Shown piece by piece: positions 1 through 64,000 of a stretch of 64,000 bases of DNA (position 1 is the first letter of the stretch; the number at the start of each line of letters is the position of its first letter). The stretch is from Bacillales bacterium UBA3789 (GTDB lineage: Bacteria > Bacillota_I > Bacilli_A > RF39 > UBA660). The notes under the pieces were generated by a model. It was not told where the DNA came from. It made no database searches and was given only the letters and a program-made list of their open reading frames with translations. The stretch covers positions 30,158 through 94,157 of the forward strand of contig DFEZ01000002.1 of NCBI GenBank assembly GCA_002369415.1, written 5' to 3'. The position numbers were made by a program, and so were the translations under genes.

Positions 1-109
1 GACCTGCTGTAAACCATTTATTAATTGTAAGTGAAAAAAGAGTACATATTGCTAAGACAGCAACAAGTATGACTTCTATTTCATATGTTTTTTTAATATC
101 TTTGCTCAT
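1..109 (-). CDS. Partial CDS running off the window start. Start codon ATG at 107-109. N-terminus MSKDIKKTYEIEVILVAVLAICTLFSLTINKWFTAG is a short membrane-anchored or signal-peptidase-like N-terminus.
   Basis: ATG with upstream GGTGAAGGGG Shine-Dalgarno (rc of 113-122). Hydrophobic segment after a basic N-terminus. Truncated by the window edge. Confidence 0.3.
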   Translation of the reverse strand, partial: MSKDIKKTYEIEVILVAVLAICTLFSLTINKWFTAG

Positions 110-146
110 GTACCCCTTCACCTACATTCTTTTTTGATATTTTAAA

Positions 147-650
147 TTAGTTATTGTTTGGAGTTGCTACTAATTTAATTGTAAAGTTTTCAGTTTCATC
201 TTGTGTTACAGGTGTTTTCTTAACTGTTACTGTTACTGTTTGAGTAGTTGTTTCTCCAGGTGCTAATGTAGTTGCATCTCTTGAAGTTGTTACTTCGAAA
301 TATTCAGTATTTGCAAATGTTTCAACTGTTGGAGCAGCTAAATCAGCATTAATTCCGTTACTTTCATTAGTTACAGTATAAGTAAATGTAACTGTATCTC
401 CTGCTTTAGTTAAATCAGAAATTGTAAATTGTCCAGTTTGTGCATTATCATGTGATTGTGTTGTAGTAATAGTTGTTGGATTCTTAGTTACAGCAACTTC
501 TCCAGTATAATGTACTTTAAAGTTATCTGGATCAGCAGTAATTGTTCCTGAACCATTAATATTTAATGTTACAGCAGATACTACTGCATAACCAATTCCT
601 AATGCAAGGATAGCTACTAATACGCCTATAATTCCTGTTCTTTTTTTCAT
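147..650 (-). CDS. Secreted Thr-rich protein of unknown function. It has an N-terminal signal/TM segment.
   Basis: ORF of 167 aa. N-terminus MKKRTGIIGVLVAILALGIGYAVVSA, then a Thr/Val-rich beta-like sequence. No recognisable catalytic motif. Confidence 0.5.
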   Translation of the reverse strand: MKKRTGIIGVLVAILALGIGYAVVSAVTLNINGSGTITADPDNFKVHYTGEVAVTKNPTTITTTQSHDNAQTGQFTISDLTKAGDTVTFTYTVTNESNGINADLAAPTVETFANTEYFEVTTSRDATTLAPGETTTQTVTVTVKKTPVTQDETENFTIKLVATPNNN

Positions 651-773
651 ATAAAATTCCTACCTTTCTTTCTAGAAAATATAGTTTACTCTACTATATT
701 CTACTAATAACATTTTACTTAAAAATGTGTTTATAGTCAACAATTTTGCTTACATCTGTTTAATTATTTTGTA

Positions 774-802
774 AACAAAAAAAGGATTTTGTTAATCCTT
801 TT
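774..802 (-). terminator. Rho-independent terminator after rnc. The hairpin AAAGGATT/AATCCTTT overlaps the rnc stop and is followed by a T-run on the minus strand.
   Basis: Inverted repeat 781-788 / 794-801. A-run 774-780 gives a U-tract in the minus-strand transcript. Confidence 0.5.
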
Positions 803-1457
803 TAGCCATCTTTTCAATTGCTTCTCGTGCAGCTTCTTGTTCTGCTTCTTTTTTGCTTGTTCCTATTCCGGAACCATAAATAATTCCATCAATAATTACA
901 TTTACAGTAAATCTTTTATCATGAGCAGGTCCTTCTTCATTAATTAGAACATATTCAAGACTTTTTTGTTCTGTTTGAACAAATTCTTGAAGGCTACTCT
1001 TATAATCACTGAAGAATGTTATTTTATCATCATTTATGAATGGAACAATCACATCTAATATTACTTTTCTTACTGTTGCATAACCTAAGTCTATATAGAT
1101 TGCTCCCATAAGTGCTTCAAATATATCAGCAACAATTGCTTTCTTTAAATGATCTTTTTCTTCTCCATGACCTACTAATATATATTTTTCTAATCCTAAA
1201 GATGTTGAATATGCATAATTGGCATTTTCACATACATAACTTGCTCTTACCTTAGTCATTTCACCTTCTGTTTCCTTATAATGGTTATATAAATAATCTG
1301 CAACAACTAAGTCTAGTACAGCATCTCCTAAGAATTCTAATCTTTCATAATTTGATTTTACTTTATGTTCATTTGAATATGAACTATGAGAAAAAGCTGC
1401 CTTATATAAATTTATATCTTTAGGTTTAATTTTTAATTTTTTAAATAGTTCTTCCAT
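792..1457 (-). CDS. rnc: Ribonuclease III.
   Basis: RNase III signature ERLEFLGDAVLDLVVADYLY. C-terminal dsRBD-like region (GSGIGTSKKEAEQEAAREAI). 221 aa. Confidence 0.9.
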   Translation of the reverse strand: MEELFKKLKIKPKDINLYKAAFSHSSYSNEHKVKSNYERLEFLGDAVLDLVVADYLYNHYKETEGEMTKVRASYVCENANYAYSTSLGLEKYILVGHGEEKDHLKKAIVADIFEALMGAIYIDLGYATVRKVILDVIVPFINDDKITFFSDYKSSLQEFVQTEQKSLEYVLINEEGPAHDKRFTVNVIIDGIIYGSGIGTSKKEAEQEAAREAIEKMAKKD

Positions 1458-1481
1458 TTAAATCACCTAATTAATTATAAC

Positions 1482-1512
1482 AAAAAAAATATAACTATAA
1501 AAGTTATATTTT
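1482..1512 (-). terminator. Rho-independent terminator downstream of the 720-aa repeat protein gene.
   Basis: Hairpin TATAACT-TTAT-AGTTATA followed by T8 in the minus-strand sense, immediately after the stop at 1512-1514. Confidence 0.5.
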
Positions 1513-3674
1513 TATCTTCTTCTAGGTGTTGCTGTTACTCCAGCCATTTGTTTATATAAAGTACTATCAATATAAACAACTGGATCCATTATTTCATCTT
1601 CTGGTTCTTCATCTGAGAATAATGCTAATTTTCTCAAATCATCAATTGCACCATCGATTTGTTCTTGAGTATATGGATTGTTTCCATTATGGAATTCTTC
1701 AAGTCTTCTATAATATAACTTATCATCTTTTGCTTTCTTAGCTTCTTTCTTAGCTAGATGTTTAACAGCAACTTCTGTATTGTGATTCATGAATTCTGCT
1801 TTCTTTTGTCTATCATCTTCTTTATAGTAAGCTTCTAATTCACTTTGACTTAATGATAACATGAAAGTTACTTTATCATTTAATTCTCTTTCATATCCTT
1901 CTTTATCAGAACCCATATATTTCTTTAATCTATCTTTTTTCCATGCTTCGAACTGACCTAAGTTATTATTATATCTATTCATTAGCAGTCTTACTTTTTG
2001 ACTAATTAGTGAATATTTTTCTCTTTCAGTTCTATCACTACCTATAACATCTAAACAATAGTTTTCAAATTCTACTATTGCATTTTGTCCATATCCACCA
2101 TGTGGTAATCCTCTTAGTTCAGATGTATATTCCTCAACTTTTTTCTTTAAGTCTATACTTCTTCCTGCCATTAATTCAAAATCAATATCAAATTCAGCTT
2201 TTGCAGCTTCTTTTTCTGCTGCACTTAAACTTCTATTATTATCAATTTGTTCATGAGTTGCTTTTAATTCTCTTAATCCTCTTTCATAGTCATTGATATA
2301 TCTATCATATACAGCTTGAATTTGTCTATATATTTCAAGAACAGTTGCTTTTTCCTTTTGAGTTGTAAGAATTTTTTCACATTGAACTTTAAATTCTCTT
2401 ACTTTAGCAGCTCCATATCCTCCTCTTTCAAGTCCTTGAAGAGTTTCAATCATTTCTTTAACTTTTTTCTTTAAATCAACTTTATGCCCACTATCTGCTT
2501 TGAAATCATCTTTTAATCTTTTCTTTCTAGCTGCTTTTTCTTTTTCAGTCATATCTGATTCATCTACTTTAGCAAGTTCTTCTTCTAAAGCTGCTTTTCT
2601 TCTATTATATTCATCTAATAACTTATGATATTCAATTTCTATTTTTGCAAGAATCACCTTGTCTTCTTTGCCAACTGCATGTCCATCTTCATCTATTCTT
2701 CTTGCCAAGGTTTCAAAATCTTCTAGTTTTGGTTTACCATATCCACCAAATTCTAGTTTTTCTAGATTACTTAGCATTTCTTTTATGCTTTCACCTATAT
2801 TAACATTATGTCCATACATATTATTAAAATCTATACGTAATTCTGCAATGTTTTTTTGTTTCTCTTCTTCATCAATAAATGTAGAAGCTTCAATTGTTTG
2901 AATTCTTTTAGCTAGATTATTTGCATCATATAAGTATCTATTTTTATATTGAGTTACTAGTGTACTTATTATTTTTTGTACTATATCAGAATCTGATAAG
3001 TCGTGTTTTTTACCCTCTTCTATTTGAGCTTTTGCTGCTTCCATGAATTCTTTTATCTTTTCATCTCCATATCCGCCATCAGGTAAATTTCTTAATTCAG
3101 CAGCCATTTCTCTTAGTTTTTTATCTAAATCAATTGGGAATCCAAATTCTTGCTCTTTATAATAATCAATCCAATAAGCTATCATTGCGATTACTTCTGC
3201 TTCTGAATCTGAATTTTCTTTAATAGTTCTAATTGTATTATTAAATGCATATAGTTTAGCTTGATAATCTGAAATATATTCTTTAGCAATACTAATTAGT
3301 TCTTCGATAGTTTCTATTCTAGATCTGCCTTGTTCATTACATTCTCTTACTTTGTCTTCTAATCTTTTCTTTATTTCATCAAGTTTGTTTTGTCCATATC
3401 CTAATCTTTCACTTGAAATATATCTTTTTAATTCAGAAATAGCTCTTTCATCTATATCTATCATTAATCTATATAGAATACTTTTATCATATTTTACTTT
3501 TTTTCTATCTAATTCTTTTTCAATAGAATATGCATCCATTAATCCTAATTCACTTAATACATCTAAAATATCATCTATTTCTTTTGTTGCATCTACTTTT
3601 TCTCTTGCAACTTCTGTTCTTTCTGGAACAACAACTGTATTATTTCTTCCTAATAATCTGTCTAATAAACCCAT
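1512..3674 (-). CDS. Large (720 aa) coiled-coil-like protein of unknown function. It contains at least four copies of a ~85-100 aa module ending in L..L..GGYG..K(I/V).EF, plus a fifth degenerate copy (RLGYGQNKLDEIKK).
   Basis: Repeats read directly in the translation:
- IDLDKKLREMAAELRNLPDGGYGDEKIKEF
- NIGESIKEMLSNLEKLEFGGYGKPKLEDF
- VDLKKKVKEMIETLQGLERGGYGAAKVREF
- IDLKKKVEEYTSELRGLPHGGYGQNAIVEF
No TM segment and no known catalytic motif. Confidence 0.6.
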   Translation of the reverse strand: MGLLDRLLGRNNTVVVPERTEVAREKVDATKEIDDILDVLSELGLMDAYSIEKELDRKKVKYDKSILYRLMIDIDERAISELKRYISSERLGYGQNKLDEIKKRLEDKVRECNEQGRSRIETIEELISIAKEYISDYQAKLYAFNNTIRTIKENSDSEAEVIAMIAYWIDYYKEQEFGFPIDLDKKLREMAAELRNLPDGGYGDEKIKEFMEAAKAQIEEGKKHDLSDSDIVQKIISTLVTQYKNRYLYDANNLAKRIQTIEASTFIDEEEKQKNIAELRIDFNNMYGHNVNIGESIKEMLSNLEKLEFGGYGKPKLEDFETLARRIDEDGHAVGKEDKVILAKIEIEYHKLLDEYNRRKAALEEELAKVDESDMTEKEKAARKKRLKDDFKADSGHKVDLKKKVKEMIETLQGLERGGYGAAKVREFKVQCEKILTTQKEKATVLEIYRQIQAVYDRYINDYERGLRELKATHEQIDNNRSLSAAEKEAAKAEFDIDFELMAGRSIDLKKKVEEYTSELRGLPHGGYGQNAIVEFENYCLDVIGSDRTEREKYSLISQKVRLLMNRYNNNLGQFEAWKKDRLKKYMGSDKEGYERELNDKVTFMLSLSQSELEAYYKEDDRQKKAEFMNHNTEVAVKHLAKKEAKKAKDDKLYYRRLEEFHNGNNPYTQEQIDGAIDDLRKLALFSDEEPEDEIMDPVVYIDSTLYKQMAGVTATPRRR

Positions 3675-3792
3675 AATGATAGCCTCCTACTATTCAATTT
3701 TATCATATTAATTTTTAATATTCAATCAGTTTATTTAATAATCTATACTTGTAAAAATAGTCATTTAATAGTAAAATTATTATGGTGATAGG

Positions 3793-4029
3793 ATGAAGAA
3801 ATTACTTATATCTATCATAAAACTATATAAAAAAATTCCTTTTAGTAGTCATAAACAATGTAGATATATTCCTACTTGTTCTAATTATGCTATTGAAAGT
3901 ATTAATACTTATGGATCTATTAAAGGTTCTTTTTTAGCAATTAAAAGAATACTAAGATGTAATCCATGGGGAGGATCTGGTTATGATCCAGTACCATTGA
4001 AGAAGGAGAAGAAACATGAAAAGATTTAA
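3793..4029 (+). CDS. yidD: Membrane protein insertion efficiency factor YidD.
   Basis: YidD motif [15 protein letters not shown]...[14 protein letters not shown]. 78 aa. Confidence 0.8.
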
Positions 4030-4888
4030 AATTTTATTATTATTTATTTTATTAATACCTATTATATTCATAGGTGGAGGATGTTCTAATGATAGTATGG
4101 ATAACATTGAGATTATCGTTACTAATTATCCTAATGAATATGTAGTTAAGAAATTATATGATAAGCATGCTGCTATTACATCAATCTATCCAGATGGTGT
4201 TGATACAAGTAATTATACAATTAGTAAGAAACAAAAATTAGATTATTCAAGAACTGATTTATTTGTATATAATGGTTTACTTGAAAAAGAAAGAAATCTT
4301 GCAGTTGACTTATTAGAGATTAATCCTGATTTAAAAATAATTGATACTGCTTATGTATTAGAGACTGATTATTCTCCTGAAGAGTTATGGTTAAATCCAT
4401 CTTCATTACTTATGATGAGTCAAAATGTTAGACTTGCATTAGATGAATATATTTCAAGTACATATTTAACTAAAGAAGTTGATCAAGCTTATGAAGATTT
4501 AAAAATAGAATTATCTGAATTAGATGCTGAATATAGAGTTGCAGTTGAAAGTACTAATAATAAAACTATTATAGTTGCTAATAGTGCTTTAAAATATCTT
4601 GAAAAGTTTGGTTTAAATGTAATATGTCTTGATAGTGATGCTTCTCAAAAGACTTTAAGTGATGCTGAAGAGTTATTAAGTAATAAGAGTAATTCATATA
4701 TAATTATGTTTAAGGGACAAGAGCTTAATGATAATGTTAATAACTTACTTGAGAAATATCCAGATGTTAGTAAACTAGAACTTCATAAGTTAGATAATAT
4801 TACTGATACTGAAAGAAGTAATAAAGAGAATTATACTTCTATAATGAGAGATAACTTAGAATTAATTAAAAAAGAATTATATCAATAA
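4016..4888 (+). CDS. Lipoprotein with a ZnuA/TroA-like (cluster A-I substrate-binding protein) fold. The canonical metal-binding His/Asp ligands are replaced, making it a degenerate 'pseudo-SBP'.
   Basis: Lipobox [50 protein letters not shown]...[13 protein letters not shown] aligns to the ZnuA pattern VVTTfyPl...dPHdYEps...ADlfvYNG, but DPHDY is changed to DTSNY. The later His position reads [11 protein letters not shown] instead of fvtsHaAfgY. Overlaps the yidD stop by 14 nt, suggesting translational coupling. Confidence 0.6.
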
Positions 4889-4916
4889 AAAAAGTATGTT
4901 TTACATACTTTTTTCT
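4887..4916. terminator. Bidirectional Rho-independent terminator between the convergent lipoprotein gene and the 446-aa gene.
   Basis: Hairpin AGTATGT-TTT-ACATACT flanked by an A-run upstream and T-run downstream. It overlaps both stop codons (4886-4888 and 4901-4903). Confidence 0.55.
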
Positions 4917-6241
4917 TTTAATGTTTTTACTAATTGAACTGCTTCTTGTTGCATTTCTTCTGATGTTTCCATATCGATATATCCTCTTGCTCTTTCTTGC
5001 CATTTTTTTGAATGGTTATGATGAGCAACATTTGGATTTAATCTTAATGCAGTTTTATCATCACCACTATGTTTAATAAAGTCTCTTGCATCTAATACGA
5101 AGAATCTATTATCTATAGCAGTTGATGGTGTATCTCTATTGAATTCTCTATCTAATATTACTTTACCGTTTGGATAAATATAGGCAACATATCCTCTATA
5201 TTTTCTTAATCCAATAGCTTTACTCATATATGGAGTTGATTCATAGAATGCAGTTTTTGCATCTCCAAGTTTCTTTAATCTTTCAATTTCTTCAAAAGTC
5301 ATTAAAGTTTCTTTTGGTTCTTTACCTTTATGAACTTTATCATAACCTTTTCCTTCTGGTACAAGGATCCATTCTACTACGCTACTATTATCTTTTGCTC
5401 TTCTTTGTAAGTTTTCAAATCTGGCTTTGATATTTTCTATATCAACTCTCATACCATTGTCTAAAATAATATATACATTTTTATCATAATCAGAATTTAA
5501 ATATTTTTCTATTAATTTGATATATTCTTTAATCATATCTATATCATTAGAGTTTTCACATTTAGCAATATATTCATGTACTACTAACATTGCTAATTTA
5601 TTATTATCAAAGTTATTTCTTATGAATTTATTATAACTTTTACTTTCTAATTTAGCTTTTAATTTAGATCTATCAGTTACATATCTTGTGTACATTTCAG
5701 CTTGAGTAGAAACGAAGTTATCTAATCTTCTTTTTAGTGCACATGAATAGTAATAATGTTCTCCATCGGCATAGGCCTCTTCTGGAATTTTTTCTTGTTT
5801 TTTCATTTTTTCTAATGAAGCAATATAGTTTCTACCATCAAATAAATCTCTATATAATAATGGAAATTCATGTTTTAATTGACTTGTTGTAGTAATACCT
5901 TTTAATAATCTTACTCTTGCTAACATCTTTTTAGTTAGTTCATCATCATCTTTTGTTCTTGAATTATGTTTAATATTTAATATAGTTAATAGTTTATCTA
6001 AGAATTCATCATATGAAGGTTTAATATTTCCAACTACATATGTTCCATCATTAAAACATGATAATCTATCAGTAAAATCATCATTAAACTTTTTATATCT
6101 AAATACTTCGTGAATATTTTCTCTATTTGCTGATCTAAACATCATAAATAAATCTTCAGGTAAGATTCTTGTAGTTCTACACTCTCTAATTAGTGTATTT
6201 AATGAAATATCAACTGTTTTTTCGAATACCCCTGTTTTCAT
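4901..6241 (-). CDS. Monocistronic 446-aa hypothetical protein with a C-terminal Rx6H motif (RLNPNVAHH), a HEPN-like signature. Possible abortive-infection/RNase-type defence or toxin protein.
   Basis: Own strong extended -10 promoter, GAGGGGGA RBS and own terminator. No TM segment. C-terminal ...FFVLDARDFIKHSGDDKTALRLNPNVAHHNHSKKWQERARGYID. No housekeeping family recognised. Confidence 0.55.
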   Translation of the reverse strand: MKTGVFEKTVDISLNTLIRECRTTRILPEDLFMMFRSANRENIHEVFRYKKFNDDFTDRLSCFNDGTYVVGNIKPSYDEFLDKLLTILNIKHNSRTKDDDELTKKMLARVRLLKGITTTSQLKHEFPLLYRDLFDGRNYIASLEKMKKQEKIPEEAYADGEHYYYSCALKRRLDNFVSTQAEMYTRYVTDRSKLKAKLESKSYNKFIRNNFDNNKLAMLVVHEYIAKCENSNDIDMIKEYIKLIEKYLNSDYDKNVYIILDNGMRVDIENIKARFENLQRRAKDNSSVVEWILVPEGKGYDKVHKGKEPKETLMTFEEIERLKKLGDAKTAFYESTPYMSKAIGLRKYRGYVAYIYPNGKVILDREFNRDTPSTAIDNRFFVLDARDFIKHSGDDKTALRLNPNVAHHNHSKKWQERARGYIDMETSEEMQQEAVQLVKTLKEKSM

Positions 6242-6261
6242 ATAATATCCCCCTCAATATT

Positions 6262-6300
6262 GCGTATATTATACCATATTTTGGCTAAAAAATAAAGTAT
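6262..6300 (-). promoter_or_regulatory. Sigma-A-type promoter with an extended -10 (TGGTATAAT, rc of 6268-6276) and weak -35. It drives the 446-aa gene.
   Basis: rc reads ...TTTATT-N17-TGGTATAATATACGCAATATTGAGGGGGATATTATATG. TG is at -15/-14 and a strong SD lies 7 nt before the ATG. Confidence 0.5.
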
Positions 6301-6334
6301 ATCCTTATATTATTAAGAAATATTCATGTTTTAA

Positions 6335-6363
6335 TTGATTTTTTTGATTATTTTTGATAGAAT
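6335..6363 (+). promoter_or_regulatory. Putative rpsT promoter: -35 TTGATT (6335-6340), 17-nt spacer, -10 TAGAAT (6358-6363).
   Basis: Consensus-like hexamers at correct spacing ~30 nt upstream of the rpsT SD GTGAGGTGA. Confidence 0.45.
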
Positions 6364-6393
6364 TAACTTGTTTACAAAAAGTGAGGTGAAATT

Positions 6394-6657
6394 ATGCCAA
6401 ATATTAAAAGTGCTAAAAAAAGAATGCGTTCAAATGCTAAAAAAGCTAACGTTAATACATTAGTTTCTTCAAGTATGAAAACTGCAATTAAGAAATTTGA
6501 AAAAGAAGTTAAAGCTGGAAACAAGGAAGAAGCTCAAAACAATTTAAATATAGCTCTTCAAAGAATTGATAAAGCTAAGAACAGCGGTTTAGTTCACAAA
6601 AATAAAGCTGCTCGTTTAAAATCAAGATTATCAAAGATGAACAATACAATGGAATAA
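6394..6657 (+). CDS. rpsT: 30S ribosomal protein S20.
   Basis: MPNIKSAKKRMRSNAKKANVNTLVSSSMKTAIKKFEK..., the typical basic 87-aa S20. Confidence 0.9.
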   Translation: MPNIKSAKKRMRSNAKKANVNTLVSSSMKTAIKKFEKEVKAGNKEEAQNNLNIALQRIDKAKNSGLVHKNKAARLKSRLSKMNNTME

Positions 6658-6684
6658 GCCAATTTAAATAATTGGTTTTTTTAT
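6657..6684 (+). terminator. Rho-independent terminator of rpsT.
   Basis: Hairpin CCAATT-TAAATA-AATTGG followed by T7. Confidence 0.55.
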
Positions 6685-6728
6685 TTACTATTTTATTTAA
6701 TTAATATAAAATAGTCTTAGGTGAAATT

Positions 6729-7646
6729 ATGAAAAAATTATTAGTAACTATTGGGTTGTTATTAATAGTAATTGGGTTGGTTATTACTAGAAAAGACTAT
6801 TTAATAGAAGTTTATGATACATATATTTCTCATAAACCTAAAATAACAACTTTAGATAATAAAAATGAGTATTATAGAGAAAATAATTATTTATTTGTAC
6901 AAAATACAGATGACTTTTCTCCTAAGAATAAACAAGAATTAATAAATGTTTACTATACTATTATTAATTCAGGAGTTGATACATTCACATTTAAATGTAA
7001 TGAAGAATATACTTCTTGTGTAAAAGATGTTAAAGATCTAGCTAATGATCAAGCTCAACTATCTGATATAAATAATTATGTACATCCTTTTAATGGATTT
7101 GCTCATATTGAAACAGAATATGATTCTTTAGGAAGAGTTACTGTTAATATAGTTAAAAGTTATACAAATGAAAAAATTGAAATGATTAATAAAAAAGTTG
7201 ATGAATTATATCCTCAACTAGTAAATGAAAATGATACTACATATAATAATATAAAAAGAGTACATGACTATATTATTAATAATACTATATATGATTCTAA
7301 TAGAAGTGATAATGGTATTATTAATTATGAATCAGATATTGCTTATGGACCTTTATTCCAAGGATATGCTATATGTGGTGGATATTCTGATTTAATGGAA
7401 TTATTCTTAATTAGAATGGGTGTTAATTGTTATAAGATATCAAGTGATGATCATGTATGGAATGCATTATATTATGATGGTAAATGGTTACATCTAGATC
7501 TTACTTGGGATGATCCAGTATCTAGTGATGGAAGACAATACTTAGAATATAACTATTTCTTAATAGATACTCCTAAACTATTATATTTAGAAACATCACA
7601 ACATACATTTAATCAAGATCATTATTTAGAATTAAAAGAAGCATAA
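6729..7646 (+). CDS. Membrane-anchored transglutaminase-like superfamily protein (Cys-His-Asp core).
   Basis: N-terminal TM (LLVTIGLLLIVIGLVI). C-terminal core GYAICGGYSDLMELFLIRMGVNCYKISSDDHVWNALYYDGKWLHLDLTWDD matches the transglutaminase-like C...H...D arrangement. Confidence 0.7.
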   Translation: MKKLLVTIGLLLIVIGLVITRKDYLIEVYDTYISHKPKITTLDNKNEYYRENNYLFVQNTDDFSPKNKQELINVYYTIINSGVDTFTFKCNEEYTSCVKDVKDLANDQAQLSDINNYVHPFNGFAHIETEYDSLGRVTVNIVKSYTNEKIEMINKKVDELYPQLVNENDTTYNNIKRVHDYIINNTIYDSNRSDNGIINYESDIAYGPLFQGYAICGGYSDLMELFLIRMGVNCYKISSDDHVWNALYYDGKWLHLDLTWDDPVSSDGRQYLEYNYFLIDTPKLLYLETSQHTFNQDHYLELKEA

Positions 7647-7664
7647 ATTATGCTTCTTTTTTTA
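7636..7664. terminator. Bidirectional terminator between the convergent transglutaminase-like gene and miaA.
   Basis: Hairpin GAAGCAT-AAATT-ATGCTTC with a T-run, overlapping both stops (7644-7646, 7648-7650). Confidence 0.5.
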
Positions 7665-8526
7665 TATAATCATATACTTCATTAATTGTATTATTAAAAT
7701 TATTTAAATCTACATTAAACCATTTTGTATCAAATTGATTTCTAAAGAAAGTAAATTGTCTTTTAGCAAATCTTCTTGAATTTAATTTAATATTTTTAAT
7801 AGCTTCTTCTAATGATCCATTATTATATAAATAATCATAGAATTCTTTATAACCAATACCACTATTTAGAATTCTAGAATTTGGATAGTATTCTTTTAAA
7901 GAATTAATTTCTTCTACTAGACCATTACTTAACATTTGGTCCACTCTACTATTAATTCTTTCATACAATACTTCTCTATTTGTTTCTAAACCTATTACAT
8001 TTATGTGGTATAAAGGTTTATCTTTATTATTAGTGATTTCTTCATTATTTTCTAATTTATTTAATAATCGTACTAATCTTTTTCTATTATTTAGTTCTGG
8101 TAATTTATCTACATTAAAATCTTTAATTTTATTTAATAATTCTTCATTACTTAAATCATTATATTCATTATATGTAGTTCCTTCAGTAAAGTTATAATCA
8201 TAAAGTGCTGCTTTTATATAAAGTCCTGTTCCACCTACTATTATGATTCTTTTACCTCTTTTATTTATATCCTCTATAAGACTTCTTACATCTTTTTGAT
8301 AATCAAATACTGTGTAGTCTTCATCTACATCTCTTATATCAATAAGATGATGTGGAATACCTTCTCTTTCTTCAATAGTTGGTTTTGCACTACCTATATC
8401 TAACTTTTTATAGATAGATACACTATCACCATTAATTATTTCAGCATCTAATTTTTTAGCAAGTTCAATACTTAGTTTAGTTTTACCTATACCAGTAGGT
8501 CCTACTATAACAATAATATCTTTCAT
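7648..8526 (-). CDS. miaA: tRNA dimethylallyltransferase (tRNA isopentenyltransferase).
   Basis: P-loop IVIVGPTGIGKTKLSIELAKKL, DSVSIYKKLDIGSAKP. The start is taken at MKDIIVIVG (ATG 8524-8526), which has a good AAGGTGA SD. The earlier in-frame Met at 8562 lacks an SD and would overlap the upstream gene. Confidence 0.9.
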   Translation of the reverse strand: MKDIIVIVGPTGIGKTKLSIELAKKLDAEIINGDSVSIYKKLDIGSAKPTIEEREGIPHHLIDIRDVDEDYTVFDYQKDVRSLIEDINKRGKRIIIVGGTGLYIKAALYDYNFTEGTTYNEYNDLSNEELLNKIKDFNVDKLPELNNRKRLVRLLNKLENNEEITNNKDKPLYHINVIGLETNREVLYERINSRVDQMLSNGLVEEINSLKEYYPNSRILNSGIGYKEFYDYLYNNGSLEEAIKNIKLNSRRFAKRQFTFFRNQFDTKWFNVDLNNFNNTINEVYDYIKKEA

Positions 8527-8530
8527 ATGA

Positions 8531-9274
8531 TCACCTTTTATAGTATATAATTGCATCCTCATTATTAGTTGATTTATTTGTAAAATGACTCATTGATAAT
8601 ATATTTGGACGTAGAGCATTTACTACATTTAATATACTTTGAGTTGAACCCATAACTGTACTTTTTGTGAAGTTATTTTTACTAATTGAATAAATATATA
8701 ACAATTGTAGAAAACCTTCTTCTGATAAGTGTATTTTTAATTCATTAAATATTCTTCTTAACTCTTCATATGGGTCTTTATCTTTATCAATGAATAAGTC
8801 TAAATATTGTAGAGCATTTGATAATAATATTACATCATATTTATCAGCTTCATCTAAGTTTAATCTTGTAATATCTCCTACTCTATAATCTATTATATCG
8901 GGATTAGCTAATAATAATTCTTGTAGTCTTTTATAATTTTCTTCACTACTCATATATGGATTCATTTGTCTTAGATCTTTTTCACTAAATAAGTCTCCTG
9001 ATAACGGAACTTCTTTAATACCTGTTACTTTACTATATAGTTTTTTTCTTGGAGTTGTTGTAATAATATCTCTTTTTAATCTTCCAAATTTTGATACATT
9101 TTCATTTATATCATAAACAGTTACTTTTCCAGCTCCTAAAAGTATTGCATTATAGGCTTGATCTGATGATGAACCTAAAGTTAATACTTTTTTTCCTTTA
9201 AAATCTATTTCTTCAAATTCTCCTGATATATATTCTGTTGTAAAAGGATAAACTTCTTGGAATAATTTTTTCAT
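8531..9274 (-). CDS. Hypothetical 247-aa protein, possibly a Rossmann-fold methyltransferase-like (TrmK-like?) protein.
   Basis: KKVLTLGSSSDQAYNAILLGAGKVTVYDIN loosely resembles SAM-MTase motif I / TrmK (IGSDHAYLP). Sits between mutL and miaA. Assignment is weak. Confidence 0.45.
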   Translation of the reverse strand: MKKLFQEVYPFTTEYISGEFEEIDFKGKKVLTLGSSSDQAYNAILLGAGKVTVYDINENVSKFGRLKRDIITTTPRKKLYSKVTGIKEVPLSGDLFSEKDLRQMNPYMSSEENYKRLQELLLANPDIIDYRVGDITRLNLDEADKYDVILLSNALQYLDLFIDKDKDPYEELRRIFNELKIHLSEEGFLQLLYIYSISKNNFTKSTVMGSTQSILNVVNALRPNILSMSHFTNKSTNNEDAIIYYKR

Positions 9275-9299
9275 TTCCTAACCCCCTTTAATCGGCCAT

Positions 9300-9328
9300 A
9301 TTATACCATATTTGGGGTTTTTAATCAA
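9300..9328 (-). promoter_or_regulatory. Promoter with -35 TTGATT (rc of 9323-9328), 17-nt spacer and extended -10 TGGTATAAT (rc of 9300-9308). It overlaps the mutL stop and drives the 247-aa gene and miaA.
   Basis: rc reads CTTGATTAAAAACCCCAAATATGGTATAATATGGCCGATTAAAGGGGGTTAGGAAATG. Confidence 0.45.
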
Positions 9329-11090
9329 GAATACGCTTAAACATCTTCTCTAATTCATATTTAGTATATGTAATTATTGTTGGTCTTCCATGAGGACAAG
9401 TAAATGGATTTTCACAATATCTTATATTTTCTAGTATCCATTCTGTATCTTCTTTAGAAATATAGTCTCCTGCCATTACACTCATTCTACAAGCAGTAGT
9501 TGCAGCCATTCTCCAAATAAACTGATCAAAGTCTAGTTTACCTTTTTCAACCATTATATCTACTATCTTTCTAATTATTTCTTCTGCTTTATCTTCTGGT
9601 ATCCATGATGGATGGCTTCTAACTACAACTGTATTTTCACCAAATTCTTCTATATCAATACCATATTCTTTTAACATGTCTAATCTTTCTTTAGCAAGTA
9701 TAAATTCATCTTTTCTTAATTCTATTTTAATTGGTACTAATAAATCTATAATTATTGGTTTTTCTTTCATTTCTTTCATTATCTTTTCAAAGTTAATTCT
9801 TTCTGCTGCAGCATGTTGATCTATTAAATACATTCCATCTTCATTTTCTGCAATTATATAAGTTAAGAAGACTACTCCTTTTGGAATCATCTTTTTAATT
9901 CTACTAGTTTTTTCTTCTTCCATTTCAAATGGAACTTGTTCTTTAATTTCTTCTTCTATTTTCTTTTTTTCTTCTTGTACTTCAAAGTTTAATTTAATTT
10001 CTTCATATTTAGGTTCTTCTATTACTTCTTCTTTTACTGGAGTAGTTATTTTATTTTTAACTTCCTTTACTGATTCTATATCTCTTACACTTATTTCAGG
10101 AATTAAATTAATATTTTCTAATCTATCAGTAAATACATCTATTATTAAATCTTTTAGAGAATCTATTTTAGAGAACTTAATATCCATCTTAGTAGGATGT
10201 ATATTTATATCTACTAATATTGGATCTACATCAATATTTAATATTATTACTGGATATCTATCCTTATGAATATATGTGTGATAGCAATCTACTATACATT
10301 TATTTAATTCATTGTTTTTTATTACCCTTCCATTTACTAATGTAGTTATAGAGTTTCTATTACTTTTAGTTACTTCTGGATAAGATATATATCCATGAAT
10401 ATAGTAATCATCATTTTCTCCTTCTACAGGAATCATCTTTTTAGTAATATCTACTCCATATATTTCATATATTACTTTTAGAAGGTCTCCATTACCATCT
10501 GTTTTTAATAATATTTTGTCATTATTTATAAGAGTAAATTTAATATTAGGATAAGATAGAGCCATCTTATTAACATACTCTACTATATGAGCTAATTCTA
10601 CATATGGATTCTTTAAATATTTTAATCTTACTGGTGTATTATAGAATAAATCTGATACAGTTATTGATGTTCCTTTTTGAAGATCTGAACTTTCTACTTT
10701 TAAATCTTTTCCTCCATTTATTGTGACTAATGTTCCAACTTCTCCATTACTAGTTTTTAGTCTTACATTAGATACACTTGCGATAGATGGAAGTGCTTCA
10801 CCTCTAAATCCTAATGATTCTATATAGAACAAGTCATCTAAACTTCTTAATTTTGATGTAGCATGTCTTTCAAAAGCTAACTTAGCATCTTCTCTATCCA
10901 TACCTATTCCATCATCTATTACTTCTATTTGTTTAATACCTGATTCTATAAGTTTAATTGTAATTTCTGTTGATTCTGCATCAATAGAGTTCTCTACTAA
11001 TTCCTTAACAACATTCATACATTTTTCTACTACTTCTCCTGCTGCTATTTTATTTGCAAGTACTTCGTCCATTAAATGAATTTTACTCAT
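9321..11090 (-). CDS. mutL: DNA mismatch repair protein MutL.
   Basis: GHKL ATPase N-terminus MSKIHLMDEVLANKIAAGEVVEKCMNVVKELVENSIDA. C-terminal dimerisation/endonuclease region (…ACRMSVMAGD…). Start taken at MSKIH, which has a GGTGAT SD. Confidence 0.9.
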   Translation of the reverse strand: MSKIHLMDEVLANKIAAGEVVEKCMNVVKELVENSIDAESTEITIKLIESGIKQIEVIDDGIGMDREDAKLAFERHATSKLRSLDDLFYIESLGFRGEALPSIASVSNVRLKTSNGEVGTLVTINGGKDLKVESSDLQKGTSITVSDLFYNTPVRLKYLKNPYVELAHIVEYVNKMALSYPNIKFTLINNDKILLKTDGNGDLLKVIYEIYGVDITKKMIPVEGENDDYYIHGYISYPEVTKSNRNSITTLVNGRVIKNNELNKCIVDCYHTYIHKDRYPVIILNIDVDPILVDINIHPTKMDIKFSKIDSLKDLIIDVFTDRLENINLIPEISVRDIESVKEVKNKITTPVKEEVIEEPKYEEIKLNFEVQEEKKKIEEEIKEQVPFEMEEEKTSRIKKMIPKGVVFLTYIIAENEDGMYLIDQHAAAERINFEKIMKEMKEKPIIIDLLVPIKIELRKDEFILAKERLDMLKEYGIDIEEFGENTVVVRSHPSWIPEDKAEEIIRKIVDIMVEKGKLDFDQFIWRMAATTACRMSVMAGDYISKEDTEWILENIRYCENPFTCPHGRPTIITYTKYELEKMFKRILD

Positions 11091-11111
11091 ATTAATCACC
11101 AAACTTATTAT

Positions 11112-11144
11112 AACAAAAAAAAGAGTCTTATAGTAGACTCTTTC
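11112..11144 (-). terminator. Rho-independent terminator after pilin paralog 1. It is a near-identical copy of the terminator at 12313-12346.
   Basis: AAGAGTCTA-CTAT-AAGACTCTT followed by T8 in the minus-strand sense. Confidence 0.55.
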
Positions 11145-12293
11145 TTATTCCTCAACATATTGTTTTGCTACCATATAAAAGATTATATTGGCTATTATTT
11201 GTTGTTCTTGTTCTGTTGCTTTTCCATTAGAATGTCCCGTTTGAATAAAGGCATTATTTCCGTACGTAGATAAATATATTTTGTTGGCTGGTATGTCAGA
11301 TTCCATATTTGGACCTGAAAATGTTATCCAAACATCTCCATTAGCAACTTGTCCATATACATGACTTGTAGGAATCCTAAGTTCTTCTCCTTCTTTTTCA
11401 ATATCATATGGGTATTTTGTAAATACTCCACTCTTTTGAATTTTTACTTTATCAGATGATTTATAGTTTCTTACTCCACTATTTAATGTTAAATTTACAA
11501 ATCCAGCTAAAGTATTAAAATTAACATGACTTCCACATCCATTTGCAGTAATTGTATCATGTCCAAATATTGCTGCTCCACCATTCATTAAATATTTACT
11601 CATTTCTTCTGCTGCTTTTGCAGATAAATCTTTACTTGCATAACAGTCCCAAAATCCAAATACTATTTCATCATAATTCCAATTTCCAGATGTTCCAATA
11701 TAAGATTCTGGATTAGCATTAAAGTCTGATAATGCTACTGGTGTAACTTTGATTATTCCCTTTCCGTATGTATCCATCCAAGTTTTTAAATTGTTTCCTG
11801 CTTCTTTTGGATAAACATTTAATACTTTAATCTCTTTTAGTTTATCTTTTATTTCTTCTATATCATATGGTTGTGCTTTACAATACTTATCTATATGTTT
11901 TTCTTTTGAAGGAAATTCATATGTATAGTTATAATTTGTACAACATACTGCGACTGTATAATTATTTTCATCTAATTCAACATCGTTAGATCCTTTAGTT
12001 GTTGTAACATTTACTTTACCTGTACACTCTTCTCCTCTTGATCCTGGATCTTGTAGGGATGATAAAAATCCACTACTAAATAATGTTTCAAAGTCTATTT
12101 CTGTTACGGCAGGATGTTCCATTATATATTCTTCTGCTGCTTGTGATGCAGACTTTGCCATTGTATCATAACCATCTTTTTTAGCTTTCTCTTGATACAC
12201 TGAATATGCTTGTAATCCAAGACCAAATAATATTCCAAGAATTGCTATTACGGCTAATAATTCTACTAAAGAAAATCCTTTATTATTTTTCAT
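11145..12293 (-). CDS. Large (382 aa) type IV pilin-like protein with a class III (prepilin peptidase) signal. Paralog 1.
   Basis: MKNNKG^FSLVELLAVIAILGILFGLG has Gly at -1, Phe at +1 and Glu at +5. Shares ~100 N-terminal residues and a CCTNYNYTY(E/S)FPS motif with the adjacent paralog; the C-terminal half differs. Confidence 0.7.
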   Translation of the reverse strand: MKNNKGFSLVELLAVIAILGILFGLGLQAYSVYQEKAKKDGYDTMAKSASQAAEEYIMEHPAVTEIDFETLFSSGFLSSLQDPGSRGEECTGKVNVTTTKGSNDVELDENNYTVAVCCTNYNYTYEFPSKEKHIDKYCKAQPYDIEEIKDKLKEIKVLNVYPKEAGNNLKTWMDTYGKGIIKVTPVALSDFNANPESYIGTSGNWNYDEIVFGFWDCYASKDLSAKAAEEMSKYLMNGGAAIFGHDTITANGCGSHVNFNTLAGFVNLTLNSGVRNYKSSDKVKIQKSGVFTKYPYDIEKEGEELRIPTSHVYGQVANGDVWITFSGPNMESDIPANKIYLSTYGNNAFIQTGHSNGKATEQEQQIIANIIFYMVAKQYVEE

Positions 12294-12312
12294 ATAATCA
12301 CCAAAACTATTA

Positions 12313-12346
12313 TATCAAAAAAAAGAGTCTTGTTGTAGACTCTTTA
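12313..12346 (-). terminator. Rho-independent terminator after pilin paralog 2, duplicated together with the gene.
   Basis: AAGAGTCT-TGTTGT-AGACTCTT followed by T8 in the minus-strand sense. The distal arm overlaps the stop codon. Confidence 0.55.
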
Positions 12347-13381
12347 ATGAACTGCTCCACTATATGTTTCTGTCATTTGAATGCATGTTCTTTGACATCC
12401 ATCTTCGGCATTTGGAGTTCCAGCATCTGATTTTCTAACTACTCTGTTTTCAAAGTTACCACCATCATGGAACCATGAACCATCTGGTCTAAAATCTGTA
12501 TATGCTGTTGATTTTCCTCTATAAAATTTATATCCATGGAAACTAATTTCAGTTGCTCCATTTTTAAATTGACCTTGCCAACAAACGTGATCTACGTATG
12601 AATTGAAATATGATGGATCATCTGATTCACATGCTGCATGACCATCACTATTTTCTAGGTACTTTATTCTCATAGTATGATGATCTGTTGATACAACTGA
12701 TGATGAACAGAATTTATTTGATGTCTTACTATATGTACAAGCACATACTGCATGGTTATACTTATATCTTCTACATGGAAGATTTGGGTCTCCTCCAGGA
12801 GTATTTGCATCATAGCATCCTCCATATCTACCATTTGAACCTTTAGTACATATTTTATCAATATAGTCCATTGTATATATTCCTTTTTTAACAGTCTTTG
12901 TGTTACCTTCAGCACAGTTTGCACTATTAGTCTCAATTAAATTATCTACATTTGCTTCTGCTTGACATCCATTTTTATTTTGTAATTTATTTCCTGATGG
13001 GAATGAATATGTATAATTATAATTTGTACAACATATTGATACAACATATTCATTTTGATCTAATTCTCTAGCTGCAGTTCCTTCTATTGTACTTACTGTA
13101 ACTGTTCCAGTACAATTATTTCCTTTATCACCAGGGTCTGCTATTGATGATAAGTATCCAGAATTATATAAAGTATCAAAATTCATACTTGATGCTGCTG
13201 GATGATCCATCTTATATTCTTCCATTGCTTCTGTTGCAGATTTTGCCATTGTATCATAGCCTTGTTTTTTTGCTTTTTCTTTATATGTTGAATAAGCCTG
13301 AATACCCAATCCAAATAATATTCCTAATATTGCTATTACGGCAAGTAATTCAACTAATGAAAATCCTTTGTTATTTTTCAT
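12344..13381 (-). CDS. Large (345 aa) type IV pilin-like protein, paralog 2, with a Cys-rich (~20 Cys) divergent C-terminal domain.
   Basis: Same class III signal as paralog 1 (MKNNKGFSLVELLAVIAILGILFGLGIQAYSTYKEKAKKQGYDTMAKSA). The conserved ~300 nt of 5' coding sequence and the RBS (GGTGATTATATG) are near-identical at the DNA level to paralog 1. Confidence 0.7.
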   Translation of the reverse strand: MKNNKGFSLVELLAVIAILGILFGLGIQAYSTYKEKAKKQGYDTMAKSATEAMEEYKMDHPAASSMNFDTLYNSGYLSSIADPGDKGNNCTGTVTVSTIEGTAARELDQNEYVVSICCTNYNYTYSFPSGNKLQNKNGCQAEANVDNLIETNSANCAEGNTKTVKKGIYTMDYIDKICTKGSNGRYGGCYDANTPGGDPNLPCRRYKYNHAVCACTYSKTSNKFCSSSVVSTDHHTMRIKYLENSDGHAACESDDPSYFNSYVDHVCWQGQFKNGATEISFHGYKFYRGKSTAYTDFRPDGSWFHDGGNFENRVVRKSDAGTPNAEDGCQRTCIQMTETYSGAVH

Positions 13382-13427
13382 ATAATCACCTATTAATATT
13401 TTACTATAAATAAAAAAAGAAAGAAAG

Positions 13428-15188
13428 TTAAACTTCTTTCAAATATTCAAATAACTTTACAGAAACATCTTTTCCAACAATATTAGACAAATCTTCTTGT
13501 GATGCTTCTTTCATTTTCTTTAATGAACCAAATTTTTTCATTAGTTCTTTCTTTCTCTTTTCACCAATTCCTGGAACTACATCTAATACACTAGAAAGAG
13601 CTCCTTTAGATTTAATATTTCTATGATATGTAATTGCATATCTATGTACTTCTTCTTGAATTCTTGTTAAGAATAAGAATAATTTAGAGTCTTTATCTAC
13701 ATCTAATATTTCATATTTACTATTCATAATATGATTAGTTCTATGACTTTTATCTTTTACTAAGCCGATTACTGGAATATCTAAATTCAATGAATTTAAT
13801 ATTTCATTAGCAACTTTTATTTGTAACTCTCCACCATCCATTACAATTAAATCTGGTTTATATGTTTCATTCATTAGTACTTTAAAATATCTTCTATAAA
13901 GCACTTCTTTCATTGCTCCTAAATCATCTTTAACTTCTGTAGAGATTTTATATTTTCTATATAAATCTTTATTAGGTAGAAAATCATCAAATACAACCAT
14001 TCCTCCTACATAGAATGTTCCAAATAAATGTGAGTTATCAAATGATTCTATTCTATGAAGATCTTTAATACCTAATAGTTCAGATAATTCTTCTACTGCT
14101 TTTAATCTTTCATCGTCATTTCTTTTTAAAGTTTCTTTTTCTAAATCCATTTTTTCTTTAGCATTTTCTTTTGCTAAATCAACTAGTTTTTTTATCTTAC
14201 CTTTTGTAGGTTGAGATACTTTTATATTAAAGTAACTTTCTAATAATTCTTTATTTAATTCCATTGGAATAACTAATTCATTAGGAAGAATACCTTTATC
14301 ATAAAATTTAATTAAATACTCTGTTATTTCATTATCAAAGTCACCCATTGAAGAGATTATTTCATTATGTCTTCCAAATAATAGACCTTGTCTAATAAAG
14401 AATAATTCTATTCCTAAATAATTATTATCATAATAGAAATTAACTAAGTCAAAGTTATAATTATTATTTAAATCAATCTTTTGTTTTTTCAATGTAGTAT
14501 TAATATCATTTAACATTTCTTTTAACTCAAGTGCTTTTTCAAAATTAAGTGCTTCACTTGCTGCATTCATTTCTTCTTTTATCTTTTCAGATATAATTGA
14601 TGAATCTCCTTTTAAGAATGTTATTATTTCTTTTTTCATATTATCTATTGTTTCTTTAGGAATATCTTTTTTACAATAACCTAAACATTCATTAATATGA
14701 TAATACAAACATAAATCTTTTTTTAATTTATCACATTTTCTTAATGGATATATTCTATTAACAACATTAACTGTTTTTCTTGCTGCTGCTACATTTGGAT
14801 AAGGTCCATATAAATGATTTTTAATCTTTTTTCTATGAACATTTCTTACTATTTTTAATGTTGGATATTTATCATTAGTTAACTCTATATAAGGATATGA
14901 TTTATCATCTCTAAGTAATATATTATACTTAGGATCATATTTTTTTATTAAAGTGATTTCTAAGATTAGACTTTCTAGTTCAGATGATGTAACTATATAG
15001 TCAAAATCATCTATATCATCTACTAATAATTTAGTTTTACCAGTTACAGTTCTTGTAAAATAACTTCTTAATCTCTTTTGAAGATTCTTTGCTTTACCAA
15101 CATAGATAATTACTCCGTCTTTATTTTTCATTTGATAACTACCAGGTTTTGTTGGTACTAAAGATAGTTTTTCTTTAAAGTCTTTCAT
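13428..15188 (-). CDS. uvrC: Excinuclease ABC subunit C.
   Basis: GIY-YIG N-terminus (PGSYQMKNKDGVIIYVGKAKNLQKRLRSY). UvrC C-terminal HhH (…PGIGEKRKKELMKKFGS…). 586 aa. Confidence 0.9.
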   Translation of the reverse strand: MKDFKEKLSLVPTKPGSYQMKNKDGVIIYVGKAKNLQKRLRSYFTRTVTGKTKLLVDDIDDFDYIVTSSELESLILEITLIKKYDPKYNILLRDDKSYPYIELTNDKYPTLKIVRNVHRKKIKNHLYGPYPNVAAARKTVNVVNRIYPLRKCDKLKKDLCLYYHINECLGYCKKDIPKETIDNMKKEIITFLKGDSSIISEKIKEEMNAASEALNFEKALELKEMLNDINTTLKKQKIDLNNNYNFDLVNFYYDNNYLGIELFFIRQGLLFGRHNEIISSMGDFDNEITEYLIKFYDKGILPNELVIPMELNKELLESYFNIKVSQPTKGKIKKLVDLAKENAKEKMDLEKETLKRNDDERLKAVEELSELLGIKDLHRIESFDNSHLFGTFYVGGMVVFDDFLPNKDLYRKYKISTEVKDDLGAMKEVLYRRYFKVLMNETYKPDLIVMDGGELQIKVANEILNSLNLDIPVIGLVKDKSHRTNHIMNSKYEILDVDKDSKLFLFLTRIQEEVHRYAITYHRNIKSKGALSSVLDVVPGIGEKRKKELMKKFGSLKKMKEASQEDLSNIVGKDVSVKLFEYLKEV

Positions 15189-15204
15189 ATTATCACTTCC
15201 TTAT

Positions 15205-15236
15205 ATAAAAAACTACTCGATTGAGTAGTTTTATTA
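15205..15236 (-). terminator. Rho-independent terminator downstream of the 740-aa gene.
   Basis: AAAACTACTC-AATC-GAGTAGTTTT followed by a T-run (minus-strand sense). Confidence 0.5.
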
Positions 15237-17459
15237 TTATCTACTATGTGAGATATTGTCAATATTTTCTTTTGTAATTGCTACTCTATATTTATTAAGT
15301 TCATCTATTAAGATATCTCTTCTTACATATAGACCTTTAGTTAATTCTATACCTTTGAACACTCCTCTATTTCCAGTATATTGTTGTTCTAATTCTTCAT
15401 AACTATCGAAAGATGTGTCTTTATATTCTTTACCGTAACGTAGAGCTCCTTCACTTCTACAAGTTGCCATTATATTATTAATAACATCATAGAAGTTTAA
15501 GTATTCACCTTCATCATTAACGAATGCGAAGTTAGAATCTTCTCCATATTGTTCTTCAATACCATGAGCTAAGATTCCTACATATTCACTTAAGTTAACG
15601 TAGTATCCACTTTCTATATTACTTTCACTATTTTCAATTACTTTTTTACCTGCTAGATTAATATCTTCATGTTCATATCCGTAAATATTAATTCTACCAG
15701 TTCTTGGTTCTCTAATAACAGCTAAACCATTCATTTGATTAATTAAATCAGTATTAATATATGTAATCTTAATTCCTGACATATAATTTGATTTATCATC
15801 TAAATATGACATTTCATCTAGATCTATATCATCATCATTATCTGGTCCATTAGGATTATCTGGATTATTTGGACCGCCTGGATTTCCACCACCTAAATTA
15901 TTAAAGTTGAAATCTCTATTATTATCTTTGTCATCATCATTTTGATTATTATCATCAGTGTTGTTATCAACTGGATTATTATCATTAGTTGTATCAAATG
16001 GTTTATCATTATTATTTATATTCATTTGTTCTAGATTTAATTCAATTACTCTTGCCATAGTTTGTGCAAAGTAATCAACTATTCTTTCGTCTTGTTCATC
16101 TAATAATAATCTAATATCTTCTTCAGATAGGAATGGATTTACTCCTTCGAATCTAGGAATTGAAATGGTATCTCCATTTCTTAATTTGACTGCTAATAAA
16201 CGATAGTACTCTTCAAGAGTAATTCCTCTTTCATTAATATATCTCATTAGTAATCTAATATATGCTTCACGAACAGCATTTTCTAACTCTTCGTCTTCTT
16301 TTTCAGGTTTCTTTTCTTCCATTTGTTCTAGATTTAATTCAATTACTCTAGTCATGGCATTTGCGAAATATTCAACGATTCTATCTTCATCAGAATCAAG
16401 TAATCTATTAATATCATCTTGTGTTAGGAATGGATTCTTTCTTTCGAATTCAGGTACTCTTGATAAGTCTCCACTTAGTAAGCTTTCTCCTAACATTGTA
16501 AAATAATCATTTAATGTCATACCATTATCTTTAATATATTCCATTAAAGCATTAACATAAGATTGTCTTGCTGATAAGTTTTCTTCTTCAACTAAGTTAT
16601 CTTGTTCTTCTTGCTTTCTAATCTTTTCTTTTAAATGGTTTAGATATTCTAATACATCTTCTCTTGTTAATGAGTCAGTGAAGTCATCTTCTCCTCTAGC
16701 TAATAAATAAACGAAATCTCTTGGTTCTACCTCTGATATAATTTGATCTATGGCAGCTTCTGTTATTTCAGCTGGTAAGAATATATAACATCTTGATCCT
16801 TCTAACATTAATGTAGTTAAACCATTATCTGCAGCTTCAACTGATCTTTGTACTGGCCCAACATCAGTAACTATATTAACTCCAAAAGAGTCTTGTGCAA
16901 CAAAGTGAATTCTATCTGAATGGTGATTAGTAGTTCCATCAAAGATATCTTCTACTTTTACACCATCTTGGTCGATCATGACAATTCCTCTATTGAATCT
17001 ATAAACAACTCCATCTAATGAGAATAACCAGCCGATTCTATCACTTCTATTTTGATCATCTTGAGCATTAATTTCATCTAAGGTTACTGGAGCAACCCTT
17101 GCTGGTCCAGCTGATAAATATTCAGGGGAGTTAATTTCATATGTATATACTGGTCCATCTGGTGTTTGATCAACTTTAACTAGTTTTGGTCCATCAATAT
17201 TAACTTTCTCAACAGTTGCAGGTCCTTCTTTTTCTTCTGGTGCTGCAGCTTCTAATACACTTTTCTTGTAATCAATTTGTTCTGATTGATATTTTTTAAG
17301 ATCTTCAAGTGTATTAAATACTGGAGTTTTATGGAATAATACTTTATCAGTATCATCTATTTCTACAGCAGTAAAATATCCTGATTTCATCATATTTTCT
17401 TTTAATTCTTTAGAATCCTCATATATTTCATCATAGTTTTCAAAATCGTTATATGGCAT
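15237..17459 (-). CDS. Large (740 aa) soluble protein of unknown function.
- It has an internal tandem duplication of a ~90-aa module.
- It also has an N/D/P/G-rich low-complexity segment.
   Basis: Repeat A: ...YVNALMEYIKDNGMTLNDYFTMLGESLLSGDLSRVPEFERKNPFLTQDDINRLLDSDEDRIVEYFANAMTRVIELNLEQM. Repeat B: ...YIRLLMRYINERGITLEEYYRLLAVKLRNGDTISIPRFEGVNPFLSEEDIRLLLDEQDERIVDYFAQTMARVIELNLEQM. The DNA repeat has a ~300-bp period (about 16022 and 16322). Low-complexity stretch DNNPVDNNTDDNNQNDDDKDNNRDFNFNNLGGGNPGGPNNPDNPNGPDNDDD. Confidence 0.6.
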   Translation of the reverse strand: MPYNDFENYDEIYEDSKELKENMMKSGYFTAVEIDDTDKVLFHKTPVFNTLEDLKKYQSEQIDYKKSVLEAAAPEEKEGPATVEKVNIDGPKLVKVDQTPDGPVYTYEINSPEYLSAGPARVAPVTLDEINAQDDQNRSDRIGWLFSLDGVVYRFNRGIVMIDQDGVKVEDIFDGTTNHHSDRIHFVAQDSFGVNIVTDVGPVQRSVEAADNGLTTLMLEGSRCYIFLPAEITEAAIDQIISEVEPRDFVYLLARGEDDFTDSLTREDVLEYLNHLKEKIRKQEEQDNLVEEENLSARQSYVNALMEYIKDNGMTLNDYFTMLGESLLSGDLSRVPEFERKNPFLTQDDINRLLDSDEDRIVEYFANAMTRVIELNLEQMEEKKPEKEDEELENAVREAYIRLLMRYINERGITLEEYYRLLAVKLRNGDTISIPRFEGVNPFLSEEDIRLLLDEQDERIVDYFAQTMARVIELNLEQMNINNNDKPFDTTNDNNPVDNNTDDNNQNDDDKDNNRDFNFNNLGGGNPGGPNNPDNPNGPDNDDDIDLDEMSYLDDKSNYMSGIKITYINTDLINQMNGLAVIREPRTGRINIYGYEHEDINLAGKKVIENSESNIESGYYVNLSEYVGILAHGIEEQYGEDSNFAFVNDEGEYLNFYDVINNIMATCRSEGALRYGKEYKDTSFDSYEELEQQYTGNRGVFKGIELTKGLYVRRDILIDELNKYRVAITKENIDNISHSR

Positions 17460-17493
17460 GAATATTTCACCCTTTCATAATATCCTATTTTAA

Positions 17494-17530
17494 GTATACC
17501 ATTTTATTTCTTTTTTTTGATTAATTTAGA
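17494..17530 (-). promoter_or_regulatory. Putative proximal promoter (extended -10 TGGTATACT) for the 740-aa gene.
   Basis: rc reads AAATGGTATACTTAAAATAGGATATTATGAAAGGGTGAAATATTCATG. A second extended -10 (TGTGGTATAAT, rc of 17577-17587) lies further upstream. Confidence 0.35.
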
Positions 17531-17604
17531 GTTTTATTTGTGTAAAATATACACAAATATTGTCTCGCTGTCGCATATTATACCACAAAAGCTTATTTTT
17601 ATCA

Positions 17605-17636
17605 ATGAAAAAGAGAAATACTATTGGTATTTCTCC
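17605..17636 (-). terminator. Rho-independent terminator of yneF.
   Basis: GAGAAATAC-CAATAG-TATTTCTC plus a T-run (minus-strand sense). Overlaps the yneF stop. Confidence 0.5.
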
Positions 17637-17830
17637 ATTGCTTTCATCATTTGATTAATTTGTTTTTGATTTGGTTTTCTTCCCATTTGCATCATTAATG
17701 CTCTAATCATATCCTCATTAATTGGAGGATTTTTCTTTAAATACTTTTTCATGAATGCTCTTGCTCCAAAGAAACCAATTGCTGCTCCAATTAGTAATCC
17801 AATTACTAATATTAGGATGTCATGTAACAT
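17621..17830 (-). CDS. yneF: UPF0154 family small membrane protein (YneF-like).
   Basis: [65 protein letters not shown] closely matches Bacillus YneF. Confidence 0.8.
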
Positions 17831-17882
17831 ATAATCATCTCCCTGTGTATTTATTTTACATAAATATTAATATTTTAACAAG

Positions 17883-19862
17883 TTATTTTAATAATTCTTC
17901 TATTTTATCAGCTAAAGATTCACTATCAAAACCAAATTCTTTATAAACATCTTTATACGGTCCACTCTTTCCGAATTTATCTAGAGTTATTAAATATTTT
18001 TCATTATAAATTATTTGATTCCAAGATAGGCTTGATGATGCTTCAACAACTATTTTTCTTACTTCTACTGGAAGTATTTCTTCAAAGTATTCATCTGTTT
18101 GATCCATAAATCTTCCTAAGTTTGGAATTGATACTACTCTTAATTCAATTCCCTTAGTTTTTAGCATTTTAGCTGCTTCTATTACTTGATGTAATTCTTC
18201 TCCTGAAGAAATGATAATTCCATCTGGTTTCTTTTCTGGATCAATTACTACATAACCACCCTTTTCTACTTCATTTGCATTAGTACATTCAAGGATTGGT
18301 AATTTGTTTCTTGATAAAGTAATTACTGCAGGTCCTTTTTCTTTAGCAAATATTGCTTTATATGAACCAATTACTTCATTAGCATCTGCTGGACGGAAAA
18401 CATCAAAGTTTGGTAAACTTCTTAAACCTAATAATTGCTCTATTGGTTGATGAGTTGGTCCATCTTCTCCTACACTTATTGAATCATGTGAGAATATATA
18501 AATATTTTGTAATTTCATTAATGCAGCCATTCTCATTGCTGGTCTTAGATAATCACTAAAACTTAAGAATGTTGATGCATATGGTCTAAATCCATGTAGA
18601 CTTAATCCATTTGTAATTGCTCCCATAGCATGTTCTCTTACACCATAGAAAATATTCTTTCCTTCTGGATTTTCTTTACTGAAATCTCCTGCATCTTCTA
18701 TATAAGTCTTATTTGGTCCAAATGTATCAGCAGCTCCACCAATCATGTATGGTGAATTCTTAACTATACCATTTAAGACCTTCTTAGATGTATCTCTTGG
18801 AGACTCCATATTATCTTCAGGAGCATCATATATATAATTCTTAAAATCTATCTTTTTATTATCACCCATGAAGAATTCTAACTCTTCTTTTAATTCATCT
18901 GATAATTTTTCTACATTTTTATTAAATTGCTCTGTTAGATTTTGGCATCTACTATTAACAATAAATCTAAATTCATCTAATGTGTTTTGAGATACTTGGA
19001 ATGGTATATCTCTAACATCCATCTTTTCTTTAATAGCTGTAATATCTTCTTTTTCTAAAGGAGATCCATGTACTTTAGATGTTCCTTCATATTTAGAATA
19101 TTTACCAATTGTAGATTTTATTTCTATAATAGTTGGCTTATCTGTACAAGTTTTTGCTTCTACTATAGCTTTAGAAATAAGTTCAAAACTATTACCATCT
19201 TCAACAGTAATAACATTCCATCCTTGAGATATAAATCTCATTGAAATATTATCATTAAATGATTTATTAGTTTCCCCATCTAAGCATATTTTATTAGAAT
19301 CATATAATACTATTAATTTATTTAATTTTAATGTTCCTGCTAAAGACGCAGCTTCATAGGAAATACCTTCCATTAAATCCCCATCTCCACATAGTACATA
19401 TGTGTAGTGATTTACTATATCTGAACCGAATCTTTTATTTAAGTTTGCTTCTGCAATTGCCATACCTACAGCAGTTGCAAAACCTTGACCTAATGGTCCA
19501 GTTGTGCAATCAACTCCTGGAGTTACTCTATATTCTGGATGTCCTGGAGTTATTGAATTAATTTGTCTAAATGCCTTTAGGTCATCAAGAGTAATAGGAT
19601 ATCCAGCCATGTATAATGTTGAATATAGAAGTGCAGATCCATGACCAGCACTCATTACAAATCTATCTCTATTAAAATAGTCTGGATTTTTAGGATCAAA
19701 CATTAAGTGATGAGCAAATAATGCATAGATTGCTGGAGCTGCGCCTAAAACAATTCCAGGATGTCCACTATGAGCCTCATCAATCATGTCAATTCCTAAA
19801 CATCTAATTTGATCCACTATTCTATCTTGATTTATTTCCTTTATATCATATTCTTGATTCAT
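17883..19862 (-). CDS. tkt: Transketolase.
   Basis: ThDP motif region EAHSGHPGIVLGAAP and LCGDGDLMEGISYEAASLAG. 659 aa. Confidence 0.9.
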   Translation of the reverse strand: MNQEYDIKEINQDRIVDQIRCLGIDMIDEAHSGHPGIVLGAAPAIYALFAHHLMFDPKNPDYFNRDRFVMSAGHGSALLYSTLYMAGYPITLDDLKAFRQINSITPGHPEYRVTPGVDCTTGPLGQGFATAVGMAIAEANLNKRFGSDIVNHYTYVLCGDGDLMEGISYEAASLAGTLKLNKLIVLYDSNKICLDGETNKSFNDNISMRFISQGWNVITVEDGNSFELISKAIVEAKTCTDKPTIIEIKSTIGKYSKYEGTSKVHGSPLEKEDITAIKEKMDVRDIPFQVSQNTLDEFRFIVNSRCQNLTEQFNKNVEKLSDELKEELEFFMGDNKKIDFKNYIYDAPEDNMESPRDTSKKVLNGIVKNSPYMIGGAADTFGPNKTYIEDAGDFSKENPEGKNIFYGVREHAMGAITNGLSLHGFRPYASTFLSFSDYLRPAMRMAALMKLQNIYIFSHDSISVGEDGPTHQPIEQLLGLRSLPNFDVFRPADANEVIGSYKAIFAKEKGPAVITLSRNKLPILECTNANEVEKGGYVVIDPEKKPDGIIISSGEELHQVIEAAKMLKTKGIELRVVSIPNLGRFMDQTDEYFEEILPVEVRKIVVEASSSLSWNQIIYNEKYLITLDKFGKSGPYKDVYKEFGFDSESLADKIEELLK

Positions 19863-19900
19863 AATATAGATTCCTCCTATTTGCCTATTATTATATCATC

Positions 19901-22534
19901 TTATTTTTCATTGTGATATTTGATTTTTTTATAGCACTCCATTACAACAAGTATAATTAATCCGAATGCAAATAATCCTAACAAATGCATCGCTGGTACT
20001 GAATGTGTTTTTAATATTCTTGATAATGGTTCAAATTCTAATACAAGTAATCCTAGAATTATTGAACCTAATACTCCCCATAGGAAAATATAATTACTAT
20101 TTAACTTAATACTAAATACACTCTTCTTTTCACTACGACAATTGAATGCATGAATATTTTGAATGATAATCATTAATGCCATCGTATAGCCTCTAGCAAT
20201 ACTTGGATCCATGCCAATGATTTTAATTAGGTAGAACCATAATCCAAATACTAGTAATCCTATAATAAAGCCTGATACTATTATTTCTTCAAATAAAACT
20301 TTATCAAATAAACTTTCATTTGGATCTCTTGGTTTTTCTTTCATAATATCTTTATCACTCTTTTCAAATGATAAAGCAATATCTTGTATACCATCAGTAA
20401 CAACATTTAACCAAAGTAGTTGGATTGCTACTAAAGGAACAGGCATATCAAAGGCAATCGCTAAACAGAAGAAGAACACTTCTGCCAGTCCGCAGGAAAT
20501 TAAGAAATATGTGATCTTACGAATGTTGGAATATGCAGTTCTTCCTTCTAATACTCCATTTACTATTGATTTAAAGTTATCATCTATTACTATCATTTTA
20601 GCTGTTTCTCTTGCTATATCAGTTCCACTACCCATAGCAACACCTATATTTGCTGCTCTTAAGGCAGGAGCATCATTAACTCCATCTCCTGTAACTGCAA
20701 CAAATTCACCTTGTCTTTTTAATGATTCAACTATTTTTAGTTTTTCTAATGGTGTTACTCTTGTGAATACTATTTTAGATGCAACAAACTTATCAAACTC
20801 TTCTTCTGATAGTTTTAAATATTCTTCAACTTCAGCTCCTGTTGTAACATCTTCATAGTTCTTTGTTAATTTTAAGTCTTTAGCAATTTTAAATGCTGTT
20901 AGTGGATGATCTCCAGTAACCATTAATACTTTTATTCCAGCATCTCTACATTTATTAATTGCTCCTACAGCTTCTTTTCTTATTGGATCAATAAATCCAA
21001 CCATACCCATAAAAGTTAAGTCTTTTATATTTTCTTCTTTATAGCTATCTGCTTCTTTTATTTTTCCATAAGCAATTGTAATTACACGATATCCTTCTTC
21101 TGCAAGAGCTTCATTTTGTTCTTCTAACTTCTTGAAGTTCTTATCATGTAACAAATTAATATCTTTACAAAATGAAGTAACTACTTCTAGTGAACCTTTA
21201 ATAGTACAATAAACTTCTCCGTCTTTTTTATAGAATACTGCTGAATATTTATTTGCTGATTCATATGGAATAGTTTCTAATATTTCAACATCATTTGTTT
21301 TTACTTTTAATTTTTCTCCTAAAATTAAGAATGCTAAATCTATTGAATCTCCAATAGGATTATTATTTTCAATCTTAGCTTCATTATTTAATACACCTAA
21401 TTTGGCTATTTCTTTAGCATAACTTAGTTTTTCTCCAGTAACACTTCCTTCTGTTGAATAACCTGCTCCTGTTACTAAATATTCTTGATTATTTGGTAAT
21501 AGTATTTTCTTTGCAGTTTGTTCATTTACTGTAAGTGTTCCTGTCTTATCACTTGCTATTACTGTACAACTTCCTAAGGATTCAATTGAATATAATTTCT
21601 TTGCAACAACTTTATGTTTAGCCATCTTATTAGATGCAATTGTTAATGCCATTGTTAAAGCAAGTGGTAATCCTTCAGGCATTGCTGAAACAGCTAATGC
21701 TATTACTGATAAAAGTATCTCATTAAGAGGCATATTCTTACTTATTAACATAATTGCTATTATTACTGAGATAATTGCAATTATAATTGTTATTTGTTTT
21801 GAAAATTTATCTACTCTAATTGTTAAAGGAGACTTTTCCTCTACTGTATTATTAATTGTATTTGCAATCTTACCTATTTCAGTATTTAATCCCACACCTA
21901 TTACGTATACTTTTGCTCTTCCAGTTACAACACTAGTACCTGCAAATAACATATTTGTTTGAGAAGTAACTGCTAATTCTTTATCTGTTTTTATTAATTT
22001 ACCATTTTTTTCAACAGGTAGACTTTCTCCTGTTAAAATAGATTCATCTATATTAAAATTATGAGCTTCTACTATTCTACAATCTGCTGCTATTTTATCT
22101 CCTGATTCTAACATTATATAGTCACCTACAGTTATTTCAGTAGAATCAACTAATATTTCTTTTCCTTCTCTTATTACTTTTACTTTTTCTCTAACTAAAT
22201 TAGATAGTGCTTCGGCAGTAGAAGTTGCTTTTCTTTCTTCTACTAATCCAATTATTAAATCTATTAAGATTATTAATGCTATTGCTATTGCATCAACAAT
22301 TTCTCCAACGATTAAAGATGCTATTATTGCAACTAATAATAACATTATAATTGGATCTAATAGTTCATTAATAAATATCTTAAATACACTATCTCTTTTC
22401 TTTTTAGGAAGTTCATTTAATCCATCCTTATTAATTCTTCTTTTTGCTTCTGCATTACTTAATCCATTTTCATTAGTTTTAAGTCGTGTTTTTAATTCTT
22501 CAGTTGTCATTGAATAATAGTATTTATCTCTCAT
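19901..22534 (-). CDS. P-type ATPase, type II, probably Ca2+-transporting.
   Basis: Phosphorylation site SDKTGTLTVN. Hinge VTGDGVNDAPALRAANIGVAMG. TM4 PEGLP motif (SAMPEGLPLALT). About 10 TM segments. 877 aa. Confidence 0.85.
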   Translation of the reverse strand: MRDKYYYSMTTEELKTRLKTNENGLSNAEAKRRINKDGLNELPKKKRDSVFKIFINELLDPIIMLLLVAIIASLIVGEIVDAIAIALIILIDLIIGLVEERKATSTAEALSNLVREKVKVIREGKEILVDSTEITVGDYIMLESGDKIAADCRIVEAHNFNIDESILTGESLPVEKNGKLIKTDKELAVTSQTNMLFAGTSVVTGRAKVYVIGVGLNTEIGKIANTINNTVEEKSPLTIRVDKFSKQITIIIAIISVIIAIMLISKNMPLNEILLSVIALAVSAMPEGLPLALTMALTIASNKMAKHKVVAKKLYSIESLGSCTVIASDKTGTLTVNEQTAKKILLPNNQEYLVTGAGYSTEGSVTGEKLSYAKEIAKLGVLNNEAKIENNNPIGDSIDLAFLILGEKLKVKTNDVEILETIPYESANKYSAVFYKKDGEVYCTIKGSLEVVTSFCKDINLLHDKNFKKLEEQNEALAEEGYRVITIAYGKIKEADSYKEENIKDLTFMGMVGFIDPIRKEAVGAINKCRDAGIKVLMVTGDHPLTAFKIAKDLKLTKNYEDVTTGAEVEEYLKLSEEEFDKFVASKIVFTRVTPLEKLKIVESLKRQGEFVAVTGDGVNDAPALRAANIGVAMGSGTDIARETAKMIVIDDNFKSIVNGVLEGRTAYSNIRKITYFLISCGLAEVFFFCLAIAFDMPVPLVAIQLLWLNVVTDGIQDIALSFEKSDKDIMKEKPRDPNESLFDKVLFEEIIVSGFIIGLLVFGLWFYLIKIIGMDPSIARGYTMALMIIIQNIHAFNCRSEKKSVFSIKLNSNYIFLWGVLGSIILGLLVLEFEPLSRILKTHSVPAMHLLGLFAFGLIILVVMECYKKIKYHNEK

Positions 22535-22553
22535 TTGTATAATCCTTTCTGCA

Positions 22554-23327
22554 TTATTTCTTTAATATTTTATTTTTCAATATATTAATTAAATCTGGAA
22601 CTCTAGTGAAATATCCACTATCTACATTAAATAAGAAATATATTACTCCTGTAATTACATCAATAACATTAAACATTAATACTAGGCTTAATGCTGCTAC
22701 CATTGATACAATCTTTGTATTAGGTTTCTTTTTATTATACCCATATATACAATATCCTAATGAAATAAACTCTACTAGCATTAGTAATGTATCATATGAA
22801 AGTCCTGTTTTAAAATGTTTACCTGATATTAATATTGCTTTTGATATTACTGTCAATACTATTACTATAATAGTAATAATAGTTGCACCTTTTATAAACT
22901 TAGGATTTTCATAATCATTTTTAAAATCTAATACATTTTCTTGAACAAATTCTTTTTGTACTTTTGGAGGATTTGTTGGTGTTTCTTGTATGAATCCAGT
23001 TAATTCATCATTATTAAGCTTCATTATTGCTTCCCATTTTTCTCCTGGTCTTCCTGGAAGTACTCCACACCATACTTCTAAGTTATCTCCTAAAACAACT
23101 TTCATTGATGGAGCATATCTCTTAGCAGCCTTAACTACTTCTTCATCATATGAAAAATTATTCTTATAGAAAACAATCTTACCATTACTGATAAATCCTC
23201 TTATTAAATTAGGATAATCATCTGGATTACCTCCTAATGATATAAACCATTCTCTATGATCCATATTACTATTATTTAGATATTTAACTTCATTATTAAA
23301 TATCATGAACAAAATACTAGTGTTCAT
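22554..23327 (-). CDS. Hypothetical membrane protein. It has an N-terminal soluble domain and three C-terminal TM helices.
   Basis: ORF with TM segments ITIIVIVLTVISKAILI, LLMLVEFISLGYCIYGY and VSMVAALSLVLMFNVIDVITGVIYFLF. Start placed at ATG 23325-23327. Confidence 0.5.
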   Translation of the reverse strand: MNTSILFMIFNNEVKYLNNSNMDHREWFISLGGNPDDYPNLIRGFISNGKIVFYKNNFSYDEEVVKAAKRYAPSMKVVLGDNLEVWCGVLPGRPGEKWEAIMKLNNDELTGFIQETPTNPPKVQKEFVQENVLDFKNDYENPKFIKGATIITIIVIVLTVISKAILISGKHFKTGLSYDTLLMLVEFISLGYCIYGYNKKKPNTKIVSMVAALSLVLMFNVIDVITGVIYFLFNVDSGYFTRVPDLINILKNKILKK

Positions 23328-23337
23328 TAATATCACC

Positions 23338-23481
23338 TATATCCTTTAAATCCTCTTTTAAATTCTTTTTTAAGTCATTAACTATTTTCTTTTCTTTGTT
23401 TAGTTTTCTTCTTCTATCATTTCTAATAGTAGAAATTGATGCATATAAAAGAAATCCAATAAATAATCCTATCTTATCCAT
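23338..23481 (-). CDS. Unannotated 47-aa small membrane peptide (MDKIGLFIGFLLYASISTIRNDRRRKLNKEKKIVNDLKKNLKEDLKD).
   Basis: Hand translation. AAGGTAGGTG SD plus a TATAAT-like -10 upstream. Hydrophobic N-terminus with a basic tail. Below the ORF-track size cutoff. Confidence 0.3.
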
Positions 23482-23577
23482 TATATTACACCTACCTTAT
23501 TATATTATATCATAACAAATATATTATTTGTTTTTAATTTTTAAAATTTATGATATATTTATTTTGTTGGTGATAAT

Positions 23578-24030
23578 ATGAAGAAAATTATATTATTAGT
23601 TATACTTATTTCAGTATTTGTAGTTGGTTGTAGTGTTAGTAAACAAAAAATTACAACTACTCAATTTATTGAATTTGCTGCTGAAAATGAATATGAAATT
23701 CTTGATAAGACTAAAGCTCTTAAAGATCCTAAAATAAAAAAAGTTATTCTTGCTAAAAAGAATAATGAATGTCAAATAGAATTTTATAAATTAAAAAGTA
23801 TAACAGATGCTATTTATATGTTTAATGATAATAAAAATATATTTAAAACTAGTAAGAATGAAACTAGTACTTATACATATACTAATCTAAGTAATTATAG
23901 TCTTTATTCTTTAACTAATGAATCATATTATATGTATTTATGTAGAGTTGATGATACTTTATTATATGTAAAAGCACCATTAGAATATAAAGAAGAAATT
24001 GAAGAGTTCACTAAATTAATTGGATATTAA
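23578..24030 (+). CDS. Lipoprotein of unknown function.
   Basis: Signal MKKIILLVILISVFVVGC-SVS (lipobox VVGC). 150 aa. Confidence 0.6.
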   Translation: MKKIILLVILISVFVVGCSVSKQKITTTQFIEFAAENEYEILDKTKALKDPKIKKVILAKKNNECQIEFYKLKSITDAIYMFNDNKNIFKTSKNETSTYTYTNLSNYSLYSLTNESYYMYLCRVDDTLLYVKAPLEYKEEIEEFTKLIGY

Positions 24031-24060
24031 AAAAAGCCGAAAATTCGGCTTTATTTTTTT
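24031..24060 (+). terminator. Rho-independent terminator.
   Basis: AAGCCGAA-AA-TTCGGCTT followed by T-rich ATTTTTTT. Confidence 0.6.
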
Positions 24061-24061
24061 G

Positions 24062-24137
24062 TGGTGCCGATTAACGGATTTGAACCATTGACCTACTCGT
24101 TACGAGGGAGTTGCTCTACCAACTGAGCTAAATCGGC
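24062..24137 (-). tRNA. tRNA-Thr (anticodon CGT) with encoded CCA.
   Basis: rc reads GCCGATTTAGCTCAGTTGGTAGAGCAACTCCCTCGTAACGAGTAGGTCAATGGTTCAAATCCGTTAATCGGCACCA. Cloverleaf folds as a 7-bp acceptor stem, GTTC T-loop and anticodon loop CT-CGT-AA, with one C-C mismatch at 31:39. Confidence 0.85.
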
Positions 24138-24171
24138 TTAAATATATTTTATCAAAAAAAAGAATGCAATA

Positions 24172-24690
24172 CTATTTATTTTGCATTTCTTTTCTATATT
24201 GTTTTGCAGGTTGCTGACTCATATATTGAGTTAGAGAATCTTCATTTAAATCTCTGATAGCGTTTAATATTTGTCCTTCTACGTAATCGATTTCTTCAGT
24301 TGTTACATCTCTTATTAATTCACCATCTTGAATTCCGATAGAACATTTTCCACATTCAACCATGGCTTCATTTGTTTTTAAATATGACTTCCCAATGAAT
24401 TTAAAACCTGCTTTTTCTCCTTCAAGTCTTAAAGATGGTCTTCTATCACCTTGACTACGATAAACTGTTAATTCTACTAGTCCAAAACCTTTTTCAACTA
24501 GTAAATCTCCAGTTACTAATTCACATTTTGCTTTATGTCTTTGACCTATTACACCTTCAAAGTGACCCTCTTTATCTAGTAATACTCTTCCTACTAGTCT
24601 TGTTTCATTTTGAGCTATATCACTTCTTGTAAAGATATCATATAATCTTTTATCTTCCATATTAGCATCTCCTCTTCTGTATTTTTTCAT
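24172..24690 (-). CDS. Hypothetical 172-aa protein.
   Basis: ORF with no recognisable motif (…GHFEGVIGQRHKAKCELVTGDLLVEKGFGLVELTVYRS…). Adjacent to tRNA-Thr. Confidence 0.5.
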   Translation of the reverse strand: MKKYRRGDANMEDKRLYDIFTRSDIAQNETRLVGRVLLDKEGHFEGVIGQRHKAKCELVTGDLLVEKGFGLVELTVYRSQGDRRPSLRLEGEKAGFKFIGKSYLKTNEAMVECGKCSIGIQDGELIRDVTTEEIDYVEGQILNAIRDLNEDSLTQYMSQQPAKQYRKEMQNK

Positions 24691-24696
24691 AGTGTT

Positions 24697-25479
24697 TTAT
24701 GCTGCCTTTTGATATGCATATCCATTATCTTGATTTGATTGACTATCTCTTTGGCTTATCAATTCAATAAATTTTTCTGCTGAAATATATAGTCCATCTG
24801 ATTGTATTACATAGCAATCACGAGTATCACCATTTCCATCATAAGCAACTGTTTGTTCATTATTATTAAATGGATCAATACTTGTAAATTGATATTTACT
24901 TTCTCCTGGTTTTTCTGCATTAAAGAATTTTAATGCTTTTCCACTTGTTCTAAAAGCAAGTGCATAACTTTTATCTAAAACATATTTTCCATAACGTTTA
25001 ACATTTCTAAATTCCATTATAGATAGTGGTGTTTTTCCATTACTGAATTCAGTAATTTTATGCCATCCAACGAAATTTATATCGCTTTTATCTTCATACA
25101 TATTTAATAATCCAGATATAGATACTTCAAAGTCTGTATTAATCCAAGTTACGTATCCGCCTTTAGCAACCATAGCCATTCCATATTCGTTAAAATCACA
25201 AGCAAAATCGTATTTGAATGGTACTAATTGATTATCACTTTCTCTAACATAACTATACTTTCCATTATCTAATCTAACAACTTTGAAACCGTTTACAAAT
25301 TTATCACTTGATTCTTTAATTGTGTCATGTTCTGTTCCATAATAATCATTAGTCTTTTTTGCTTTTATTGTTACTGTTCCACTCATAAACTCATCATCAA
25401 ATTCAGCAACATATTCATTGTGAAGTGGATCATTACTCTCCTTCACTTCTAACGTTTTTAAATTTGGTAATTTTACCAT
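24697..25479 (-). CDS. Hypothetical 260-aa protein with WG/KWG-like beta-propeller repeats.
   Basis: Repeated aromatic-Gly patterns (FNEYGMAMVAKGGYVTWINTDFEV; FVGWHKITEFSNGKTPL; GKYVLDKSYALAF) resemble WG-containing repeats. Weak assignment. Confidence 0.5.
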   Translation of the reverse strand: MVKLPNLKTLEVKESNDPLHNEYVAEFDDEFMSGTVTIKAKKTNDYYGTEHDTIKESSDKFVNGFKVVRLDNGKYSYVRESDNQLVPFKYDFACDFNEYGMAMVAKGGYVTWINTDFEVSISGLLNMYEDKSDINFVGWHKITEFSNGKTPLSIMEFRNVKRYGKYVLDKSYALAFRTSGKALKFFNAEKPGESKYQFTSIDPFNNNEQTVAYDGNGDTRDCYVIQSDGLYISAEKFIELISQRDSQSNQDNGYAYQKAA

Positions 25480-25574
25480 TACAATACTCCCCCTTAAAAC
25501 GCATTGATATTATAACATATTTTTACCTTTTTGTAAATAATCAATATTGTGTTATTATAAATATAGGTGATTTG

Positions 25575-26276
25575 ATGAAGGTTAGAAATAACATTATTGC
25601 GCATAGAGGAATGTTTGATAATAAAACTATTCCAGAAAATTCATACCCCGCTTTTAAAAAAGCAATTGAAGAAAGATATGACTTTGAATTAGATGTTCAT
25701 TTAACAATGGATAATCAATTAGTTGTATTTCATGATTTCAATTTAAAAAGAATGTGTGGAGTTGATATTGATATACAAAAGACTACATATGAAGAACTTC
25801 TTAAATATAATCTATTAAATACTGATTTAAAAATCCCTTTATTAAGAGATATATTAAAACTAAATAATGATCACTCTTTAATAGATATTGAAATCAAAAA
25901 TACTAAAAGAATAAAGCAAACAGTTTACTTCTTAATGAAGGAACTTTCTAACTACAACAACTATATTATTAAATCATTTAATCCTAGAATAGTTCGTTAT
26001 ATAAGAAAGAATCACCCTAATGTAGAATGTGGATTACTGCTTACTCATGATTATAAAAATAGATTGTATAATTTAATATTAAGAAGAAAATTCATATTAA
26101 ATTACAGTAAGGCGAACTTTATTGCAATATCTAAACAATTATATAAAAGAGATCAGTATAAGGAGTTAAGTAATAAATATCCTACTTTTGTATGGACCAT
26201 TAAGAAGAAAGATGAATTTATTGATGATAAAGATATTGTTAATGTATGTAATAATTTACCAATAAAAAAGAAGTAG
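25575..26276 (+). CDS. Glycerophosphodiester phosphodiesterase family protein.
   Basis: MKVRNNIIAHRGMFDNKTIPENSYPAFKKAIEERYDFELDVHLTMDNQLVVFHDFNLKRMCG, i.e. GDPD HR(G)…E.D.H…HD motifs. The ORF-track start at 25425 is likely too far upstream; ATG 25575 has an AGGTGA SD. Confidence 0.75.
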   Translation: MKVRNNIIAHRGMFDNKTIPENSYPAFKKAIEERYDFELDVHLTMDNQLVVFHDFNLKRMCGVDIDIQKTTYEELLKYNLLNTDLKIPLLRDILKLNNDHSLIDIEIKNTKRIKQTVYFLMKELSNYNNYIIKSFNPRIVRYIRKNHPNVECGLLLTHDYKNRLYNLILRRKFILNYSKANFIAISKQLYKRDQYKELSNKYPTFVWTIKKKDEFIDDKDIVNVCNNLPIKKK

Positions 26277-26299
26277 TAATACTTCTTTTATTTTATTAA

Positions 26300-26375
26300 T
26301 GGTGTTCAGAAAGGGATTTGAACCCTTATCCTCTCCGTCGGAGGGAAAGATTTTATCCAGTTAAACTATCTGAAC
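26300..26375 (-). tRNA. tRNA-Arg (anticodon CCG) with encoded CCA.
   Basis: rc reads GTTCAGATAGTTTAACTGGATAAAATCTTTCCCTCCGACGGAGAGGATAAGGGTTCAAATCCCTTTCTGAACACCA. Acceptor stem 7 bp, T-loop TTCAAAT, anticodon loop CT-CCG-AC. The overlapping 70-aa plus-strand ORF (26318-26530) is spurious. Confidence 0.75.
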
Positions 26376-26385
26376 ATAAAGAGGA

Positions 26386-26919
26386 TTATACATCCTCTGC
26401 TTCTTCACATTTTACTCCGAATTTTTGTGATAGTGTTAACCATTTATCTAATTTAGCTTTTCCATTTTCTACGATGTTATCTTCTTCACCTTCGATATCT
26501 AATAATTTATCAATATCAATTTTTTCATAATTAATTGTAATTGTATAATCAACACTTGTTTCATTCTTTACTATTTCAGTATCATAATATTCTAATCCTT
26601 TATAGTGTTCACTAATTCCTTTAAATGATTCTTCATATGTATTTAAAGTTTCTTCACTAGTTGAAATTATTTGTTGATTAGATCTTAATAAATAAATTAC
26701 ATTGTTTTTATAGTAGATATCATAAGTCATATTTGCTTGAGAATTATTATCAATATGTCCAGAACCTTTACAAATCTTATGTTGTGTTTTTGATAAATCT
26801 ACTTGTTCTCCATTACTTTTGATATCTTTATTTAAACTATCTTTGTTAGTTTCATTACAACCTGTTACTAGTAAGCAAAATGCAATTAATAATATACTAC
26901 TTAGTATTATTCTCCTCAT
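26386..26919 (-). CDS. Lipoprotein of unknown function.
   Basis: MRRIILSSILLIAFCLLVTGC-NET lipobox. 177 aa. Confidence 0.6.
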   Translation of the reverse strand: MRRIILSSILLIAFCLLVTGCNETNKDSLNKDIKSNGEQVDLSKTQHKICKGSGHIDNNSQANMTYDIYYKNNVIYLLRSNQQIISTSEETLNTYEESFKGISEHYKGLEYYDTEIVKNETSVDYTITINYEKIDIDKLLDIEGEEDNIVENGKAKLDKWLTLSQKFGVKCEEAEDV

Positions 26920-27433
26920 CCGAATCCTCCTCTATTGTTCTTAAAATCTTTCTTTGATTTCTTAATATTTCTTCCATTTTATGATGTAATTCTTCTAGAA
27001 TAAGTTCACTCTTTAAATCTGTTCTATAGTCATTTTGGTTTCTTAAACTATCTTTAGCAGCTTGTCTATTTTGACTCATCATAATGATAGGTGCTTGTAA
27101 TGCTGCAATACAAGACAATAATAAATTTAATAATATAAATGGATAGGCATCTATTTGTGTATTACCTCTTAAGATAAATCCATTTAATACTACCCAAAAT
27201 ATTAGAAAACATGAAAATCCTAAAATAAATCCCCATGAGCCAGCAACTTCACTTACTTTATCAGCTACTCTATCTCCTAAAGTCATTTGAGCATCTTCTT
27301 GTTTATCAACATCAATACTTATTGGTTGATCTATTAATAAATCAAGTAATTCTTCTTCGTCTTTTTCATCAAGTTCATTATTCTTTAATAGCATTTTAAC
27401 TATTTCTTTTTTAGTTTTCTTTTTTGCTTCCAT
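26897..27433 (-). CDS. DUF1003 family membrane protein.
   Basis: YPFILLNLLLSCIAALQAPIIMMSQNRQAAKDSLRNQNDYRTDLKSE matches the conserved DUF1003 core. Two TM helices. Confidence 0.65.
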   Translation of the reverse strand: MEAKKKTKKEIVKMLLKNNELDEKDEEELLDLLIDQPISIDVDKQEDAQMTLGDRVADKVSEVAGSWGFILGFSCFLIFWVVLNGFILRGNTQIDAYPFILLNLLLSCIAALQAPIIMMSQNRQAAKDSLRNQNDYRTDLKSELILEELHHKMEEILRNQRKILRTIEEDSDEENNTK

Positions 27434-27482
27434 TTACTATCACCATAAAAAGTATAACATAAAATAAAAATAATGACTACAA

Positions 27483-28343
27483 TTAATCATTATCCTTATT
27501 AATAAAATTTATTACGTGATTAATAAATTCTTTTTTTATTTCTTTGTCTTTTGTACCTAAAAATCCATGAGATGCGAATGTTATTTCTTTTAAATTAATA
27601 TTTTTATTCTTAGAAAAATCTCTGTTTTCATCTATTAATGGATCTACATTTCCACATAATAATAATGTTTTTGGATATTCTCTTTCTTCTTTACTCTTTA
27701 ATTGGAAATATAAGTAATTACTTCTATTTTTTGGATTCTTTAATTTCTTTGTATAATATTCTTTTAAATTACCAATTAATTCAGGATCAAATGTTTTATC
27801 CTTAATACTATTATATTTAGTTTTACCAAAGTATTCTCCGGATAATACTGGATAGAATAATATTTCTTTAGAAATAGTAATACCATCTTTTATCATTTGA
27901 TTATTTATATATAATACAGCTGATCCTCCAGTAGAATCTCCAAATAAAGTAATATTATCTTTATCTATTAATTCTATTAGACCATTATAAATAAATTTAA
28001 ATGTCTTATATATTTCTTTATAAATATCTTCTAAGTAATCTTCCTTTAAATCTTCATAGTCTATTGAAATTACTAAAGTATCTAATTCTTTTGAAAAGTA
28101 ACTTGAAATATCTGAGTATTTTCCATCACATTTAGTTATATTACTATTACCATGAATGAATATTATTACTTTTTCCATATGAGATACTTTCTTTGGATAA
28201 AATATTCTTACTGGGATTAGTTTTTCATCTATTACTATTTTATAATCACTTATATTTTTCTTTGATATAGTTGGATGTAATATCTCTTTTACTGTTCTAA
28301 ATAATTTGTATTTTAATTCATCGTCAAACTCATTATGTCTCAT
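27483..28343 (-). CDS. Alpha/beta-hydrolase fold esterase/lipase.
   Basis: VIIFIHGNSN (oxyanion-hole region). Nucleophile elbow LFGDSTGGS. C-terminal His (ITFASHGF). 286 aa. Confidence 0.65.
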   Translation of the reverse strand: MRHNEFDDELKYKLFRTVKEILHPTISKKNISDYKIVIDEKLIPVRIFYPKKVSHMEKVIIFIHGNSNITKCDGKYSDISSYFSKELDTLVISIDYEDLKEDYLEDIYKEIYKTFKFIYNGLIELIDKDNITLFGDSTGGSAVLYINNQMIKDGITISKEILFYPVLSGEYFGKTKYNSIKDKTFDPELIGNLKEYYTKKLKNPKNRSNYLYFQLKSKEEREYPKTLLLCGNVDPLIDENRDFSKNKNINLKEITFASHGFLGTKDKEIKKEFINHVINFINKDND

Positions 28344-28367
28344 AATATCACCAATCTAATCATAACA

Positions 28368-28398
28368 TAAAAAAAGAACTAAACTAGTTTTAGTTCTC
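28368..28398 (-). terminator. Rho-independent terminator after the first PlsC-family gene.
   Basis: Palindrome GAACTAAACT/AGTTTTAGTTC with a T-run in the minus-strand sense. Confidence 0.45.
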
Positions 28399-28408
28399 TC
28401 ATTTGACA

Positions 28409-29278
28409 TTATTTTTCATTATTTTCTAAAGATTCTTTTAATAATTTCTTAAATGTTTCTCTTAATGCATAATTAGCTTTTTCTAAGTCATCTTGTGGAT
28501 CTAGAGGTTTTCCAATTAATATTTTTAAATCTTTACTTCTAAATTTATAGTGTCCAGTAATAATATATGGAACTATTGGAGAAGATGTTTTTTTAGCCAT
28601 TGAAACTGCTCCAAACTTTAATGGTAAGAAGCTATGTTCATAATAATCTTCCTTAGTAATTCTTCCATTCAAAATAAGATCTTGCAATAAGTCATCTGCT
28701 GTTGTTAGATTATCTAAGAACTCATCTCTTGAGATGGTTTTATCTTTCATTAATTCTTCTAGATAATTAATATGAGTTGTTTTATTCTTTTTAGCTTTCT
28801 TATAGAAGTCTTCAAAAGATATATTTTTATCAACATATTCTTCATATATTTCTTTTGCTCTTTCTTCTTTTAATCCGTTTCTTGTTCCTTCAGGGAATAA
28901 TCCTAGAACTTCTCCTTTTTCTAGTACATCTAGTGCTGCATGCATTGCTTCTTCATCTTTTTTACTTCTATCTACTGGGATACATCCAGCTCCTCTAAAG
29001 AACCATGGGAACTTTCCTTCTTTATATTTTGGATCAAAGTATTCTTTCTTTGCCATATAGTGAATACATCTTTTAGTAGCAATTATTACATTACATTGAT
29101 CCATTATATGGATATGATTTCCTACGATAAGGAATGATCCTTCTGTTGGAATGTTTTCTTTTCCAATTATTGTTGGGCGATACCAAAATTTATATATTAA
29201 TCCTAAGAATCCTCTTCCAAATTTATATATTGGCATCTTTTCATTTGTTTTTTTTGTTTCTTTTAGGTTTTGATCCAT
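28409..29278 (-). CDS. 1-acyl-sn-glycerol-3-phosphate acyltransferase family protein (PlsC-like), copy 1.
   Basis: Acyltransferase motif I LIVGNHIHIMDQCNVI (NHxxxxD). Motif III LFPEGTRNG. 289 aa. Confidence 0.75.
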   Translation of the reverse strand: MDQNLKETKKTNEKMPIYKFGRGFLGLIYKFWYRPTIIGKENIPTEGSFLIVGNHIHIMDQCNVIIATKRCIHYMAKKEYFDPKYKEGKFPWFFRGAGCIPVDRSKKDEEAMHAALDVLEKGEVLGLFPEGTRNGLKEERAKEIYEEYVDKNISFEDFYKKAKKNKTTHINYLEELMKDKTISRDEFLDNLTTADDLLQDLILNGRITKEDYYEHSFLPLKFGAVSMAKKTSSPIVPYIITGHYKFRSKDLKILIGKPLDPQDDLEKANYALRETFKKLLKESLENNEK

Positions 29279-29909
29279 GAAGTCTTCCTCCTCTAATTAA
29301 ATTAGTTTTTACTATATTCATTAATTCTTCATTTGATTTATCTAAATCTTTTCCTACTTTTATTGGTTCATAAAATTCTATTATTTCTCCACCTCTAAAT
29401 AACTTATATTCTCCAGTTATTGTGAATGGTACTATAGGAACATTTGCTTCTTTAGCCATTTTAACTGCTCCTATTTTAAATGGCATTATTACGCCATCTG
29501 TTCTATTAATTGTACCTTCTGGGAATATTCCTATAGTTAGACCTCTTTTTAGTCCTTCTATAGCATTATCTAAGGCTCCATGATCGTGTATTTTTCTATT
29601 TACTGGGATTGCTCCCATACCCCATGTAATTATACTTGCAATACCTTTAAATAATGAATCTTTTGCTAGGAAGTGTACTTGTCTTTTTTTAACAACTGCA
29701 CATATTACTTCTGGATCTACCCATTTAGTATGATTACCTGCAAGTACTACTGCACCTTCTTTTGGAATGTTTTCTATTCCTTTTACCTTAGGTGGGTACA
29801 ACAAATATACTAAAAATATTAATAGTGGTTTTATAAAAGTATAGAACCATCTATCTCCATATTTATATTTTTCTTTCTTTTTATCTGTCATTTTATTCAC
29901 CATTTTCAT
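29241..29909 (-). CDS. 1-acyl-sn-glycerol-3-phosphate acyltransferase family protein (PlsC-like), copy 2.
   Basis: VLAGNHTKWVDPEVIC (NHxxxxD) and IFPEGTINRTDG. 222 aa. Overlaps copy 1 by 38 nt. Confidence 0.75.
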   Translation of the reverse strand: MKMVNKMTDKKKEKYKYGDRWFYTFIKPLLIFLVYLLYPPKVKGIENIPKEGAVVLAGNHTKWVDPEVICAVVKKRQVHFLAKDSLFKGIASIITWGMGAIPVNRKIHDHGALDNAIEGLKRGLTIGIFPEGTINRTDGVIMPFKIGAVKMAKEANVPIVPFTITGEYKLFRGGEIIEFYEPIKVGKDLDKSNEELMNIVKTNLIRGGRLHGSKPKRNKKNK

Positions 29910-29921
29910 TATAATCTAAAA

Positions 29922-30497
29922 TTACTGTTGATTCAATTTAGTTTTTTGATATGCTCCTTTTTCATTTCCTTGATAATAATCTAGTGCTTGTTGCACTCTT
30001 TCTCTTGCATGAACATAATCATATACTACTGTTCCATCTTCTTTCATTACTTTAATAGTTGGTTCAATGCTTGTTACAAATCTTTCATAAAACATTGCTA
30101 CTTCTTCTGGAGTTAAGTTATACATTTGAATGAAACGAATTACTCTATCAGTATTATGTTCATTCATATTTAAAAACATATCTATTAGTTCTTCTCTTGG
30201 GATAACTCTATCAATTCTCATTTTATTAGTTGTATAAATATTTTCATATGTACCTTGTCCACTTACTCCTTCAACAATTTCTCCTAATGCAGTTACTTCT
30301 GCAATAGTTACATTTTCTCTATCAGGAGCAAAGAATATTGTGTCTTCAGGTCTTTTGCAAAACATAAATCCACGTTCATCAACATTAAAAGATAAGTCAC
30401 AATCTTCTATATAAGTTTTTCCTACTTCAAATTGAGCCCCATTTTTATTTCTTAAATCTTTATTAAATGATTTATACCCTTTCAACATAAACACCAC
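29922..30497 (-). CDS. Hypothetical 191-aa soluble protein.
   Basis: ORF only. No motif recognised. Confidence 0.5.
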   Translation of the reverse strand: MVFMLKGYKSFNKDLRNKNGAQFEVGKTYIEDCDLSFNVDERGFMFCKRPEDTIFFAPDRENVTIAEVTALGEIVEGVSGQGTYENIYTTNKMRIDRVIPREELIDMFLNMNEHNTDRVIRFIQMYNLTPEEVAMFYERFVTSIEPTIKVMKEDGTVVYDYVHARERVQQALDYYQGNEKGAYQKTKLNQQ

Positions 30498-30514
30498 CTA
30501 CTATTTATTATATC

Positions 30515-30546
30515 AAAAAACTAAGCTTTTTAAAGCTTAGTTTAAA
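30515..30546. terminator. Terminator at the 3' end of the NAD operon. It overlaps the nadK stop.
   Basis: CTAAGCTTT-TTA-AAGCTTAG palindrome flanked by A/T runs. Confidence 0.5.
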
Positions 30547-31331
30547 AACTTATCATTAATTTTTCTTATAAAGCTATAATTATCTTTTCTAATAAGCTTT
30601 ATTTTTTTATCTTTTATAACTGTATTTATTTCTAATACGTTATCAAATATATAGTTAGTTCCATCTACCATAATTAATATACTATCATCTTTATATGGTT
30701 TAATAGTCACTTTATTATTTGCTGGTAAAATTACTGAATTTGTTAGGCTTCTAGTTACCTTATTATTTTGAGGAGCAATTGGTGTTATTTGTAATGTATC
30801 AAATGTATTATAAACAATACTTCCTCCTAAATTTAAATTATAAGCAGTTGAACCAAAAGATGTAGATACTAAAATACCATCACCTTTAAACTCTTCAAGC
30901 AATTCATCTCCAACATAAATATCTAAATTAATAGTCTTTAGAGAATCATCTCTTATTAGTATTTCATTAATTGATTTTAAATTAAATCTTTCTTCTTTAG
31001 TTACTACTTCTATTTCTTGAATACTTATTTCTTCATATTTAAAGTTTTCATTATTTAAACAATCTATAAATTCATCTATTTCATCAATACTGATATCTTG
31101 AGCAAATCCTAAAGTACCTGAATTTATTCCTACATAATAAACATTACTATCAAAGTCTGTATCAGTAGTCATTCTTAGGAATGTTCCATCTCCTCCAACG
31201 GCTATTCCTAAATCGAAATTATCTTCTACTATTTCGATATTTCTCTTAGATAAAGACTCTTTTAATATGTTTACTACTTCATTTGTTTTTTCTGTATCAT
31301 TTACAAATAATTTAACCTTATTTATTCTCAT
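30537..31331 (-). CDS. nadK: NAD kinase.
   Basis: GGDGTFLRM motif and NE/D-rich C-terminal domain. 264 aa. Confidence 0.85.
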   Translation of the reverse strand: MRINKVKLFVNDTEKTNEVVNILKESLSKRNIEIVEDNFDLGIAVGGDGTFLRMTTDTDFDSNVYYVGINSGTLGFAQDISIDEIDEFIDCLNNENFKYEEISIQEIEVVTKEERFNLKSINEILIRDDSLKTINLDIYVGDELLEEFKGDGILVSTSFGSTAYNLNLGGSIVYNTFDTLQITPIAPQNNKVTRSLTNSVILPANNKVTIKPYKDDSILIMVDGTNYIFDNVLEINTVIKDKKIKLIRKDNYSFIRKINDKFLN

Positions 31332-32158
31332 TTCTTATACCTAAACAAGTATGATGGACGATGTCCTTCTCCTGTTTTCATCCTTTCTGTTTTCTCTACT
31401 TTATTAGAAATCATTCTTCTAAAGGCAGGATCTAATAATTTTTTATTTAATATTACTTCATATACTTGTTGCAACTCACCTAAAGTGAAATAATTTGGCA
31501 TCATGTTAAATACTATATCAGTGTAACTAATTTTATTTCTTATTCTTTCTAATCCAGTTAATATTACTATATCATGATCAAATGCAAGAGATTCATTTTC
31601 TATACTTTGATAATTAAATCTAGTAGTTGTTTTTTCTTTTAATTCTTTCTTCAGCTTTAATGTTACTTTATCATTACCGTTATCTAAAACTATTTTTACA
31701 TTATTATTCCATTCTTTATATTCAACTACATCAAACCATGAAGTGCTTTCTTTTAATTCACTTTTTAATCTATTTTTATCAACTAAAGCAATAAAGGCAG
31801 TTGATACTACTCTCATTCTTGGATCTCTTTTTATAGAATCAAATGTATATAATTGTTCTAAATAGATATCATCTAGATTTGTTTCATCTTTTAATACTCT
31901 TTTTGCACAATCTTCTAGTGTTTCTTTCTTAGGATTCATAAATCCTCCTGGAAGAGACCATTTATCTTTAAATGGATAATTATCTCTTTTAGCAAGTAAA
32001 ATACTCATATGTTTTTTATCAGTTTTACGATAATTATCAGTATCTACTGATGAAACACTTAATATTAATAAATCTGCTGTCATCGATAGTCTTTCAAAAT
32101 CATTTGGATTATAAGCTTCTAAGAATTCTTTTTCTGATTTAAATTCCATATACTTCAC
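31328..32158 (-). CDS. nrtR: Nudix-domain protein, probably the NrtR-type Nudix-related transcriptional regulator of NAD metabolism.
   Basis: Nudix box PGGFMNPKKETLEDCAKRVLKDETNL. The C-terminal ~80 aa (…FTLGELQQVYEVILNKKLLDPAFRRMISNKV…) resembles the NrtR winged-helix domain. Embedded in a pncA-pncB-nadE-nadD-X-nadK operon with 1-4 nt gene overlaps. Confidence 0.6.
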   Translation of the reverse strand: MKYMEFKSEKEFLEAYNPNDFERLSMTADLLILSVSSVDTDNYRKTDKKHMSILLAKRDNYPFKDKWSLPGGFMNPKKETLEDCAKRVLKDETNLDDIYLEQLYTFDSIKRDPRMRVVSTAFIALVDKNRLKSELKESTSWFDVVEYKEWNNNVKIVLDNGNDKVTLKLKKELKEKTTTRFNYQSIENESLAFDHDIVILTGLERIRNKISYTDIVFNMMPNYFTLGELQQVYEVILNKKLLDPAFRRMISNKVEKTERMKTGEGHRPSYLFRYKK

Positions 32159-32704
32159 CTATTCTTCACTATATAATTTATTCTTAATTATATAGTCTTT
32201 TACCTTTTCATCTAAATTATTATAATTACCTTTTCTAATATCTGAAGAGCAAACAGTTATATTTTTAAAGTTATCAATATATATAAAGTCTTTTTCATAT
32301 TCTTGAAGATATTTATTTCTTTCAACTTTATCTCTTCTTAATACTATTACTTTAAACTTTAGTATTGTATTTATATTGTCCCACATGTGGAATTTTTCAA
32401 TATTATCTGAACCAATAATTAGATATAATTCATCATTAGGATACTCTTTTTCTAAACTTAGTAATATTTGATATGTGTACTTATAATGATTATTTTTATC
32501 ATCTATTATTATTTTGTCATTTTCATAAAATTTTAACATTTCAACCCTTTTATTAACATCTAATAAATTATTTTTATGCCAATAGTTTGGCGTTGGTAGC
32601 ATAATCACTTTATCTACATAGTCATTATCTAATAAATAATTAACTACTTTGATATGTCCTTTATGTACTGGATTAAAACTACCTACATATACACCTAATC
32701 TCAT
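32159..32704 (-). CDS. nadD: Nicotinate-nucleotide adenylyltransferase.
   Basis: MRLGVYVGSFNPVHKGH (HxGH nucleotidyltransferase motif). 181 aa. Confidence 0.85.
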   Translation of the reverse strand: MRLGVYVGSFNPVHKGHIKVVNYLLDNDYVDKVIMLPTPNYWHKNNLLDVNKRVEMLKFYENDKIIIDDKNNHYKYTYQILLSLEKEYPNDELYLIIGSDNIEKFHMWDNINTILKFKVIVLRRDKVERNKYLQEYEKDFIYIDNFKNITVCSSDIRKGNYNNLDEKVKDYIIKNKLYSEE

Positions 32705-33450
32705 TTTCTATATGTTGGAATGTTAAATTTATGATGGGCATTTTTATGTAATTTTTCTATTCTTTGTTTTATTTCTTCTTCTAATGGTTCATTATTTATG
32801 TACTTTTCTATATCACTATATTTTACTCCTAATTTGTCTTCATCTGTTTGATTACTTAATCCATCATTTGGTACTTTATATAGTACTTTTTCAGGAACTT
32901 GTAATTCTTCTCCTAATTGGATTACTTCTGATACTGTTAGATCTGATATTACTTTTATATCTGAAACTGAGTCTCCACCTTTTGTGAAGTATCCAACAAA
33001 CTCCTCACATTTATTACCAGTACCTGCGACTATATAAGTCTTTCCTTCTATTGCACTTTCTAAAGCAGCCATATAATAAAGACTCATCATTCTCATTCTT
33101 GGTTTTATATTAATATCACTATTTAATAATTGTTGATCATTAAAGTTACCAATTAACTTAATTTGATCTTTAAATGAATCAAATGAATTTGTTAAATCTA
33201 TATTTACTAGTCTAAATCCATAGAAGTCTGCTACTAGTTTGGCATCTTCTTTGTCTTCTTCATTTGAATGACATGGAAGAGTTACTCCTAAAACATTTTC
33301 TTTTCCTAAGGCTTTAGTAAATAATCCAGCTACTACACCTGAGTCTTTTCCTCCACTGATACCTATTACTACTCCACCTAAGTTGTTTTCTTGATAATAG
33401 TTTCTTATAAAATCTACTATTTTATCTACTTGTTCTTTTCTATTAAACAT
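32701..33450 (-). CDS. nadE: NH3-dependent NAD+ synthetase.
   Basis: PP-loop GISGGKDSGVVAGL. 249 aa. Confidence 0.9.
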   Translation of the reverse strand: MFNRKEQVDKIVDFIRNYYQENNLGGVVIGISGGKDSGVVAGLFTKALGKENVLGVTLPCHSNEEDKEDAKLVADFYGFRLVNIDLTNSFDSFKDQIKLIGNFNDQQLLNSDINIKPRMRMMSLYYMAALESAIEGKTYIVAGTGNKCEEFVGYFTKGGDSVSDIKVISDLTVSEVIQLGEELQVPEKVLYKVPNDGLSNQTDEDKLGVKYSDIEKYINNEPLEEEIKQRIEKLHKNAHHKFNIPTYRK

Positions 33451-33451
33451 A

Positions 33452-34888
33452 TTATTCTCCTTTTACGTTGTTTCTATGTTCATTAATTAGATTATTTTTT
33501 AATTCTCTTAATTTATCACTTAAATCTACATAGTATTCATGTGGCATAGTAAGACGAGTTACTTCTTCATATAAAGTATTAACTTCATTAGTACAATAGT
33601 CTTGTCTTTCTTTTAGAGTTGGTAAATTATAAATTAATATACCATTCTTATAAATTGGAACTAATAGTTCTCTCTTTATATAGTTATCTATATGTTTAGT
33701 TTTCCATGTTTCCTGTGGATGTACTAATGTATATTCTATATCTGATACTTCTTCATCATATAGTGTTATTACATCTCCTAAGGCATAATTAGTTTCTTTA
33801 TCATAGAATCTATATACCTTTTTATATCCTGGATTAGTTGTTTTAATAGTATCATTACTTACTTTTAATTTTGGTATTATTTGATTATCTTTTTCAACAG
33901 CTGCTAGTTTATAAACTCCTCCAACTCTTTCTTTTGAAGCTGCTATATTATCTCCTGCTCCTATTGAGTCTATTACTGCTCCTTGTTCTAGTAAACTATT
34001 AATTGTATGTTCATTTAATCCGTTACTTAAACATATTGTAGCTTCATTGTATCCAGCTTTATCAAGCATTTTTCTTGCTTCTTTTGATAAGTAAGCTAAG
34101 TCTCCTGAATCTATTCTGATTCCTTTAAATTTATAACCATTTGGTTTTAAATATTCATTAGCTACTTTAATTGCATTAGGAATACCGCTTCTTAATGTAT
34201 CGAATGTATCTACTAAGAATACACAATTATTAGGATTAGATTTTGCATATCCTAAGAAAGCATCATATTCACTATCTGCTTCAGTTACTAATGAATGAGC
34301 CATTGTACCTAAAACTGGTATATTATATTTCATTCCTGCATAAGTATTACTTGTTCCACAGCATCCTCCAATATAGGCATTTTTACTTGCTTCTATTGCA
34401 GAATCTATTCCTCTAGCACGTCTTGCTCCAAATTCCATTACTGGGATTTTGCCTGCTTCTTTTGTTATTCTTTTGGCTGCAGTTGCTACTAAACTACCAT
34501 GATTGAAATTAGCAAGTAATGCAGTTTCTAGTAATTGAGCTGTTATAATATCAGCTTTTACTGTTAATACTGGTTCATTTGGGAATACTACTGTTCCATC
34601 CGGTACTGAGTAGATATCTCCTTTAAATGTTAATCCTTTTAAATAATCTAAGAATTCATCTGAAAAAGAATTTAGACTTCTTAAATAATTTATTTCTTGA
34701 TCATTAAATTTAAAATTATTTATATAATTAATTGTTTCTTCTAATCCACAGGCTACTAAATATCCTCCATTAAATGGATTCTCTCTAAAGAAAATATCAA
34801 AATATACAATTTCATCTTTTTTATTTTCATTAAAATAAGTTTGAGCCATTGTTAATTCATAAAAATCTGTCATTAAAGTCTTATTCAT
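33452..34888 (-). CDS. pncB: Nicotinate phosphoribosyltransferase.
   Basis: 478 aa. MTDFYELTMAQTYF N-terminus typical of PncB. …GTMAHS… motif. Confidence 0.9.
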   Translation of the reverse strand: MNKTLMTDFYELTMAQTYFNENKKDEIVYFDIFFRENPFNGGYLVACGLEETINYINNFKFNDQEINYLRSLNSFSDEFLDYLKGLTFKGDIYSVPDGTVVFPNEPVLTVKADIITAQLLETALLANFNHGSLVATAAKRITKEAGKIPVMEFGARRARGIDSAIEASKNAYIGGCCGTSNTYAGMKYNIPVLGTMAHSLVTEADSEYDAFLGYAKSNPNNCVFLVDTFDTLRSGIPNAIKVANEYLKPNGYKFKGIRIDSGDLAYLSKEARKMLDKAGYNEATICLSNGLNEHTINSLLEQGAVIDSIGAGDNIAASKERVGGVYKLAAVEKDNQIIPKLKVSNDTIKTTNPGYKKVYRFYDKETNYALGDVITLYDEEVSDIEYTLVHPQETWKTKHIDNYIKRELLVPIYKNGILIYNLPTLKERQDYCTNEVNTLYEEVTRLTMPHEYYVDLSDKLRELKNNLINEHRNNVKGE

Positions 34889-34889
34889 A

Positions 34890-35486
34890 TTATTCTCCTT
34901 TTTTTACTATATTTATTCCTTGTTGTTTCATTAAAAGTATTGCGGCATCTACATATTCTTTTCTTTCATCTTCTGAATATGTTGCAATAGCATCTTCATG
35001 AACATTAATTATATGTTTTCTATTTTGTTGGTCTAAATAATTAGCTAAGCCAATTGATCCATTAACTACACATATATCTGTACAGCAACCTACAATATCA
35101 AATTCTGTTAATTCTAGTTGTGATTCTATTAATTTTCTAAACTCAGGAGATTCCATAAAACTTGTGGAATTCTTTCTAATACTTATTGTATCTTCATTGT
35201 TTTCAAATTCTTTTAATTCATCAACTAATTCACTTTCAGGAGTGTTTTCTAGACAGTGACTAGTGTTTACAAATCTTTCAAATTCAACTGATTCTTCAGT
35301 ATGAGTATCTTTAATAAATACTATTAATTTTCCTTTAGTTTTAGCTTCTTTAATCAATTCAATTTGTCTTGGAATAATGTCTTTAATTTTTTCATCATGA
35401 AGAACTCCTTCCGTAACAAATCCATTTACCATATCTACTACAATTAAACATTCTTTATACTTTTTTAAGTTACCGATAGTTTCCAT
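34890..35486 (-). CDS. pncA: Nicotinamidase / isochorismatase-family hydrolase.
   Basis: LIVVDMVNGF (Asp), catalytic Cys in GCCTDICV, Lys region. First gene of the NAD salvage operon. 198 aa. Confidence 0.75.
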   Translation of the reverse strand: METIGNLKKYKECLIVVDMVNGFVTEGVLHDEKIKDIIPRQIELIKEAKTKGKLIVFIKDTHTEESVEFERFVNTSHCLENTPESELVDELKEFENNEDTISIRKNSTSFMESPEFRKLIESQLELTEFDIVGCCTDICVVNGSIGLANYLDQQNRKHIINVHEDAIATYSEDERKEYVDAAILLMKQQGINIVKKGE

Positions 35487-35513
35487 TTTTTATCTCCTTT
35501 TTCTTTTATATCC

Positions 35514-35524
35514 TGTTATTAACA
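35514..35524. promoter_or_regulatory. Candidate NrtR operator: palindrome TGTTA-T-TAACA in the pncA promoter region.
   Basis: 5-1-5 inverted repeat located between the putative -10 and the SD of pncA (sense: ...ATATTAATATAATGTTAATAACAGGATATAAAAGAAAAAGGAG...ATG). Confidence 0.25.
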
Positions 35525-35551
35525 TTATATTAATATCAATGAAAATAGTCA

Positions 35552-35584
35552 ATAAAAAAAAGTGATATTTAATATCACTTTTCA
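35552..35584 (-). terminator. Rho-independent terminator after the 283-aa membrane-anchored protein gene.
   Basis: AAGTGATATT-TA-AATATCACTT palindrome plus a T-run in the minus-strand sense. Confidence 0.5.
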
Positions 35585-35601
35585 TTATTTTACTTTTCTA
35601 A

Positions 35602-36453
35602 TTAATAACCTTTTTGATAATTACTTGAATAAGTACCATATGTAGATTCAACAGTTCCATAATTATCTCTAAGTACACCGTAAATTGTTTCATCATCTAT
35701 TAAGTATTCTTGTCTTTCTGTTTTTAATCCACCATTGATATCTAATACTTTAGTATCAATATAATGATACTTTCTATTTGGATCTAATAATGAATATTCT
35801 GCATCAAAGTTTTCTGGTGTTGATGTAAAATTACTTACAAATTCTGGGTCAAACTCTAATGCTTCAAATAATCCTTCTCTATTTACAGTTCTTCTTGATT
35901 CTATCGTTGTTTCATCACCAATAAAGAATACCATGTTAGTTCCATAAGTATCATATAAATTATCATCATTTACAATGTCTACTCTAGTTCCATTTACGAT
36001 ATCATAACCACTTCTGTAGATTACTTTTCCATCTACTATAAAATCATTGTAGTTATATAATTCTGAATTAGTTACATTACTCCAACCAACTCTATTTCTT
36101 ACTAAGTAGATTCCAGCATCTTCCATTTCAATACTGTTTGCTCCTGTTGCTTGTGATAATAAGCTTATAAATTCACTTTTTGTATAAGATGAATCCGAAA
36201 AGGTTTCTACTTCATCAGCAACTGTAGTTGTTGTAGCTTCTTCAGTTGTTGTTTCAGTTGTTTCAGTTGTTTCTGGTTGAATTACTGTAGTTTCTTCTGT
36301 TTTTTCTTTCTCTGGTTCTTCAGTTGATGTTTGTGTAGTATGTTCTCTATCTGGTCTAGTAAAATATCCATTATTAATAGAGCCAATAACTGATCCTACT
36401 AAAACACATCCTGCAACTATTATAGCAACTCCTGTTCCTCTTAATTTTGACAT
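35602..36453 (-). CDS. Membrane-anchored extracellular protein with a Thr/Glu-rich linker.
   Basis: N-terminal TM anchor (VAIIVAGCVLVGSVIGSI), then TEEPEKEKTEETTVIQPETTETTETTTEEATTTT, then a ~190-aa C-terminal domain. Driven by the strong cassette promoter. Confidence 0.55.
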   Translation of the reverse strand: MSKLRGTGVAIIVAGCVLVGSVIGSINNGYFTRPDREHTTQTSTEEPEKEKTEETTVIQPETTETTETTTEEATTTTVADEVETFSDSSYTKSEFISLLSQATGANSIEMEDAGIYLVRNRVGWSNVTNSELYNYNDFIVDGKVIYRSGYDIVNGTRVDIVNDDNLYDTYGTNMVFFIGDETTIESRRTVNREGLFEALEFDPEFVSNFTSTPENFDAEYSLLDPNRKYHYIDTKVLDINGGLKTERQEYLIDDETIYGVLRDNYGTVESTYGTYSSNYQKGY

Positions 36454-36480
36454 TCAATATTCCCCCTCAATGTTTCACAT

Positions 36481-36512
36481 ATTATACCACAATATCTTTA
36501 TTTTTTCAAGTA
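36481..36512 (-). promoter_or_regulatory. Strong promoter: -35 TTGAAA (rc of 36504-36509), 17-nt spacer, extended -10 TGGTATAAT (rc of 36481-36489).
   Basis: rc reads ACTTGAAAAAATAAAGATATTGTGGTATAATATGTGAAACATTGAGGGGGAATATTGAATG. Near-identical in architecture to the promoter at 62635-62663. Confidence 0.5.
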
Positions 36513-36536
36513 AAAAGTCTTATTGCTAAGACTTTA
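36508..36536 (-). terminator. Rho-independent terminator of the YitT-family gene. It abuts the promoter above, forming a terminator-promoter cassette.
   Basis: AAAGTCTTA-GCA-ATAAGACTTT hairpin whose T-run continues into the -35 TTGAAA. Confidence 0.5.
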
Positions 36537-37416
36537 TATTTTTTAATACTTTTTTATTTTGAGAACTCTTTATATGATTACCTATAATATCTGATACTTC
36601 AAGTATCGTTATAAAGGCACTTTCATCCATTTCTTCTACTAAATGTTTTAATTCAAATACTTCTATTCTTGTTAAAACACAGTACATTACTTCTTTTTCT
36701 CCACTTATTAGTCCTTTTCCTCTAATAGATGTTGTTGTTCTACCTAAACGTTTATATATTTCTCTTGATAGGTCTGTTCCTTTATCAGTAACAATAAGTG
36801 CAGCTTTTGCTTGTTCTAGTCCTTCTGATACGAAGTCTATTACTTTAAAAGTTATTACATAAGTTAATAGTGAATACATTGATCTATCAAATCCAAAGAT
36901 AAATCCTGCTACTCCAAATATTATTAGGTTAAATGCTAATACTACTTGTCCTACACTTAAACTTGTCTTTTTACTTATTACTATTGCAACACTTTCTGTT
37001 CCATCTACACATCCACCAAAGTGAATTACTATACCTACACCTAATCCATATAGTGCTCCTCCAAAAACTACTGCTAATAATATTTCATCTGTAAATGGTT
37101 GCATTAATTCGAAAAAGGCAATAAATAGTGAAAAGCTTAGCATTGAATAGATTGCTCTTACTAAGAATCTTTCTCCTAAATTTCTATAACCTATAAAAAT
37201 AAATGGGATATTTAATACTATTACCAATAACCATAGAGGTATATTAAACAACTTGAAAATTATAATAGAAATTCCTGTTACTCCTCCATCTAAAATGGTG
37301 TTTGGAATTAAGAAACATTCTAGTGCTGCTGCTGCAATAATTGTTCCTATTGTCAGCATTATAAAAGTTATAATATCTCTGGTTACTTTATTTTTTATTT
37401 TACTCATAACCATCAC
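36526..37416 (-). CDS. YitT family (DUF161/DUF2179) membrane protein.
   Basis: LECFLIPNTILDGGVTGISIII and C-terminal DUF2179-like ITILEVSDIIG. About 5 TM helices. 296 aa. Confidence 0.75.
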   Translation of the reverse strand: MMVMSKIKNKVTRDIITFIMLTIGTIIAAAALECFLIPNTILDGGVTGISIIIFKLFNIPLWLLVIVLNIPFIFIGYRNLGERFLVRAIYSMLSFSLFIAFFELMQPFTDEILLAVVFGGALYGLGVGIVIHFGGCVDGTESVAIVISKKTSLSVGQVVLAFNLIIFGVAGFIFGFDRSMYSLLTYVITFKVIDFVSEGLEQAKAALIVTDKGTDLSREIYKRLGRTTTSIRGKGLISGEKEVMYCVLTRIEVFELKHLVEEMDESAFITILEVSDIIGNHIKSSQNKKVLKNIKS

Positions 37417-37421
37417 TCCTT

Positions 37422-38261
37422 TTATTTTTTATACATATTATGTAAGTCTGTTTTTTCTTTATGTTCTTTGCTACCTTCAGTAGCTTCTTCTTTTCTAATT
37501 TTATCTGATTTATTATCTTTCTTAGGTGGTTCTGTTGGAGGATTTTCTCTTAAATCTTTTTCTCTTTTGTTTTTTAATCTCTTATTAATATAAACATATT
37601 CTTGTCTTACATCTTCTCCATCCATATTTTGATAAGCTGATGTAAATAAGAATTTATAAATAAATAATACAGCTAATAAGATTCCACAAAAAGTTAATAT
37701 TTGAATTAAACTTTCTGCTTCTGGACCTATTTGAGTATTTTTACCTACACCAATTTCTTCTATAGTTTGTCCAATATATTCATCTTTTCCAGTATTATGT
37801 CTACAATTTATATTTTCACCTAATACTGAAATATATTTTACTTCACTTAGTCTTTTTCCTTTTCCTAAGTATTCATTTGATACTTCAATAATGAATGGTG
37901 TTTCTCCCTTAGCCTTAATTATATGTACTGTATCTGAAGTTTCTTCTCCCATAGAAGTACAATAATTAATTGTACCTATATTCTTCTTATTCTTATCAAA
38001 TAAAGCTACTGATATAGATACAGGTAAATCTTCATCAGAAATATTTTTAATATTACCAAAAATTAAATAATTGTTTGGATTTGTAATATCTTTTATACCT
38101 TTTGTTTTGTAATAAAATGATTGATAACTAAAGTGATCTGTTACTATAGTTGTTTCTGTATTGATAGGAATTAATTCCCTTAATTCATAGTTAGCAGCAT
38201 TTACTTTATTAATCATAAACATTACTAATATAATTACTAATACCTTTATTATTCTTTTCAT
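37422..38261 (-). CDS. Hypothetical secreted protein with a C-terminal TM anchor.
   Basis: Signal peptide MKRIIKVLVIILVMFMINKVNA. Later TM ILTFCGILLAVLFIYKFLF and a K/E-rich tail. Start moved to MKRIIKV to avoid a 17-nt overlap. Confidence 0.5.
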   Translation of the reverse strand: MKRIIKVLVIILVMFMINKVNAANYELRELIPINTETTIVTDHFSYQSFYYKTKGIKDITNPNNYLIFGNIKNISDEDLPVSISVALFDKNKKNIGTINYCTSMGEETSDTVHIIKAKGETPFIIEVSNEYLGKGKRLSEVKYISVLGENINCRHNTGKDEYIGQTIEEIGVGKNTQIGPEAESLIQILTFCGILLAVLFIYKFLFTSAYQNMDGEDVRQEYVYINKRLKNKREKDLRENPPTEPPKKDNKSDKIRKEEATEGSKEHKEKTDLHNMYKK

Positions 38262-38262
38262 A

Positions 38263-38811
38263 TCATCTATTCCTTTCAATATACTTTTCTATATCAAGCC
38301 AATTTGTTAAATAGTCGTCTTTTAAATCGTATCTTTCTCTATCATCAAATAAGATACATTTTATTCCTTCAGAAGTAATTTTCTTATAATTATATGGATC
38401 ATCATCTATCATTAAATCTATTTCATATCTTTTACAAACATCTGCTTTTGTTTCTCCATAGGCTGATAATATAACAGCATCTACTTCTATTCCATTTTTT
38501 TGTAACCAATTATCTATTATCTGAAACATATTTTTTACTGTAGGAACTGTACTATTAGAACGCGCTGTTATTATATATATTTCATTACCTTTACTTCTTA
38601 GTCTTTTTAATACATTTTGAACATTTCTTTTTACTTCTACATTTGTATAAATATCTTCTAAATAAATACTAAAGAAACCTTGTTTTAACATTTCATCATT
38701 CATGATATCAAGTGGATTCATATTAATTGCTTCTGAATATTTTTCGATTCTATCATGAACTATTTCAGTTGTTCTACAAATAGTATCATCTAAATCAACC
38801 CCTATTCTCAC
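38263..38811 (-). CDS. HAD-superfamily hydrolase (5'(3')-deoxyribonucleotidase-like).
   Basis: Motif I IGVDLDDTI (DxDxT). Motif II ITARS. Motif IV DLMIDDDP. 182 aa. Confidence 0.6.
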   Translation of the reverse strand: MRIGVDLDDTICRTTEIVHDRIEKYSEAINMNPLDIMNDEMLKQGFFSIYLEDIYTNVEVKRNVQNVLKRLRSKGNEIYIITARSNSTVPTVKNMFQIIDNWLQKNGIEVDAVILSAYGETKADVCKRYEIDLMIDDDPYNYKKITSEGIKCILFDDRERYDLKDDYLTNWLDIEKYIERNR

Positions 38812-39845
38812 TTTAACTCCTCCAATTTTTTAATTGTTTCTTCAATATTTGTTGCTTCTATTAGTTTTATTTTTATTTTCTTTTCTTTTATATATTTTTT
38901 TGCAGCTTTATAGTTCTTTCCTGATGGAGATAAGAATATTTCAGCTCCTGCTTTATAAGCTCCTAATACTTTATGTTCTATTCCACCAATTTGTCCTATT
39001 GTTCCATCTTCTTCTATTGTACCAGTACCTGCTATTTTTTTACCTTTAGTAAGGTCCTTTTCAGTTAGTTGATTATATATTTCTAATGTTGTTATTAATC
39101 CTCCAGATGGTCCTGATTCTCTAGATTTAAAATTTATTTCTACTGTTGGTTTTGTTTTATACTCTCTTACAAATTGAAGTCCAACTCCTAATATTTTATG
39201 ACCATTTTCTTCATACAGTGGACACTCTAATACTTTTTCTTTTCCATCTCTTATTACTTTTACTTTTACCTTATCAGTTAATTCTTTTGTTTGTAGATAA
39301 GTTCTGTAATCAGCAATTGTATCATATGTAACATCATCCATTGATAGTATTTGATCTTGTACTTTTAATGGGGAGTTAAATTCACTATCAAAAGTTGTAA
39401 TAATATACATTTTTGAAGCTTTTTCTTCTATTTGTTTATTTGCTAAATGATAGGCCCAATATGTAGCATTTCCATTTGCAGTCATTAAGTCTAAATCACT
39501 TCTAAATTCAACATCTTCTAAACTTTCTTTTTCATCATACTTGTATAAGTTGGCATCTTCTCTTTCCCAAGATGGAATTATATAGCTAAGTAAATAAGTA
39601 AATACACTTCCATCTAATTGAGTAACATAACTTATATTAAAAGATCCTTTGCTCTCATGCTTATTTGCAACCTTTATTCTACTTGATACATCACTTGCTC
39701 CTCCACCGATTGTTATATAGTAATTAACAGGAACATTTACTAATACTATTAATAGTACTGTGAATAATACAAGTTTCCAATCTGTTATAAATTCTTTGAA
39801 CAACTCTAGTATGAAATTAATTATTTTTTTCATCTTGTATATCAC
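38808..39845 (-). CDS. PDZ plus Lon-C (S16) domain serine protease, YlbL-like.
   Basis: N-terminal TM. C-terminal Lon protease catalytic region SGPSGGLITTLEIYNQL…GTGTIEEDGTIGQIGGIEHKVLGAYKAGAEIFLSP. 345 aa. Confidence 0.75.
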   Translation of the reverse strand: MIYKMKKIINFILELFKEFITDWKLVLFTVLLIVLVNVPVNYYITIGGGASDVSSRIKVANKHESKGSFNISYVTQLDGSVFTYLLSYIIPSWEREDANLYKYDEKESLEDVEFRSDLDLMTANGNATYWAYHLANKQIEEKASKMYIITTFDSEFNSPLKVQDQILSMDDVTYDTIADYRTYLQTKELTDKVKVKVIRDGKEKVLECPLYEENGHKILGVGLQFVREYKTKPTVEINFKSRESGPSGGLITTLEIYNQLTEKDLTKGKKIAGTGTIEEDGTIGQIGGIEHKVLGAYKAGAEIFLSPSGKNYKAAKKYIKEKKIKIKLIEATNIEETIKKLEELK

Positions 39846-39914
39846 CTTAATATAATTATAACAAATAAAATACTGATTTTACTCAAAAATATAAAATTAG
39901 GTTGTATTAATTGT

Positions 39915-39948
39915 CAAATGAAAAAGGTACCTATTGATACCTTTTTAT
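39915..39948 (-). terminator. Rho-independent terminator after the 636-aa pilin-like gene.
   Basis: AAAAGGTA-CCTATTGA-TACCTTTT plus a T-run (minus-strand sense). Overlaps the stop codon. Confidence 0.45.
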
Positions 39949-41855
39949 CCTCCCATTACATTAGGTTTATATGTTATCATTACAAAGCCATCACCAGAAC
40001 TCAATATTTCTCCTGTTAATTGATTGCTTTCTAATGATGATAATGTAGATGAGTGATTGTATAGTTCAGAGTTATTTTCAATACGGAAAGAAGATCCGTC
40101 ATAATTTAAATCTTGTAAAACAGTATGAACAGCTTCTCCATCATCACTTTGCATACAATTGTAGCAATATAATGCTGAATCCCATATTTTTATTCTGTTT
40201 GTTCCATTATATAAGTAACTTGAACCTCCACCAGATCCAGTGTTTTCACTACCTGAGGCAAATCCTGCTCCGAATCCTGCTCCTGCTCCTGGAACTGGGA
40301 ATTCTGAAGTATAATATCTTGTTGGTACTTCGGCAAAAAGTGGTTGATAATAATCAAAAATGTTTCCACCATAACCACAACCAGGGAACCTCCAATTTGT
40401 AGGCCACCATTCATTTAGTTCTGTTGACCAAACTCCTTCTTTTTGACCACTTTCACCAGTGACTCCACCGGCACTTCCACCTTTTCCTTTTATAACTCCA
40501 TTAGAATAATATGATCCTCCGCCTCCACCGGCAATAATCATAAAATGATCCCAATATTCATCATTTTGTATTACTCTTTCAAGATCTTTAAGTGTACTTG
40601 TGGAAACTATAGTTGCTCCTCCTCCGGAACCAACTGTACCAGTTGTTAAATTTCTTTGTATAGCTGGACCTCCACCGATTTTTCCGCCTTCTATTTGAGC
40701 ATCATCGGTAGTAGCCATTTTTCCTGCGCCACCAACATTTACATATAAAATAGTTCCCTTTTGAGCTGATACTAAAGCTTCAGCATATCCTCCATAACCC
40801 ATTTCAGTTGGGCTATCGGACATTGCTCCTCCAGCAGCTCCCCAAACTTGTATTAAATAATATCCTGTTGTAGGAACTTCAAAATATTGATTGTATCCTG
40901 GAATATATGTAAATCTTGTTTTGGCAGGTTCCCAAACTGCATATAACGTAGTGTCTCTATTAAATCTTTGATATGAATCAACACTATAATCTATATTTGT
41001 TTCTCCTTCTCCACGAACTGTCCAACCCACAAGTGAACATCCATCTTTATGAATACCATTTTCAGATGTTGCATTTGGTAGTCTTACATTTTCACCAGAG
41101 TTTACTGTAACTGGGTTAACTGTACCAGTTGCTCCTTCACCTAATTCAAATCTAACTGTATATGTATCTACTTCAGGTGGTAAGATATCAAGACCTGAAG
41201 ACATATCTGATAATTTTGATGTAAAATCCATTGGTGCAACTATATTTATACCATATCTTGTGGATAATTCTGGATGATAGAATCCAATATAGATTGATAA
41301 AACATTGTCATCTGTTATTTCAATTAAAATATTATTTATTGATAAGTCTTTTTGTTCATGACATTCTTCTGTTTTTGTTTTACATGAAACAGGTTTACCG
41401 GCATCATTTATTTTTACATAAGAACTTCCTAAATCAGGTAATTCGTAATCAGTAATTTCTCTATCAGGATTTCCATATTGAATTTTAAATTCATCATCAA
41501 GTGTTGGATTTCCATCAGGGTGTGATGCTGACTGTGTGAATCTTTGTGAAACTATTAAACGTCTTCTAGTTCCATCTGATAAGTTACAATCAACTTGGTG
41601 AGTAACTTTTTTAGTTGTACTATCAACAGTTCTTTTATAAGTAGCATGAGTTAGACCAATTGTTATAAAGTCATCTTGAATATCTTTAGTTAAAATATTT
41701 TTATAACTATAAATTCTTGTTTTATAATTCTCAGCCATTCTTTTATCATTGTAAGCAGAAATTGTTGAGAATAAAGACATTGCTATTACAACAACAAGTA
41801 CAAAACATACTAATACTTCTATTATTGTAATTCCTTTATTATTAAGTTTTTTCAT
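39945..41855 (-). CDS. Giant (636 aa) type IV pseudopilin-like protein. It carries a Listeria-Bacteroides (Flg_new) repeat and a C-terminal ALK/LTK-type glycine-rich domain.
   Basis: Class III signal MKKLNNKG^ITIIEVLVCFVLVVVIAMSLF, with Glu at +5. Middle part YTVRFELGEGATGTVNPVTVNSGENVRLPNATSENGIHKDGCSLVGWTVRG…TTLYAVWEP has the Flg_new pattern. C-terminal part FTYIPGYNQYFEVPTTGYYLIQVWGAAGGAMSDSPTEMGYGGYAEALVSAQKGTILYVNVGGAGK…GGGGGSYYSNG…GKGGSAGGVTG matches the Gly_rich (PF12810-like) pattern. The start codon overlaps the stop of the upstream pseudopilin gene. Confidence 0.7.
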   Translation of the reverse strand: MKKLNNKGITIIEVLVCFVLVVVIAMSLFSTISAYNDKRMAENYKTRIYSYKNILTKDIQDDFITIGLTHATYKRTVDSTTKKVTHQVDCNLSDGTRRRLIVSQRFTQSASHPDGNPTLDDEFKIQYGNPDREITDYELPDLGSSYVKINDAGKPVSCKTKTEECHEQKDLSINNILIEITDDNVLSIYIGFYHPELSTRYGINIVAPMDFTSKLSDMSSGLDILPPEVDTYTVRFELGEGATGTVNPVTVNSGENVRLPNATSENGIHKDGCSLVGWTVRGEGETNIDYSVDSYQRFNRDTTLYAVWEPAKTRFTYIPGYNQYFEVPTTGYYLIQVWGAAGGAMSDSPTEMGYGGYAEALVSAQKGTILYVNVGGAGKMATTDDAQIEGGKIGGGPAIQRNLTTGTVGSGGGATIVSTSTLKDLERVIQNDEYWDHFMIIAGGGGGSYYSNGVIKGKGGSAGGVTGESGQKEGVWSTELNEWWPTNWRFPGCGYGGNIFDYYQPLFAEVPTRYYTSEFPVPGAGAGFGAGFASGSENTGSGGGSSYLYNGTNRIKIWDSALYCYNCMQSDDGEAVHTVLQDLNYDGSSFRIENNSELYNHSSTLSSLESNQLTGEILSSGDGFVMITYKPNVMGG

Positions 41856-42634
41856 TATCTATTCACCTCCATTGTGGCAAATGAATAGAAATTATTTCCA
41901 TCCTTTTTATGTTTTATTTGTATTATTACTCTATATCTAGAATAATTAAGTGACTGAGTTGTATAATCTGGTAAAGTTAAAATATAATCTTGAAATGCAG
42001 ATGAAAAAACTTTTCCTGAATATACTTTTTCACAATATGTTAGGACTTTGTTTTTCTTATCTTCATCAGCTTCTACGATGTTTACTCTTTTATTTACACA
42101 AGTATCAAATTTATTTGTAATACACTCTTCATAGCCATCAGGGTCATTTCTATACTGATAACACATTTCAATTTCTCTATCTAGTGGAGTTCCATCTTTT
42201 GGATGCTTATTTGTCTTTACAGTTGTTTTAAAATCTGGTGTTACTCCACCTATTCTATAGTTAGTTATATATATTTCACAGGCATTTCCTGTATCTTTTT
42301 CACAGTTTTGTATTTCTAGTGAATCAACTAGATTTATACATATTTGACGTTGATTATCAACTGATTCAATATCACTACATTCAAATCTCATATAACCATA
42401 CTCTTGCATAAAGTCTTTTTTGGCATCAGATGGTTTAAATGCTGCTGATTCAACTAGTTTTTTAATCCAAAAAACGGCATATTTACTATCTATGTCGTCA
42501 TAATTTTCTCTTTTTTCATATTCACCAATAAGAGGATAAAAATTACTGTACACCATTGTAAACAAAACCATTAAAAAAACAGTTACAATAAGTGTTTCCG
42601 CAAGAACGAAGCCTTTATTACTTAATTTTTTCAT
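41855..42634 (-). CDS. Cys-rich type IV pseudopilin-like protein (259 aa).
   Basis: Class III signal MKKLSNKG^FVLAETLIVTVFLMVLFTMVYS (Gly at -1, Phe at +1, Glu at +5). About 11 Cys in the mature part. Translationally coupled to the 636-aa gene. Confidence 0.65.
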   Translation of the reverse strand: MKKLSNKGFVLAETLIVTVFLMVLFTMVYSNFYPLIGEYEKRENYDDIDSKYAVFWIKKLVESAAFKPSDAKKDFMQEYGYMRFECSDIESVDNQRQICINLVDSLEIQNCEKDTGNACEIYITNYRIGGVTPDFKTTVKTNKHPKDGTPLDREIEMCYQYRNDPDGYEECITNKFDTCVNKRVNIVEADEDKKNKVLTYCEKVYSGKVFSSAFQDYILTLPDYTTQSLNYSRYRVIIQIKHKKDGNNFYSFATMEVNR

Positions 42635-42769
42635 TTTTCATTCTCACTCTCCTTGATATTCTTATGAAATTATTATATAATACTTTATAGTAAAATACCA
42701 TAGAATACTATCAATAATTTTTTTATTTGACTATTAAAAATGGTATTTAAAAAAAGATAAGGGGTTGAA

Positions 42770-44827
42770 ATGATGGTCCAATTTGACGTTAAGCGAATTC
42801 AAAGTGGAACTGAAAGTTTCATGGTATCATTTGATTTTACTAAGACACCAGTAACTCAAATAGCCGACTACATTATCATTGCTGCTTCTAAATACAATGC
42901 ATCAGATATTCATTTCGATCCTAGAGAAGAAGGAATGATGGTTAGATTTAGAATTGACGGTGATTGTCAAGACTATACTTTTGTTCCTAAAGCATATGAA
43001 AAGAATTTAACTACAAGATTAAAATTAATGGCAAACATGAACATTACTGAATCAAGATTACCTCAAGATGGTGCTATCAAAGGTAACTTTGGTGATCAGT
43101 ATCTAGATATGCGTGTGTCTGCACTACCACTTAATGAGGGTGAAAAAATCGTTATCCGTATCTTAGACTATTCAAGAAGTTTACAAGGTATTGATACTTT
43201 AGGATTCCACCCAGATAATCTTGCTAAAATAAAAAGAATGATGGGTATTCCAAATGGAATTATTCTTACTACAGGAGCTACTGGTTCCGGAAAATCTACA
43301 ACTACTTATTCAATTTTACAAGGATTAAATAAACCAGAAACAAATATAATTACTGTAGAAGACCCAATAGAAATGAACATTGAAGGTATAAATCAAGTTC
43401 AAGTTAATTCTGAAATCGGAATGACTTTCGCTGCTGCCCTTCGTTCTATCTTACGTCAGGACCCTAACGTTATACTTATCGGAGAGATTCGTGACTCTGA
43501 GACTGCACAAATTGCTGTTCGTGCTTCTATCACAGGTCACTTAGTTTTATCTACAATCCATACCAACAACGCTTTAGCTACAGTTGAGCGTCTACTTGAT
43601 ATGGATGTTGAAAGATACTTACTTGCAACAGCTCTTACTGGAATCATTTCTCAAAGACTTGCTAAGATGCTTTGTGAAGATTGTAGATTCCAAAGAGAAA
43701 CTACTCAATATGAAAAGAAAATATTTAAGAAATATTTAAATTTAGATGTAGCACATGTATGGGATGCAAATCCTAAAGGTTGTGAACACTGCCGTAGAGG
43801 ATATCATGGACGTATTGCTTTCCATGAAGTACTTGAATTAGATGATAATGTTAGAAGTGCATTAAGTAATGATAAACTCGAAAAGAAAGAACTTGCTAAA
43901 ATGGTTTATTCAGGAAAAACTATTACAATGTTACAAGATGCCTTAATTAAATGTTTAGATGGAAAAACTTCATTTGAAGAAGTTTATAAGAGTATCGAAA
44001 TTGAAAATGAAGATGATGACAACTACGAAAATGAACTAGATCAAGAAATAATGGATTCTATTCCAGAAGAGGCTTATGAAAAAGAATCAGATGATGATTT
44101 ACTTGGAACTCCAACTAATAATGAAATATCTAGTGTCGTAGTTCCACCTGCATTCACTGCAGAAGACTTTTTAGATAATGCACCTGGTGAAGAAAATGCT
44201 AAAAATGTAGAACAAGCAAATGCTACTGGAGCAGTTACTGTTAATAATCAAGTTCCAGAAACAGCTCCTGTTACTCAAAATGAAATTGCTAATCAAACAG
44301 TAAATTCTGTTTATGCAGCTACTCAAACTAATGCAAGTGTTATGAATAACCAAGCATATACAGTAGCACCAACACAACCAGTTCAAGCTACTCAACAATC
44401 TCAAGCAACACAACCTGTTCAAGTTGTTCAAACTACTGTACCAACTACTGTTCCATATACTGTACCTGCTACTGTTCCTGCAACAGTTCCAGTTACACAA
44501 CCTGTTACAGTACAAGCTGCAATACCAGTTGTTAATACTACACCAGTTCAGGCTACTCAACCAGTTCAACAAGTACAACAACCAGTAATGCCTGTTCAAC
44601 AACCTGTTCAAGCTACTCAGCCAGTTCAAGTTGTTCAAGCTACTGTTCCTGCAACAGCTGCACCTGTTCAAGCATTACAAGATATTGTAACTGTTCAAGC
44701 AACAACTCCTCCAACTGAGGCAGCTACAGTTCCAATTCAACAAGCATATATACCAAAGACAGAAGTAAACGCTAGCAACTTGGAAAAACTTGATAGTACA
44801 AGCAATCCACTAATGCCAAATATATAA
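42770..44827 (+). CDS. Type II/IV secretion-family ATPase (ComGA/PilB/GspE-like, no N1 domain) fused to a ~280-aa P/V/Q/T-rich low-complexity C-terminal tail.
   Basis: Walker A GATGSGKSTTTY. Asp box (…ILDYSRSLQGIDTLGF…). His box LVLSTIHTNNA. Tetracysteine CEDC…CEHCRRGYHGRIAFHEV. Tail: QATQPVQVVQTTVPTTVPYTVPATVPATVPVTQPVTVQAAIPVVNTTPVQATQPVQQVQQPVMPVQQPVQATQPVQVVQATVPATAAPVQ… Divergently arranged relative to the pseudopilin pair. Confidence 0.85.
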   Translation: MMVQFDVKRIQSGTESFMVSFDFTKTPVTQIADYIIIAASKYNASDIHFDPREEGMMVRFRIDGDCQDYTFVPKAYEKNLTTRLKLMANMNITESRLPQDGAIKGNFGDQYLDMRVSALPLNEGEKIVIRILDYSRSLQGIDTLGFHPDNLAKIKRMMGIPNGIILTTGATGSGKSTTTYSILQGLNKPETNIITVEDPIEMNIEGINQVQVNSEIGMTFAAALRSILRQDPNVILIGEIRDSETAQIAVRASITGHLVLSTIHTNNALATVERLLDMDVERYLLATALTGIISQRLAKMLCEDCRFQRETTQYEKKIFKKYLNLDVAHVWDANPKGCEHCRRGYHGRIAFHEVLELDDNVRSALSNDKLEKKELAKMVYSGKTITMLQDALIKCLDGKTSFEEVYKSIEIENEDDDNYENELDQEIMDSIPEEAYEKESDDDLLGTPTNNEISSVVVPPAFTAEDFLDNAPGEENAKNVEQANATGAVTVNNQVPETAPVTQNEIANQTVNSVYAATQTNASVMNNQAYTVAPTQPVQATQQSQATQPVQVVQTTVPTTVPYTVPATVPATVPVTQPVTVQAAIPVVNTTPVQATQPVQQVQQPVMPVQQPVQATQPVQVVQATVPATAAPVQALQDIVTVQATTPPTEAATVPIQQAYIPKTEVNASNLEKLDSTSNPLMPNI

Positions 44828-44831
44828 AATA

Positions 44832-44860
44832 AAAAAGACCAATTAATGGTCTTTTTTTTA
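44832..44860. terminator. Bidirectional terminator between the ATPase gene and the tmk-like gene.
   Basis: GACCA-ATTAA-TGGTC hairpin flanked by A6 and T8. Confidence 0.55.
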
Positions 44861-45526
44861 CATATCTTTTATTAAGTTAACTATTTCTTCGTTGATATCT
44901 TCAATTGATCTTAATTCTCCATCTTTAATACATTCTATTTTATCCCAGTTATATAACTCAGATAATTCTACATATGCTTCTGAAGTTAATTTTAAATAAT
45001 CAACTGCTTTTTCATGTTCATCAATGCATTCTCTATTCTTTCTTAATTCTAGAGATTTCCATAGTGGAACATGTAAGAATATTGTCTTATCTGGTTTTGG
45101 TAATCCAAGTAACCAATACTCTAATTTATCGATCCATTGATACATATTAAATCTTTCTTCTTTATCATGAATCTTACTTCCTTGATGAGCTAAGTTAGAA
45201 GTTGTGTATCTATCTAATATTACGTAATAATCATCATCTAAGAATTGTTGTATCTTAGGCATATTATATTTTCTATCTGCTGCATAATATAGACATATAA
45301 CATGTGGATCTACATTAACAGCGCCTTCTTTAAATAGAGATGGTCCAATTTCTGGTTTTCCTAAATAACTTCCACCAACTATTTTTCCTGTAGGTGTATC
45401 ATACATTGGAAAATCAAATCTCACACATTTCTTTCCCATTTCTATTAGTTTCTTCTCTAATAAAGTTGATTGTGTCTCTTTTCCAGAACAGTCTGTTCCT
45501 TCAATTACTATAATTTTTCCAGCCAT
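44858..45526 (-). CDS. Thymidylate kinase-family (Tmk-like) nucleoside monophosphate kinase.
   Basis: P-loop IVIEGTDCSGKETQ (compare IEGxDGSGKTTQ). DRY motif ILDRYTTSNLAHQGSK. 222 aa. Which paralog it is remains uncertain. Confidence 0.6.
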   Translation of the reverse strand: MAGKIIVIEGTDCSGKETQSTLLEKKLIEMGKKCVRFDFPMYDTPTGKIVGGSYLGKPEIGPSLFKEGAVNVDPHVICLYYAADRKYNMPKIQQFLDDDYYVILDRYTTSNLAHQGSKIHDKEERFNMYQWIDKLEYWLLGLPKPDKTIFLHVPLWKSLELRKNRECIDEHEKAVDYLKLTSEAYVELSELYNWDKIECIKDGELRSIEDINEEIVNLIKDM

Positions 45527-45537
45527 TTGAATCTCTC

Positions 45538-46092
45538 CTATCTAGATTTTATTTTTATTTCATATGATATATTATCTATCTTTTCTTTATATGTATTATC
45601 AATCCACATTTGTATTTTGAAATTATTTTCTTTTAATAATGTTCCTTGATATACAATTATTCCTCCATCTTCTGTTGTATCCATTTTACTTAATTTATCT
45701 AATACTTTTTTCTCTTTATTGATTGTTAAAAAGGAATAAACATATTTATTTGGAATATCATTTCCTGTAGGATAAAGTACCACTTGATATTCTTTATCTT
45801 CTTTACCAGCTATTGTGAAATCTGCTCTACTAGTATTTAGACTACTCTTTCCTACTTCTTCATTTAATTTTGATAAATTAACTATTTTCAACATATCAGT
45901 TGAATTAGAATTATTGAATGAAATATAACTAGCTGTTACTCCATCTATTTTAGGTTCAAGGATATTTGTTGCGAAAATAACATAACTGATTCCTGCAACA
46001 AGGCCACACAAAAGAATAGTATAGAATAAGCTCTTAGTTTGTTTCTTTTTCTTAGTTGATTTTTTCTTTTTCTTTTGTACCTTAGCCATCAC
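45538..46092 (-). CDS. Membrane-anchored hypothetical protein with a poly-Lys N-terminus.
   Basis: MMAKVQKKKKKSTKKKKQTKS, then TM LFYTILLCGLVAGISYVIFA. 184 aa. Confidence 0.5.
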   Translation of the reverse strand: MMAKVQKKKKKSTKKKKQTKSLFYTILLCGLVAGISYVIFATNILEPKIDGVTASYISFNNSNSTDMLKIVNLSKLNEEVGKSSLNTSRADFTIAGKEDKEYQVVLYPTGNDIPNKYVYSFLTINKEKKVLDKLSKMDTTEDGGIIVYQGTLLKENNFKIQMWIDNTYKEKIDNISYEIKIKSR

Positions 46093-46154
46093 CCAATCAC
46101 CTTCTACCTTAATGATACCAAATAGAATGTTAATTTACAATAAAATAAGTGTCA

Positions 46155-46736
46155 TTAGACACTTATTTTGTTTTGTTTGTCAAATGGAATGTGTAAACAT
46201 TTACGTGAAGCTAGATAATCACACATATGAACGAAGTTTTGATATTTTGTTTTAGGTGGTTCTAATACTTCTTCACCATTATAATCTTTTGTCCAAACTC
46301 CCATATGAGTTTTAATTACATCTCCTAAAAATTCTATATCTTCCATTTCAAGTCCAATCTCTTCTTCATACTCCATTAAGAATTCTTGCATAAGAATAGG
46401 ATGATCAAATCTAACATATCTTTCTTTTGGTATTCCGTGTTTTACTCCATCATGGATAAGTAATGCCATAAGCATTAAATCTTTCTCATGAGATGTATAT
46501 TTATCTCCTATAGCAGGATCAGATAATAATTCAAATCCAAATCTCATAGCAGCTTTAGAGTGTCTTAATAATCCACCCTCTCCCAATGCATAATCTGGAT
46601 GATATTTACCAGTAGATGATGCTGCTACTTCAAAGAAATAATCTGGTAATAGTTTTAATACATTTATTAAAGCTTCTTTTATCTTTTCATCTTTAATATA
46701 ACTTAATTCCATTTCAAATTCTTTTTCAAAATCCAT
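46155..46736 (-). CDS. HD-domain phosphohydrolase.
   Basis: …GKYHPDYALGEGGLLRHSKAA… and …LLIHDGVKHG… (H…HD…H…D pattern). 193 aa. Confidence 0.65.
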   Translation of the reverse strand: MDFEKEFEMELSYIKDEKIKEALINVLKLLPDYFFEVAASSTGKYHPDYALGEGGLLRHSKAAMRFGFELLSDPAIGDKYTSHEKDLMLMALLIHDGVKHGIPKERYVRFDHPILMQEFLMEYEEEIGLEMEDIEFLGDVIKTHMGVWTKDYNGEEVLEPPKTKYQNFVHMCDYLASRKCLHIPFDKQNKISV

Positions 46737-47833
46737 TATCTTTCACCCTCTAACAATTCGACTATTATTTCATTACTAACATACCATTTTGATTCCGGTA
46801 TAAATAGATTATTGTCCTTTAGTACCAAGAAGCCTTTATCTACTAAATAATTATAATCATATAAATCAATTAAATCTTTATGGTATTTTTTCTTAAATTC
46901 AAACAAGTTTATTCCTGTATTCTTTCTAAGATTTAATAATATCTCATATTCTATTTCATCATGATTATTTATAATTTCTTCATCATATTTATAAAAACCA
47001 TCAAGATATTTATTAATAGATCTAGTATTAGTAATTCTTCTATTATTCATATATGAACTTGCGCCCAATCCAAATCCATAATATTTCTTATTATCCCAAT
47101 AACAAGTATTATGTTTAGATTCGTATCCAGGTTTTGCAAAATTGCTTATCTCATAATGATTAAATCCTAAAGATTTAAGTTCATTACAAATGTATTCATA
47201 CATTTTGGTATCAACATCTACATCAATACTTTGTGCTTTATTAATACTTAGTTTAGTATGAGGTTCTATAATTAGTGAATATGTAGATATATGATTTATA
47301 TCTAGTTCTTTAATAAATTCTATATCTTCTTTTAATATATCTATTGTTTCATTTGGAATAGCATATATTAAATCTACATTTATATTATCAATACCTATTT
47401 CTTTACAATAATTAATTGTATTAATTACTTCTTCTTTATTAAGTTCTCTTTCCATAAATGATAAATTATCTTTATTAGTAGATTCTAATCCAAAACTTAG
47501 TCTATTGATTCCATATTGTTTATATAAATCTATTTTCTCTTTAGTAGTACTTTCAAAGTTTCCTTCTATTGTATATTCTAATTTATCACTTACTTTAAAC
47601 TTTTTAATAATATTAAATAATCTTTCTAATTCATCTAAATCTAGACAGCTTGGAGTACCTCCACCTATATAGATAGTATCTAGCGTTTCTCCTTTGTAAA
47701 TAGAATCTATTTCTTTTTCTAATGAGTCTAGATATTTACTTTTGAACTTTTTAATATTATATATTTTGGGAAAGTCACAATAAGAACATATTCTATTACA
47801 AAATGGTATATGAATATAACATGACTTAATCAT
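46736..47833 (-). CDS. hemW: Radical SAM heme chaperone HemW (HemN-like oxygen-independent coproporphyrinogen III oxidase family).
   Basis: CYIHIPFCNRICSYCDF (CxxxCxxC). 365 aa, HemW-sized. Sits next to lepA as in many Firmicutes. Confidence 0.85.
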   Translation of the reverse strand: MIKSCYIHIPFCNRICSYCDFPKIYNIKKFKSKYLDSLEKEIDSIYKGETLDTIYIGGGTPSCLDLDELERLFNIIKKFKVSDKLEYTIEGNFESTTKEKIDLYKQYGINRLSFGLESTNKDNLSFMERELNKEEVINTINYCKEIGIDNINVDLIYAIPNETIDILKEDIEFIKELDINHISTYSLIIEPHTKLSINKAQSIDVDVDTKMYEYICNELKSLGFNHYEISNFAKPGYESKHNTCYWDNKKYYGFGLGASSYMNNRRITNTRSINKYLDGFYKYDEEIINNHDEIEYEILLNLRKNTGINLFEFKKKYHKDLIDLYDYNYLVDKGFLVLKDNNLFIPESKWYVSNEIIVELLEGER

Positions 47834-48534
47834 TATTTTCTTCCTCTTAGTTTTTCTGCTGCACTGTCTTCTATACTTTGAACCTCTCCTTTAGATAATC
47901 CAAGCATTCTTTCTACTTCATTTTGATCAACATTATTTGCTCTAAGACCAGCAACTATTCGTTCTCTTGGAGATAAATCATCTGGTAAAGTTGCTACTGC
48001 ATGACCAACTTTCTTAATAAAAGTATTTCTTGAACTGTCTAGTTTGATACGTATTTCCTCAGCAAATTCTTCTCCTAATATTTCTTCTAAATAAGGAGAT
48101 GTTAAACAATCATAAATATAATCTTTTGTAAAATGTGGAATATCTTTTAATTCTTCTGCCATTTTTTCAAATGTAATTGGAAAATGATCATAATAATAAG
48201 TACATAAGAATATAATATCTTGTTTTTTTGATTCTACTTTATTGTCTGCTGTTGGTGAAGATACACTTCCTGTAAATTTACCATTTTCATCTCTTGTTGG
48301 TTCATTATTTTGAAATGATATTTCTCCACCTTTTTTTCTACCTCTATCTTTATTTAATTGTAATTGTTCTCCAATAGTTAGACCATTATCTAATAGGCTT
48401 TTTGCACGTTTTTGTAAGTATCTTTGAATTGAAGATTTTGAGATTCCAGTTGAGGCAGCTATTTCACTTATATAAGCAGTTGGATGTTCCACAAAAAATT
48501 CAAATACTATTTGTTCTTTAGTCTTTTGATTCAT
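47833..48534 (-). CDS. DNA-binding protein with an N-terminal HTH and a C-terminal sigma-70 region-4-like HTH.
   Basis: YISEIAASTGISKSSIQRYLQ near the N-terminus. C-terminal LSPRERIVAGLR…EVERMLGLSKGEVQSIEDSAAEKLR resembles sigma region 4. 233 aa. Sits between lepA and hemW, where hrcA is often found. Confidence 0.5.
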   Translation of the reverse strand: MNQKTKEQIVFEFFVEHPTAYISEIAASTGISKSSIQRYLQKRAKSLLDNGLTIGEQLQLNKDRGRKKGGEISFQNNEPTRDENGKFTGSVSSPTADNKVESKKQDIIFLCTYYYDHFPITFEKMAEELKDIPHFTKDYIYDCLTSPYLEEILGEEFAEEIRIKLDSSRNTFIKKVGHAVATLPDDLSPRERIVAGLRANNVDQNEVERMLGLSKGEVQSIEDSAAEKLRGRK

Positions 48535-48537
48535 AAA

Positions 48538-50331
48538 CTACTCCTTTGTAGATAAAATTGATAAGAATGCTTCTTGTGGTACTTCTACAGAACCAATTTG
48601 TTTCATTCTCTTTTTACCTTCTTTTTGTTTTTCTAATAGTTTTTTCTTACGAGTAACGTCTCCACCGTAACATTTGGCAAGTACGTCTTTTCTTAATGCT
48701 CTTACTGTTTCTCTTGCGATTACGTGTTGTCCTATAGCAGCTTGTATTGGTACTTCAAATAATTGTCTTGGAATTATTTCTCTTAGTTTTTCTACTACTG
48801 CTCTTCCTCTAGTATATGCAAAATCTTTATGAACTATTACACTTAAGGCATCTACTATTTCTCCATTTAATAATATATCCATCTTTACTAAGTTACTTTC
48901 TTTATAACCTATAATATCATAATCAAATGATGCATAACCTTTAGTATAACTTTTTAATTTATCAAAGAAATCATATACTATTTCTGATAAAGGTAATTCA
49001 TAATTAATAGTAACTCTTTCTGTATCTAAATAATCCATATTTATAAATGTTCCTCTTTTATTTTGGCATAGTTCCATTAATGGACCAATATACTCTTTTG
49101 GTGAAAAGATTGAACATTTTACATATGGTTCATATGTCTTACTAATTATTTCTCTTCTAGGCATTTTAGTAGGGCTATCTACTATTACTTTAGACTTATC
49201 AGTTAATTCTACTTCATATACAACTGAAGGAGAAGTTGCGATTATATCAATACCAAATTCTCTTTCAATTCTTTCTTCTACTATTTCCATATGAAGTAGT
49301 CCTAAGAATCCACATCTAAATCCAAATCCTAAAGCTTTTGATGTTTCTGGTTCAAATGATAAGGCTGCATCATTTAATTTTAATTTGTTTAAAGCATCTC
49401 TTAAATCTTCAAATTTGTTTGACTCTATTGGATATAATCCACAGTAAACTGTTGGTTTCATTGGTTTATATCCAGGAAGGCGCTCTTCTGCAGGATCATC
49501 TTCTAGAGTAATTGTATCTCCTACATGAACATCACTTATACTTTTGATAGATGCATATAGGTATCCTACATCTCCTGTTTCTATTTTATCTACATTTTTC
49601 TCTTTAGGTGTATTTATTGATAAACCAACTACATCATAGACAGCATTTGTTTCCATCATTTTTATGATGTCCCCTACTTTTATTTCTCCGTCTACAACTC
49701 TTACACTTATTATTACTCCTTTATATGAGTCGAATAAGCTATCAAATATTAATGCTTTTAATTTACCTTTTTTATTTCCCTTTGGAGATGGAATCTTTTC
49801 AATTACTTTTTCTAATAGTTCTTCTACTCCTACTCCTGTTTTAGCACTAGTTAAGACTATTTCATCTCTATTAAAACCAATATTTTCTAATTCAGTAATG
49901 ACCTTTTCGGGATCAGCGCTTGGAAGGTCTATTTTATTTATAACTGGTATTATTGTTAGATTGTTATCTAATGCTAGATAAAGATTAGCTAATGTTTGTG
50001 CTTCTATTCCTTGAGCTGCATCTACTACTAAAATTGCTCCTTCACAGGCAGCTAAACTTCTACTTACTTCATATGAGAAATCTACATGTCCTGGAGTATC
50101 TATTAAATTTAATTGATATTCTTCACCCTTATGTTTATAAGATAACTGAACAGCATTTAACTTAATAGTAATTCCTCTTTCTCTTTCTAAGTCCATAGAA
50201 TCTAACATCTGATCTTTAAGTTCTCTTTTGTCTATTGCACCTGTAAGTTCTAATATACGATCTGCTAAAGTACTTTTACCATGATCAATATGAGCAATTA
50301 TACAAAAGTTTCTTATATTTTCTTGTTTCAT
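48538..50331 (-). CDS. lepA: Elongation factor 4 (LepA).
   Basis: [25 protein letters not shown], the G domain. LepA C-terminal domain present. Start at ATG 50329-50331 with a perfect AAGGAGG SD. Confidence 0.9.
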
Positions 50332-50367
50332 ACAGACCTCCTTAAACATTATATATTATATCATAAT

Positions 50368-50394
50368 AAAAAGTACTATAACTAGTACTTTTAT
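50368..50394 (-). terminator. Terminator after the 300-aa membrane-anchored protein gene.
   Basis: AGTACT-ATAA-CTAGTACT palindrome plus a T-run. Confidence 0.45.
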
Positions 50395-50396
50395 TA

Positions 50397-51299
50397 TTAA
50401 CTAATTGTACTATGATCAAAATAATAACTATTTCCGCTTACTTTGAAATAATATGATACAGTAGCAGCTTTATTAATATAATTATCAACAGATAGGTTTA
50501 ATGCTTGTATTTCATCTTTACTCATATTACCTTTTTGTTCAATTAAATTAGTATGACCATTATCTTTATAAATTGCTAAACTATAGAAATCTTGATTTTG
50601 AGTTAAAGATGTAAATATTACTTTTTCTTCTATTTTTAATGTATTATCTTCTAGTACATAAGCTTTATATAACTTAGTATAGTATTCATTTACTAGATTA
50701 TCATTTTTTATTATTCCTAAATTACTATCAAATACTATATCGTAAGCACTATTTGCTTGATTATAAGTCATTCTACCAACATTGTTTCCTTCAATAGAAT
50801 ATAGAAATGTATAATTAAGGCTATTCTCAAATGTATATGTAACATTAGGTCCAAAGAATTCTTTCATATAAGAATCTATTTTAGATGTAGGCAATCTATA
50901 TATTTTATTTCCTTTAGAGTCTTTTTGTCCTGTTTGATATACATCACCAGGAAGAGAATATTGTAATGCATAATAGAATTTCTCATAATTAGAAAAAGAA
51001 TTTAGTGTTACTGATTGTTCTTTTAGAAATTTATCATTTCTTGTACCTCTTACTCCATAAGTAACATTTTCATATAAAATCTTAACACTTTCATTTGTAA
51101 TAGGAATTTCTTCTCCTTGTTCTTGCTCTTCTTTTACTTTTGCTCCAAATATTGCAGCACTAATTAAGTATGTTCCTAAACCTACTACTAAACAAACGAT
51201 TAGTGTTACTAATAATCCCTTTTTAAATCCAGAACTTCTTTTTTCTTCCATTAACTCTGGTGTTTGTTCTTCATAAGTATCGAATTTAAAATCAGCCAT
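50397..51299 (-). CDS. Membrane-anchored hypothetical protein (300 aa).
   Basis: TM LLVTLIVCLVVGLGTYLISAAIF followed by an extracellular domain. No motif recognised. Confidence 0.5.
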   Translation of the reverse strand: MADFKFDTYEEQTPELMEEKRSSGFKKGLLVTLIVCLVVGLGTYLISAAIFGAKVKEEQEQGEEIPITNESVKILYENVTYGVRGTRNDKFLKEQSVTLNSFSNYEKFYYALQYSLPGDVYQTGQKDSKGNKIYRLPTSKIDSYMKEFFGPNVTYTFENSLNYTFLYSIEGNNVGRMTYNQANSAYDIVFDSNLGIIKNDNLVNEYYTKLYKAYVLEDNTLKIEEKVIFTSLTQNQDFYSLAIYKDNGHTNLIEQKGNMSKDEIQALNLSVDNYINKAATVSYYFKVSGNSYYFDHSTIS

Positions 51300-51339
51300 A
51301 TAATCATCTCTATTCTTTATCTAATCTAATTATATAATA

Positions 51340-51370
51340 AATAAAAAGAAAAAGAAACAAGTTAGTTTCT
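51340..51370 (-). terminator. Rho-independent terminator after the M16 peptidase pair.
   Basis: GAAAC-TAACTT-GTTTC plus T-rich TTTTTCTTTTT (minus-strand sense). Confidence 0.45.
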
Positions 51371-52627
51371 TTTCTTAATCATCTTAACAGTACATTTATT
51401 TCCAAAATCTATCTTATTAATTATTTCTTTTAATGTACTAAAACTTAGTTTTTTAATAGTCTCAATTCTATTTGGAAATAGTTTTTTAAATCTTACTAAG
51501 TCATCATGAATACAATTTTGCATTCTTTCAATACTATCAGTTGCTTTTACTTCATTTGCAATAAGAACTTTCTTAGCTCTTTCAAAATCTTGTTTATCTA
51601 ATTTCATTGCAATTATTTCTTTATTAATTTCATTAATCAATTCATCAACTTTAGTAGATGTAGCATATAAATAATAAACTATATAGTCTCCTGTAGTTTC
51701 TATTTCAGTATAAATATCATTTAATAATTTATTAGATCTTGTTCTTTCTCTAAATGTTGATGATGGTCCAAATATCATCTTTGAGAATATATCTAAGTAT
51801 AATTCTAATTCCATATCTTTTTGTTTAAATATTTCACGTGGAATCTTTATACCCATTCCAATCTTTGGAATATCAATGTTTTCCTCAAGTGTATAGAATG
51901 GTTTATCTACTTCTTTTTGTTCAGGCTTTGTAATTATATCAGGAGAAGGTTTATTGTGTTTATCTTTTAATTCTTCTTTTATTACTTCTAATGCTTCATC
52001 TATATTAAAGTTACCTACTATTAATATAAACATATTATTAGGAGAATAGAAATTATTATAACAACTATATAAATCTTCTTTAGTTATCTTTTCTATTTCT
52101 TCTACAGTACCTGCTATATCTATTCTTCTTGGACTATTATGATATAGACATTCTCTTAATTGCATTTCTAATTTGTAATCAGGAATATCTCTATACATTT
52201 TTATTTCTTCAGTAATAATTCCTTTTTCTTTTTCTACATTTTCATCTGTAAAGAATGGGGAATTAACAAATTTAATTAAATACCTTAAGTTTTCTTTAAA
52301 GTTCTTATTACCATAACAAATATATTGAGTATTATCATATGATGTTGCTGCATTAGCATCTGTTCCTGTTTCTGAGAAGAATGTAAATGGATCTATTCCT
52401 GACTCTTCTTCAAACATTTTATGTTCTAAGTAATGAGCAACTCCTAACGGAGGATTATACTCTTTATCATTTACTTTAAAACTATTTATATCACTACCAT
52501 ATCTAGTTGTATAACTAATATAATAATTCTTTTTATTATCATATGGAATTAAGTATATTTCTAAACCATTATTTAACTTTTCTATATATACTTTTTTATC
52601 TAATCCTACTAGTTCTATTTCTTTCAT
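51362..52627 (-). CDS. M16-family zinc peptidase, active subunit (YmfH/YmxG-like).
   Basis: Inverted zinc motif HYLEHKMF (HxxEH) and downstream Glu. 421 aa. Confidence 0.75.
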   Translation of the reverse strand: MKEIELVGLDKKVYIEKLNNGLEIYLIPYDNKKNYYISYTTRYGSDINSFKVNDKEYNPPLGVAHYLEHKMFEEESGIDPFTFFSETGTDANAATSYDNTQYICYGNKNFKENLRYLIKFVNSPFFTDENVEKEKGIITEEIKMYRDIPDYKLEMQLRECLYHNSPRRIDIAGTVEEIEKITKEDLYSCYNNFYSPNNMFILIVGNFNIDEALEVIKEELKDKHNKPSPDIITKPEQKEVDKPFYTLEENIDIPKIGMGIKIPREIFKQKDMELELYLDIFSKMIFGPSSTFRERTRSNKLLNDIYTEIETTGDYIVYYLYATSTKVDELINEINKEIIAMKLDKQDFERAKKVLIANEVKATDSIERMQNCIHDDLVRFKKLFPNRIETIKKLSFSTLKEIINKIDFGNKCTVKMIKKRN

Positions 52628-53886
52628 TCTTCTACCCCCTCTAGTAAGAATACTGTATCCATATTAATTTTTCTAAATACTTTAGTTATTTCACTCTTCT
52701 TTACTTTATCAATATTCTTATATCTATCTTTATAATTATCTAATTCAAGTATTTCTTCTTTAAAGTATTCATTTATTATTTGATATTCATAATCTTCTAT
52801 AGAATCAATTGATGTTTTATATAATTCTTTTGCTGTTGAAATATCTTTTTCTGTAAATTTTCCTCTTTTTAGTTCTTCTAATATTTTAGTAACTAATTGT
52901 AGAGTTGTTTTGTAATTATCTTTATCAATTCCAGCTTGAATTGTTAATAAACTATCTAATCTTCTTGCAGAAGTGTATATTGAATAACAAAGGGAGTTTT
53001 CTTCTCTAACTTCTTTAAATAATTTAGAATCAGTTCCTCCTCCATATATTATGTTTGCAAGTGGTAGAACATATTGTTTTTCATATGGAGTTAATTTACT
53101 TATAGGACAAGCTATTGCTAATTTAGATTGACTATTATTAATTGTTTCTTTAGCAATTAGTCTTCTACTACGACATTTCTTTGGTTTTAATTCATAAGAT
53201 GCTTTTTTCTTCTTAATAGTTCTAAATCTAAAATATTTCTTTATTATTTGTAGCATATCTTTTTTATCATAATCACCAATTACAAAGATATCTATATAAT
53301 CATTATTAATAACTTTTTCATAATATTCATATAAATTATTAACGTCTATTTTATCAAGGTCTTCCTTATATCCAATCATTCTATAAGATACTGGACTAGT
53401 CTTATCAAATGATTCACCTAATCTAATTAGGCTATATCCAACTGTATCTTCTTTTACTGAGTCTATTGAAACGTTAATGTTATTTTTAACTACTTCTAAC
53501 TTTTCTTTATTAAATCCTTTTTCTTTTACATCTGGATTTAGGATAACATCACTAATAAACTCAATTGCTTTTTCCATATTACCTTCTTCAGTATATTTAT
53601 CATTTAATACTGAAATAGTAAAACTTGTATTAATATAATTTCCTACTCTACTTGTATTACTATATACATCTGCAGAATATAATTCTTCTGCTTTAATAGT
53701 TAAATCTCTTCTAGTAGGATAATTATTAGAAGATTGTAATAATAATTCAGATAAAGCTAATCTTTTAGTTATATCTTCTTTTATTATTGGACTATGAAAA
53801 ACTATCCTTAAAGTGATAGTTTTAAATTTATCCGTTTGAATCATATGTAAGTTGAATGATCCTAAATCTTTCTTTATATATTGCAT
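52624..53886 (-). CDS. M16-family peptidase-like protein, non-catalytic partner (YmfF-like).
   Basis: M16 fold-length (420 aa) with no HxxEH. Overlaps the partner gene by 4 nt. Confidence 0.65.
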   Translation of the reverse strand: MQYIKKDLGSFNLHMIQTDKFKTITLRIVFHSPIIKEDITKRLALSELLLQSSNNYPTRRDLTIKAEELYSADVYSNTSRVGNYINTSFTISVLNDKYTEEGNMEKAIEFISDVILNPDVKEKGFNKEKLEVVKNNINVSIDSVKEDTVGYSLIRLGESFDKTSPVSYRMIGYKEDLDKIDVNNLYEYYEKVINNDYIDIFVIGDYDKKDMLQIIKKYFRFRTIKKKKASYELKPKKCRSRRLIAKETINNSQSKLAIACPISKLTPYEKQYVLPLANIIYGGGTDSKLFKEVREENSLCYSIYTSARRLDSLLTIQAGIDKDNYKTTLQLVTKILEELKRGKFTEKDISTAKELYKTSIDSIEDYEYQIINEYFKEEILELDNYKDRYKNIDKVKKSEITKVFRKINMDTVFLLEGVEE

Positions 53887-53910
53887 ATTCTGCCCCCTAT
53901 CCTATATTTT

Positions 53911-54624
53911 TTATAATACTGAGTCTAATGCCAATGTTATCATATCATTTAATGATTTTTCTCTATCTTCACTTGTTAAGCTTCTCTTATCAAACAATGA
54001 ATCTACAACAGTCATTAAACATGTTGCTTCTTTACCTAATTTTTTAGCTACATAGAATAATCCAAAGGCTTCCATCTCAACTGATAAGAATTCCATATCT
54101 GGATAATTACCTCTAAATTTTTCTTCATCATCACAGTATAAATCAAATACATCACTAGTAATAGTTTTACCATATTTTAGATTTAAACCTTTTATTTTAG
54201 CAGCATTCATAATCTTTCTATTAAGTTCTGCTGATGATTGTATAAAGTCTAAGTCAACTCCATCAAGCAATTGATCAAAATAACTTTTACAATATGCTCC
54301 ACTTGATAGAATTACATCTAATAATTTAATATCTTTATTAAATGAACCACAAGTTCCAATACGAATTATATTTTTAACATCATAATATTTATATAATTCA
54401 TATGAATATATTCCTATACTTGGAATACCCATACCTGATGCGAATACTGTAACTCTTTTTCCTTTATATGTTCCAGTATAACCGAACATATTTCTAACTT
54501 CATTTATTAGTTTTGCATCTTCTAAGAAATTTTCAGCGATATATTTTGCACGTAATGGATCTCCAGGCATTAATACTGTTTCTGCTATATCACCTTTTTC
54601 ACAACCTATATGTGGTGTAGCCAT
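53911..54624 (-). CDS. deoD: Purine nucleoside phosphorylase, DeoD type.
   Basis: MATPHIGCEKGDIAETVLMPGDPLRAKYIAENFL…GMGIPS… is the typical DeoD-type PNP. 237 aa. Confidence 0.85.
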   Translation of the reverse strand: MATPHIGCEKGDIAETVLMPGDPLRAKYIAENFLEDAKLINEVRNMFGYTGTYKGKRVTVFASGMGIPSIGIYSYELYKYYDVKNIIRIGTCGSFNKDIKLLDVILSSGAYCKSYFDQLLDGVDLDFIQSSAELNRKIMNAAKIKGLNLKYGKTITSDVFDLYCDDEEKFRGNYPDMEFLSVEMEAFGLFYVAKKLGKEATCLMTVVDSLFDKRSLTSEDREKSLNDMITLALDSVL

Positions 54625-54669
54625 ATATAAAACCTTCTTTCTTTAATTCTTATTATAGCATTTTTCTAT

Positions 54670-54699
54670 ATATTAAAAAAGAGACTTTTTTAGTCTCTT
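54670..54699 (-). terminator. Rho-independent terminator after the surface protein gene.
   Basis: AAGAGACT-AAAAA-AGTCTCTT plus T6 (minus-strand sense). Confidence 0.5.
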
Positions 54700-57032
54700 A
54701 TTAATTTAGATTTTCTTTTTACAAAGATTATACTTATTCCAAATATAATCATTAAAACTATAAGTGAAATTATGCTTGCTCCTGTTTTGGGATTATTTGG
54801 AATATTATTTTGATTGTTATCTGGAACATCTAATTTTTTATAGATTGGTTTTATTGTTACATCTACATCTGGCATTACAAAGGAATATTCATTTTCATTA
54901 TTTGTTTTTCTATATTCAACTTTGTTTCCTTCTTCATCTATTATTTCTATATCTATTAATTCATATCCATCTTCAGGATCTACTCTAAATGTAACAACGT
55001 CTTCATATACTACAGCTGATGCATCATTTACATCTATTTTTATTTCTTTTGTATGATCGTTATTATCTGTATTTACTGAATTTGATACTCTTTCATAAGA
55101 TGGGATAATTGTAACGTCTTTAGCAGGCATAGTAAATTTATATTCATTCTTATTAGAAGTTTCTTCAAAATCAACCTGATTATCATCTTCATCTTTTATT
55201 TCAATGTTAGTTACTTTATATCCTTTAATTGGAGTAACCTTGAACTTAACTTCTTCTCCTTCTTCGACTTTTGTAAAATCCTCTAATTCGATATTAATAT
55301 CTTTGGTTTCATTCTTTACAACTACATCTACTTTGTATTTTTGAATTGGTATAGCAATATATGGATTATCTTTACTACCAGTTCCTTCTTCATATCCCAT
55401 ATTTGCTTTAAGTGTTATAGCAGGACGTATATATTGCGAATTGACAGAATTCCAACTAGTAGTTGTTGTACCAGTATCAGTTATTGTCTGTACAGCAGTT
55501 CCTCTTTCATACACAAATGTAGGAGTCATTGTCCAATATGTAACACCTATTCCTCTATTTTGATTTCCTGATACTAAATATGACATTTCGTAGTGAGATG
55601 GTATTCCTATTGGATATGTTAATTTTGCTTTTGGATTACTTACACTAAACATATCTGTATCTCTACTGCAGTTTAAACCTGTGTTAAAAGAAATACGACC
55701 AGTTATATTTCCGGTTTCACTAAATCCATATTTATTATTAATTACTCTACTTGAGCAATAAATTGTATCATCTATATATTCAGTATAATCAATTAAATTG
55801 TTTCTATACCATTGATCTACTTTTGCTTTTACTAATGAATCTTTTCTATTTACATTCTCATTATAAAGCATATCATCTAAGAATTCATTGATTCCCTTAC
55901 CATCTGACATATTATAGTATAAAATCGAATGGCTATATAGATAATAAACATAGGAAATGTTTTCACATTTACCTGTCATATTTAAGCAAGTGTAATGTTT
56001 CCCTGCTATAATGGATGCATTGTCATAAAAATTCCATATTGGTTCTGCATCATCTGTTAGTGTGTATTCACCATTTTCATATGTGAAACCACTTGCAAAT
56101 AGATAAACTAAATTTACTTTCATATAACTCATTGTAGTTCCAGAAGTAGAATATACATATCTTAATTCACTACATGTATTATTTACTGCATTTTTACAGA
56201 CAAATTTTTTATTGATATTTGACATATTTTGATAATAATCATACGTATGGATTGTTGTTGGATTAACTATTGTGTAAGTTTCATCACCATTATCTATATA
56301 ATCATCTCCATATGTAAATGTATCTGTTAGATTTGCAAGCGTTCTACCGCTTGAAAGAGCTCTATAATAGTAATTAGTTTCATCAACTCCAACTATATAA
56401 TAAGCAGTCTGTGCATTTTCTATTACATTAGTTGTACTAAGTGTATATTTTCCTGCTAAAACTGTATAGTCAGTATTTTCATCTACTGCAATAGGATCCA
56501 CTAAAGAGTATTTTCTTGTAGATGCATCATATGATATTTCATCTGCATACCATTTGATTGATGTTAAATTTCCTTTACTTTGAAAAGTTTCACCATAACT
56601 TGTTGTACCTTTTGGATCGGTTACTTGATTATACATATATCCTAAATAAGCTACAGAATTACTTGGCGCATATTGTGACATTCCTATTGTTGCATTGGCT
56701 CCTGTACTAATACATTTTCCATCTGTTGGTACACCATTATATATAAGTTTTACTCCTCCAGTATCTGTAGTACGAATTAATTGCCAACAAAAATTTCCAA
56801 ATATAACATTATTGATATTGGAAATAGTATCTGTAGTTTCTTGATTTGCGCCTCTCCAATAATATACCTCTTCTGTAGACAAATTTGGATCCATAGAATC
56901 TTGATGTGGATTGTTATATTTTGTTGCAAAAGATTTATTTTTTATTACATCATAAAAATATTCCTTTTTAGCATTTACCATTAAAGGTAAAAAGAAAACT
57001 ATTAATATAATTGATAATATTATTTTTCTCAT
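54690..57032 (-). CDS. Cell-wall-anchored surface protein (780 aa). It has two C-terminal Ig-like repeats and an NPKTG sortase (class B-type) sorting signal.
   Basis: Signal peptide MRKIILSIILIVFFLPLMVNA. C-terminus NNPKTGASIISLIVLMIIFGISIIFVKRKSKLIRD, i.e. motif plus hydrophobic segment plus basic tail. Repeats: VKFKVTPIKGYKVTNIEIKDEDDNQVDFEETSNKNEYKFTMPAKDVTI and VTFRVDPEDGYELIDIEIIDEEGNKVEYRKTNNENEYSFVMPDVDVTI. Confidence 0.7.
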   Translation of the reverse strand: MRKIILSIILIVFFLPLMVNAKKEYFYDVIKNKSFATKYNNPHQDSMDPNLSTEEVYYWRGANQETTDTISNINNVIFGNFCWQLIRTTDTGGVKLIYNGVPTDGKCISTGANATIGMSQYAPSNSVAYLGYMYNQVTDPKGTTSYGETFQSKGNLTSIKWYADEISYDASTRKYSLVDPIAVDENTDYTVLAGKYTLSTTNVIENAQTAYYIVGVDETNYYYRALSSGRTLANLTDTFTYGDDYIDNGDETYTIVNPTTIHTYDYYQNMSNINKKFVCKNAVNNTCSELRYVYSTSGTTMSYMKVNLVYLFASGFTYENGEYTLTDDAEPIWNFYDNASIIAGKHYTCLNMTGKCENISYVYYLYSHSILYYNMSDGKGINEFLDDMLYNENVNRKDSLVKAKVDQWYRNNLIDYTEYIDDTIYCSSRVINNKYGFSETGNITGRISFNTGLNCSRDTDMFSVSNPKAKLTYPIGIPSHYEMSYLVSGNQNRGIGVTYWTMTPTFVYERGTAVQTITDTGTTTTSWNSVNSQYIRPAITLKANMGYEEGTGSKDNPYIAIPIQKYKVDVVVKNETKDINIELEDFTKVEEGEEVKFKVTPIKGYKVTNIEIKDEDDNQVDFEETSNKNEYKFTMPAKDVTIIPSYERVSNSVNTDNNDHTKEIKIDVNDASAVVYEDVVTFRVDPEDGYELIDIEIIDEEGNKVEYRKTNNENEYSFVMPDVDVTIKPIYKKLDVPDNNQNNIPNNPKTGASIISLIVLMIIFGISIIFVKRKSKLIRD

Positions 57033-57103
57033 ACAATCACTATCCTAATATAATTATATATAACAATTATTATTTATACAACTATTTAGAAAATCATAAT
57101 GTC

Positions 57104-57132
57104 AAATAAAAAAGCATCAATTGATGCTTTTA
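57104..57132 (-). terminator. Rho-independent terminator of ftsK.
   Basis: Perfect palindrome AAAGCATCAA/TTGATGCTTT plus a T-run (minus-strand sense). Confidence 0.5.
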
Positions 57133-59388
57133 TTCTTCATTTTCACTATATTGTACTAGTACTTCTCTTGGTTTAGAGTTTCCAGTAGCAGGACCTATGA
57201 TTCCGTCTTCTTCTAGTTTATCTATCATAGTAGCTGCTCTATTATAACCAATCTTAAATTTTCTTTGTAGAAGTGATGCACTTGCTTTTTGTTGTTTAAT
57301 AACAAAGTCAACTATTTCATCATAAAGATTTTCGCCTTCTGAAGTTGCCCCTTCGGAATTATTGTCTTCTTCTACTTCTTCTTTTTCTTCTTCAAGTTTT
57401 GTGAAGTTTCCAATATATTGAGCTTCTTGTTGTGACTTAGTAAAGTCAATTATTCTTTGGATTTCGTCATCTGTTATAAATGATCCTTGAATACGTGTTG
57501 GTGAGTTTTGACCAATTGGTAAGAAAAGCATATCTCCTTTTCCTAATAGTTTTTCAGCTCCTATTTGATCAAGGATTGTACGTGAGTCAATTCCAGATCC
57601 AACAGCAAATGCTATACGTGATGGAATGTTTGCTTTAATTAAACCTGTAATTACTTCTGTAGATGGTCTTTGTGTTGCAACGATCAAATGAATTCCTGCA
57701 GCACGTGCTTTTTGTGTAATTCTTAAAATTGAATCTTCAACTTCTTTAGCAGCAACCATCATTAAGTCAGATAACTCATCTATAATAACTACGATAAATG
57801 GCATTTTTTGTTTTTTCTCATTAGGATGAGATTTATTCCATTTTTCTATATACTCATTATATCCTTCAATTTTCTTTGTACCTGTATCACTAAATTGATG
57901 ATATCTTTTTTCCATTTCTTCAACCATTTTCTTTAATAGGATTGAAGCTTGTTTTGGATCTGATACAACAGGACATACTAAGTGTGGAACTCCGTTGTAG
58001 CAAGATAATTCAACTACTTTTGGATCGACCATAGCAAGTTTTACTTCATCTGGTTTTGCTCTCATAAGTATTGAACAAATAATTCCGTTAACACAAACTG
58101 ATTTTCCTGAACCAGTAGTACCAGCAATTAGTAAGTGTGGCATTTTATTAATTTCACAAACACCAATTTCTCCCATGATACTCTTTCCTAAAGGTACCAT
58201 TAATAATTTATCTGGAGATTGACGCATTGTCTTACTATCCATTATTTCAATAAAGTTTACTGCAGATGGAACATCATTAGCAAACTCAATTCCAACTGTA
58301 TTCTTTCCTGGGATTGGAGCTTCAATTCTAACATCTTTCTTAGATAAAGCTAGAGCTATCTCTCTATTTAAAGTTGTTATTTTATTAACTCTTGTACCAG
58401 ATGCTATTTCTAATTCATATTGAGATACTGTTGGTCCAATGTGAACTTCTACTACTTTAGCAATAACATTGAAACTTTCTAAAACTTTCTCTAACTTTTC
58501 AATGTTTGCAGTAATAGCAGCATTATCAGTAGCTTGATTTTTCTTCTTTGGTCTATTTAATAGATCAAGTGGTGGTAACTGATAATTAGCATTTATTTGT
58601 ACTTCCTCTGATGGGTTTTCTCCTTCTGGTTGTTCATTATTATTACTTGGAACCCCTGAAGGTGTTAATTTATTTTTTAAATCTTCTCTACTAATTGTTT
58701 GTTTATTAGAATCTTCATATTCTTCTGATCCATTACTAATTTTAACTTTAGTTCTTGGTTCTTCTTCATCATCTTTTTGTTTCTTAGAGTTATGTTCTTC
58801 TTTCTTCTCTTTAACTACATCTACTTGTTCTCTTAAGAAGTCTACTATTGAGAATCCTGTGAATAAACATATTCCTCCTACTATAAGTACTATTGAAACT
58901 ATTTGCATACCTTTATAAGCAAATAATGAAGAGAATATCATTGCAAATACTGCACCTATTATTCCTCCACCTGATAATCCCAAATTATCTACTGCTCCGT
59001 AGTCATACATTATTCTTGATGAACTAAGTAGTCCATTTAATGTATTTTTAAATATTACGCCATTCTCAATATCTACATTAAACCATTGTAATAGTGTTAG
59101 TAATCCTATTATAAATAAGTAGAATCCTAACATTTTTGTAGAAAAGAATTCAGGCCATTCTCCTTTTACAAATATATATATACCTAAAACAAATAATAAT
59201 ACTAGTGTAAAAATATATACAGTTCCTGTTAAAAAGAAACTTGCTGTAGCTATTGCTCTACCTACAATTCCTAATTTACCTATACCTGCTATAGCAGCAA
59301 TTATAAATAGGATTGCATATATTTCAGCTCTTATTGTGAATTGTCTTTTCTTCTTTCTTCCTCTTTTTGCCATAGCTTCTACTCCCAT
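57130..59388 (-). CDS. ftsK: DNA translocase FtsK/SpoIIIE.
   Basis: Four N-terminal TM helices. Walker A GTTGSGKSVCVN. C-terminal gamma domain (…QQKASASLLQRKFKIGYNRAATMIDKLE…). 752 aa. Confidence 0.9.
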   Translation of the reverse strand: MGVEAMAKRGRKKKRQFTIRAEIYAILFIIAAIAGIGKLGIVGRAIATASFFLTGTVYIFTLVLLFVLGIYIFVKGEWPEFFSTKMLGFYLFIIGLLTLLQWFNVDIENGVIFKNTLNGLLSSSRIMYDYGAVDNLGLSGGGIIGAVFAMIFSSLFAYKGMQIVSIVLIVGGICLFTGFSIVDFLREQVDVVKEKKEEHNSKKQKDDEEEPRTKVKISNGSEEYEDSNKQTISREDLKNKLTPSGVPSNNNEQPEGENPSEEVQINANYQLPPLDLLNRPKKKNQATDNAAITANIEKLEKVLESFNVIAKVVEVHIGPTVSQYELEIASGTRVNKITTLNREIALALSKKDVRIEAPIPGKNTVGIEFANDVPSAVNFIEIMDSKTMRQSPDKLLMVPLGKSIMGEIGVCEINKMPHLLIAGTTGSGKSVCVNGIICSILMRAKPDEVKLAMVDPKVVELSCYNGVPHLVCPVVSDPKQASILLKKMVEEMEKRYHQFSDTGTKKIEGYNEYIEKWNKSHPNEKKQKMPFIVVIIDELSDLMMVAAKEVEDSILRITQKARAAGIHLIVATQRPSTEVITGLIKANIPSRIAFAVGSGIDSRTILDQIGAEKLLGKGDMLFLPIGQNSPTRIQGSFITDDEIQRIIDFTKSQQEAQYIGNFTKLEEEKEEVEEDNNSEGATSEGENLYDEIVDFVIKQQKASASLLQRKFKIGYNRAATMIDKLEEDGIIGPATGNSKPREVLVQYSENEE

Positions 59389-59469
59389 CTTATATTCTTA
59401 TTATACTACAAATAAAAAAAATAATAATTAGTAAATGTAAAATTTGTCATAATACATTTACATATATTA

Positions 59470-60312
59470 TTATTTCTCTAATTCTACTGTTTTTGAAAAG
59501 TCTTCTTCAAGTAATTCTGGAGTAGAAGCAATTTGTTCTGCTAATTGAATAGATTTTGCAAAATAGAATCCATCTGCAATTCTTTCATCTAGAGTTGCTT
59601 GAATATCTACTATTTTTCTTCCATCAACATCTTTTATTGTTCCAATTACTATAACGATTGAATTTGTTCCATATTCATTTAAATGATGATAGCAAGAATT
59701 ATTCTTTATACTACCTAAATTACTAAATAAAATACTTGCATAATTTGTATCTCCATCAGTAATAAACTTAGGATTAATACCTTTTCTATCTAAGAAGAAT
59801 ATTATTCCAACTACTAAGTTTAATAACCATTTTGGTAGAGCAGTAAAGAACTTTAATACGCCTTCCATATTATTAGTTCCTTCTTGTCTAACATTAAAAA
59901 CATCTATAGCTGCTCTTTTACTCATAGTCATAATATTATCATCTTTTTTAATATCTAGACTTATCATTCTTTCTTCGCCTTCATCACTTAATTTATTCTT
60001 AGCGATAAAAGCAAATAACACTTTCTTTCTTTGATATAATCTTTTATCTTTTACGAATCTATTTAATGCTTCTCTACTATAAATTGTTTTTGCGAAGCAT
60101 GCCATTAGAGCATGAAAATAAGTTATTTTATAGCCTAAATCTTTTTCATTTATCTTATCAACATACTTAACTAATTCAGTAACATCCATATCTACTTGAC
60201 ATGATACTTCAGCATCACATCTATTTTTCATAATGAATGGTACAATTGCTTGAATTGTATCTTTTGGTCTGATCCAATCAGCATCTTTTCTTTTTTTAGT
60301 AAATAAACCCAT
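59470..60312 (-). CDS. CAT / 2-oxoacid dehydrogenase acyltransferase catalytic-domain-like protein.
   Basis: SCYHHLNEYG and TLDERIADGFYFAKS resemble the HHxxxDG catalytic signature of chloramphenicol acetyltransferase / E2 catalytic domains. 280 aa. Adjacent to the GT4 gene. Confidence 0.4.
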   Translation of the reverse strand: MGLFTKKRKDADWIRPKDTIQAIVPFIMKNRCDAEVSCQVDMDVTELVKYVDKINEKDLGYKITYFHALMACFAKTIYSREALNRFVKDKRLYQRKKVLFAFIAKNKLSDEGEERMISLDIKKDDNIMTMSKRAAIDVFNVRQEGTNNMEGVLKFFTALPKWLLNLVVGIIFFLDRKGINPKFITDGDTNYASILFSNLGSIKNNSCYHHLNEYGTNSIVIVIGTIKDVDGRKIVDIQATLDERIADGFYFAKSIQLAEQIASTPELLEEDFSKTVELEK

Positions 60313-60319
60313 AAATAAC

Positions 60320-61486
60320 CTACTTTCTTTTTTCTAATAATTCTAAGTATGATTTATATACTTCTTCTACCGATTTATCCCAAGTTATATAAATATCATT
60401 AAATGTATTTTTACATACTTTGTTATATTCTTTTTCGTTCTTCATTATTTCTAATATTCTATTTCCATATTCTTTATAATCATTATTAGAAATATATCCA
60501 TTTATATTATCTTTTATATTACAAGATGTTGCAGAATCTTTTAGGAATAACGTAGGTGTACTTTGAGAAGCTGCTTCTATTTGAACAATTGATGATGCAT
60601 CATACATTGATGGAAATAAGAATAAATCACTTCTTGCATAATAGTCTGCGAGTAACTCTCTATCTGTTACTTTTCCACAGAATACTATTTTGTCATTTAA
60701 ATCTAATTTATCAACATATTTCTTGAGGTCTTTCTCATCTTGACCAGTACCTACAAATAACATCTTGAATGGAATTTTATCTTTAATATAATTTAATGCA
60801 TCTACTATAAAAAATACATTTTTTAATTTATTTATTCTTCCTACAAATAAGAATACTTTTTCATTATCTTTTATATTATGTAATTTATTAATACGATTAT
60901 TTGCTTTTTCTTTATCTTTTACTGGTAGCATTTCTGTTGCATTATTCATTATTTTAGGCATCTTTTTATAATGATATTCTTCATAGAATATTCTTCCTAT
61001 TTCATTATTAACTGCCCAACATTCATCACATGCATCGTATATTTTTATCATTTCTTTAGTTAGCTGATTAGCAAGTGTTTTACTTTTAGTTGATCTTAAA
61101 AAGTCTTGTTTATATTGACTGTGCATTGTTCCAACTAAAACTTTATTCTTTCTTTTAGCATATTGCATTCCAAGTAATCCTAAAGTTGCTGGTGAATGTA
61201 TATGTATAATGTCTAACTTATATTTAACTAATTCATCAATAAACTTTAAATCTAATTTTGGTATAGGTAACGAATAGTCCAATACTGGTACTTTTAATGA
61301 CATACATCTTACTACTTTATATGGTAGTTTTGAATCATCAAATTTTTTATATGGAATCTTTGGAGCAAACACTATTACATTAGCATATTTTGATAATACT
61401 TTTGCATAGTTATCTACTACCATAACTACTCCATCTACCATTGGAAAAAAAGTATCTATAAAGAGTCCGATAGTAATCTTTTTCAT
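60320..61486 (-). CDS. Glycosyltransferase family 4 (retaining GT-B), probably a glycolipid (diacylglycerol glycosyl) synthase.
   Basis: MKKITIGLFIDTFFPMVDGVVMVVDNYAK GT4 N-terminus. E-x7-E region …SIVQIEAASQSTPTLF. 388 aa. Confidence 0.7.
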   Translation of the reverse strand: MKKITIGLFIDTFFPMVDGVVMVVDNYAKVLSKYANVIVFAPKIPYKKFDDSKLPYKVVRCMSLKVPVLDYSLPIPKLDLKFIDELVKYKLDIIHIHSPATLGLLGMQYAKRKNKVLVGTMHSQYKQDFLRSTKSKTLANQLTKEMIKIYDACDECWAVNNEIGRIFYEEYHYKKMPKIMNNATEMLPVKDKEKANNRINKLHNIKDNEKVFLFVGRINKLKNVFFIVDALNYIKDKIPFKMLFVGTGQDEKDLKKYVDKLDLNDKIVFCGKVTDRELLADYYARSDLFLFPSMYDASSIVQIEAASQSTPTLFLKDSATSCNIKDNINGYISNNDYKEYGNRILEIMKNEKEYNKVCKNTFNDIYITWDKSVEEVYKSYLELLEKRK

Positions 61487-61509
61487 ATCATCACCTCTTT
61501 TATTATAAC

Positions 61510-61542
61510 AAAAAAATAATTGACATAAAAGTCAATTATTAA
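61510..61542 (-). terminator. Rho-independent terminator of efp.
   Basis: AATAATTGAC-ATAAAA-GTCAATTATT plus T7 (minus-strand sense). Confidence 0.5.
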
Positions 61543-61547
61543 TTATA

Positions 61548-62105
61548 TTACGCTCTTGAAACATATTTTCCGTCAGCAGTAGAAACAATTATTGTTTCTC
61601 CTTCTTCAACGAATAATGGTACTCTTACCTTTAATCCAGTTTCACATTCAGCATCTTTTAATGCATTAGTTGTAGTGTTTCCTTTTACTGCTGGTTCTGT
61701 ATGTGTAATAACTAAATTAACTTTATCTGGTAAATCTATACCTAAGATTTCTCCTTCATAACTAGTTATATAAACTTCAAGGTTTTCTTTTAAGAATTTT
61801 GCTTGATCACTAATTTGTTCAGCTTTTAATTCTAATTGTTCATAAGTTTCCATATTCATGAAATAATAAACATCATTCATGTTATATAGATATTGCATTA
61901 ATTGTTTTTCAATACGTGCAGTTGCAACCTTAACTCCAGCGTTAAATGTTTGCTCGTAAATAGCACCTGTTCTTAAGTTTTTAAGTTTTGCTTTTACAAT
62001 AGCTGCACCTTTTCCTGGCTTTACGTGTTGTGTTTCCATTACTACATAAATATTTCCTTCATATTCAATAGTAATTCCGTTTTTTAAATCATTTGTACTT
62101 ATCAT
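61548..62105 (-). CDS. efp: Elongation factor P.
   Basis: MISTNDLKNGITIEYEGNIYVVMETQHVKPGKGAAIVKAKLKNLRTG. 185 aa. Confidence 0.9.
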   Translation of the reverse strand: MISTNDLKNGITIEYEGNIYVVMETQHVKPGKGAAIVKAKLKNLRTGAIYEQTFNAGVKVATARIEKQLMQYLYNMNDVYYFMNMETYEQLELKAEQISDQAKFLKENLEVYITSYEGEILGIDLPDKVNLVITHTEPAVKGNTTTNALKDAECETGLKVRVPLFVEEGETIIVSTADGKYVSRA

Positions 62106-62145
62106 ATTATCACTCCTAAACTAAAAAATAAGCTTTTGACTTATT

Positions 62146-62310
62146 TTACTTTTTCTCTTTATGTTCAGTATGTTTTCTACATCTAGGACAGTATTTATTT
62201 TTTTCAAGACGTTCAGTTGTATTTCTTACATTTCTTGGTTCTCTATAGTTTTCTTCTTTACATTCACTACATACTAAAGTTTTATATTGTCTATTTCCTA
62301 CTTTTGCCAT
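62146..62310 (-). CDS. rpmG: 50S ribosomal protein L33 (Zn-ribbon C+ form). Below the ORF-track cutoff; found by hand translation.
   Basis: rc translation MAKVGNRQYKTLVCSECKEENYREPRNVRNTTERLEKNKYCPRCRKHTEHKEKK (54 aa). Two CxxC pairs. SD AAGGAGGGAAGG 6 nt upstream. Confidence 0.8.
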   Translation of the reverse strand: MAKVGNRQYKTLVCSECKEENYREPRNVRNTTERLEKNKYCPRCRKHTEHKEKK

Positions 62311-62332
62311 TTTCCTTCCCTCCTTATACGCC

Positions 62333-62392
62333 TATAGGTATTATAACAAATAATTCCTATTTTTCAAAGAAAAATCGTTTATAATACCTATA
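62333..62392 (-). promoter_or_regulatory. rpmG promoter (-35 TTGAAA, -10 TATAAT) enclosed by a perfect 14-bp inverted repeat, TATAGGTATTATAA … TTATAATACCTATA.
   Basis: IR arms at 62333-62346 and 62379-62392. The -10 (rc of 62340-62345) lies inside the proximal arm; the -35 (rc of 62362-62367) lies between the arms. Confidence 0.35.
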
Positions 62393-62404
62393 TTTTGGCA
62401 AAAT

Positions 62405-62614
62405 TTACTTATGTCTTATTATATTTTCAACTTGTTCATCGAAATTTTCTACTGGAGTAAAGAATTCTTCTGTTGATGGAACTTCGATTTTTGGTCTAGA
62501 TTGTTCGTGTTCATATTCTCTTCTAGCTTGATCATTTGAACATGTTGTTAATGTACAAGCAAGAGCAATTGCCAATACTACTGGCCAACAGATATTTAAT
62601 TTTTTCATATTCAT
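62405..62614 (-). CDS. Small (69 aa) lipoprotein.
   Basis: MNMKKLNICWPVVLAIALACTLTTC-SND lipobox. Driven by the strong cassette promoter with a GAGGGGGAAT SD. Confidence 0.55.
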   Translation of the reverse strand: MNMKKLNICWPVVLAIALACTLTTCSNDQARREYEHEQSRPKIEVPSTEEFFTPVENFDEQVENIIRHK

Positions 62615-62634
62615 TCCCCCTCATAGTTGCACAT

Positions 62635-62663
62635 ATTATACCATATTTTACACTTTTTTTCAA
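62635..62663 (-). promoter_or_regulatory. Strong promoter: -35 TTGAAA, 17-nt spacer, extended -10 TGGTATAAT. Preceded by the upstream gene's terminator hairpin (AGAGAGC-TTA-GCTCTCT).
   Basis: rc reads TACTTGAAAAAAAGTGTAAAATATGGTATAATATGTGCAACTATGAGGGGGAATGAATATG. Same architecture as 36481-36536. Confidence 0.5.
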
Positions 62664-62685
62664 GTAAAAAGAGAGCTTAGCTCTC

Positions 62686-63336
62686 TTATTGAATTGGATT
62701 ATTAACAACTTGTTGTACTGGTTGTTGAACAACTGGTGCTTGTTGTTGAATTTGTGGTACTTGGACAACCTGTTGTACTACTTGTTGTTGTGGTGTTTGA
62801 ACTGCAGCCTGATTATGAATCAATTGTTGTGCATTTTGAGGTGATATTGCAGTTTGAATCCCCATTTGGATTCTTTTCTTTTCTTTTTTATCATCTTTTT
62901 TTAATACCTTTTTGAACATTCCTTCTACACCTTTCATAAGGTATCCTGCAGCAACAACACTTCCTGCAACTATAAATGATGATTTTACTCCCATTGCAAA
63001 TCCTCTATTGTACTCTGCACTTGTTTTTGGTTCATTTGATGATGTTGGATTTACAATAACATAATCATTTGCCACTACACTAGCATCAGGTTTTTTCTCT
63101 TCTTGTACCTCTGCTATTTTATTAATTGTATCTACACTTATTTTTATATCATCAATCATTTTATCGATTGCTTTTTGTGTATTTGATCCTAAATCTTTTA
63201 TATTTAGAACATCAAAGTTGATAAAGTTTGATCCTCTAGCATTTGCTACCATTTGATATGCAGATGCTAAGTCTTGATCTACCCCATTTAGTTTTAACTT
63301 AGCTGATCCTAATATTTCAAGTGCTTCATCAACCAC
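62686..63336 (-). CDS. Hypothetical protein with a central TM helix and a Q/V/P-rich C-terminal tail. Start uncertain (GTG at 63336 or an internal ATG).
   Basis: TM FIVAGSVVAAGYLMKGVEGMF. Tail QAAVQTPQQQVVQQVVQVPQIQQQAPVVQQPVQQVVNNPIQ. No in-frame ATG with an SD near the ORF start. Confidence 0.45.
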   Translation of the reverse strand: MVDEALEILGSAKLKLNGVDQDLASAYQMVANARGSNFINFDVLNIKDLGSNTQKAIDKMIDDIKISVDTINKIAEVQEEKKPDASVVANDYVIVNPTSSNEPKTSAEYNRGFAMGVKSSFIVAGSVVAAGYLMKGVEGMFKKVLKKDDKKEKKRIQMGIQTAISPQNAQQLIHNQAAVQTPQQQVVQQVVQVPQIQQQAPVVQQPVQQVVNNPIQ

Positions 63337-63394
63337 TTCATTTTTATAATTTAAAACGGTTATATTACATCATCTCCAATCAATCCATAGCAGC

Positions 63395-63715
63395 TTATGC
63401 TGTTGGGTGTTTAGCTCTATATTCAGCTAATTCTATCTTTTGTGCTTCATAAACTTGTAAAGCTTGTGAATATAGAGAGTCGGCAATTTCAGAGTACTCA
63501 GTTTTTAGGTTTTTAACATTTTTACCTAATTCATTAATAGAAAATTCAAGCGATGCATCGTCTACTGATAATGCTTTTTTAGAACACATTTCACCAGCAG
63601 CATGTATTTCATCACCACATACTGAAAAAGAGTCCATCGCAAGTTTAAATGCTTCACAACCATTTTTGATAGCTTCGATATCTATTAATTGAGATTCATC
63701 TGTTATACCATACAT
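63395..63715 (-). CDS. Hypothetical 106-aa helical protein.
   Basis: ORF with a decent SD context. No W-x-G motif and no other recognisable signature. Confidence 0.45.
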   Translation of the reverse strand: MYGITDESQLIDIEAIKNGCEAFKLAMDSFSVCGDEIHAAGEMCSKKALSVDDASLEFSINELGKNVKNLKTEYSEIADSLYSQALQVYEAQKIELAEYRAKHPTA

Positions 63716-63808
63716 ATAATATACCTCTTTTGTATCTTTTCCACCTATATTATTATTATTTCATTATTAAAGAAAAAAAACAAGGTTTTCAAATAAACTC
63801 TTGTCTTT

Positions 63809-64000
63809 TTAATTAACTTCTTTACATATCAATAATAAGTATGTTCCAGGTGGATCATAATGACATACTTGAAGAACTAATATCTTATCATTCTTAGTTA
63901 TTGATGAATCATCACTCTTATATAGAGTATTACTCATCAATCTTTCTATATGTTTTAAGAAATCTACATCATTTCTAAACGCTACTTTCATATGTTCATT
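63809..64000 (-). CDS. Hypothetical protein, possibly 5'-truncated by the window edge.
   Basis: ORF remains open to the window end (…NEH-MKVAFRNDVDFLKHIERLMSN…). Confidence 0.3.
   Translation of the reverse strand, partial: NEHMKVAFRNDVDFLKHIERLMSNTLYKSDDSSITKNDKILVLQVCHYDPPGTYLLLICKEVN

Follow-up and report, generated by a model that had tools for sequence, protein, structure and literature searches.

The window, by which we mean the whole 64,000-nucleotide stretch of DNA that was analysed, carries on its minus strand an open reading frame for a protein of 720 amino acids (aa), here called the GGYG protein after its repeated motif. The frame, first proposed in a sequence-only reading of the locus, was confirmed as complete, with an ATG start and a Shine-Dalgarno sequence in front of it, and full-length orthologues are known. 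The gene for RNase III, rnc, comes next downstream on that strand, after a gap of 54 nt. Promoter-like sites showed no excess over shuffled sequence in the promoter scan, so the site in front of the GGYG gene counts as weak. No 16S or other rRNA was found in the window, and a search of all six reading frames with the module HMM described below found no further copies of the module in it. The locus contains the following elements:

3697..3725, minus strand: promoter-like site TTGAAT-17-TAAAAT with an upstream TG, a weak site that matches by consensus only
3683..3688, minus strand: Shine-Dalgarno sequence AGGAGG, 8 nt before the ATG, read off the sequence
1512..3674, minus strand: gene for the GGYG helical-repeat protein
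1501..1474, minus strand: promoter-like site for rnc, TTTATA-16-TATAAT, with 10/12 matches and a TG before the -10 hexamer
792..1457, minus strand: rnc (RNase III, Pfam E 2e-32), a neighbour whose functional partnership is a candidate only

Repeat modules and terminal segments

From the N-terminus onwards, the protein divides into these parts:

3639..3674, minus strand: conserved N-terminal amphipathic peptide MGLLDRLLGRNN, aa 1-12, pLDDT <50; proposed membrane or partner anchor
3591..3638, minus strand: linker, aa 13-28, poorly conserved and mostly predicted disordered
3465..3590, minus strand: helical head (KEIDDILD.L.ELG..., YDKSILYRLMIDIDE), aa 29-70, among the best-conserved segments
3249..3464, minus strand: module 1, a degenerate partial copy, aa 71-142, with LGYG at aa 91-94 (nt 3393-3404)
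2922..3248, minus strand: module 2, aa 143-251, the best-conserved module, with GGYG at aa 200-203 (nt 3066-3077)
2592..2921, minus strand: module 3, aa 252-361, with GGYG at aa 310-313 (nt 2736-2747)
2271..2591, minus strand: module 4, aa 362-468, with GGYG at aa 418-421 (nt 2412-2423)
1947..2270, minus strand: module 5, aa 469-576, with GGYG at aa 526-529 (nt 2088-2099); its entropy exceeds that of the other three full modules
1617..1946, minus strand: conserved C-terminal helical domain, aa 577-686, with MLSLS..EL..YY.EDD, HN..VAVK.LAKKEA and NPYT
1587..1616, minus strand: acidic variable linker (SDEEPEDE), aa 687-696, entropy 1.79 bits, where pLDDT falls to ~62
1539..1586, minus strand: C-terminal peptide with YIDSTLYKQ, aa 697-712, near-invariant in the long-form family; proposed interaction motif

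The count of four clear copies and one degenerate copy that had been made by eye holds, with GGYG at aa 200, 310, 418 and 526 and LGYG at aa 91. Spacings of 109, 110, 108 and 108 aa between these anchors give a repeat period of 108-110 aa in place of the ~90 aa first estimated, and the description of the modules as ending in the motif reflects an arbitrary choice of phase, because the motif sits mid-module, where the chain turns from helix B to helix C. Repeat detection provided statistical support for the copies. In pairwise Smith-Waterman comparisons, modules 2-5 score 9-20 SD above 300 shuffles, and no shuffle (0/300) scores as high. The pairwise signal of module 1 with the others is weak (z 1.8-6.2 against shuffles); this module was recovered in the window protein (aa 71-139, HMM positions 39-107, E 4e-5), and in most orthologues too, by an HMM built from modules 2-5 of 11 orthologues only, with module 1 left out. 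All five GYG cores, including G92, Y93 and G94 of module 1, are invariant in 11 orthologues with identities as low as 34%. At the DNA level, self-similarity is reduced to short matches near the GGYG codons, spaced at 324 or 648 nt, and the module duplications must therefore be old. The module signature can be written as F..x.G(H)x(I/V)(D/N)L...(I/V)..(M)...L..L..GGYG...I.EF. The stretch (I/V)DLKKKV.E that had been ascribed to the modules in general is present in literal form only in modules 4 and 5; the sequence is IDLDKKLRE in module 2 and VNIGESIKE in module 3.

Structure prediction yielded an all-alpha protein without any beta-strand, both for the full length (AF2, pLDDT 87.3, pTM only 0.51) and for modules 3-4 (pLDDT 88.5, pTM 0.69), and the two models agree on four helices per module: A of ~18 aa, B of ~13, C of ~20 and D of ~35. 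In module 3 of the AlphaFold model these are residues 269-286, 293-305, 314-333 and 338-372. The motif L..L..GGYG..(K)I.EF begins in the last part of helix B, runs through a glycine turn of 8 residues and reaches into the first part of helix C; the 8-residue connection that holds G-Y-G includes a 3-10 turn. Conserved between modules are Gly, Leu, Ile, Phe, Tyr and one Glu, with no Walker-type Lys-Ser/Thr; because these positions are glycines and hydrophobics, the GGYG motif is, as modelled, a structural corner and core signature and not a ligand site. An alternative would make the loops five ligand sites, contacting nucleic-acid backbones in an HhH-like manner or forming a glycine-rich nucleotide-binding loop. 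The GGYG tyrosine is nearly invariant, and L..L..GGYG...I..F superficially resembles the HhH consensus h..h.GhG...A..h. Pfam scans of the whole protein and of the modules returned no HhH family, hhalign against the (HhH)2 region of the UvrC in the window gave a probability of 0.07%, and in place of a tight hairpin on a basic surface we found G-Y-G in an 8-residue connection within modules that are all acidic except module 4. A P-loop or Rossmann-type site is ruled out because the models are entirely alpha-helical; moreover, GGYGxxK fits neither Walker A (GxxxxGK[ST]) nor GxGxxG. We consider ligand sites of either kind highly improbable. Of the original suggestion of a scaffold or nucleotide-binding repeat, the second half is not supported, the protein being all-alpha, acidic and devoid of Walker-type Lys-Ser/Thr; the first half, drawn purely from the anatomy of the protein, is plausible and is the reading we prefer.

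The GGYG protein is soluble, acidic, all-alpha-helical and cytoplasmic, with a GRAVY of -0.83, a net charge of -21 (pI ~5.2 in the family) and no transmembrane segment (maximum 19-residue Kyte-Doolittle mean 0.83). At its N-terminus, the motif M-G-[LI]-[FL]-D-[RK]-[LIF]-[FL] was found in 42/70 family sequences, the distant short subfamily included. The amphipathic stretch extends over only ~8-10 residues (muH 0.60) and is unstructured in the AlphaFold model, where pLDDT is <50 for aa 1-23 (37-38 at aa 1-20, 68 at aa 21-30); the column entropy of the linker at aa 13-28, 1.62 bits, is among the highest of the segments. The helices of the head are short (30-41, 48-57 and 64-69). In the C-terminal domain, modelled with helices at 591-607, 610-648, 651-662 and 670-684, 22% of columns are invariant. 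The pattern [YFWI][ILV][DEN]xT[LI]xxQ, which describes the C-terminal peptide, occurs in 38 family sequences, among them 10/10 full-length orthologues and every representative of >500 aa whose profile match extends to the C-terminal end.

Distribution and rate of evolution of the family

Scans of Pfam, NCBIfam, PADLOC and PHROGs with the whole protein gave nothing significant, and when 36 individual modules were compared with Pfam at E <= 10, no family was matched by more than three of them. Searches of the PDB by sequence with the single protein, a full-length profile and a module profile found no natural relative and returned designed helical bundles only (best E 5.5e-4); no specific fold match was found for the GGYG protein. 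The designed repeats and bundles (DHR10 5CWG, Fiber-n6-Zn1 9K80, 2L4HC2_23) are artificial and evolutionarily unrelated, and the matches to them cover only 60-97 residues, with a high rmsd for longer alignments. TPR, Sel1, HEAT and Armadillo repeats, with units of 34-47 aa and two or three helices, gave no Pfam match and differ from the 108-aa, four-helix unit found here. Literature on a GGYG repeat motif comprised unrelated papers only. Judged from these comparisons, the proposal of an undescribed repeat family is supported.

The family is confined to uncultured gut Bacilli of low GC content that form a narrow clade; a scan of GTDB genomes yielded two MAG loci only that carry the gene. The full-length orthologues (n=10) share 34-99% identity, which falls to 26% across the whole family. 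Module number varies from 2 to 5 among relatives, and an in-register deletion has removed two middle modules from the members of ~520 aa. A distant, paralogous short subfamily directly follows an FtsW/RodA/SpoVE gene, and has MraY in its vicinity, in two loci (L010 and L016) that amount to one observation because they are orthologous; two scans of metagenome contigs, with alignment A5 and P0051, found no further loci of this subfamily.

Purifying selection acts on the GGYG gene, which evolves at 3-10 times the rate of rnc and znuA (dN/dS 0.15-0.34 versus 0.015-0.10), a range in keeping with a helical structural protein under low constraint. Conservation is highest in the head, module 2, the C-terminal domain and the two short terminal peptides, and change is fastest in the middle modules and the linkers. 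Such a rate could also arise from conflict, if the protein belonged to, or were the target of, an unrecognised system against phages or competitors and its repeat surfaces were diversifying in an arms race; an identity of 26% where rnc has 77%, the elevated dN/dS and a module number that differs between close relatives would agree with this. However, the overall dN/dS is well below 1, in every lineage examined the gene occupies the same core-genome site, flanked by housekeeping genes, no mobile-element genes were found beside it, and an enzymatic effector domain is absent. No known anti-phage or phage protein family was recovered either (PADLOC, 0 families; best PHROG match E 0.006, a function-unknown family). 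Helical rods with low constraint, moreover, often evolve fast, and the two EzrA structures are just 20% identical in sequence (PMC4243239). A conflict role thus strikes us as decidedly unlikely.

Gene order around rnc

In all long-form loci examined, rnc lies 3' of the GGYG gene on the same strand; the gap measures 45-106 nt in seven long-form loci, and L004 has one inserted gene. Further downstream, rnj follows within a few genes in five loci (L001, L004, L008, L011 and L018; by position in L008), and an intergenic scan found no terminator-like site between the GGYG gene and rnc. This arrangement would suit an RNA-processing scaffold that tethers or organises RNase III, and perhaps RNase J, with the gene order reflecting co-expression with rnc; the non-catalytic part of RNase E and the RNase Y complexes are the models for comparison. 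Yet the genomes are closely related, with neighbours 66-93% identical across the loci that carry the GGYG gene (rnc 74-91%, ZnuA 66-93%), so that a shared order is expected without coupling and the synteny with rnc is simply inherited; indeed, the divergent ZnuA/YidD genes are as syntenic as rnc. Furthermore, rnc has a good promoter-like site of its own in the intergenic region, the acidic GGYG protein contains no RNA-binding domain detected by Pfam, its gene evolves at several times the rate of rnc as described above, and no RNase gene was found adjacent to the short-subfamily loci. The functional link to rnc hinted at in the sequence-only reading is therefore weak, and we think an RNA-processing scaffold unlikely.

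Proposed scaffold architecture and possible function

The GGYG protein probably serves a structural purpose, as a rod or scaffold, instead of acting as an enzyme or nucleotide binder. As its likeliest specific function we propose, with a probability of roughly 0.4, that it serves as a membrane-peripheral scaffold in envelope or division organisation, a role suggested by an architecture that parallels that of EzrA without homology. EzrA, the septation ring formation regulator (PDB 4UXV/4UY3), is a bacterial spectrin-like scaffold that binds and regulates FtsZ and localises to mid-cell through its C-terminal QNR patch; spectrin repeats themselves are eukaryotic three-helix bundles of ~106 aa. 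EzrA consists of a membrane anchor, five linear antiparallel triple-helical bundles of ~100 aa and, at the C-terminus, a helical domain that bears a conserved patch (PMC4243239). The GGYG protein resembles this plan in its proposed membrane-proximal N-terminus, its five tandem helical repeats of ~108 aa and the short conserved patch in its helical C-terminal domain; both are helical proteins of the cytoplasm whose sequences evolve fast, and a paralogous GGYG subfamily lies beside ftsW/rodA. With spectrin it shares a repeat of similar length (108 versus ~106 aa), arranged tandem head-to-tail and all-alpha. The differences are that EzrA has an N-terminal transmembrane anchor where the GGYG protein has a short amphipathic peptide, that the C-terminal conserved motif is QNR in EzrA and YIDSTLxxQ in the GGYG protein, and that GGYG modules have four helices instead of the three of a spectrin repeat. 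Pfam at E <= 10 gave no match to the EzrA family for the whole protein or the 36 modules, and NCBIfam gave nothing relevant.

Amphipathic membrane-targeting peptides at the N- or C-terminus are known from SepF, MinD and FtsA, and helix alpha0 of PspA/Vipp1 starts with MGIFSR or MGLFDR. The N-terminus of the GGYG protein is of similar build, a short Phi-Phi-x-x-Phi-Phi stretch that leads into basic residues and then a flexible linker. Membership of the PspA/IM30/Vipp1 family was rejected, with no Pfam or NCBIfam match and a resemblance confined to the first ~8 residues.

In the scaffold reading that we prefer, the protein would form an elongated rod or scaffold. The amphipathic peptide (MG-Phi-Phi-D-R/K-Phi-Phi), together with the linker, most of which is predicted to be disordered, would dock on the membrane or on a partner, the C-terminal domain and the YIDSTLxxQ peptide would bind another partner, and the GGYG modules between them may act as a spacer of adjustable length. 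A more far-reaching form of this proposal, which we hold possible but rather doubtful, is a spectrin/EzrA-like membrane-tethered ruler invented independently in a clade of uncultured low-GC Bacilli of the gut or rumen. Its length would be set by the number of GGYG modules (2-5), and its invariant terminal peptides (MGLFDR-like at the N-terminus, YIDSTLxxQ at the C-terminus) would link a partner in division or cell-wall synthesis, for example the FtsW/RodA machinery, to the membrane; the family would then be a new one among bacterial cytoskeletal scaffolds, lacking detectable homology to those already known.

The adjacency to FtsW concerns the paralogous subfamily and not the gene in the window, which counts against the strength of the envelope/division reading.

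The GGYG proteins make up a well-supported orphan family of uncultured organisms, the immediate impact of which is modest because its function is putative and its distribution very narrow. They provide a clean new four-helix repeat of ~108 aa with a simple sequence signature, a candidate entry for domain databases. If the scaffold reading is true, the family would represent a second, independently evolved bacterial spectrin-like rod, and its natural module-number variants would offer a ready test of whether length matters for envelope or division organisation.

The repeat unit and its predicted fold

The target, the GGYG helical-repeat protein encoded upstream of rnc, is translated from an ATG that follows an AGGAGG ribosome-binding site by 8 nt.
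1512..3674, minus strand: target, single ORF, 720 aa
792..1457, minus strand: RNase III (rnc), 54 nt downstream of the target

The GGYG tetrapeptide occurs at residues 200, 310, 418 and 526, with LGYG at residue 91, and successive anchors are 109, 110, 108 and 108 residues apart, giving a repeat period of ~108 aa. Thus the five modules proposed by the sequence-only reading, four GGYG copies and one degenerate copy, stand, while their length of ~90 aa has to be revised. When modules 2-5 are aligned with each other, the local scores exceed those of 300 shuffles of unchanged composition by 9-20 SD. Pairwise comparison links module 1 only weakly to the others (z 1.8-6.2), but an HMM built exclusively from modules 2-5 of 11 orthologues recovered it (residues 71-139; E 4e-5) as a partial copy missing the first third of the unit. 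The target is a genuine repeat protein, and the repeats are statistically solid. On the DNA level, the remaining matches span only 15-40 nt around the GGYG codons, 324 or 648 nt apart, indicating that the duplications are old and have been kept at the protein level.

An AlphaFold2 model of the full target, computed from an input alignment of 11 sequences, is confident and wholly alpha-helical (mean pLDDT 87.3, pTM 0.51), and residues 226-482 were modelled separately (pLDDT 88.5, pTM 0.69). Each module is predicted to consist of four helices, A (~18 aa), B (~13), C (~20) and D (~35), in which the A-B loop carries the conserved 'F....G(H)', helix B closes with 'L..L', the 8-residue link from B to C contains 'GGYG' and helix C opens with 'I..F'. 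Conservation between modules falls on E20, G37, L53, L56, G59, G60, Y61, G62, I66 and F69, turn and core residues of the kind expected in a structural signature and not in an active or binding site. The repeat is a new unit of ~108 aa and four helices, in which the GGYG motif forms a structural corner; binding of a ligand or nucleic acid by the GGYG loops is hardly to be expected. The earlier suggestion of a nucleotide-binding repeat is likewise not borne out: neither model contains a beta-strand, excluding P-loop or Rossmann-type nucleotide binding.

Family membership and distribution

Searches of the whole target against Pfam-A, NCBIfam, PADLOC and PHROGs returned nothing significant, and when 36 non-redundant modules were scanned singly (E <= 10), no Pfam family was matched by more than three. 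Querying PDB sequences with the target alone, a full-length profile and a module profile yielded only de novo designed helical bundles (best E 5.5e-4), matches explained by the E/K/L-rich helical composition of the target. The initial impression that the module maps to no known domain family thus held in all of these searches.

Ten relatives (712-733 aa), all unnamed and free of Pfam domains, came out of a word-indexed search of 5.8 billion proteins. When 1.84 billion cluster representatives were searched exhaustively with an HMMER profile, only 60 proteins reached E <= 1e-3, 29 of them E <= 1e-30. Among 185,579 GTDB species representatives, the gene is present in two MAGs, labelled 'uncultured Bacillales' and 'uncultured Bacilli', and all recovered loci have a GC content of 23-30%. 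The target founds an undescribed family confined to a single lineage of low-GC Bacilli, uncultured and sampled from animal gut and rumen metagenomes. The family is new; its kind is not, as helical tandem-repeat rods are well known. Members carry two to five modules. Three forms of ~520 aa (P0019, P0020, P0025) lack about two middle modules, in register, and a distant short subfamily (P0051, P0056, P0057, P0060, P0062, P0068) retains the N-terminal peptide and has a relaxed core motif, (L/V/A)GY(G/Y)..K(I/L).EF.

Two cases are irregular. In locus L014, GGYG-type modules are present in both of two adjacent ORFs (2368-3309 and 3252-4988), probably because a frameshift or an assembly error has broken up a single gene; a tandem pair is the alternative. 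P0054 (475 aa, from the profile search) has an N-terminal region that looks FHA-like by eye only, after which come an acidic linker and two modules that hardly differ from part of P0024; it may be either a true domain fusion or a chimeric contig.

Gene neighbourhood and rate of evolution

In every long-form locus examined, ZnuA(-)/YidD(-) is followed by the target(+) and then rnc(+), often with RNase J a few genes beyond. This arrangement would suit an RNase-associated scaffold, a reading we consider unlikely: identity to the window proteins across these loci is 74-91% for RNase III and 66-93% for ZnuA, marking the genomes as close relatives that inherited a common gene order, so that the target-rnc order resembles a functional link but is probably not one. 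Target identity across the same loci is only 26-72%. Nei-Gojobori dN/dS was 0.15, 0.29 and 0.34 in three comparisons of the target, against 0.015-0.096 for rnc and 0.07-0.09 for znuA. The target gene is real, and purifying selection acts on it, but its rate of evolution is 3-10 times that of the neighbouring genes; that it encodes a conflict-driven protein is nevertheless improbable. The 54-nt gap before rnc holds a promoter-like site (10/12, TG ahead of the -10 hexamer) and no terminator-like site.

The only contextual hint besides rnc synteny comes from the short subfamily, two members of which follow an FtsW/RodA/SpoVE gene at a distance of 42-60 nt.
L010 2929-5463: P0051 adjoining FtsW/RodA/SpoVE
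L016 6873-8618: P0062 adjoining FtsW/RodA/SpoVE, with MraY upstream
As the two loci are orthologous, this adjacency counts as one observation. A ~635-aa protein without a Pfam match, with a CVGF...GH...D pattern that is transglutaminase-like by eye only, precedes the FtsW/RodA/SpoVE gene.

Several nearby genes were also noted. In contig L001 (10215-10730), rnc is called as 171 aa without a dsRBD, likely a frameshift or assembly error; the similar L002 has 221 aa. The gene downstream of rnc in the window (147..650, minus strand) encodes a small protein whose N-terminal segment is hydrophobic and which weakly matches DUF7507; its equivalent in L001 (region 10857-13885) precedes genes for a signal peptidase (Peptidase_S26) and a DUF5305 protein. 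A 446-aa ORF without a Pfam match between znuA and rpsT (4901..6241, minus strand) has no counterpart at that position in L001 and L002 and looks like a strain-specific insertion. Elsewhere in the window are:
11145..13381, minus strand, and 42770..44827, plus strand: two proteins with a prepilin N-methylation motif; together with a type II/IV secretion ATPase (T2SSE), they point to a pilus system, of type IV or for competence
15237..17459, minus strand: 740-aa ORF without a Pfam match, unrelated to the GGYG module; an internal ~95-aa duplication (...YVNALMEYIKDNGMTLNDYFTMLGESLL...RIVEYFANAMTRVIELNLEQM... present twice) precedes an N/D/G/P-rich low-complexity stretch
30537..35486, minus strand: compact NAD salvage and regulation cluster of NAD kinase, NrtR-type Nudix regulator, NAD synthase, NAPRTase and two proteins likened by context to NadD (cytidylyltransferase-like) and to a nicotinamidase (isochorismatase family)
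39945..41855, minus strand: 636-aa protein with an ALK/LTK glycine-rich domain (PF12810, E 1.8e-28) and a Listeria-Bacteroides repeat

Overall architecture and possible role

The target is soluble (maximum KD19 0.83, GRAVY -0.83) and, like almost all of its family, acidic (net charge -21, pI 5.35). It begins with MGLLDRLLGRNN (residues 1-12), an amphipathic peptide (muH 0.60) whose motif, M-G-[LI]-[FL]-D-[RK]-[LIF]-[FL]-x-x-[KN], is found in 42 of 70 family sequences, distant subfamily included. A variable, mostly predicted disordered linker follows (pLDDT <50 over residues 1-23).
Residues 577-686: conserved C-terminal helical domain, then a variable acidic linker and a YIDSTLxxQ peptide
All 38 sequences that carry this peptide show it nearly unchanged, at overall identities down to 26%. 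Column entropy is lowest in the head (residues 29-70), module 2, the C-terminal domain and the C-terminal peptide, and highest in the linkers and modules 4-5.

In overall plan, the closest known analogue is EzrA, a bacterial spectrin-like division scaffold in which a membrane anchor is combined with five helical-bundle repeats of ~100 aa and a helical domain at the C-terminus bearing a conserved patch (PMC4243239). The EzrA family model did not match the target, which also has no transmembrane segment at its N-terminus, and its modules of four predicted helices may differ from the triple-helical bundles of EzrA; the likeness is therefore claimed as an analogy of architecture only.

Conserved terminal peptides on flexible linkers, a conserved head and tail and faster-evolving middle modules of variable number suggest a scaffold design, and the acidity and the lack of any catalytic signature in the target likewise fit an elongated adaptor or scaffold. 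We therefore tentatively favour, at a probability of roughly 40%, a membrane- or partner-tethered structural rod or scaffold that would probably be envelope- or division-related.

Follow-up and report, generated by a model that had tools for sequence, protein, structure and literature searches.

The 64-kb window (the whole stretch of DNA that was analysed) carries two complete open reading frames next to each other on the minus strand, flanked by uvrC (13428–15188) and mutL. One of them, pil345 (12344–13381), encodes a protein of 345 amino acids and the other, pil382 (11145–12293), one of 382 amino acids, confirming the two large, adjacent type IV pilin genes that a first-pass annotation of this DNA had placed in the uvrC–mutL interval. 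Both proteins begin with the same class III signal, MKNNKG/FSLVELLAVIAILGIL, and carry the type IV pilin signature MKNNKG/FSLVELLAVIAILGILFGLG, in which a short basic leader ending in glycine is followed by phenylalanine at position +1, glutamate at +5 and a hydrophobic stretch of about 20 residues. When compared with the pilin profiles, as that annotation had proposed (Pfam N_methyl), both exceed the cutoff of PF07963 (32.0 and 31.9 bits, cutoff 21.2), and both also pass TIGR02532 (27.8 and 27.6 bits, cutoff 16.3). There are 22 full-length orthologue clusters for pil345, at 43–58% identity, and about 87 for pil382, at 42–68%. Exact copies of the window sequence come from sheep-rumen and related metagenomes. 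A search with Rfam across the window returned two tRNAs and nothing else.

The AF2 models (mean pLDDT 83.8 for pil345 and 91.2 for pil382) each contain a long alpha1 helix and an antiparallel beta-sheet, forming the alpha-beta pilin fold, followed by a second domain. The domain junction is located at about residues 136–150 in both models, and the N- and C-terminal parts draw different homologue sets. The pilin module of pil345 (residues 1–136; 12974–13381, minus strand) comprises the leader MKNNKG, F1, E5, alpha1 and the beta-sheet, with cysteines 90, 117, 118 and 139, while that of pil382 (residues 1–136; 11886–12293, minus strand) has cysteines 90, 117, 118 and 138. The motif CCTNYNYTY(E/S)FPS, noted earlier as common to the two proteins, is indeed found in both. 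The alpha1 helix (F1, E5) scores best against the major pilins of true pili, and profile searches against the PDB with both proteins matched the pilin module alone. The competence major pilin ComGC was considered and rejected: the two proteins reach 33.6 and 21.9 bits with NF040999, against a cutoff of 75, and their neighbours are uvrC and mutL, without comG genes.

The carboxy-terminal module of pil345 (residues 141–345; 12347–12961, minus strand) is rich in cysteine and histidine, with 11 cysteines. The whole protein had been described as extremely Cys-rich with about 20 cysteines; it is Cys-rich, with 15 in its 345 residues. No structural or family match was obtained for the module, and only 17 relatives were found among 1.84 × 10⁹ representatives. 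In the longer relatives that were inspected, the module is C-terminal and in most cases stands behind a class III signal (P0197 has no such signal). The readable relatives are mostly C-termini of other large pilins, several short matches lying outside the inspection, and the Cys/His-rich domain is apparently all but confined to pilins.

The carboxy-terminal module of pil382 (residues ~150–378; 11160–11846, minus strand) is ThuA-like, or class I glutamine-amidotransferase-like (GATase1-like). It has the same fold as the ThuA-like and class I GAT-like proteins of PDB entries 4jqs, 1t0b, 2gk3 and 3rht, at 10–15% identity, but is, in contrast to these, extracellular and grafted on a pilin. Its invariant elements are FGHDT, H311, Q315, Q351, E363 and N369. 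The module is also present in non-pilin surface proteins with Sec signal peptides (P0093 and P0088, for example) and is grafted on the unrelated pilin scaffolds P0115 and P0117. Cysteine 217, at the nucleophile-like position, is replaced by serine, alanine or valine in nine of 64 homologues; C217 and C253 are both present in 51 homologues, while four contain only one of the two. Being replaceable and co-varying with C253, C217 behaves as a disulfide partner and not as a catalytic residue. A catalytic class I glutamine amidotransferase with a Cys-His-Glu triad was rejected, as the cysteine at the nucleophile position is replaceable and only the fold is in common. With its many invariant histidine, aspartate, glutamine and glutamate residues, the module could have an enzymatic role and not an adhesive one. 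Pfam DUF5057 matches it with 30.7 bits (cutoff 27.9), over profile positions 336–378 of 378 only; a literature search on DUF5057 found nothing.

Transcription signals around the pair

A candidate promoter of pil345 (13403–13431, minus strand; TTAACT, 17 nt, TATAGT) overlaps the stop codon of uvrC and agrees with the consensus at nine of 12 positions in the scan, which is a consensus match only. In relatives, TATAAT immediately follows the uvrC stop. No terminator was found 3′ of uvrC, where the region is without a stable fold (−2.4 kcal/mol, z 0.58). A simple sigma-70 scan gave 39 promoter-like sites versus 46.8 in shuffles and is uninformative in such AT-rich DNA.

The pil345 gene ends in an intrinsic terminator, AAAGAGTCTACAACAAGACTCTTT with a T run (12322–12345, minus strand), of which the pil382 terminator (11117–11146, minus strand) is a copy. 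Both hairpins are detected by the terminator scan (four sites against 0.9 expected), and their RNA folds have energies of −11.4 and −13 kcal/mol, with z of −2.7 and −3.6. The duplicated terminator of the first-pass annotation, a hairpin of AAAGAGTCTAC and AAGACTCTT plus T8, is present 3′ of both pilin genes, and the window contains no further copy of it. The stem of the pil345 terminator is also located 3′ of the 345-type gene in the relatives L006 and L007.

A T-run and an extended −10 box (TGATATAAT, 12309–12317) precede pil382 together with the ribosome-binding site GGTGAT (12297–12302), the whole spanning 12297–12322 on the minus strand. In front of mutL (11088–11120, minus strand), a T-run and an extended −10 box (TGTTATAAT, 11107–11115) are followed by GGTGAT (11095–11100) and a probable true ATG at 11090; mutL orthologues begin with MSKI(H/Q). 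The sequence TTTTTTGNTATAAT occurs five times in the window against 0.18 expected, always on the coding strand and 15–18 nt 5′ of an ATG, and the T-run/−10 layout is repeated at five gene starts in the window. The ribosome-binding site reported as shared by the two genes is present, but with the T-run and TATAAT it belongs in part to a genome-wide intergenic layout. The T-run and TGTTATAAT also precede mutL in L003, L004, L006 and L010, behind different hairpins. It had been suggested that expression of mutL may depend on read-through; a conserved TGnTATAAT box that belongs to mutL lies between the terminator and the ribosome-binding site, so the gene need not rely on this. Each pilin gene would form its own transcription unit, composed of a −10 box, the ribosome-binding site GGTGAT, the reading frame and a strong terminator, and the downstream mutL would be driven by its own TGnTATAAT promoter.

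Pilus machinery and proposed mode of action

About 28 kb from the pilin pair, a PilB-like ATPase and two pilin-like genes are located. The ATPase (42770–44827, plus strand; PF00437, E 1e-114) is a PilB/GspE-family assembly ATPase of 685 amino acids with a Q/P/T/V-rich tail of about 270 residues, and is the candidate motor. The NCBIfam models closest to it are GspE and PilB, both scoring under their equivalog cutoffs; the Walker-A motif is GATGSGKS and the tetracysteine motif is present. Divergent from the ATPase, the two pilin-like genes (39945–42634, minus strand) encode proteins of 259 amino acids (KG/FVLAE) and 636 amino acids (KG/ITIIE, with Flg_new and a glycine-rich domain), which give weak matches to the N-termini of ComGD and ComGE. 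A Pfam search of 40 window ORFs for pilus machinery found the ATPase alone, and a search for the peptidase A24 motif in all fetched ORFs gave nothing. Filament assembly is something that we infer, since searches of the 64-kb window and the fetched loci brought up neither a platform protein (PilC/T2SSF) nor a prepilin peptidase.

It is likely, in our judgement, that pil345 and pil382 are bimodular ("modular") type IV pilins, displayed on a filament, expressed from their own transcription units and forming an old pair at a changing uvrC–mutL site. Each would consist of the class III signal MKNNKG/FSLVE, a pilin module of about 130 amino acids, a short linker and an effector module of about 200–240 amino acids. 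The leader would be removed by a prepilin peptidase, and the mature proteins would polymerise via their alpha1 helices through a type 4 filament machine, of which the ATPase may be part. The filament would then display two distinct effector modules, whose likely role is to bind ligands outside the cell in the rumen or gut, or to act upon them. The alpha1 helices of the pair resemble those of major pilins, and in relatives the orthologous site has an apparently ordinary small pilin.

Alternatively, the proteins might not be filament subunits: the class III signal and pilin module would then tether enzymes or binding domains to the membrane, as an anchor or a short stalk, and so present them at the cell surface. 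This we regard as unlikely. The sugar-binding proteins of the archaeal bindosome would be an analogue of such an arrangement. Surface display would fit cells with reduced envelopes, and related genomes have many very large pilin-like proteins (600–1400 amino acids) that are scattered singly over the chromosome, away from machinery. The absence of both PilC and PilD from what was found in the window and fetched loci, the enzyme-like invariant polar residues of the ThuA-like module and a faint match of the ATPase to a bindosome ATPase model also favour it. However, the pilin module has the full alpha-beta fold of pilins, the best scores of the alpha1 helix are with major pilins of true pili, the ATPase is of the GspE/PilB type with a tetracysteine motif and, according to PMC8179133, the modular pilins PilB and PilC of Streptococcus sanguinis are incorporated in pili.

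Variation and age of the uvrC–mutL site

In about 20 related species, the uvrC–pilin–mutL site is occupied by one short pilin, by up to three modular pilins, or by genes that are fused or have decayed. At least 13 species have a single short pilin there; L005, L006 and L008 each have one modular pilin, L010 has a dockerin pilin and L090 three copies. A fused N-ThuA-Cys-rich gene is present in L091 and a decayed array in L003, each on a single contig; all comparison sequences are metagenome assemblies, in which repeats such as the common N-module are prone to mis-assembly. Recombination at the 5′ end is seen in L005 versus L007 and in gene 1 of L003, whose opening 180 nt are 93–95% identical to pil382 of the window. 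Within paralogue pairs, the alpha1 sequences are genome-specific. A recent conversion event in alpha1 was rejected, because alpha1 sequences of one genome are as far apart at synonymous sites as those of different genomes; only older exchange or a common constraint may explain the pattern, which could thus stem from co-adaptation to a single machine and not from gene conversion.

Most relatives have a single short pilin at the site, but in one subclade its carboxy-terminal modules have changed time and again, by gain, duplication, swapping, fusion and loss. The common pilin module, especially its alpha1-coding 5′ end, would serve as the recombination handle. The hosts are uncultured gut and rumen Bacilli and the site is, on the sequence evidence, a fast-changing one. 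A wider proposal is made tentatively and is somewhat doubtful as a whole: the site may be a module-exchange hotspot, where reduced-genome, uncultured Bacilli use the pilin module as a handle by which ThuA-like, Cys/His-rich, dockerin and other modules are swapped, stacked, fused or discarded, and the Cys/His-rich domain may be a new, pilin-dedicated terminal fold, forming a polymorphic tip exposed to receptors or phages and kept under balancing selection. Because the habitat is anaerobic, this domain may be metal-bound rather than disulfide-bonded.

Within the species, pil345 is pieced together from alleles that diverged deeply, in contrast to neighbours with about 99% identity: blocks of pil345 have a pS of 0.2–0.49, against 0.013–0.018 in the flanking pil382 and uvrC, pil382 being nearly invariant. 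One allele block was recovered in two independent assemblies. Variation between strains, for which a check had been suggested, is strong in pil345. The mosaic points to recombination, together with selection of a balancing or diversifying kind that acts on a protein exposed to the outside.

BLASTP aligns the two proteins over residues 1–142 with 66% identity (E 6e-65) and finds no match further on, so that their likeness extends beyond the signal peptide and their C-terminal parts are unrelated, as had been stated. A common N-terminal module, of about 136 residues, is also borne out, but over the first 100 residues the proteins are not near-identical: amino acid and nucleotide identities are 96% and 83% for residues 1–27, 71% and 74% for residues 1–100, and 68% and 73% for residues 1–136. 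The longest in-register run of identical nucleotides is 19 nt.

The pair had been likened to an expressed pilin and a variant cassette, with recombination between the tandem copies causing antigenic or phase variation as in Neisseria pilE/pilS. This we consider very unlikely, even though the common N-module provides about 400 nt of homology, copies have been recombined or deleted at the 5′ end over evolutionary time (L003, L005, L091) and pil345 is hypervariable among strains. Both copies are complete genes with leader, start codon, ribosome-binding site, −10 box and terminator, and the parts that would need to vary, the carboxy-terminal modules, are unrelated folds without homology to exchange. 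With 73% nucleotide identity and no identical run above 19 nt, the copies are poorly suited to frequent exchange by RecA. A site-by-site test led us to reject the idea that strains vary through gene conversion with the adjacent paralogue as donor: of 74 variant sites, the L086 allele of pil345 equals the resident paralogue at 23, while the window allele equals it at 33, and the variant sites are not copied from the neighbour. The near-invariance of pil382 also speaks against switching, as does the search for a G4 motif (G3+N1-7 x4), which found none on either strand of 9000–16000. As in Neisseria, there are several pilin-related sequences, conserved at the 5′ and divergent at the 3′ end, one gene being highly polymorphic. 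The Neisseria silent copies, however, are promoterless and 5′-truncated and are accompanied by a G4 element, whereas the 3′ parts here are non-homologous domains and the variation is allelic between strains, the neighbour not being the donor.

The N-modules of the pair differ with a pS of 0.39–0.55 (dS about 0.55–1.0), synonymous sites being close to saturated, and orthologues from different species diverge to the same degree. L007, with a uvrC of only 81% identity, has this pair as well, including a homologous hairpin between the two genes, and in L081, L082 and L084 the pair stands in the opposite order. Since other species have the same pair in either order, the duplication, which had been called recent, is old, and pil345 and pil382 are old paralogues. 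That one is a young lineage-specific paralogue, from a recent tandem duplication with later replacement of one carboxy-terminal domain, is hardly credible: the two terminator and promoter segments do reach an identity of about 89%, above the coding N-modules, and the window paralogues are mutual best matches over the whole pilin module (0.56 versus 0.47 for the best orthologue), but besides the dS and the arrays just described, many species have orthologues specific to one type or the other, at 43–68% identity, the hairpin stem is also kept in L006, so that terminator likeness reflects conservation and not youth, and the present data put the N-module split earlier than the divergence from the lineages of L003 or L007.

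Comparison with known modular pilins

At one syntenic site, related uncultured species show the pilin locus in its short, modular, duplicated, reordered, fused and decayed states, a natural series for studying how effector modules get grafted onto pilins. A hypervariable pilin beside an invariant one, in a background that is about 99% identical, points to a module under selection from hosts, phages or competitors. Three tempting readings of the locus, those of recent duplication, cassette switching and mutL read-through, are corrected.

In the Gram-positive rumen bacterium Ruminococcus albus, CbpC/GP25 are small type IV pilin-like cellulose-binding proteins for substrate attachment. The rumen habitat is the same, but those pilins are small, whereas the ones described here are bimodular, and the two are likened by description only.

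The closest parallel lies in the modular pilins PilB (pilin and vWA) and PilC (pilin and lectin) of Streptococcus sanguinis (Raynaud et al. 2021, PMC8179133). They likewise have a small pilin module with a class III signal, a short linker and a bulky module, the host is also monoderm and there are several modular pilins per organism. Dockerin and Listeria-Bacteroides repeat modules, included in its catalogue, are both present in our family too (L010 and P0112), while ThuA-like/GATase1-like and Cys/His-rich modules were not found in the available text of its architecture list. In a modular pilin as defined there, the extra module is a domain that is not specific to type 4 filaments; this holds for pil382, while the relatives of the pil345 module are mostly pilin C-termini. 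Two uncatalogued architectures are added to the modular-pilin repertoire, and the current understanding of type 4 filaments is not overturned. Unlike the S. sanguinis proteins, pil345 and pil382 are encoded outside a pil operon, alone between uvrC and mutL and with their own predicted promoters and terminators, at a site where relatives have an ordinary short pilin.

The pilin gene pair and its modules

The genes pil345 (12344-13381, minus strand) and pil382 (11145-12293, minus strand) adjoin each other as ORFs of 345 and 382 amino acids, with uvrC (13428-15188) flanking the pair on one side and mutL on the other. The mutL ORF call begins at TTG 11102, the start by orthology being ATG 11090. 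Both pilins share the amino-terminus MKNNKG/FSLVELLAVIAILGIL and match the curated N-methylation models PF07963 (32 bits each, cutoff 21.2) and TIGR02532 (about 28 bits each, cutoff 16.3). BLASTP aligns them over residues 1-142 only, with 66% identity (E 6e-65), while the carboxy-terminal 200-240 residues are unrelated. The ORFs, BLASTP and a terminator scan thus bear out the arrangement described in the first-pass annotation, two adjacent minus-strand pilin genes with similar amino-terminal parts, unrelated carboxy-terminal parts and a duplicated terminator. The near-identity claimed for the first 100 or so residues was overstated: amino acid and nucleotide identities are 96% and 83% for residues 1-27, 71% and 74% for residues 1-100 and 68% and 73% for residues 1-136, and the longest identical in-register run is 19 nt. 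Likewise, pil345 contains 15 cysteines, not about 20.

Confident AlphaFold models, based on family alignments, were obtained for both proteins, with a mean pLDDT of 91.2 for pil382 and 83.8 for pil345. In both models, the pilin module is predicted to be a 50-residue amino-terminal helix packed against a four-stranded sheet, and is followed by a distinct carboxy-terminal domain. The ThuA-like module of pil382 gives a short match to DUF5057. A catalytic amidotransferase was considered for this module and rejected, as the cysteine at the nucleophile-like position can be substituted and varies together with another cysteine. Residues D222, H245, D246, T247, H311, Q315, Y340, Q351, E363 and N369 are invariant in 64 homologues, and this set of polar residues makes a binding or catalytic site likely. 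The same type of module occurs in Sec-signal surface proteins bearing Listeria-Bacteroides repeats and at the carboxy-terminus of unrelated pilin scaffolds (homologous proteins P0115 and P0117). The window also encodes a 780-residue protein (54690-57032, minus strand) with a signal peptide, a carboxy-terminal membrane anchor and a divergent InlB B-repeat (Flg_new_2), the class of repeat found alongside the ThuA-like module in non-pilin homologues.

The carboxy-terminal module of pil345 contains 11 cysteines and several conserved histidines. It has no Pfam family, a BFVD search with it gave no match, and PDB matches to pil345 are confined to the pilin part. Searched exhaustively with HMMER, 1.84 billion representative proteins yielded only 17 relatives. 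Most of the longer ones that were inspected carry the domain at the extreme carboxy-terminus of large proteins that combine several modules with a class III signal; in one homologue, P0197, the domain is present and the signal absent.

Pilin arrangements between uvrC and mutL

Exact copies of the locus were found in one JGI metagenome and one sheep-rumen run. A scan of species-representative genomes yielded about 30 loci from uncultured low-GC gut and rumen Bacilli, labelled variously at NCBI as Bacillales, Mollicutes, Erysipelotrichaceae and Tenericutes, and in about 20 of these the order uvrC-pilin-mutL-(methyltransferase-like)-miaA is kept. At the uvrC-mutL site, at least 13 species have a single short pilin of 130-160 amino acids, made up of the pilin module alone. 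Other loci contain a single ThuA-type pilin (L005, L008), a single Cys-rich-type pilin (L006), both types in the order of the window (L007) or reversed (L081, L082/L083, L084), three tandem ThuA-type pilins (L090) or a 611-residue pilin (L013). In a rumen relative (L010:9995-11362), the pilin has four or five dockerin repeats of type I (PF00404, E 2e-39), which hints at a pilus docking cohesin-bearing partners. In L091:1344-3121, pilin, ThuA and Cys-rich modules are fused in one gene, in which one frameshift yields ORFs of 477 and 114 residues; this reflects either fusion of the two types of gene or an error of sequencing within one such fused gene. The closest relative (L003, uvrC 94% identical) retains a decayed remnant of a two-pilin array at 9983-11340, where the first pilin module ends just past the linker in an out-of-frame junction to a gene of ThuA type that contains stops and deletions and in which FGHDT has become FGYDT; this decay rests on a single MAG contig and may be a mis-assembly.

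These varied arrangements show that the duplication is old and that the site turns over quickly, and Nei-Gojobori estimates agree: pS between the two pilin modules of the window is 0.39-0.55 and dS about 0.55-1.0, a range shared with orthologues of different species. The recent duplication proposed earlier is at odds with this divergence and with the recurrence of the pair, in either order, among relatives.

The first 40 or so mature residues (alpha1) were compared in seven genomes with both pilin types. In the window, L007 and contig c4703, alpha1 is closest to that of the same-genome paralogue (0.90-0.93, versus 0.53-0.72 for the best orthologue), and this partly holds in L081 and contig c5121. 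Similarity in the globular remainder of the module usually follows pilin type; for the two paralogues of the window genome, the likeness spans the whole module. The single gene of L005 corresponds to L007 gene 1 in its upstream region and first 60 or so codons and to L007 gene 2 in the rest, L003 gene 1 shares, over its first 180 nt, 93-95% identity with pil382 of the window and only 77-85% with its pil345, and the L091 fusion lacks a second pilin module. These three cases point to exchange or deletion via the 5' part of the pilin genes. Synonymous divergence in alpha1 reaches the same level within genomes as between them, which implies that the events in the window genome are not recent; alternatively, the shared alpha1 may result from co-adaptation to a common assembly machine.

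Several neighbouring genes were also observed. A GH114 (endo-alpha-1,4-polygalactosaminidase family) gene lies between uvrC and the pilin gene or genes at L006:8733-9986 and L081:2583-3827, the L006 copy having a hydrophobic amino-terminal region with a weak T4SS_pilin match. In L011 and L012, uvrC and pilin are followed, instead of by mutL, by genes that precede giant pilins in L043, which suggests rearrangement at pilin genes. In the window, the gene that separates uvrC from the transketolase gene (15237-17459, minus strand) encodes a 740-residue acidic protein with internal repeats and a low-complexity stretch rich in N, D and P. The protein has no Pfam match or predicted membrane segment and is poorly conserved (59% identity in the closest relative, about 30% in others).

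Variation of pil345 and expression signals

The pil345 gene is hypervariable within the species. Alleles in its 90%-identity cluster show as many as 43 differences in 345 residues, in blocks at residues 32-137, 148-193 and 209-345; pil382 alleles differ at 7 positions at most. Compared with the window, L086 is 99.6% identical in pil382, 98.7% in mutL and 89.0% in pil345, with 90-nt windows of pil345 as low as 72%; in L087 and L088, uvrC is 99.5% identical and pil345 87.9% and 96.9%, respectively. The divergent blocks have pS values of 0.2-0.49, versus 0.013-0.018 in flanking genes, and dN/dS is 0.1-0.3. The L086 block was found again in the independent assembly L089 with 97-100% identity, so an artefact is unlikely. 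Copying from the adjacent paralogue was rejected as the source, as only 23 of 74 variant bases of L086 match that paralogue, whose sequence the window allele matches at 33 of the 74. The pair of expressed and variant cassettes suggested by the first-pass annotation is not supported. The pattern is that expected of old allelic lineages reshuffled through homologous recombination between strains, and not of a cassette mechanism within one genome.

A hairpin (AAAGAGTCTAC..AAGACTCTT) with T8 is located directly 3' of pil345 and of pil382, and its sequence is confined to these two sites within the window. Both were recovered by the terminator scan (4 sites observed, 0.9 expected), with RNA folds of -11.4 and -13 kcal/mol (z -2.7 and -3.6, respectively). 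After each terminator, a T-run and TGnTATAAT precede the ribosome-binding site GGTGAT of pil382 and mutL. The window contains TTTTTTGNTATAAT five times, versus 0.18 expected, in each case on the coding strand with a start codon 15-18 nt downstream (1474-1487, 11107-11120, 12309-12322, 30507-30520 and 61502-61515, all minus). The order of this recurrent intergenic layout is hairpin, T-run, TGnTATAAT, 15-18 nt with GGTGAT, and ATG; the terminator overlaps the next promoter, implying very short leaders. Upstream of mutL, the T-run and TGTTATAAT are kept in L004 and L010 despite different hairpins, and in L003 and L006 behind the same hairpin as in the window. Given this conservation and the recurrent layout, an extended -10 promoter belonging to mutL itself is very probable; the conserved box between terminator and ribosome-binding site argues against expression via read-through, as had been supposed. 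RNA folding detected no terminator after uvrC, and a promoter scan placed a weak promoter-like site over its stop codon, where relatives have TATAAT.

Pilus machinery and relation to modular pilins

About 28 kb from the pilin pair, a PilB/GspE-family ATPase of 685 residues is encoded (42770-44827, plus strand; PF00437, E 1e-114), with Walker A motif GATGSGKS and a CxxC...CxxC motif. Its low-complexity Q/P/T/V-rich carboxy-terminal tail of about 270 residues is unusual for a cytoplasmic secretion ATPase, and the gene stands alone, with PilC absent next to it. Divergent from it are two pilin-like genes (39945-42634, minus strand) with a one-base overlap and atypical class III signals, of 259 (MKKLSNKG/FVLAE) and 636 residues (MKKLNNKG/ITIIE), the latter with Flg_new (Listeria-Bacteroides repeat) and an ALK/LTK-type glycine-rich domain (PF12810). 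Neither a PilC-type platform protein nor a prepilin peptidase was found in the 64-kb window or the fetched loci. In related genomes, very large pilin-like genes (670-1400 residues) are scattered singly around the chromosome. Giant pilin-like proteins (930-2270 residues), often in tandem pairs, are encoded at scattered places in genomes of related Bacilli (L043:5788-13271, L045, L049, L056, L069 and L075), most without assembly genes in flanks of about 10 kb; L075 has a nearby ATPase.

Taken together, pil345 and pil382 are best described as a pair of ancient type IV pilins, both bimodular, in a module-turnover hot spot. It is possible, if rather unlikely, that module exchange proceeds through the shared pilin module as its recombination handle and that balancing selection acts on the Cys/His-rich domain as a new tip fold dedicated to pilins. 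The properties of both proteins fit the published modular-pilin concept (Raynaud et al. 2021, PMC8179133). Pilins with dockerin and with Listeria-Bacteroides repeats feature in the accessible part of that paper's supplementary list of architectures; ThuA, GATase-like and DUF5057 modules are absent from that part. Modular pilins are a known kind of system, to which both modules and the way the locus behaves add new examples.

Follow-up and report, generated by a model that had tools for sequence, protein, structure and literature searches.

A GspE/PilB-type ATPase without the N-terminal N1D domain keeps a C-terminal tail of predicted disorder in uncultured gut Bacilli

The window studied here, a stretch of 64 kb, contains an ORF at 42770..44827 on the plus strand whose 685-residue product belongs to the GspE/PilB-type ATPase superfamily, lacks the usual N-terminal N1D domain and continues for 276 residues beyond its motor core. 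Throughout the clade in which it is found, the absence of N1D and the constant presence of a C-terminal arm go together. Our preferred reading, to which we assign a probability of roughly 45%, is that an uncultured, low-GC gut member of the class Bacilli uses this protein as the assembly (extension-type) ATPase of its type IV filament machine, and that the tail serves as a flexible arm, for docking or regulation, in place of N1D.

A PilB/GspE-type core made up of the N2D and CTD domains occupies residues 26–406 (42845..43987, plus strand) by Pfam, phmmer, Foldseek and pLDDT. The Pfam T2SSE profile (PF00437) matches exactly these residues (E=1.2e-114, 383.3 bits against a gathering cut-off of 24.9) over profile positions 6–369 of 370. 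The Walker A motif (G169ATGSGKS, 43274–43297), the Asp box (I194TVEDPIE), Walker B (I235LIGEIRD) and the His box (G256HLVLSTIH) fall in invariant or near-invariant alignment columns, and the four cysteines C302, C305, C338 and C341 of the Zn site C302xxC...C338xxC (43673–43792) are invariant across 83 sequences; a tetracysteine Zn-binding motif in the CTD is typical of extension-type members. When the core was compared with the PDB using phmmer, GspE (2.8e-97) and PilB (3e-93) were matched at 40–43% identity. The best Foldseek matches were PilB and PilF, with TMt of 0.89–0.93 for PilB 5tsg/5tsh; the bilobed N2D + CTD fold is present (PilB 5tsg_B, TMt 0.93, rmsd 2.1) and was modelled by AlphaFold2 at a pLDDT of ~90 or above. 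These data bear out the preliminary description of this DNA, which had read the first ~400 residues as a GspE/PilB-family ATPase with all of its motifs. The label ‘ComGA/PilB-like’ given there can be refined: in structure the protein is closest to PilB, and its score with the ComGA equivalog profile (NF041000), 263.7, falls short of the cut-off (300), the match taking in residues 35–299 only. Nor were the equivalog cut-offs reached for GspE (TIGR02533, 454.4 against 630.25, profile positions 106–484 only), the T2SS ATPase whose N1E domain binds GspL, or for PilB (TIGR02538, 433.7 against 675.65); as the latter match is limited to profile positions 178–560, the N-terminal 177 positions of that profile are absent.

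The domain that is missing, the N-terminal domain thought to dock extension ATPases to their machine, is itself poorly resolved and poorly understood. It is thought to contact PilM and the stator, and sets extension ATPases apart (PMC11656802). No N1D, GSPII or MshEN domain was found in the protein studied here: the core begins at about residue 26, no Pfam domain precedes it, and an upstream extension of the ORF is precluded because its ATG at 42770 is the first start codon past an in-frame stop, so that N1D can be taken as absent. Among the 140 nearest full-core representatives, 117 carry N1D and 23 have no N-terminal domain. Low-complexity C-terminal tails of 96–991 aa are present in 20 of these 23, at core identities down to 42%; among the 117 representatives with N1D, a C-terminal extension of any kind was found in 24, and these extensions are mostly folded domains. 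Together with the solved GspE, PilB and PilF chains, which end within ~10 residues of the position equivalent to residue 407, these counts agree with the earlier view that the tail is atypical. The match between loss of N1D and presence of the tail had not been noted in that description.

The tail comprises residues 410–685 and is dominated by V (15%), T (13%), Q (12%), A (12%) and P (11%). A 60-residue window at residue 546 consists of P, T, V and Q to 87% and has the lowest entropy of any ORF in the 64 kb. The characterisation of the tail as low-complexity nonetheless does not apply to its first ~60 residues: the tail is modular, with an acidic stretch, a variable spacer and a motif-enriched end. 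The proximal segment (residues 410–470; 43997..44179, plus strand) is, in an alignment of tails, a conserved acidic region with defined motifs, which in this protein are EIENEDDDNYENE (410–422), SDDDLL (440–445) and PPAFTAEDF (459–467), the conserved versions being EIENEDDDNYENE, SDDLL and PPAFTAADF. The net charge across residues 410–480 is about −22. SDDLL and FTAADF are restricted to a subclade with at least 88% core identity. There follows a hypervariable P/T/V/Q spacer (residues 471–655; 44180..44734, plus strand), of which residues 481–655 are 84% P, T, V, Q or A and include no K or R. As its DNA holds only weak in-frame tandem repeats (periods of 12, 18 and 24 nt, 69–82% matches), the tail represents a compositional bias rather than a clean repeat array.

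The C-terminal 30 residues (44735..44824, plus strand) end in ...NLEKLDSTSNPLMPNI and belong to the class ΦPKL(D/G)...PLxPxΦ. Using patterns chosen post hoc, after inspection of the termini, we found ΦP[KR]Φ within the last 20 residues of 38 of 153 tails, where 3.9 were expected, and PLxPxΦ in 29 of the 153 against an expectation of 0.9, which corresponds to a 10- to 30-fold enrichment relative to windows taken from inside these tails. Since these motifs are found in only ~20–40% of tails, they do not define the family strictly. The tails of more distant members have instead a tip that is acidic and aromatic, for example DDDDFxYGxxYxNxF, and a further class of terminus reads ...LGED. Past residue 412 there was no Pfam or NCBIfam match. 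A membrane-targeting or transmembrane segment in the tail was considered and rejected (highest 19-residue Kyte-Doolittle mean 1.03; C-terminus not an amphipathic helix by eye).

The tail is present in all 120 of the nearest 90% protein clusters, at 103–349 aa, and in all 65 complete orthologs from species-representative genomes, at 83–969 aa with none shorter than 83; these genomes hold 459 relatives in all. The tailed orthologs all come from uncultured gut and rumen Bacilli. Composition shifts by lineage between P/T/V/Q, E/K-rich and D/N-rich tails, spacers cannot be aligned across orthologs and their length ranges 10-fold. With respect to the comparison with orthologs proposed earlier, then, conservation holds for the presence of the tail in every case and not for its length or composition. 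Indels are without exception in frame, and they occur even between strains whose cores are 99.5% identical. As estimated from three sequences (the window and two further loci), with some uncertainty in the alignment of low-complexity sequence, dN/dS is 0.21–0.34 for the tail and 0.026–0.028 for the core; by part it is 0–0.21 for the proximal tail, 0.25–0.48 for the spacer and 0.14–0.15 for the last 30 residues. The tail is under purifying selection, although the values for the spacer, taken with its range of lengths, also fit a weak constraint acting at the level of composition only. Its retention in every relative examined, all of which are without the usual N-terminal docking domain, makes it probable that the tail is functional.

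Low-complexity DNA is generally prone to misassembly, and a long ORF of this kind might in principle reflect faulty assembly, a frameshift or read-through that fused it to a gene lying downstream. Nothing specific pointing to such an artefact was found, and the explanation is effectively refuted. The same architecture recurs, in frame, in over 180 independent assemblies drawn from various studies and hosts, and two close relatives share its flanking genes and have an alignable tail. Only a terminator and the convergent tmk lie 3′ of the gene, both here and in 53 related loci. The open frame over the tail is not due to chance, as the other plus-strand frames hold 12 and 26 stops there, and the DNA of the tail shows the coding periodicity expected for coding sequence in this genome (GC1 0.64, GC3 0.08), which fits the plus-strand frame. 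The preliminary description, which had reported an in-frame tail of ~280 aa and excluded a frameshift, was right on both counts. A 166-residue antisense ORF (44171..44671, minus strand) was rejected as a gene: its translation is nonsense-like and rich in L, N, S, C and W, and since codon-position GC fits the plus frame it is, as had been proposed, a mirror of the low-complexity coding DNA.

By AlphaFold2 prediction the tail is intrinsically disordered, in keeping with the preliminary description. Residues 468–685 have a pLDDT below 50 and no DSSP elements, and the weak helices predicted at 420–429 and 464–467 (pLDDT 56–67) coincide with conserved motifs. On a charge-hydropathy (Uversky) plot the Val-rich spacer is placed on the ‘folded’ side; the plot is ambiguous for such a sequence and was not counted toward disorder, and our call is based on AlphaFold pLDDT and proline content.

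The gene is a self-contained unit, with its own promoter-like site, a terminator straight after its stop and fixed synteny across related loci. The complete CDS begins with ATG and ends with TAA, and an AAGGGG resembling a Shine-Dalgarno sequence can be read 5 nt 5′ of the start (42759..42764, plus strand). The promoter-like site (42653..42681, plus strand) consists of TTGATA, a 17-nt spacer and TATAAT within a divergent intergenic region of 135 bp; its 11 of 12 matches to consensus are suggestive and do not amount to proof, since shuffled sequence yields as many such matches as the intergenic region. At 44831..44857, starting 4 nt past the TAA, an 11-bp hairpin between A and T runs looks like a bidirectional terminator shared by the ATPase gene and tmk. 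The gene is monocistronic, between tmk on one side and a divergent pilin-like pair on the other, and the setting is not that of a comG-type operon, in which comGA is the first gene of comGA–comGG: no comGB was found after the ATPase gene. The nearer of the pair (41855..42634, minus strand) is transcribed divergently from the ATPase gene and encodes 259 residues with an N-terminal KGFVLAETL followed by a hydrophobic helix; a homolog lies directly upstream of the ATPase gene in 79 of 82 related loci. Adjoining it, in 75 loci, is a gene for a modular pilin-like protein of 636 residues (39945..41855, minus strand) in which Pfam recognises an N_methyl motif, a Flg_new repeat and an ALK/LTK glycine-rich domain. 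The pilin-like proteins near the ATPase gene weakly resemble ComGC and ComGE. Four prepilin-type genes are dispersed over the window; a Pfam scan of 23 of its ORFs found no PilC, PilM, PilD or PilT, and neither a platform protein (PilC/ComGB) nor a prepilin peptidase.

We propose that the tail acts as a flexible tether bearing short docking motifs, an idea consistent with the evidence and with the tether suggested in the preliminary description. The near-core motifs would be the acidic, aromatic cluster (EIENEDDDNYENE, SDDLL, PPAFTAADF) and the far-end motif the ΦPKL / PLxPxΦ peptide, whilst the spacer between them would be free to drift in length and sequence as long as it stayed open, uncharged or acidic, and unfolded. 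A hexamer would carry six of these arms, emerging on its cytoplasmic side and of sufficient length to contact partners both at the membrane and in the cytoplasm, a regulator for example, or platform or alignment proteins. By such contacts the motor could be recruited, retained or gated, functions that N1D performs elsewhere. It is by inference that we ascribe partner binding to the motifs and the replacement of N1D to the tail.

Three other accounts of the tail deserve consideration. It might be an expansion driven by slippage and tolerated by the cell, without a sequence-specific role, serving at most as a generic entropic bristle or solubility brush where the hexamer faces the cytoplasm, with selection acting on composition and an open frame only. 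Much in the data is congenial to this view, including the spread of lengths and the drift in composition between lineages, the weak 12-, 18- and 24-nt tandem repeats with in-frame indels between near-identical strains, and a spacer dN/dS 10–18 times that of the core; the Q/V/P tail on another protein of the window hints, moreover, at a lineage-wide tendency. Yet among more than 180 orthologs none has lost the tail or reduced it below 83 aa, and dN/dS is well under 1. The proximal motifs are also conserved and the terminal motif is enriched beyond the variable spacer, so that the reading frame must hold throughout the spacer. We consider this account doubtful, though it is to be taken seriously. 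A role in autoinhibition or regulation, with the acidic proximal segment or the terminal peptide folding onto the ATPase ring (at the pore or an inter-subunit interface) and so gating ATP turnover or blocking the stacking of another ATPase, seems to us improbable. The position of a conserved segment of net charge ~−22 directly after the CTD, and the two short helices of intermediate confidence within its motifs, would suit such a role, and there is a parallel in M. xanthus PilU, where a longer C-terminal IDR kills function and truncation restores it (PMC13584747). The AlphaFold monomer model, however, gives no confident docking of the segment (pLDDT 45–67), and the retention of a spacer of 100–900 aa and of a terminal motif would be left unexplained.

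Less probable again is self-association or phase separation through the uncharged Val/Pro/Thr/Gln-rich spacer, by which motors, perhaps along with other similarly tailed proteins, would be clustered at sites of assembly. The spacer is fairly hydrophobic and elastin-like, and its freedom from K and R and its 84% content of P, T, V, Q and A are what this proposal has in its favour, along with the tail of the same flavour on the membrane protein at 62686..63336, which is conserved within its small family. Other tails of the clade are highly charged (E/K-rich or D/N/E-rich) and would behave differently, and aromatic and arginine ‘stickers’ are lacking (median F+W+Y+C+H+M 2.7%, R 0.4%).

Compared with known systems, the protein shares with PilB, GspE and PilF (PF00437; TIGR02538, TIGR02533; PDB 5tsh, 5oiu, 4ksr) the N2D + CTD core, its motifs and the tetracysteine, and we count the adjoining pilin-like genes as a further likeness to those systems. 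It differs from them in lacking N1D/GSPII/MshEN and in having a 276-aa tail of predicted disorder where solved homologs end within ~10 residues of the core. With ComGA (NF041000) it has in common the monoderm Bacilli lineage, an ATPase without an N1D-type domain and a pilin-like gene setting, but its full core, including the Zn-binding C-terminal subdomain, fits PilB and GspE better, and ComGA proteins are, to our knowledge, short (~350 aa) and without a long tail. A search for literature on ComGA C-terminal extensions, or on RF39 and pili, returned nothing on this protein, and the only precedents found for disordered regions are PilU and CpaF, both shorter. PilU of M. xanthus (MXAN_1995) has a C-terminal IDR of ~112 aa that appears to be regulatory (PMC13584747). 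It too is a pilus motor of the PilT/VirB11 superfamily with a lineage-restricted disordered C-terminal tail, and its genetics suggests modulation of the motor, although PilU is a retraction-type enzyme from a diderm, with a shorter tail and no coupling to loss of an N-terminal domain. In CpaF of the Caulobacter crescentus Tad pilus, truncation of an N-terminal IDR of ~79 aa lowers pilus dynamics while ATPase activity is kept (PMC12019362). Here too a type IV filament ATPase has a disordered terminus, but the extension is N-terminal, short, carried by another ATPase subfamily and absent from most orthologs, whereas the tail described here is universal in its clade. FtsZ, with its C-terminal linker and conserved peptide, and SSB, with its disordered linker and acidic tip, each join an oligomerising globular core to a short docking peptide through a variable disordered linker. 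The same combination of predicted disorder, variable length and sequence, and constant presence is seen in our tail; the likeness is architectural only, as the families and functions are unrelated and the terminal motif here is only partly conserved.

In conclusion, a clade in which the docking domain is absent and a disordered arm with conserved peptides is always kept offers a natural experiment in the recruitment and regulation of pilus motors. Uncultured bacteria of this kind are reported to have reduced genomes. It is conceivable, if rather unlikely, that an entire lineage of small-genome gut Bacilli, of the rank of an order, has swapped a folded N-terminal docking domain for a motif-bearing disordered C-terminal arm, so that the motor would be recruited and regulated by fly-casting peptides and not through a domain-domain interface, and that the Q/V/P-tailed membrane protein might be the matching partner or belong to a common assembly code mediated by such tails. 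For annotation, the rule that follows is to accept such long ORFs as genuine and to leave them at full length. The clade is abundant and diverse in gut metagenomes from humans, ruminants and rabbits, and attachment to partners or DNA uptake is likely to be central to the lifestyle of these bacteria.

The pilus-assembly-type ATPase is encoded by a single open reading frame at 42770..44827 (+) (685 aa), beginning at the first start codon past the upstream stop. Its core matches Pfam T2SSE across residues 26–406 (E=1.2e-114), and every GspE-family motif named in the preliminary description lies at its expected position: Walker A at residues 169–176, the Asp box at 194–201, the His box at 256–264 and the tetra-Cys cluster (C302xxC...C338xxC), with Walker B at 235–242. 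Searches of PDB sequences with phmmer matched GspE (2.8e-97) and PilB (3e-93). In the homologous chains the match stops within about 10 residues of the C-terminus (495/500 for 4pht, 582/588 for 6olj, 558/566 for 3jc8), which bears out the earlier remark that ATPases of this type usually end shortly beyond the Cys cluster. Modelled with AlphaFold2 from an 83-sequence alignment, the protein has a pLDDT of about 90 or higher across residues 20–410, and the model's nearest structures by Foldseek are Geobacter PilB and Thermus PilF (TMt 0.89–0.93, identity 41–43%). Every feature tested places the protein in the T2SSE superfamily. Equivalog status is ruled out by scores under NCBI's curated cut-offs for PilB (434 vs 676), GspE (454 vs 630) and ComGA (264 vs 300), the first two shortfalls arising because N-terminal profile positions are missing from the query. 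The protein is predicted to work like an extension ATPase, yet represents a distinct architectural subfamily.

The long C-terminal tail occupies residues 410–685 (276 aa; V 15, T 13, Q 12, A 12 and P 11%), and its most biased 60-residue stretch, 87% P/T/V/Q, has the lowest entropy among the ORFs of the window. The other sense frames across the tail DNA contain 12 and 26 stops, and the plus frame bears a coding signal, since GC at the three codon positions is 0.64, 0.41 and 0.08; the antisense 166-aa ORF is indeed the mirror of this DNA, as had been suggested. A tail of 103–349 aa is present in 120/120 of the best 90%-identity clusters of the protein collection, whose cores are 87–99% identical to the query. 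Scanning one genome for each GTDB species turned up 459 relatives, and all 65 complete ORFs among the best 80 loci carry a tail of 83–969 aa (median 232, none shorter than 83), so that on comparison of orthologs presence is retained while length varies. These relatives come from MAGs of uncultured gut and rumen bacteria (human, goat, sheep, yak, roe deer, rabbit), labelled by their depositors as Bacilli, Mollicutes, Tenericutes, Erysipelotrichaceae or ‘Mycoplasma sp. CAG:877’. In two close relatives (loci L081 and L082) the neighbours match those of the window gene for gene; more widely, a divergent pilin-like pair lies upstream (79 and 75 loci, respectively) and a convergent thymidylate kinase gene downstream (53 loci). 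The ATPase ATG is preceded by a promoter-like site (11 of 12 matches) and an AAGGGG ribosome-binding site, and a hairpin of 11 bp between A and T runs begins 4 nt past the TAA stop codon. The tail is thus encoded by the 3′ end of a gene that stands on its own, and the orthologs, the fixed neighbours and the hairpin after the stop rule out a fused downstream gene or an artefact, including the frameshift that the preliminary description had already discounted.

That description treated the whole extension as low-complexity, which holds for a spacer (residues 471–655) and not for residues 410–470, a conserved and strongly acidic segment with motifs of its own (net charge about −22 across residues 410–480). 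The opening E-I-E-N-E-D-D-D-N-Y-E-N-E is near-invariant among close relatives and recognisable in 59/76 species-level orthologs, and the SDDLL and PPAFTAADF motifs are retained within the subclade of 88% or higher core identity. The only two tail helices in the AlphaFold model (420–429 and 464–467, pLDDT 56–67) coincide with conserved proximal pieces. The spacer, measured over 481–655, is 84% P/T/V/Q/A, lacks Lys and Arg and has weak 12-, 18- and 24-nt repeats; it can be aligned among close relatives only and, in keeping with the disorder proposed earlier, has a pLDDT below 50 and no secondary structure. The query ends ...NLEKLDSTSNPLMPNI, and many orthologs end in IPKL, IPKLD/G, PLTPNV, PLIPTIK or PLVPEV. 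Of 153 non-redundant tails, 38 have [ILVMFY]P[KR][ILVF] within their final 20 residues, against 3.9 ± 1.6 expected from windows drawn at random from the interior of these tails, and 29 have P[LI]xP[KTNEQS][ILVF] (0.9 ± 0.9 expected); these patterns were picked post hoc, after inspection of the termini, and cover a minority of tails, and the result is an enrichment, not a strict signature.

Nei-Gojobori dN/dS, computed over aligned codons from the window, L081 and L082, is 0.026–0.028 for the core (1–409) and 0.21–0.34 for the whole tail: 0–0.21 in the proximal segment, 0.25–0.48 in the spacer and 0.14–0.15 over the last 30 residues (656–685), values that come from a small sample with imperfect low-complexity alignment. 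The direction is clear despite the sample size: selection on the tail is relaxed but purifying, with the spacer least constrained. All indels are multiples of three, and they separate even strains with 99.5% identical cores.

A full HMMER scan of 1.84 billion 50%-identity representatives with the core alone shows how far this architecture extends. Among the best 140 matches spanning the whole core, 23 lack the N-terminal domain, and 20 of these have low-complexity C-tails of 96–991 aa, down to 42% core identity. The canonical domain (120–200 aa) is present in the other 117, which mostly stop at the core. C-extensions occur in 24 of the 117; four (P0136, P0140, P0148 and P0156; 49–61% core identity) have tails of lower complexity and appear to be members of the tailed clade, and the remaining 20 are mostly of ordinary complexity, with receiver-like domains, zinc ribbons and a second ATPase copy among them. 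A long disordered C-tail thus accompanies absence of the N-terminal (N1D) domain and defines a deep clade. Distant members have E/K-, D/N- or E/P/V-rich tails, many closed by acidic, aromatic tips (...DDDDDDDNFNYGNSYINNF, ...DDEDEDDFGYGEGYENSF, ...DYDDFSYDDSYKNDF) and others by ...LDIDGELTALGED. The homologues P0125–P0127 and locus L065 belong to the clade and have tails of 900–990 aa containing long K/E/P-rich repeats in perfect tandem array (in one case, 7 copies of a 27-aa unit, KVTIKEEAFKVVPPKEEKKEEPK...) and a common conserved terminus, ...LD(I/S)DG(E/D)L..LGED, a motif class other than that of the query.

The ATPase gene is monocistronic and among the very few plus-strand genes of the 64 kb, which is otherwise almost wholly minus strand with a steadily declining cumulative GC skew. 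Its divergent neighbours encode two prepilin-type proteins, the first of 259 aa. The second, of 636 aa (39945..41855 (-)), whose gene adjoins that of the ATPase in 75 related loci, is a modular pilin with unusual cargo: besides an N-methylation motif it has Flg_new (the Listeria-Bacteroides repeat) and an ALK/LTK-type glycine-rich domain (PF12810, E=1.8e-28). Two unusually large paralogous type IV pilins of 382 and 345 aa with near-identical N-termini (MKNNKGFSLVELLAVIAILGILFGLG) are encoded at 11145..12293 and 12344..13381 (-), between uvrC and mutL and distant from the ATPase gene. The type IV filament genes are scattered among housekeeping genes rather than operonic, and since the scanned ORFs of the window yielded neither a platform protein nor a peptidase or retraction ATPase, the genes of the machine are dispersed.

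Compositionally biased segments occur elsewhere in the window. A 216-aa protein without a Pfam match (62686..63336 (-)) carries a single predicted TM segment at about residues 113–135, followed by Lys-rich sequence and a Q/V/P-rich C-terminal tail of 55 aa (...VVQVPQIQQQAPVVQQPVQQVVNNPIQ) similar in flavour to the ATPase spacer; its 16 homologues, all of them close relatives, retain a Q/V-rich tail ending ...NN(P/T/I)(V/I)Q, with LPKL in one of them. It could be a partner, or could reflect a tail ‘style’ shared across the lineage. A 740-aa protein (15237..17459 (-)), likewise without a Pfam match, contains a helical module of about 100 aa twice (...NPFLTQDDINRLLDSDEDRIVEYFANAMTRVIELNLEQM...) and a D/N/G/P-rich low-complexity stretch. 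Of two more membrane-anchored proteins (35602..36453 (-) and 37422..38279 (-)), one has a T/E-rich stretch past an N-terminal TM segment and the other a K/E-rich C-terminal tail past its TM segment. Tails of biased composition may be a common feature of this proteome.

The N-terminal GSPII/N1D domain sets extension apart from retraction ATPases and probably touches the stator PilM, as the N1E domain of GspE does GspL (PMC11656802). The tailed clade has lost N1D, and has gained a tail that has never been lost since; the labels of its records resemble lineages reported to have reduced genomes. The best-supported explanation, with a probability of roughly 45%, is that the tail acts as a flexible arm whose short motifs would serve in docking or regulation, the arm functionally replacing N1D. 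Judging by PilB hexamers of known structure, the C-termini would exit the ring at its cytoplasmic face, and a chain of at least 80 aa could span around a ring about 6–7 nm tall; the spacer would need only to remain unfolded and sufficiently long. Precedents show that disordered regions on pilus motors matter: CpaF with a truncated N-terminal IDR supports less pilus extension and retraction while its ATPase activity stays intact (PMC12019362), and M. xanthus PilU loses function when its 112-aa C-terminal IDR is lengthened and regains it on truncation (PMC13584747).

The relaxed constraint on the spacer might also be read as a tolerated expansion, at most an entropic brush; set beside the purifying selection at either end of the tail, we regard this as rather unlikely. 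Autoinhibition by the acidic segment, a reading that takes up its charge and conservation, seems improbable. That the uncharged V/P/T/Q spacer self-associates or condenses, in line with a condensate idea already raised for the tail, is weakened by the strongly charged tails of other clade members and by the near-absence of aromatic and Arg residues, and we consider it very improbable.

In conclusion, the original observation is confirmed and its interpretation supported in its testable parts. Disordered regions on related motors were already known. The extension here is far larger than the IDRs described for PilU and CpaF, and we found no description of an N1D-less, C-terminally tailed architecture in the searchable literature. 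The motor itself is ordinary; what sets it apart is an architecture shared by all members of a widespread gut lineage of uncultured organisms, where the tail is genuine, is conserved and points to a putative mechanism.
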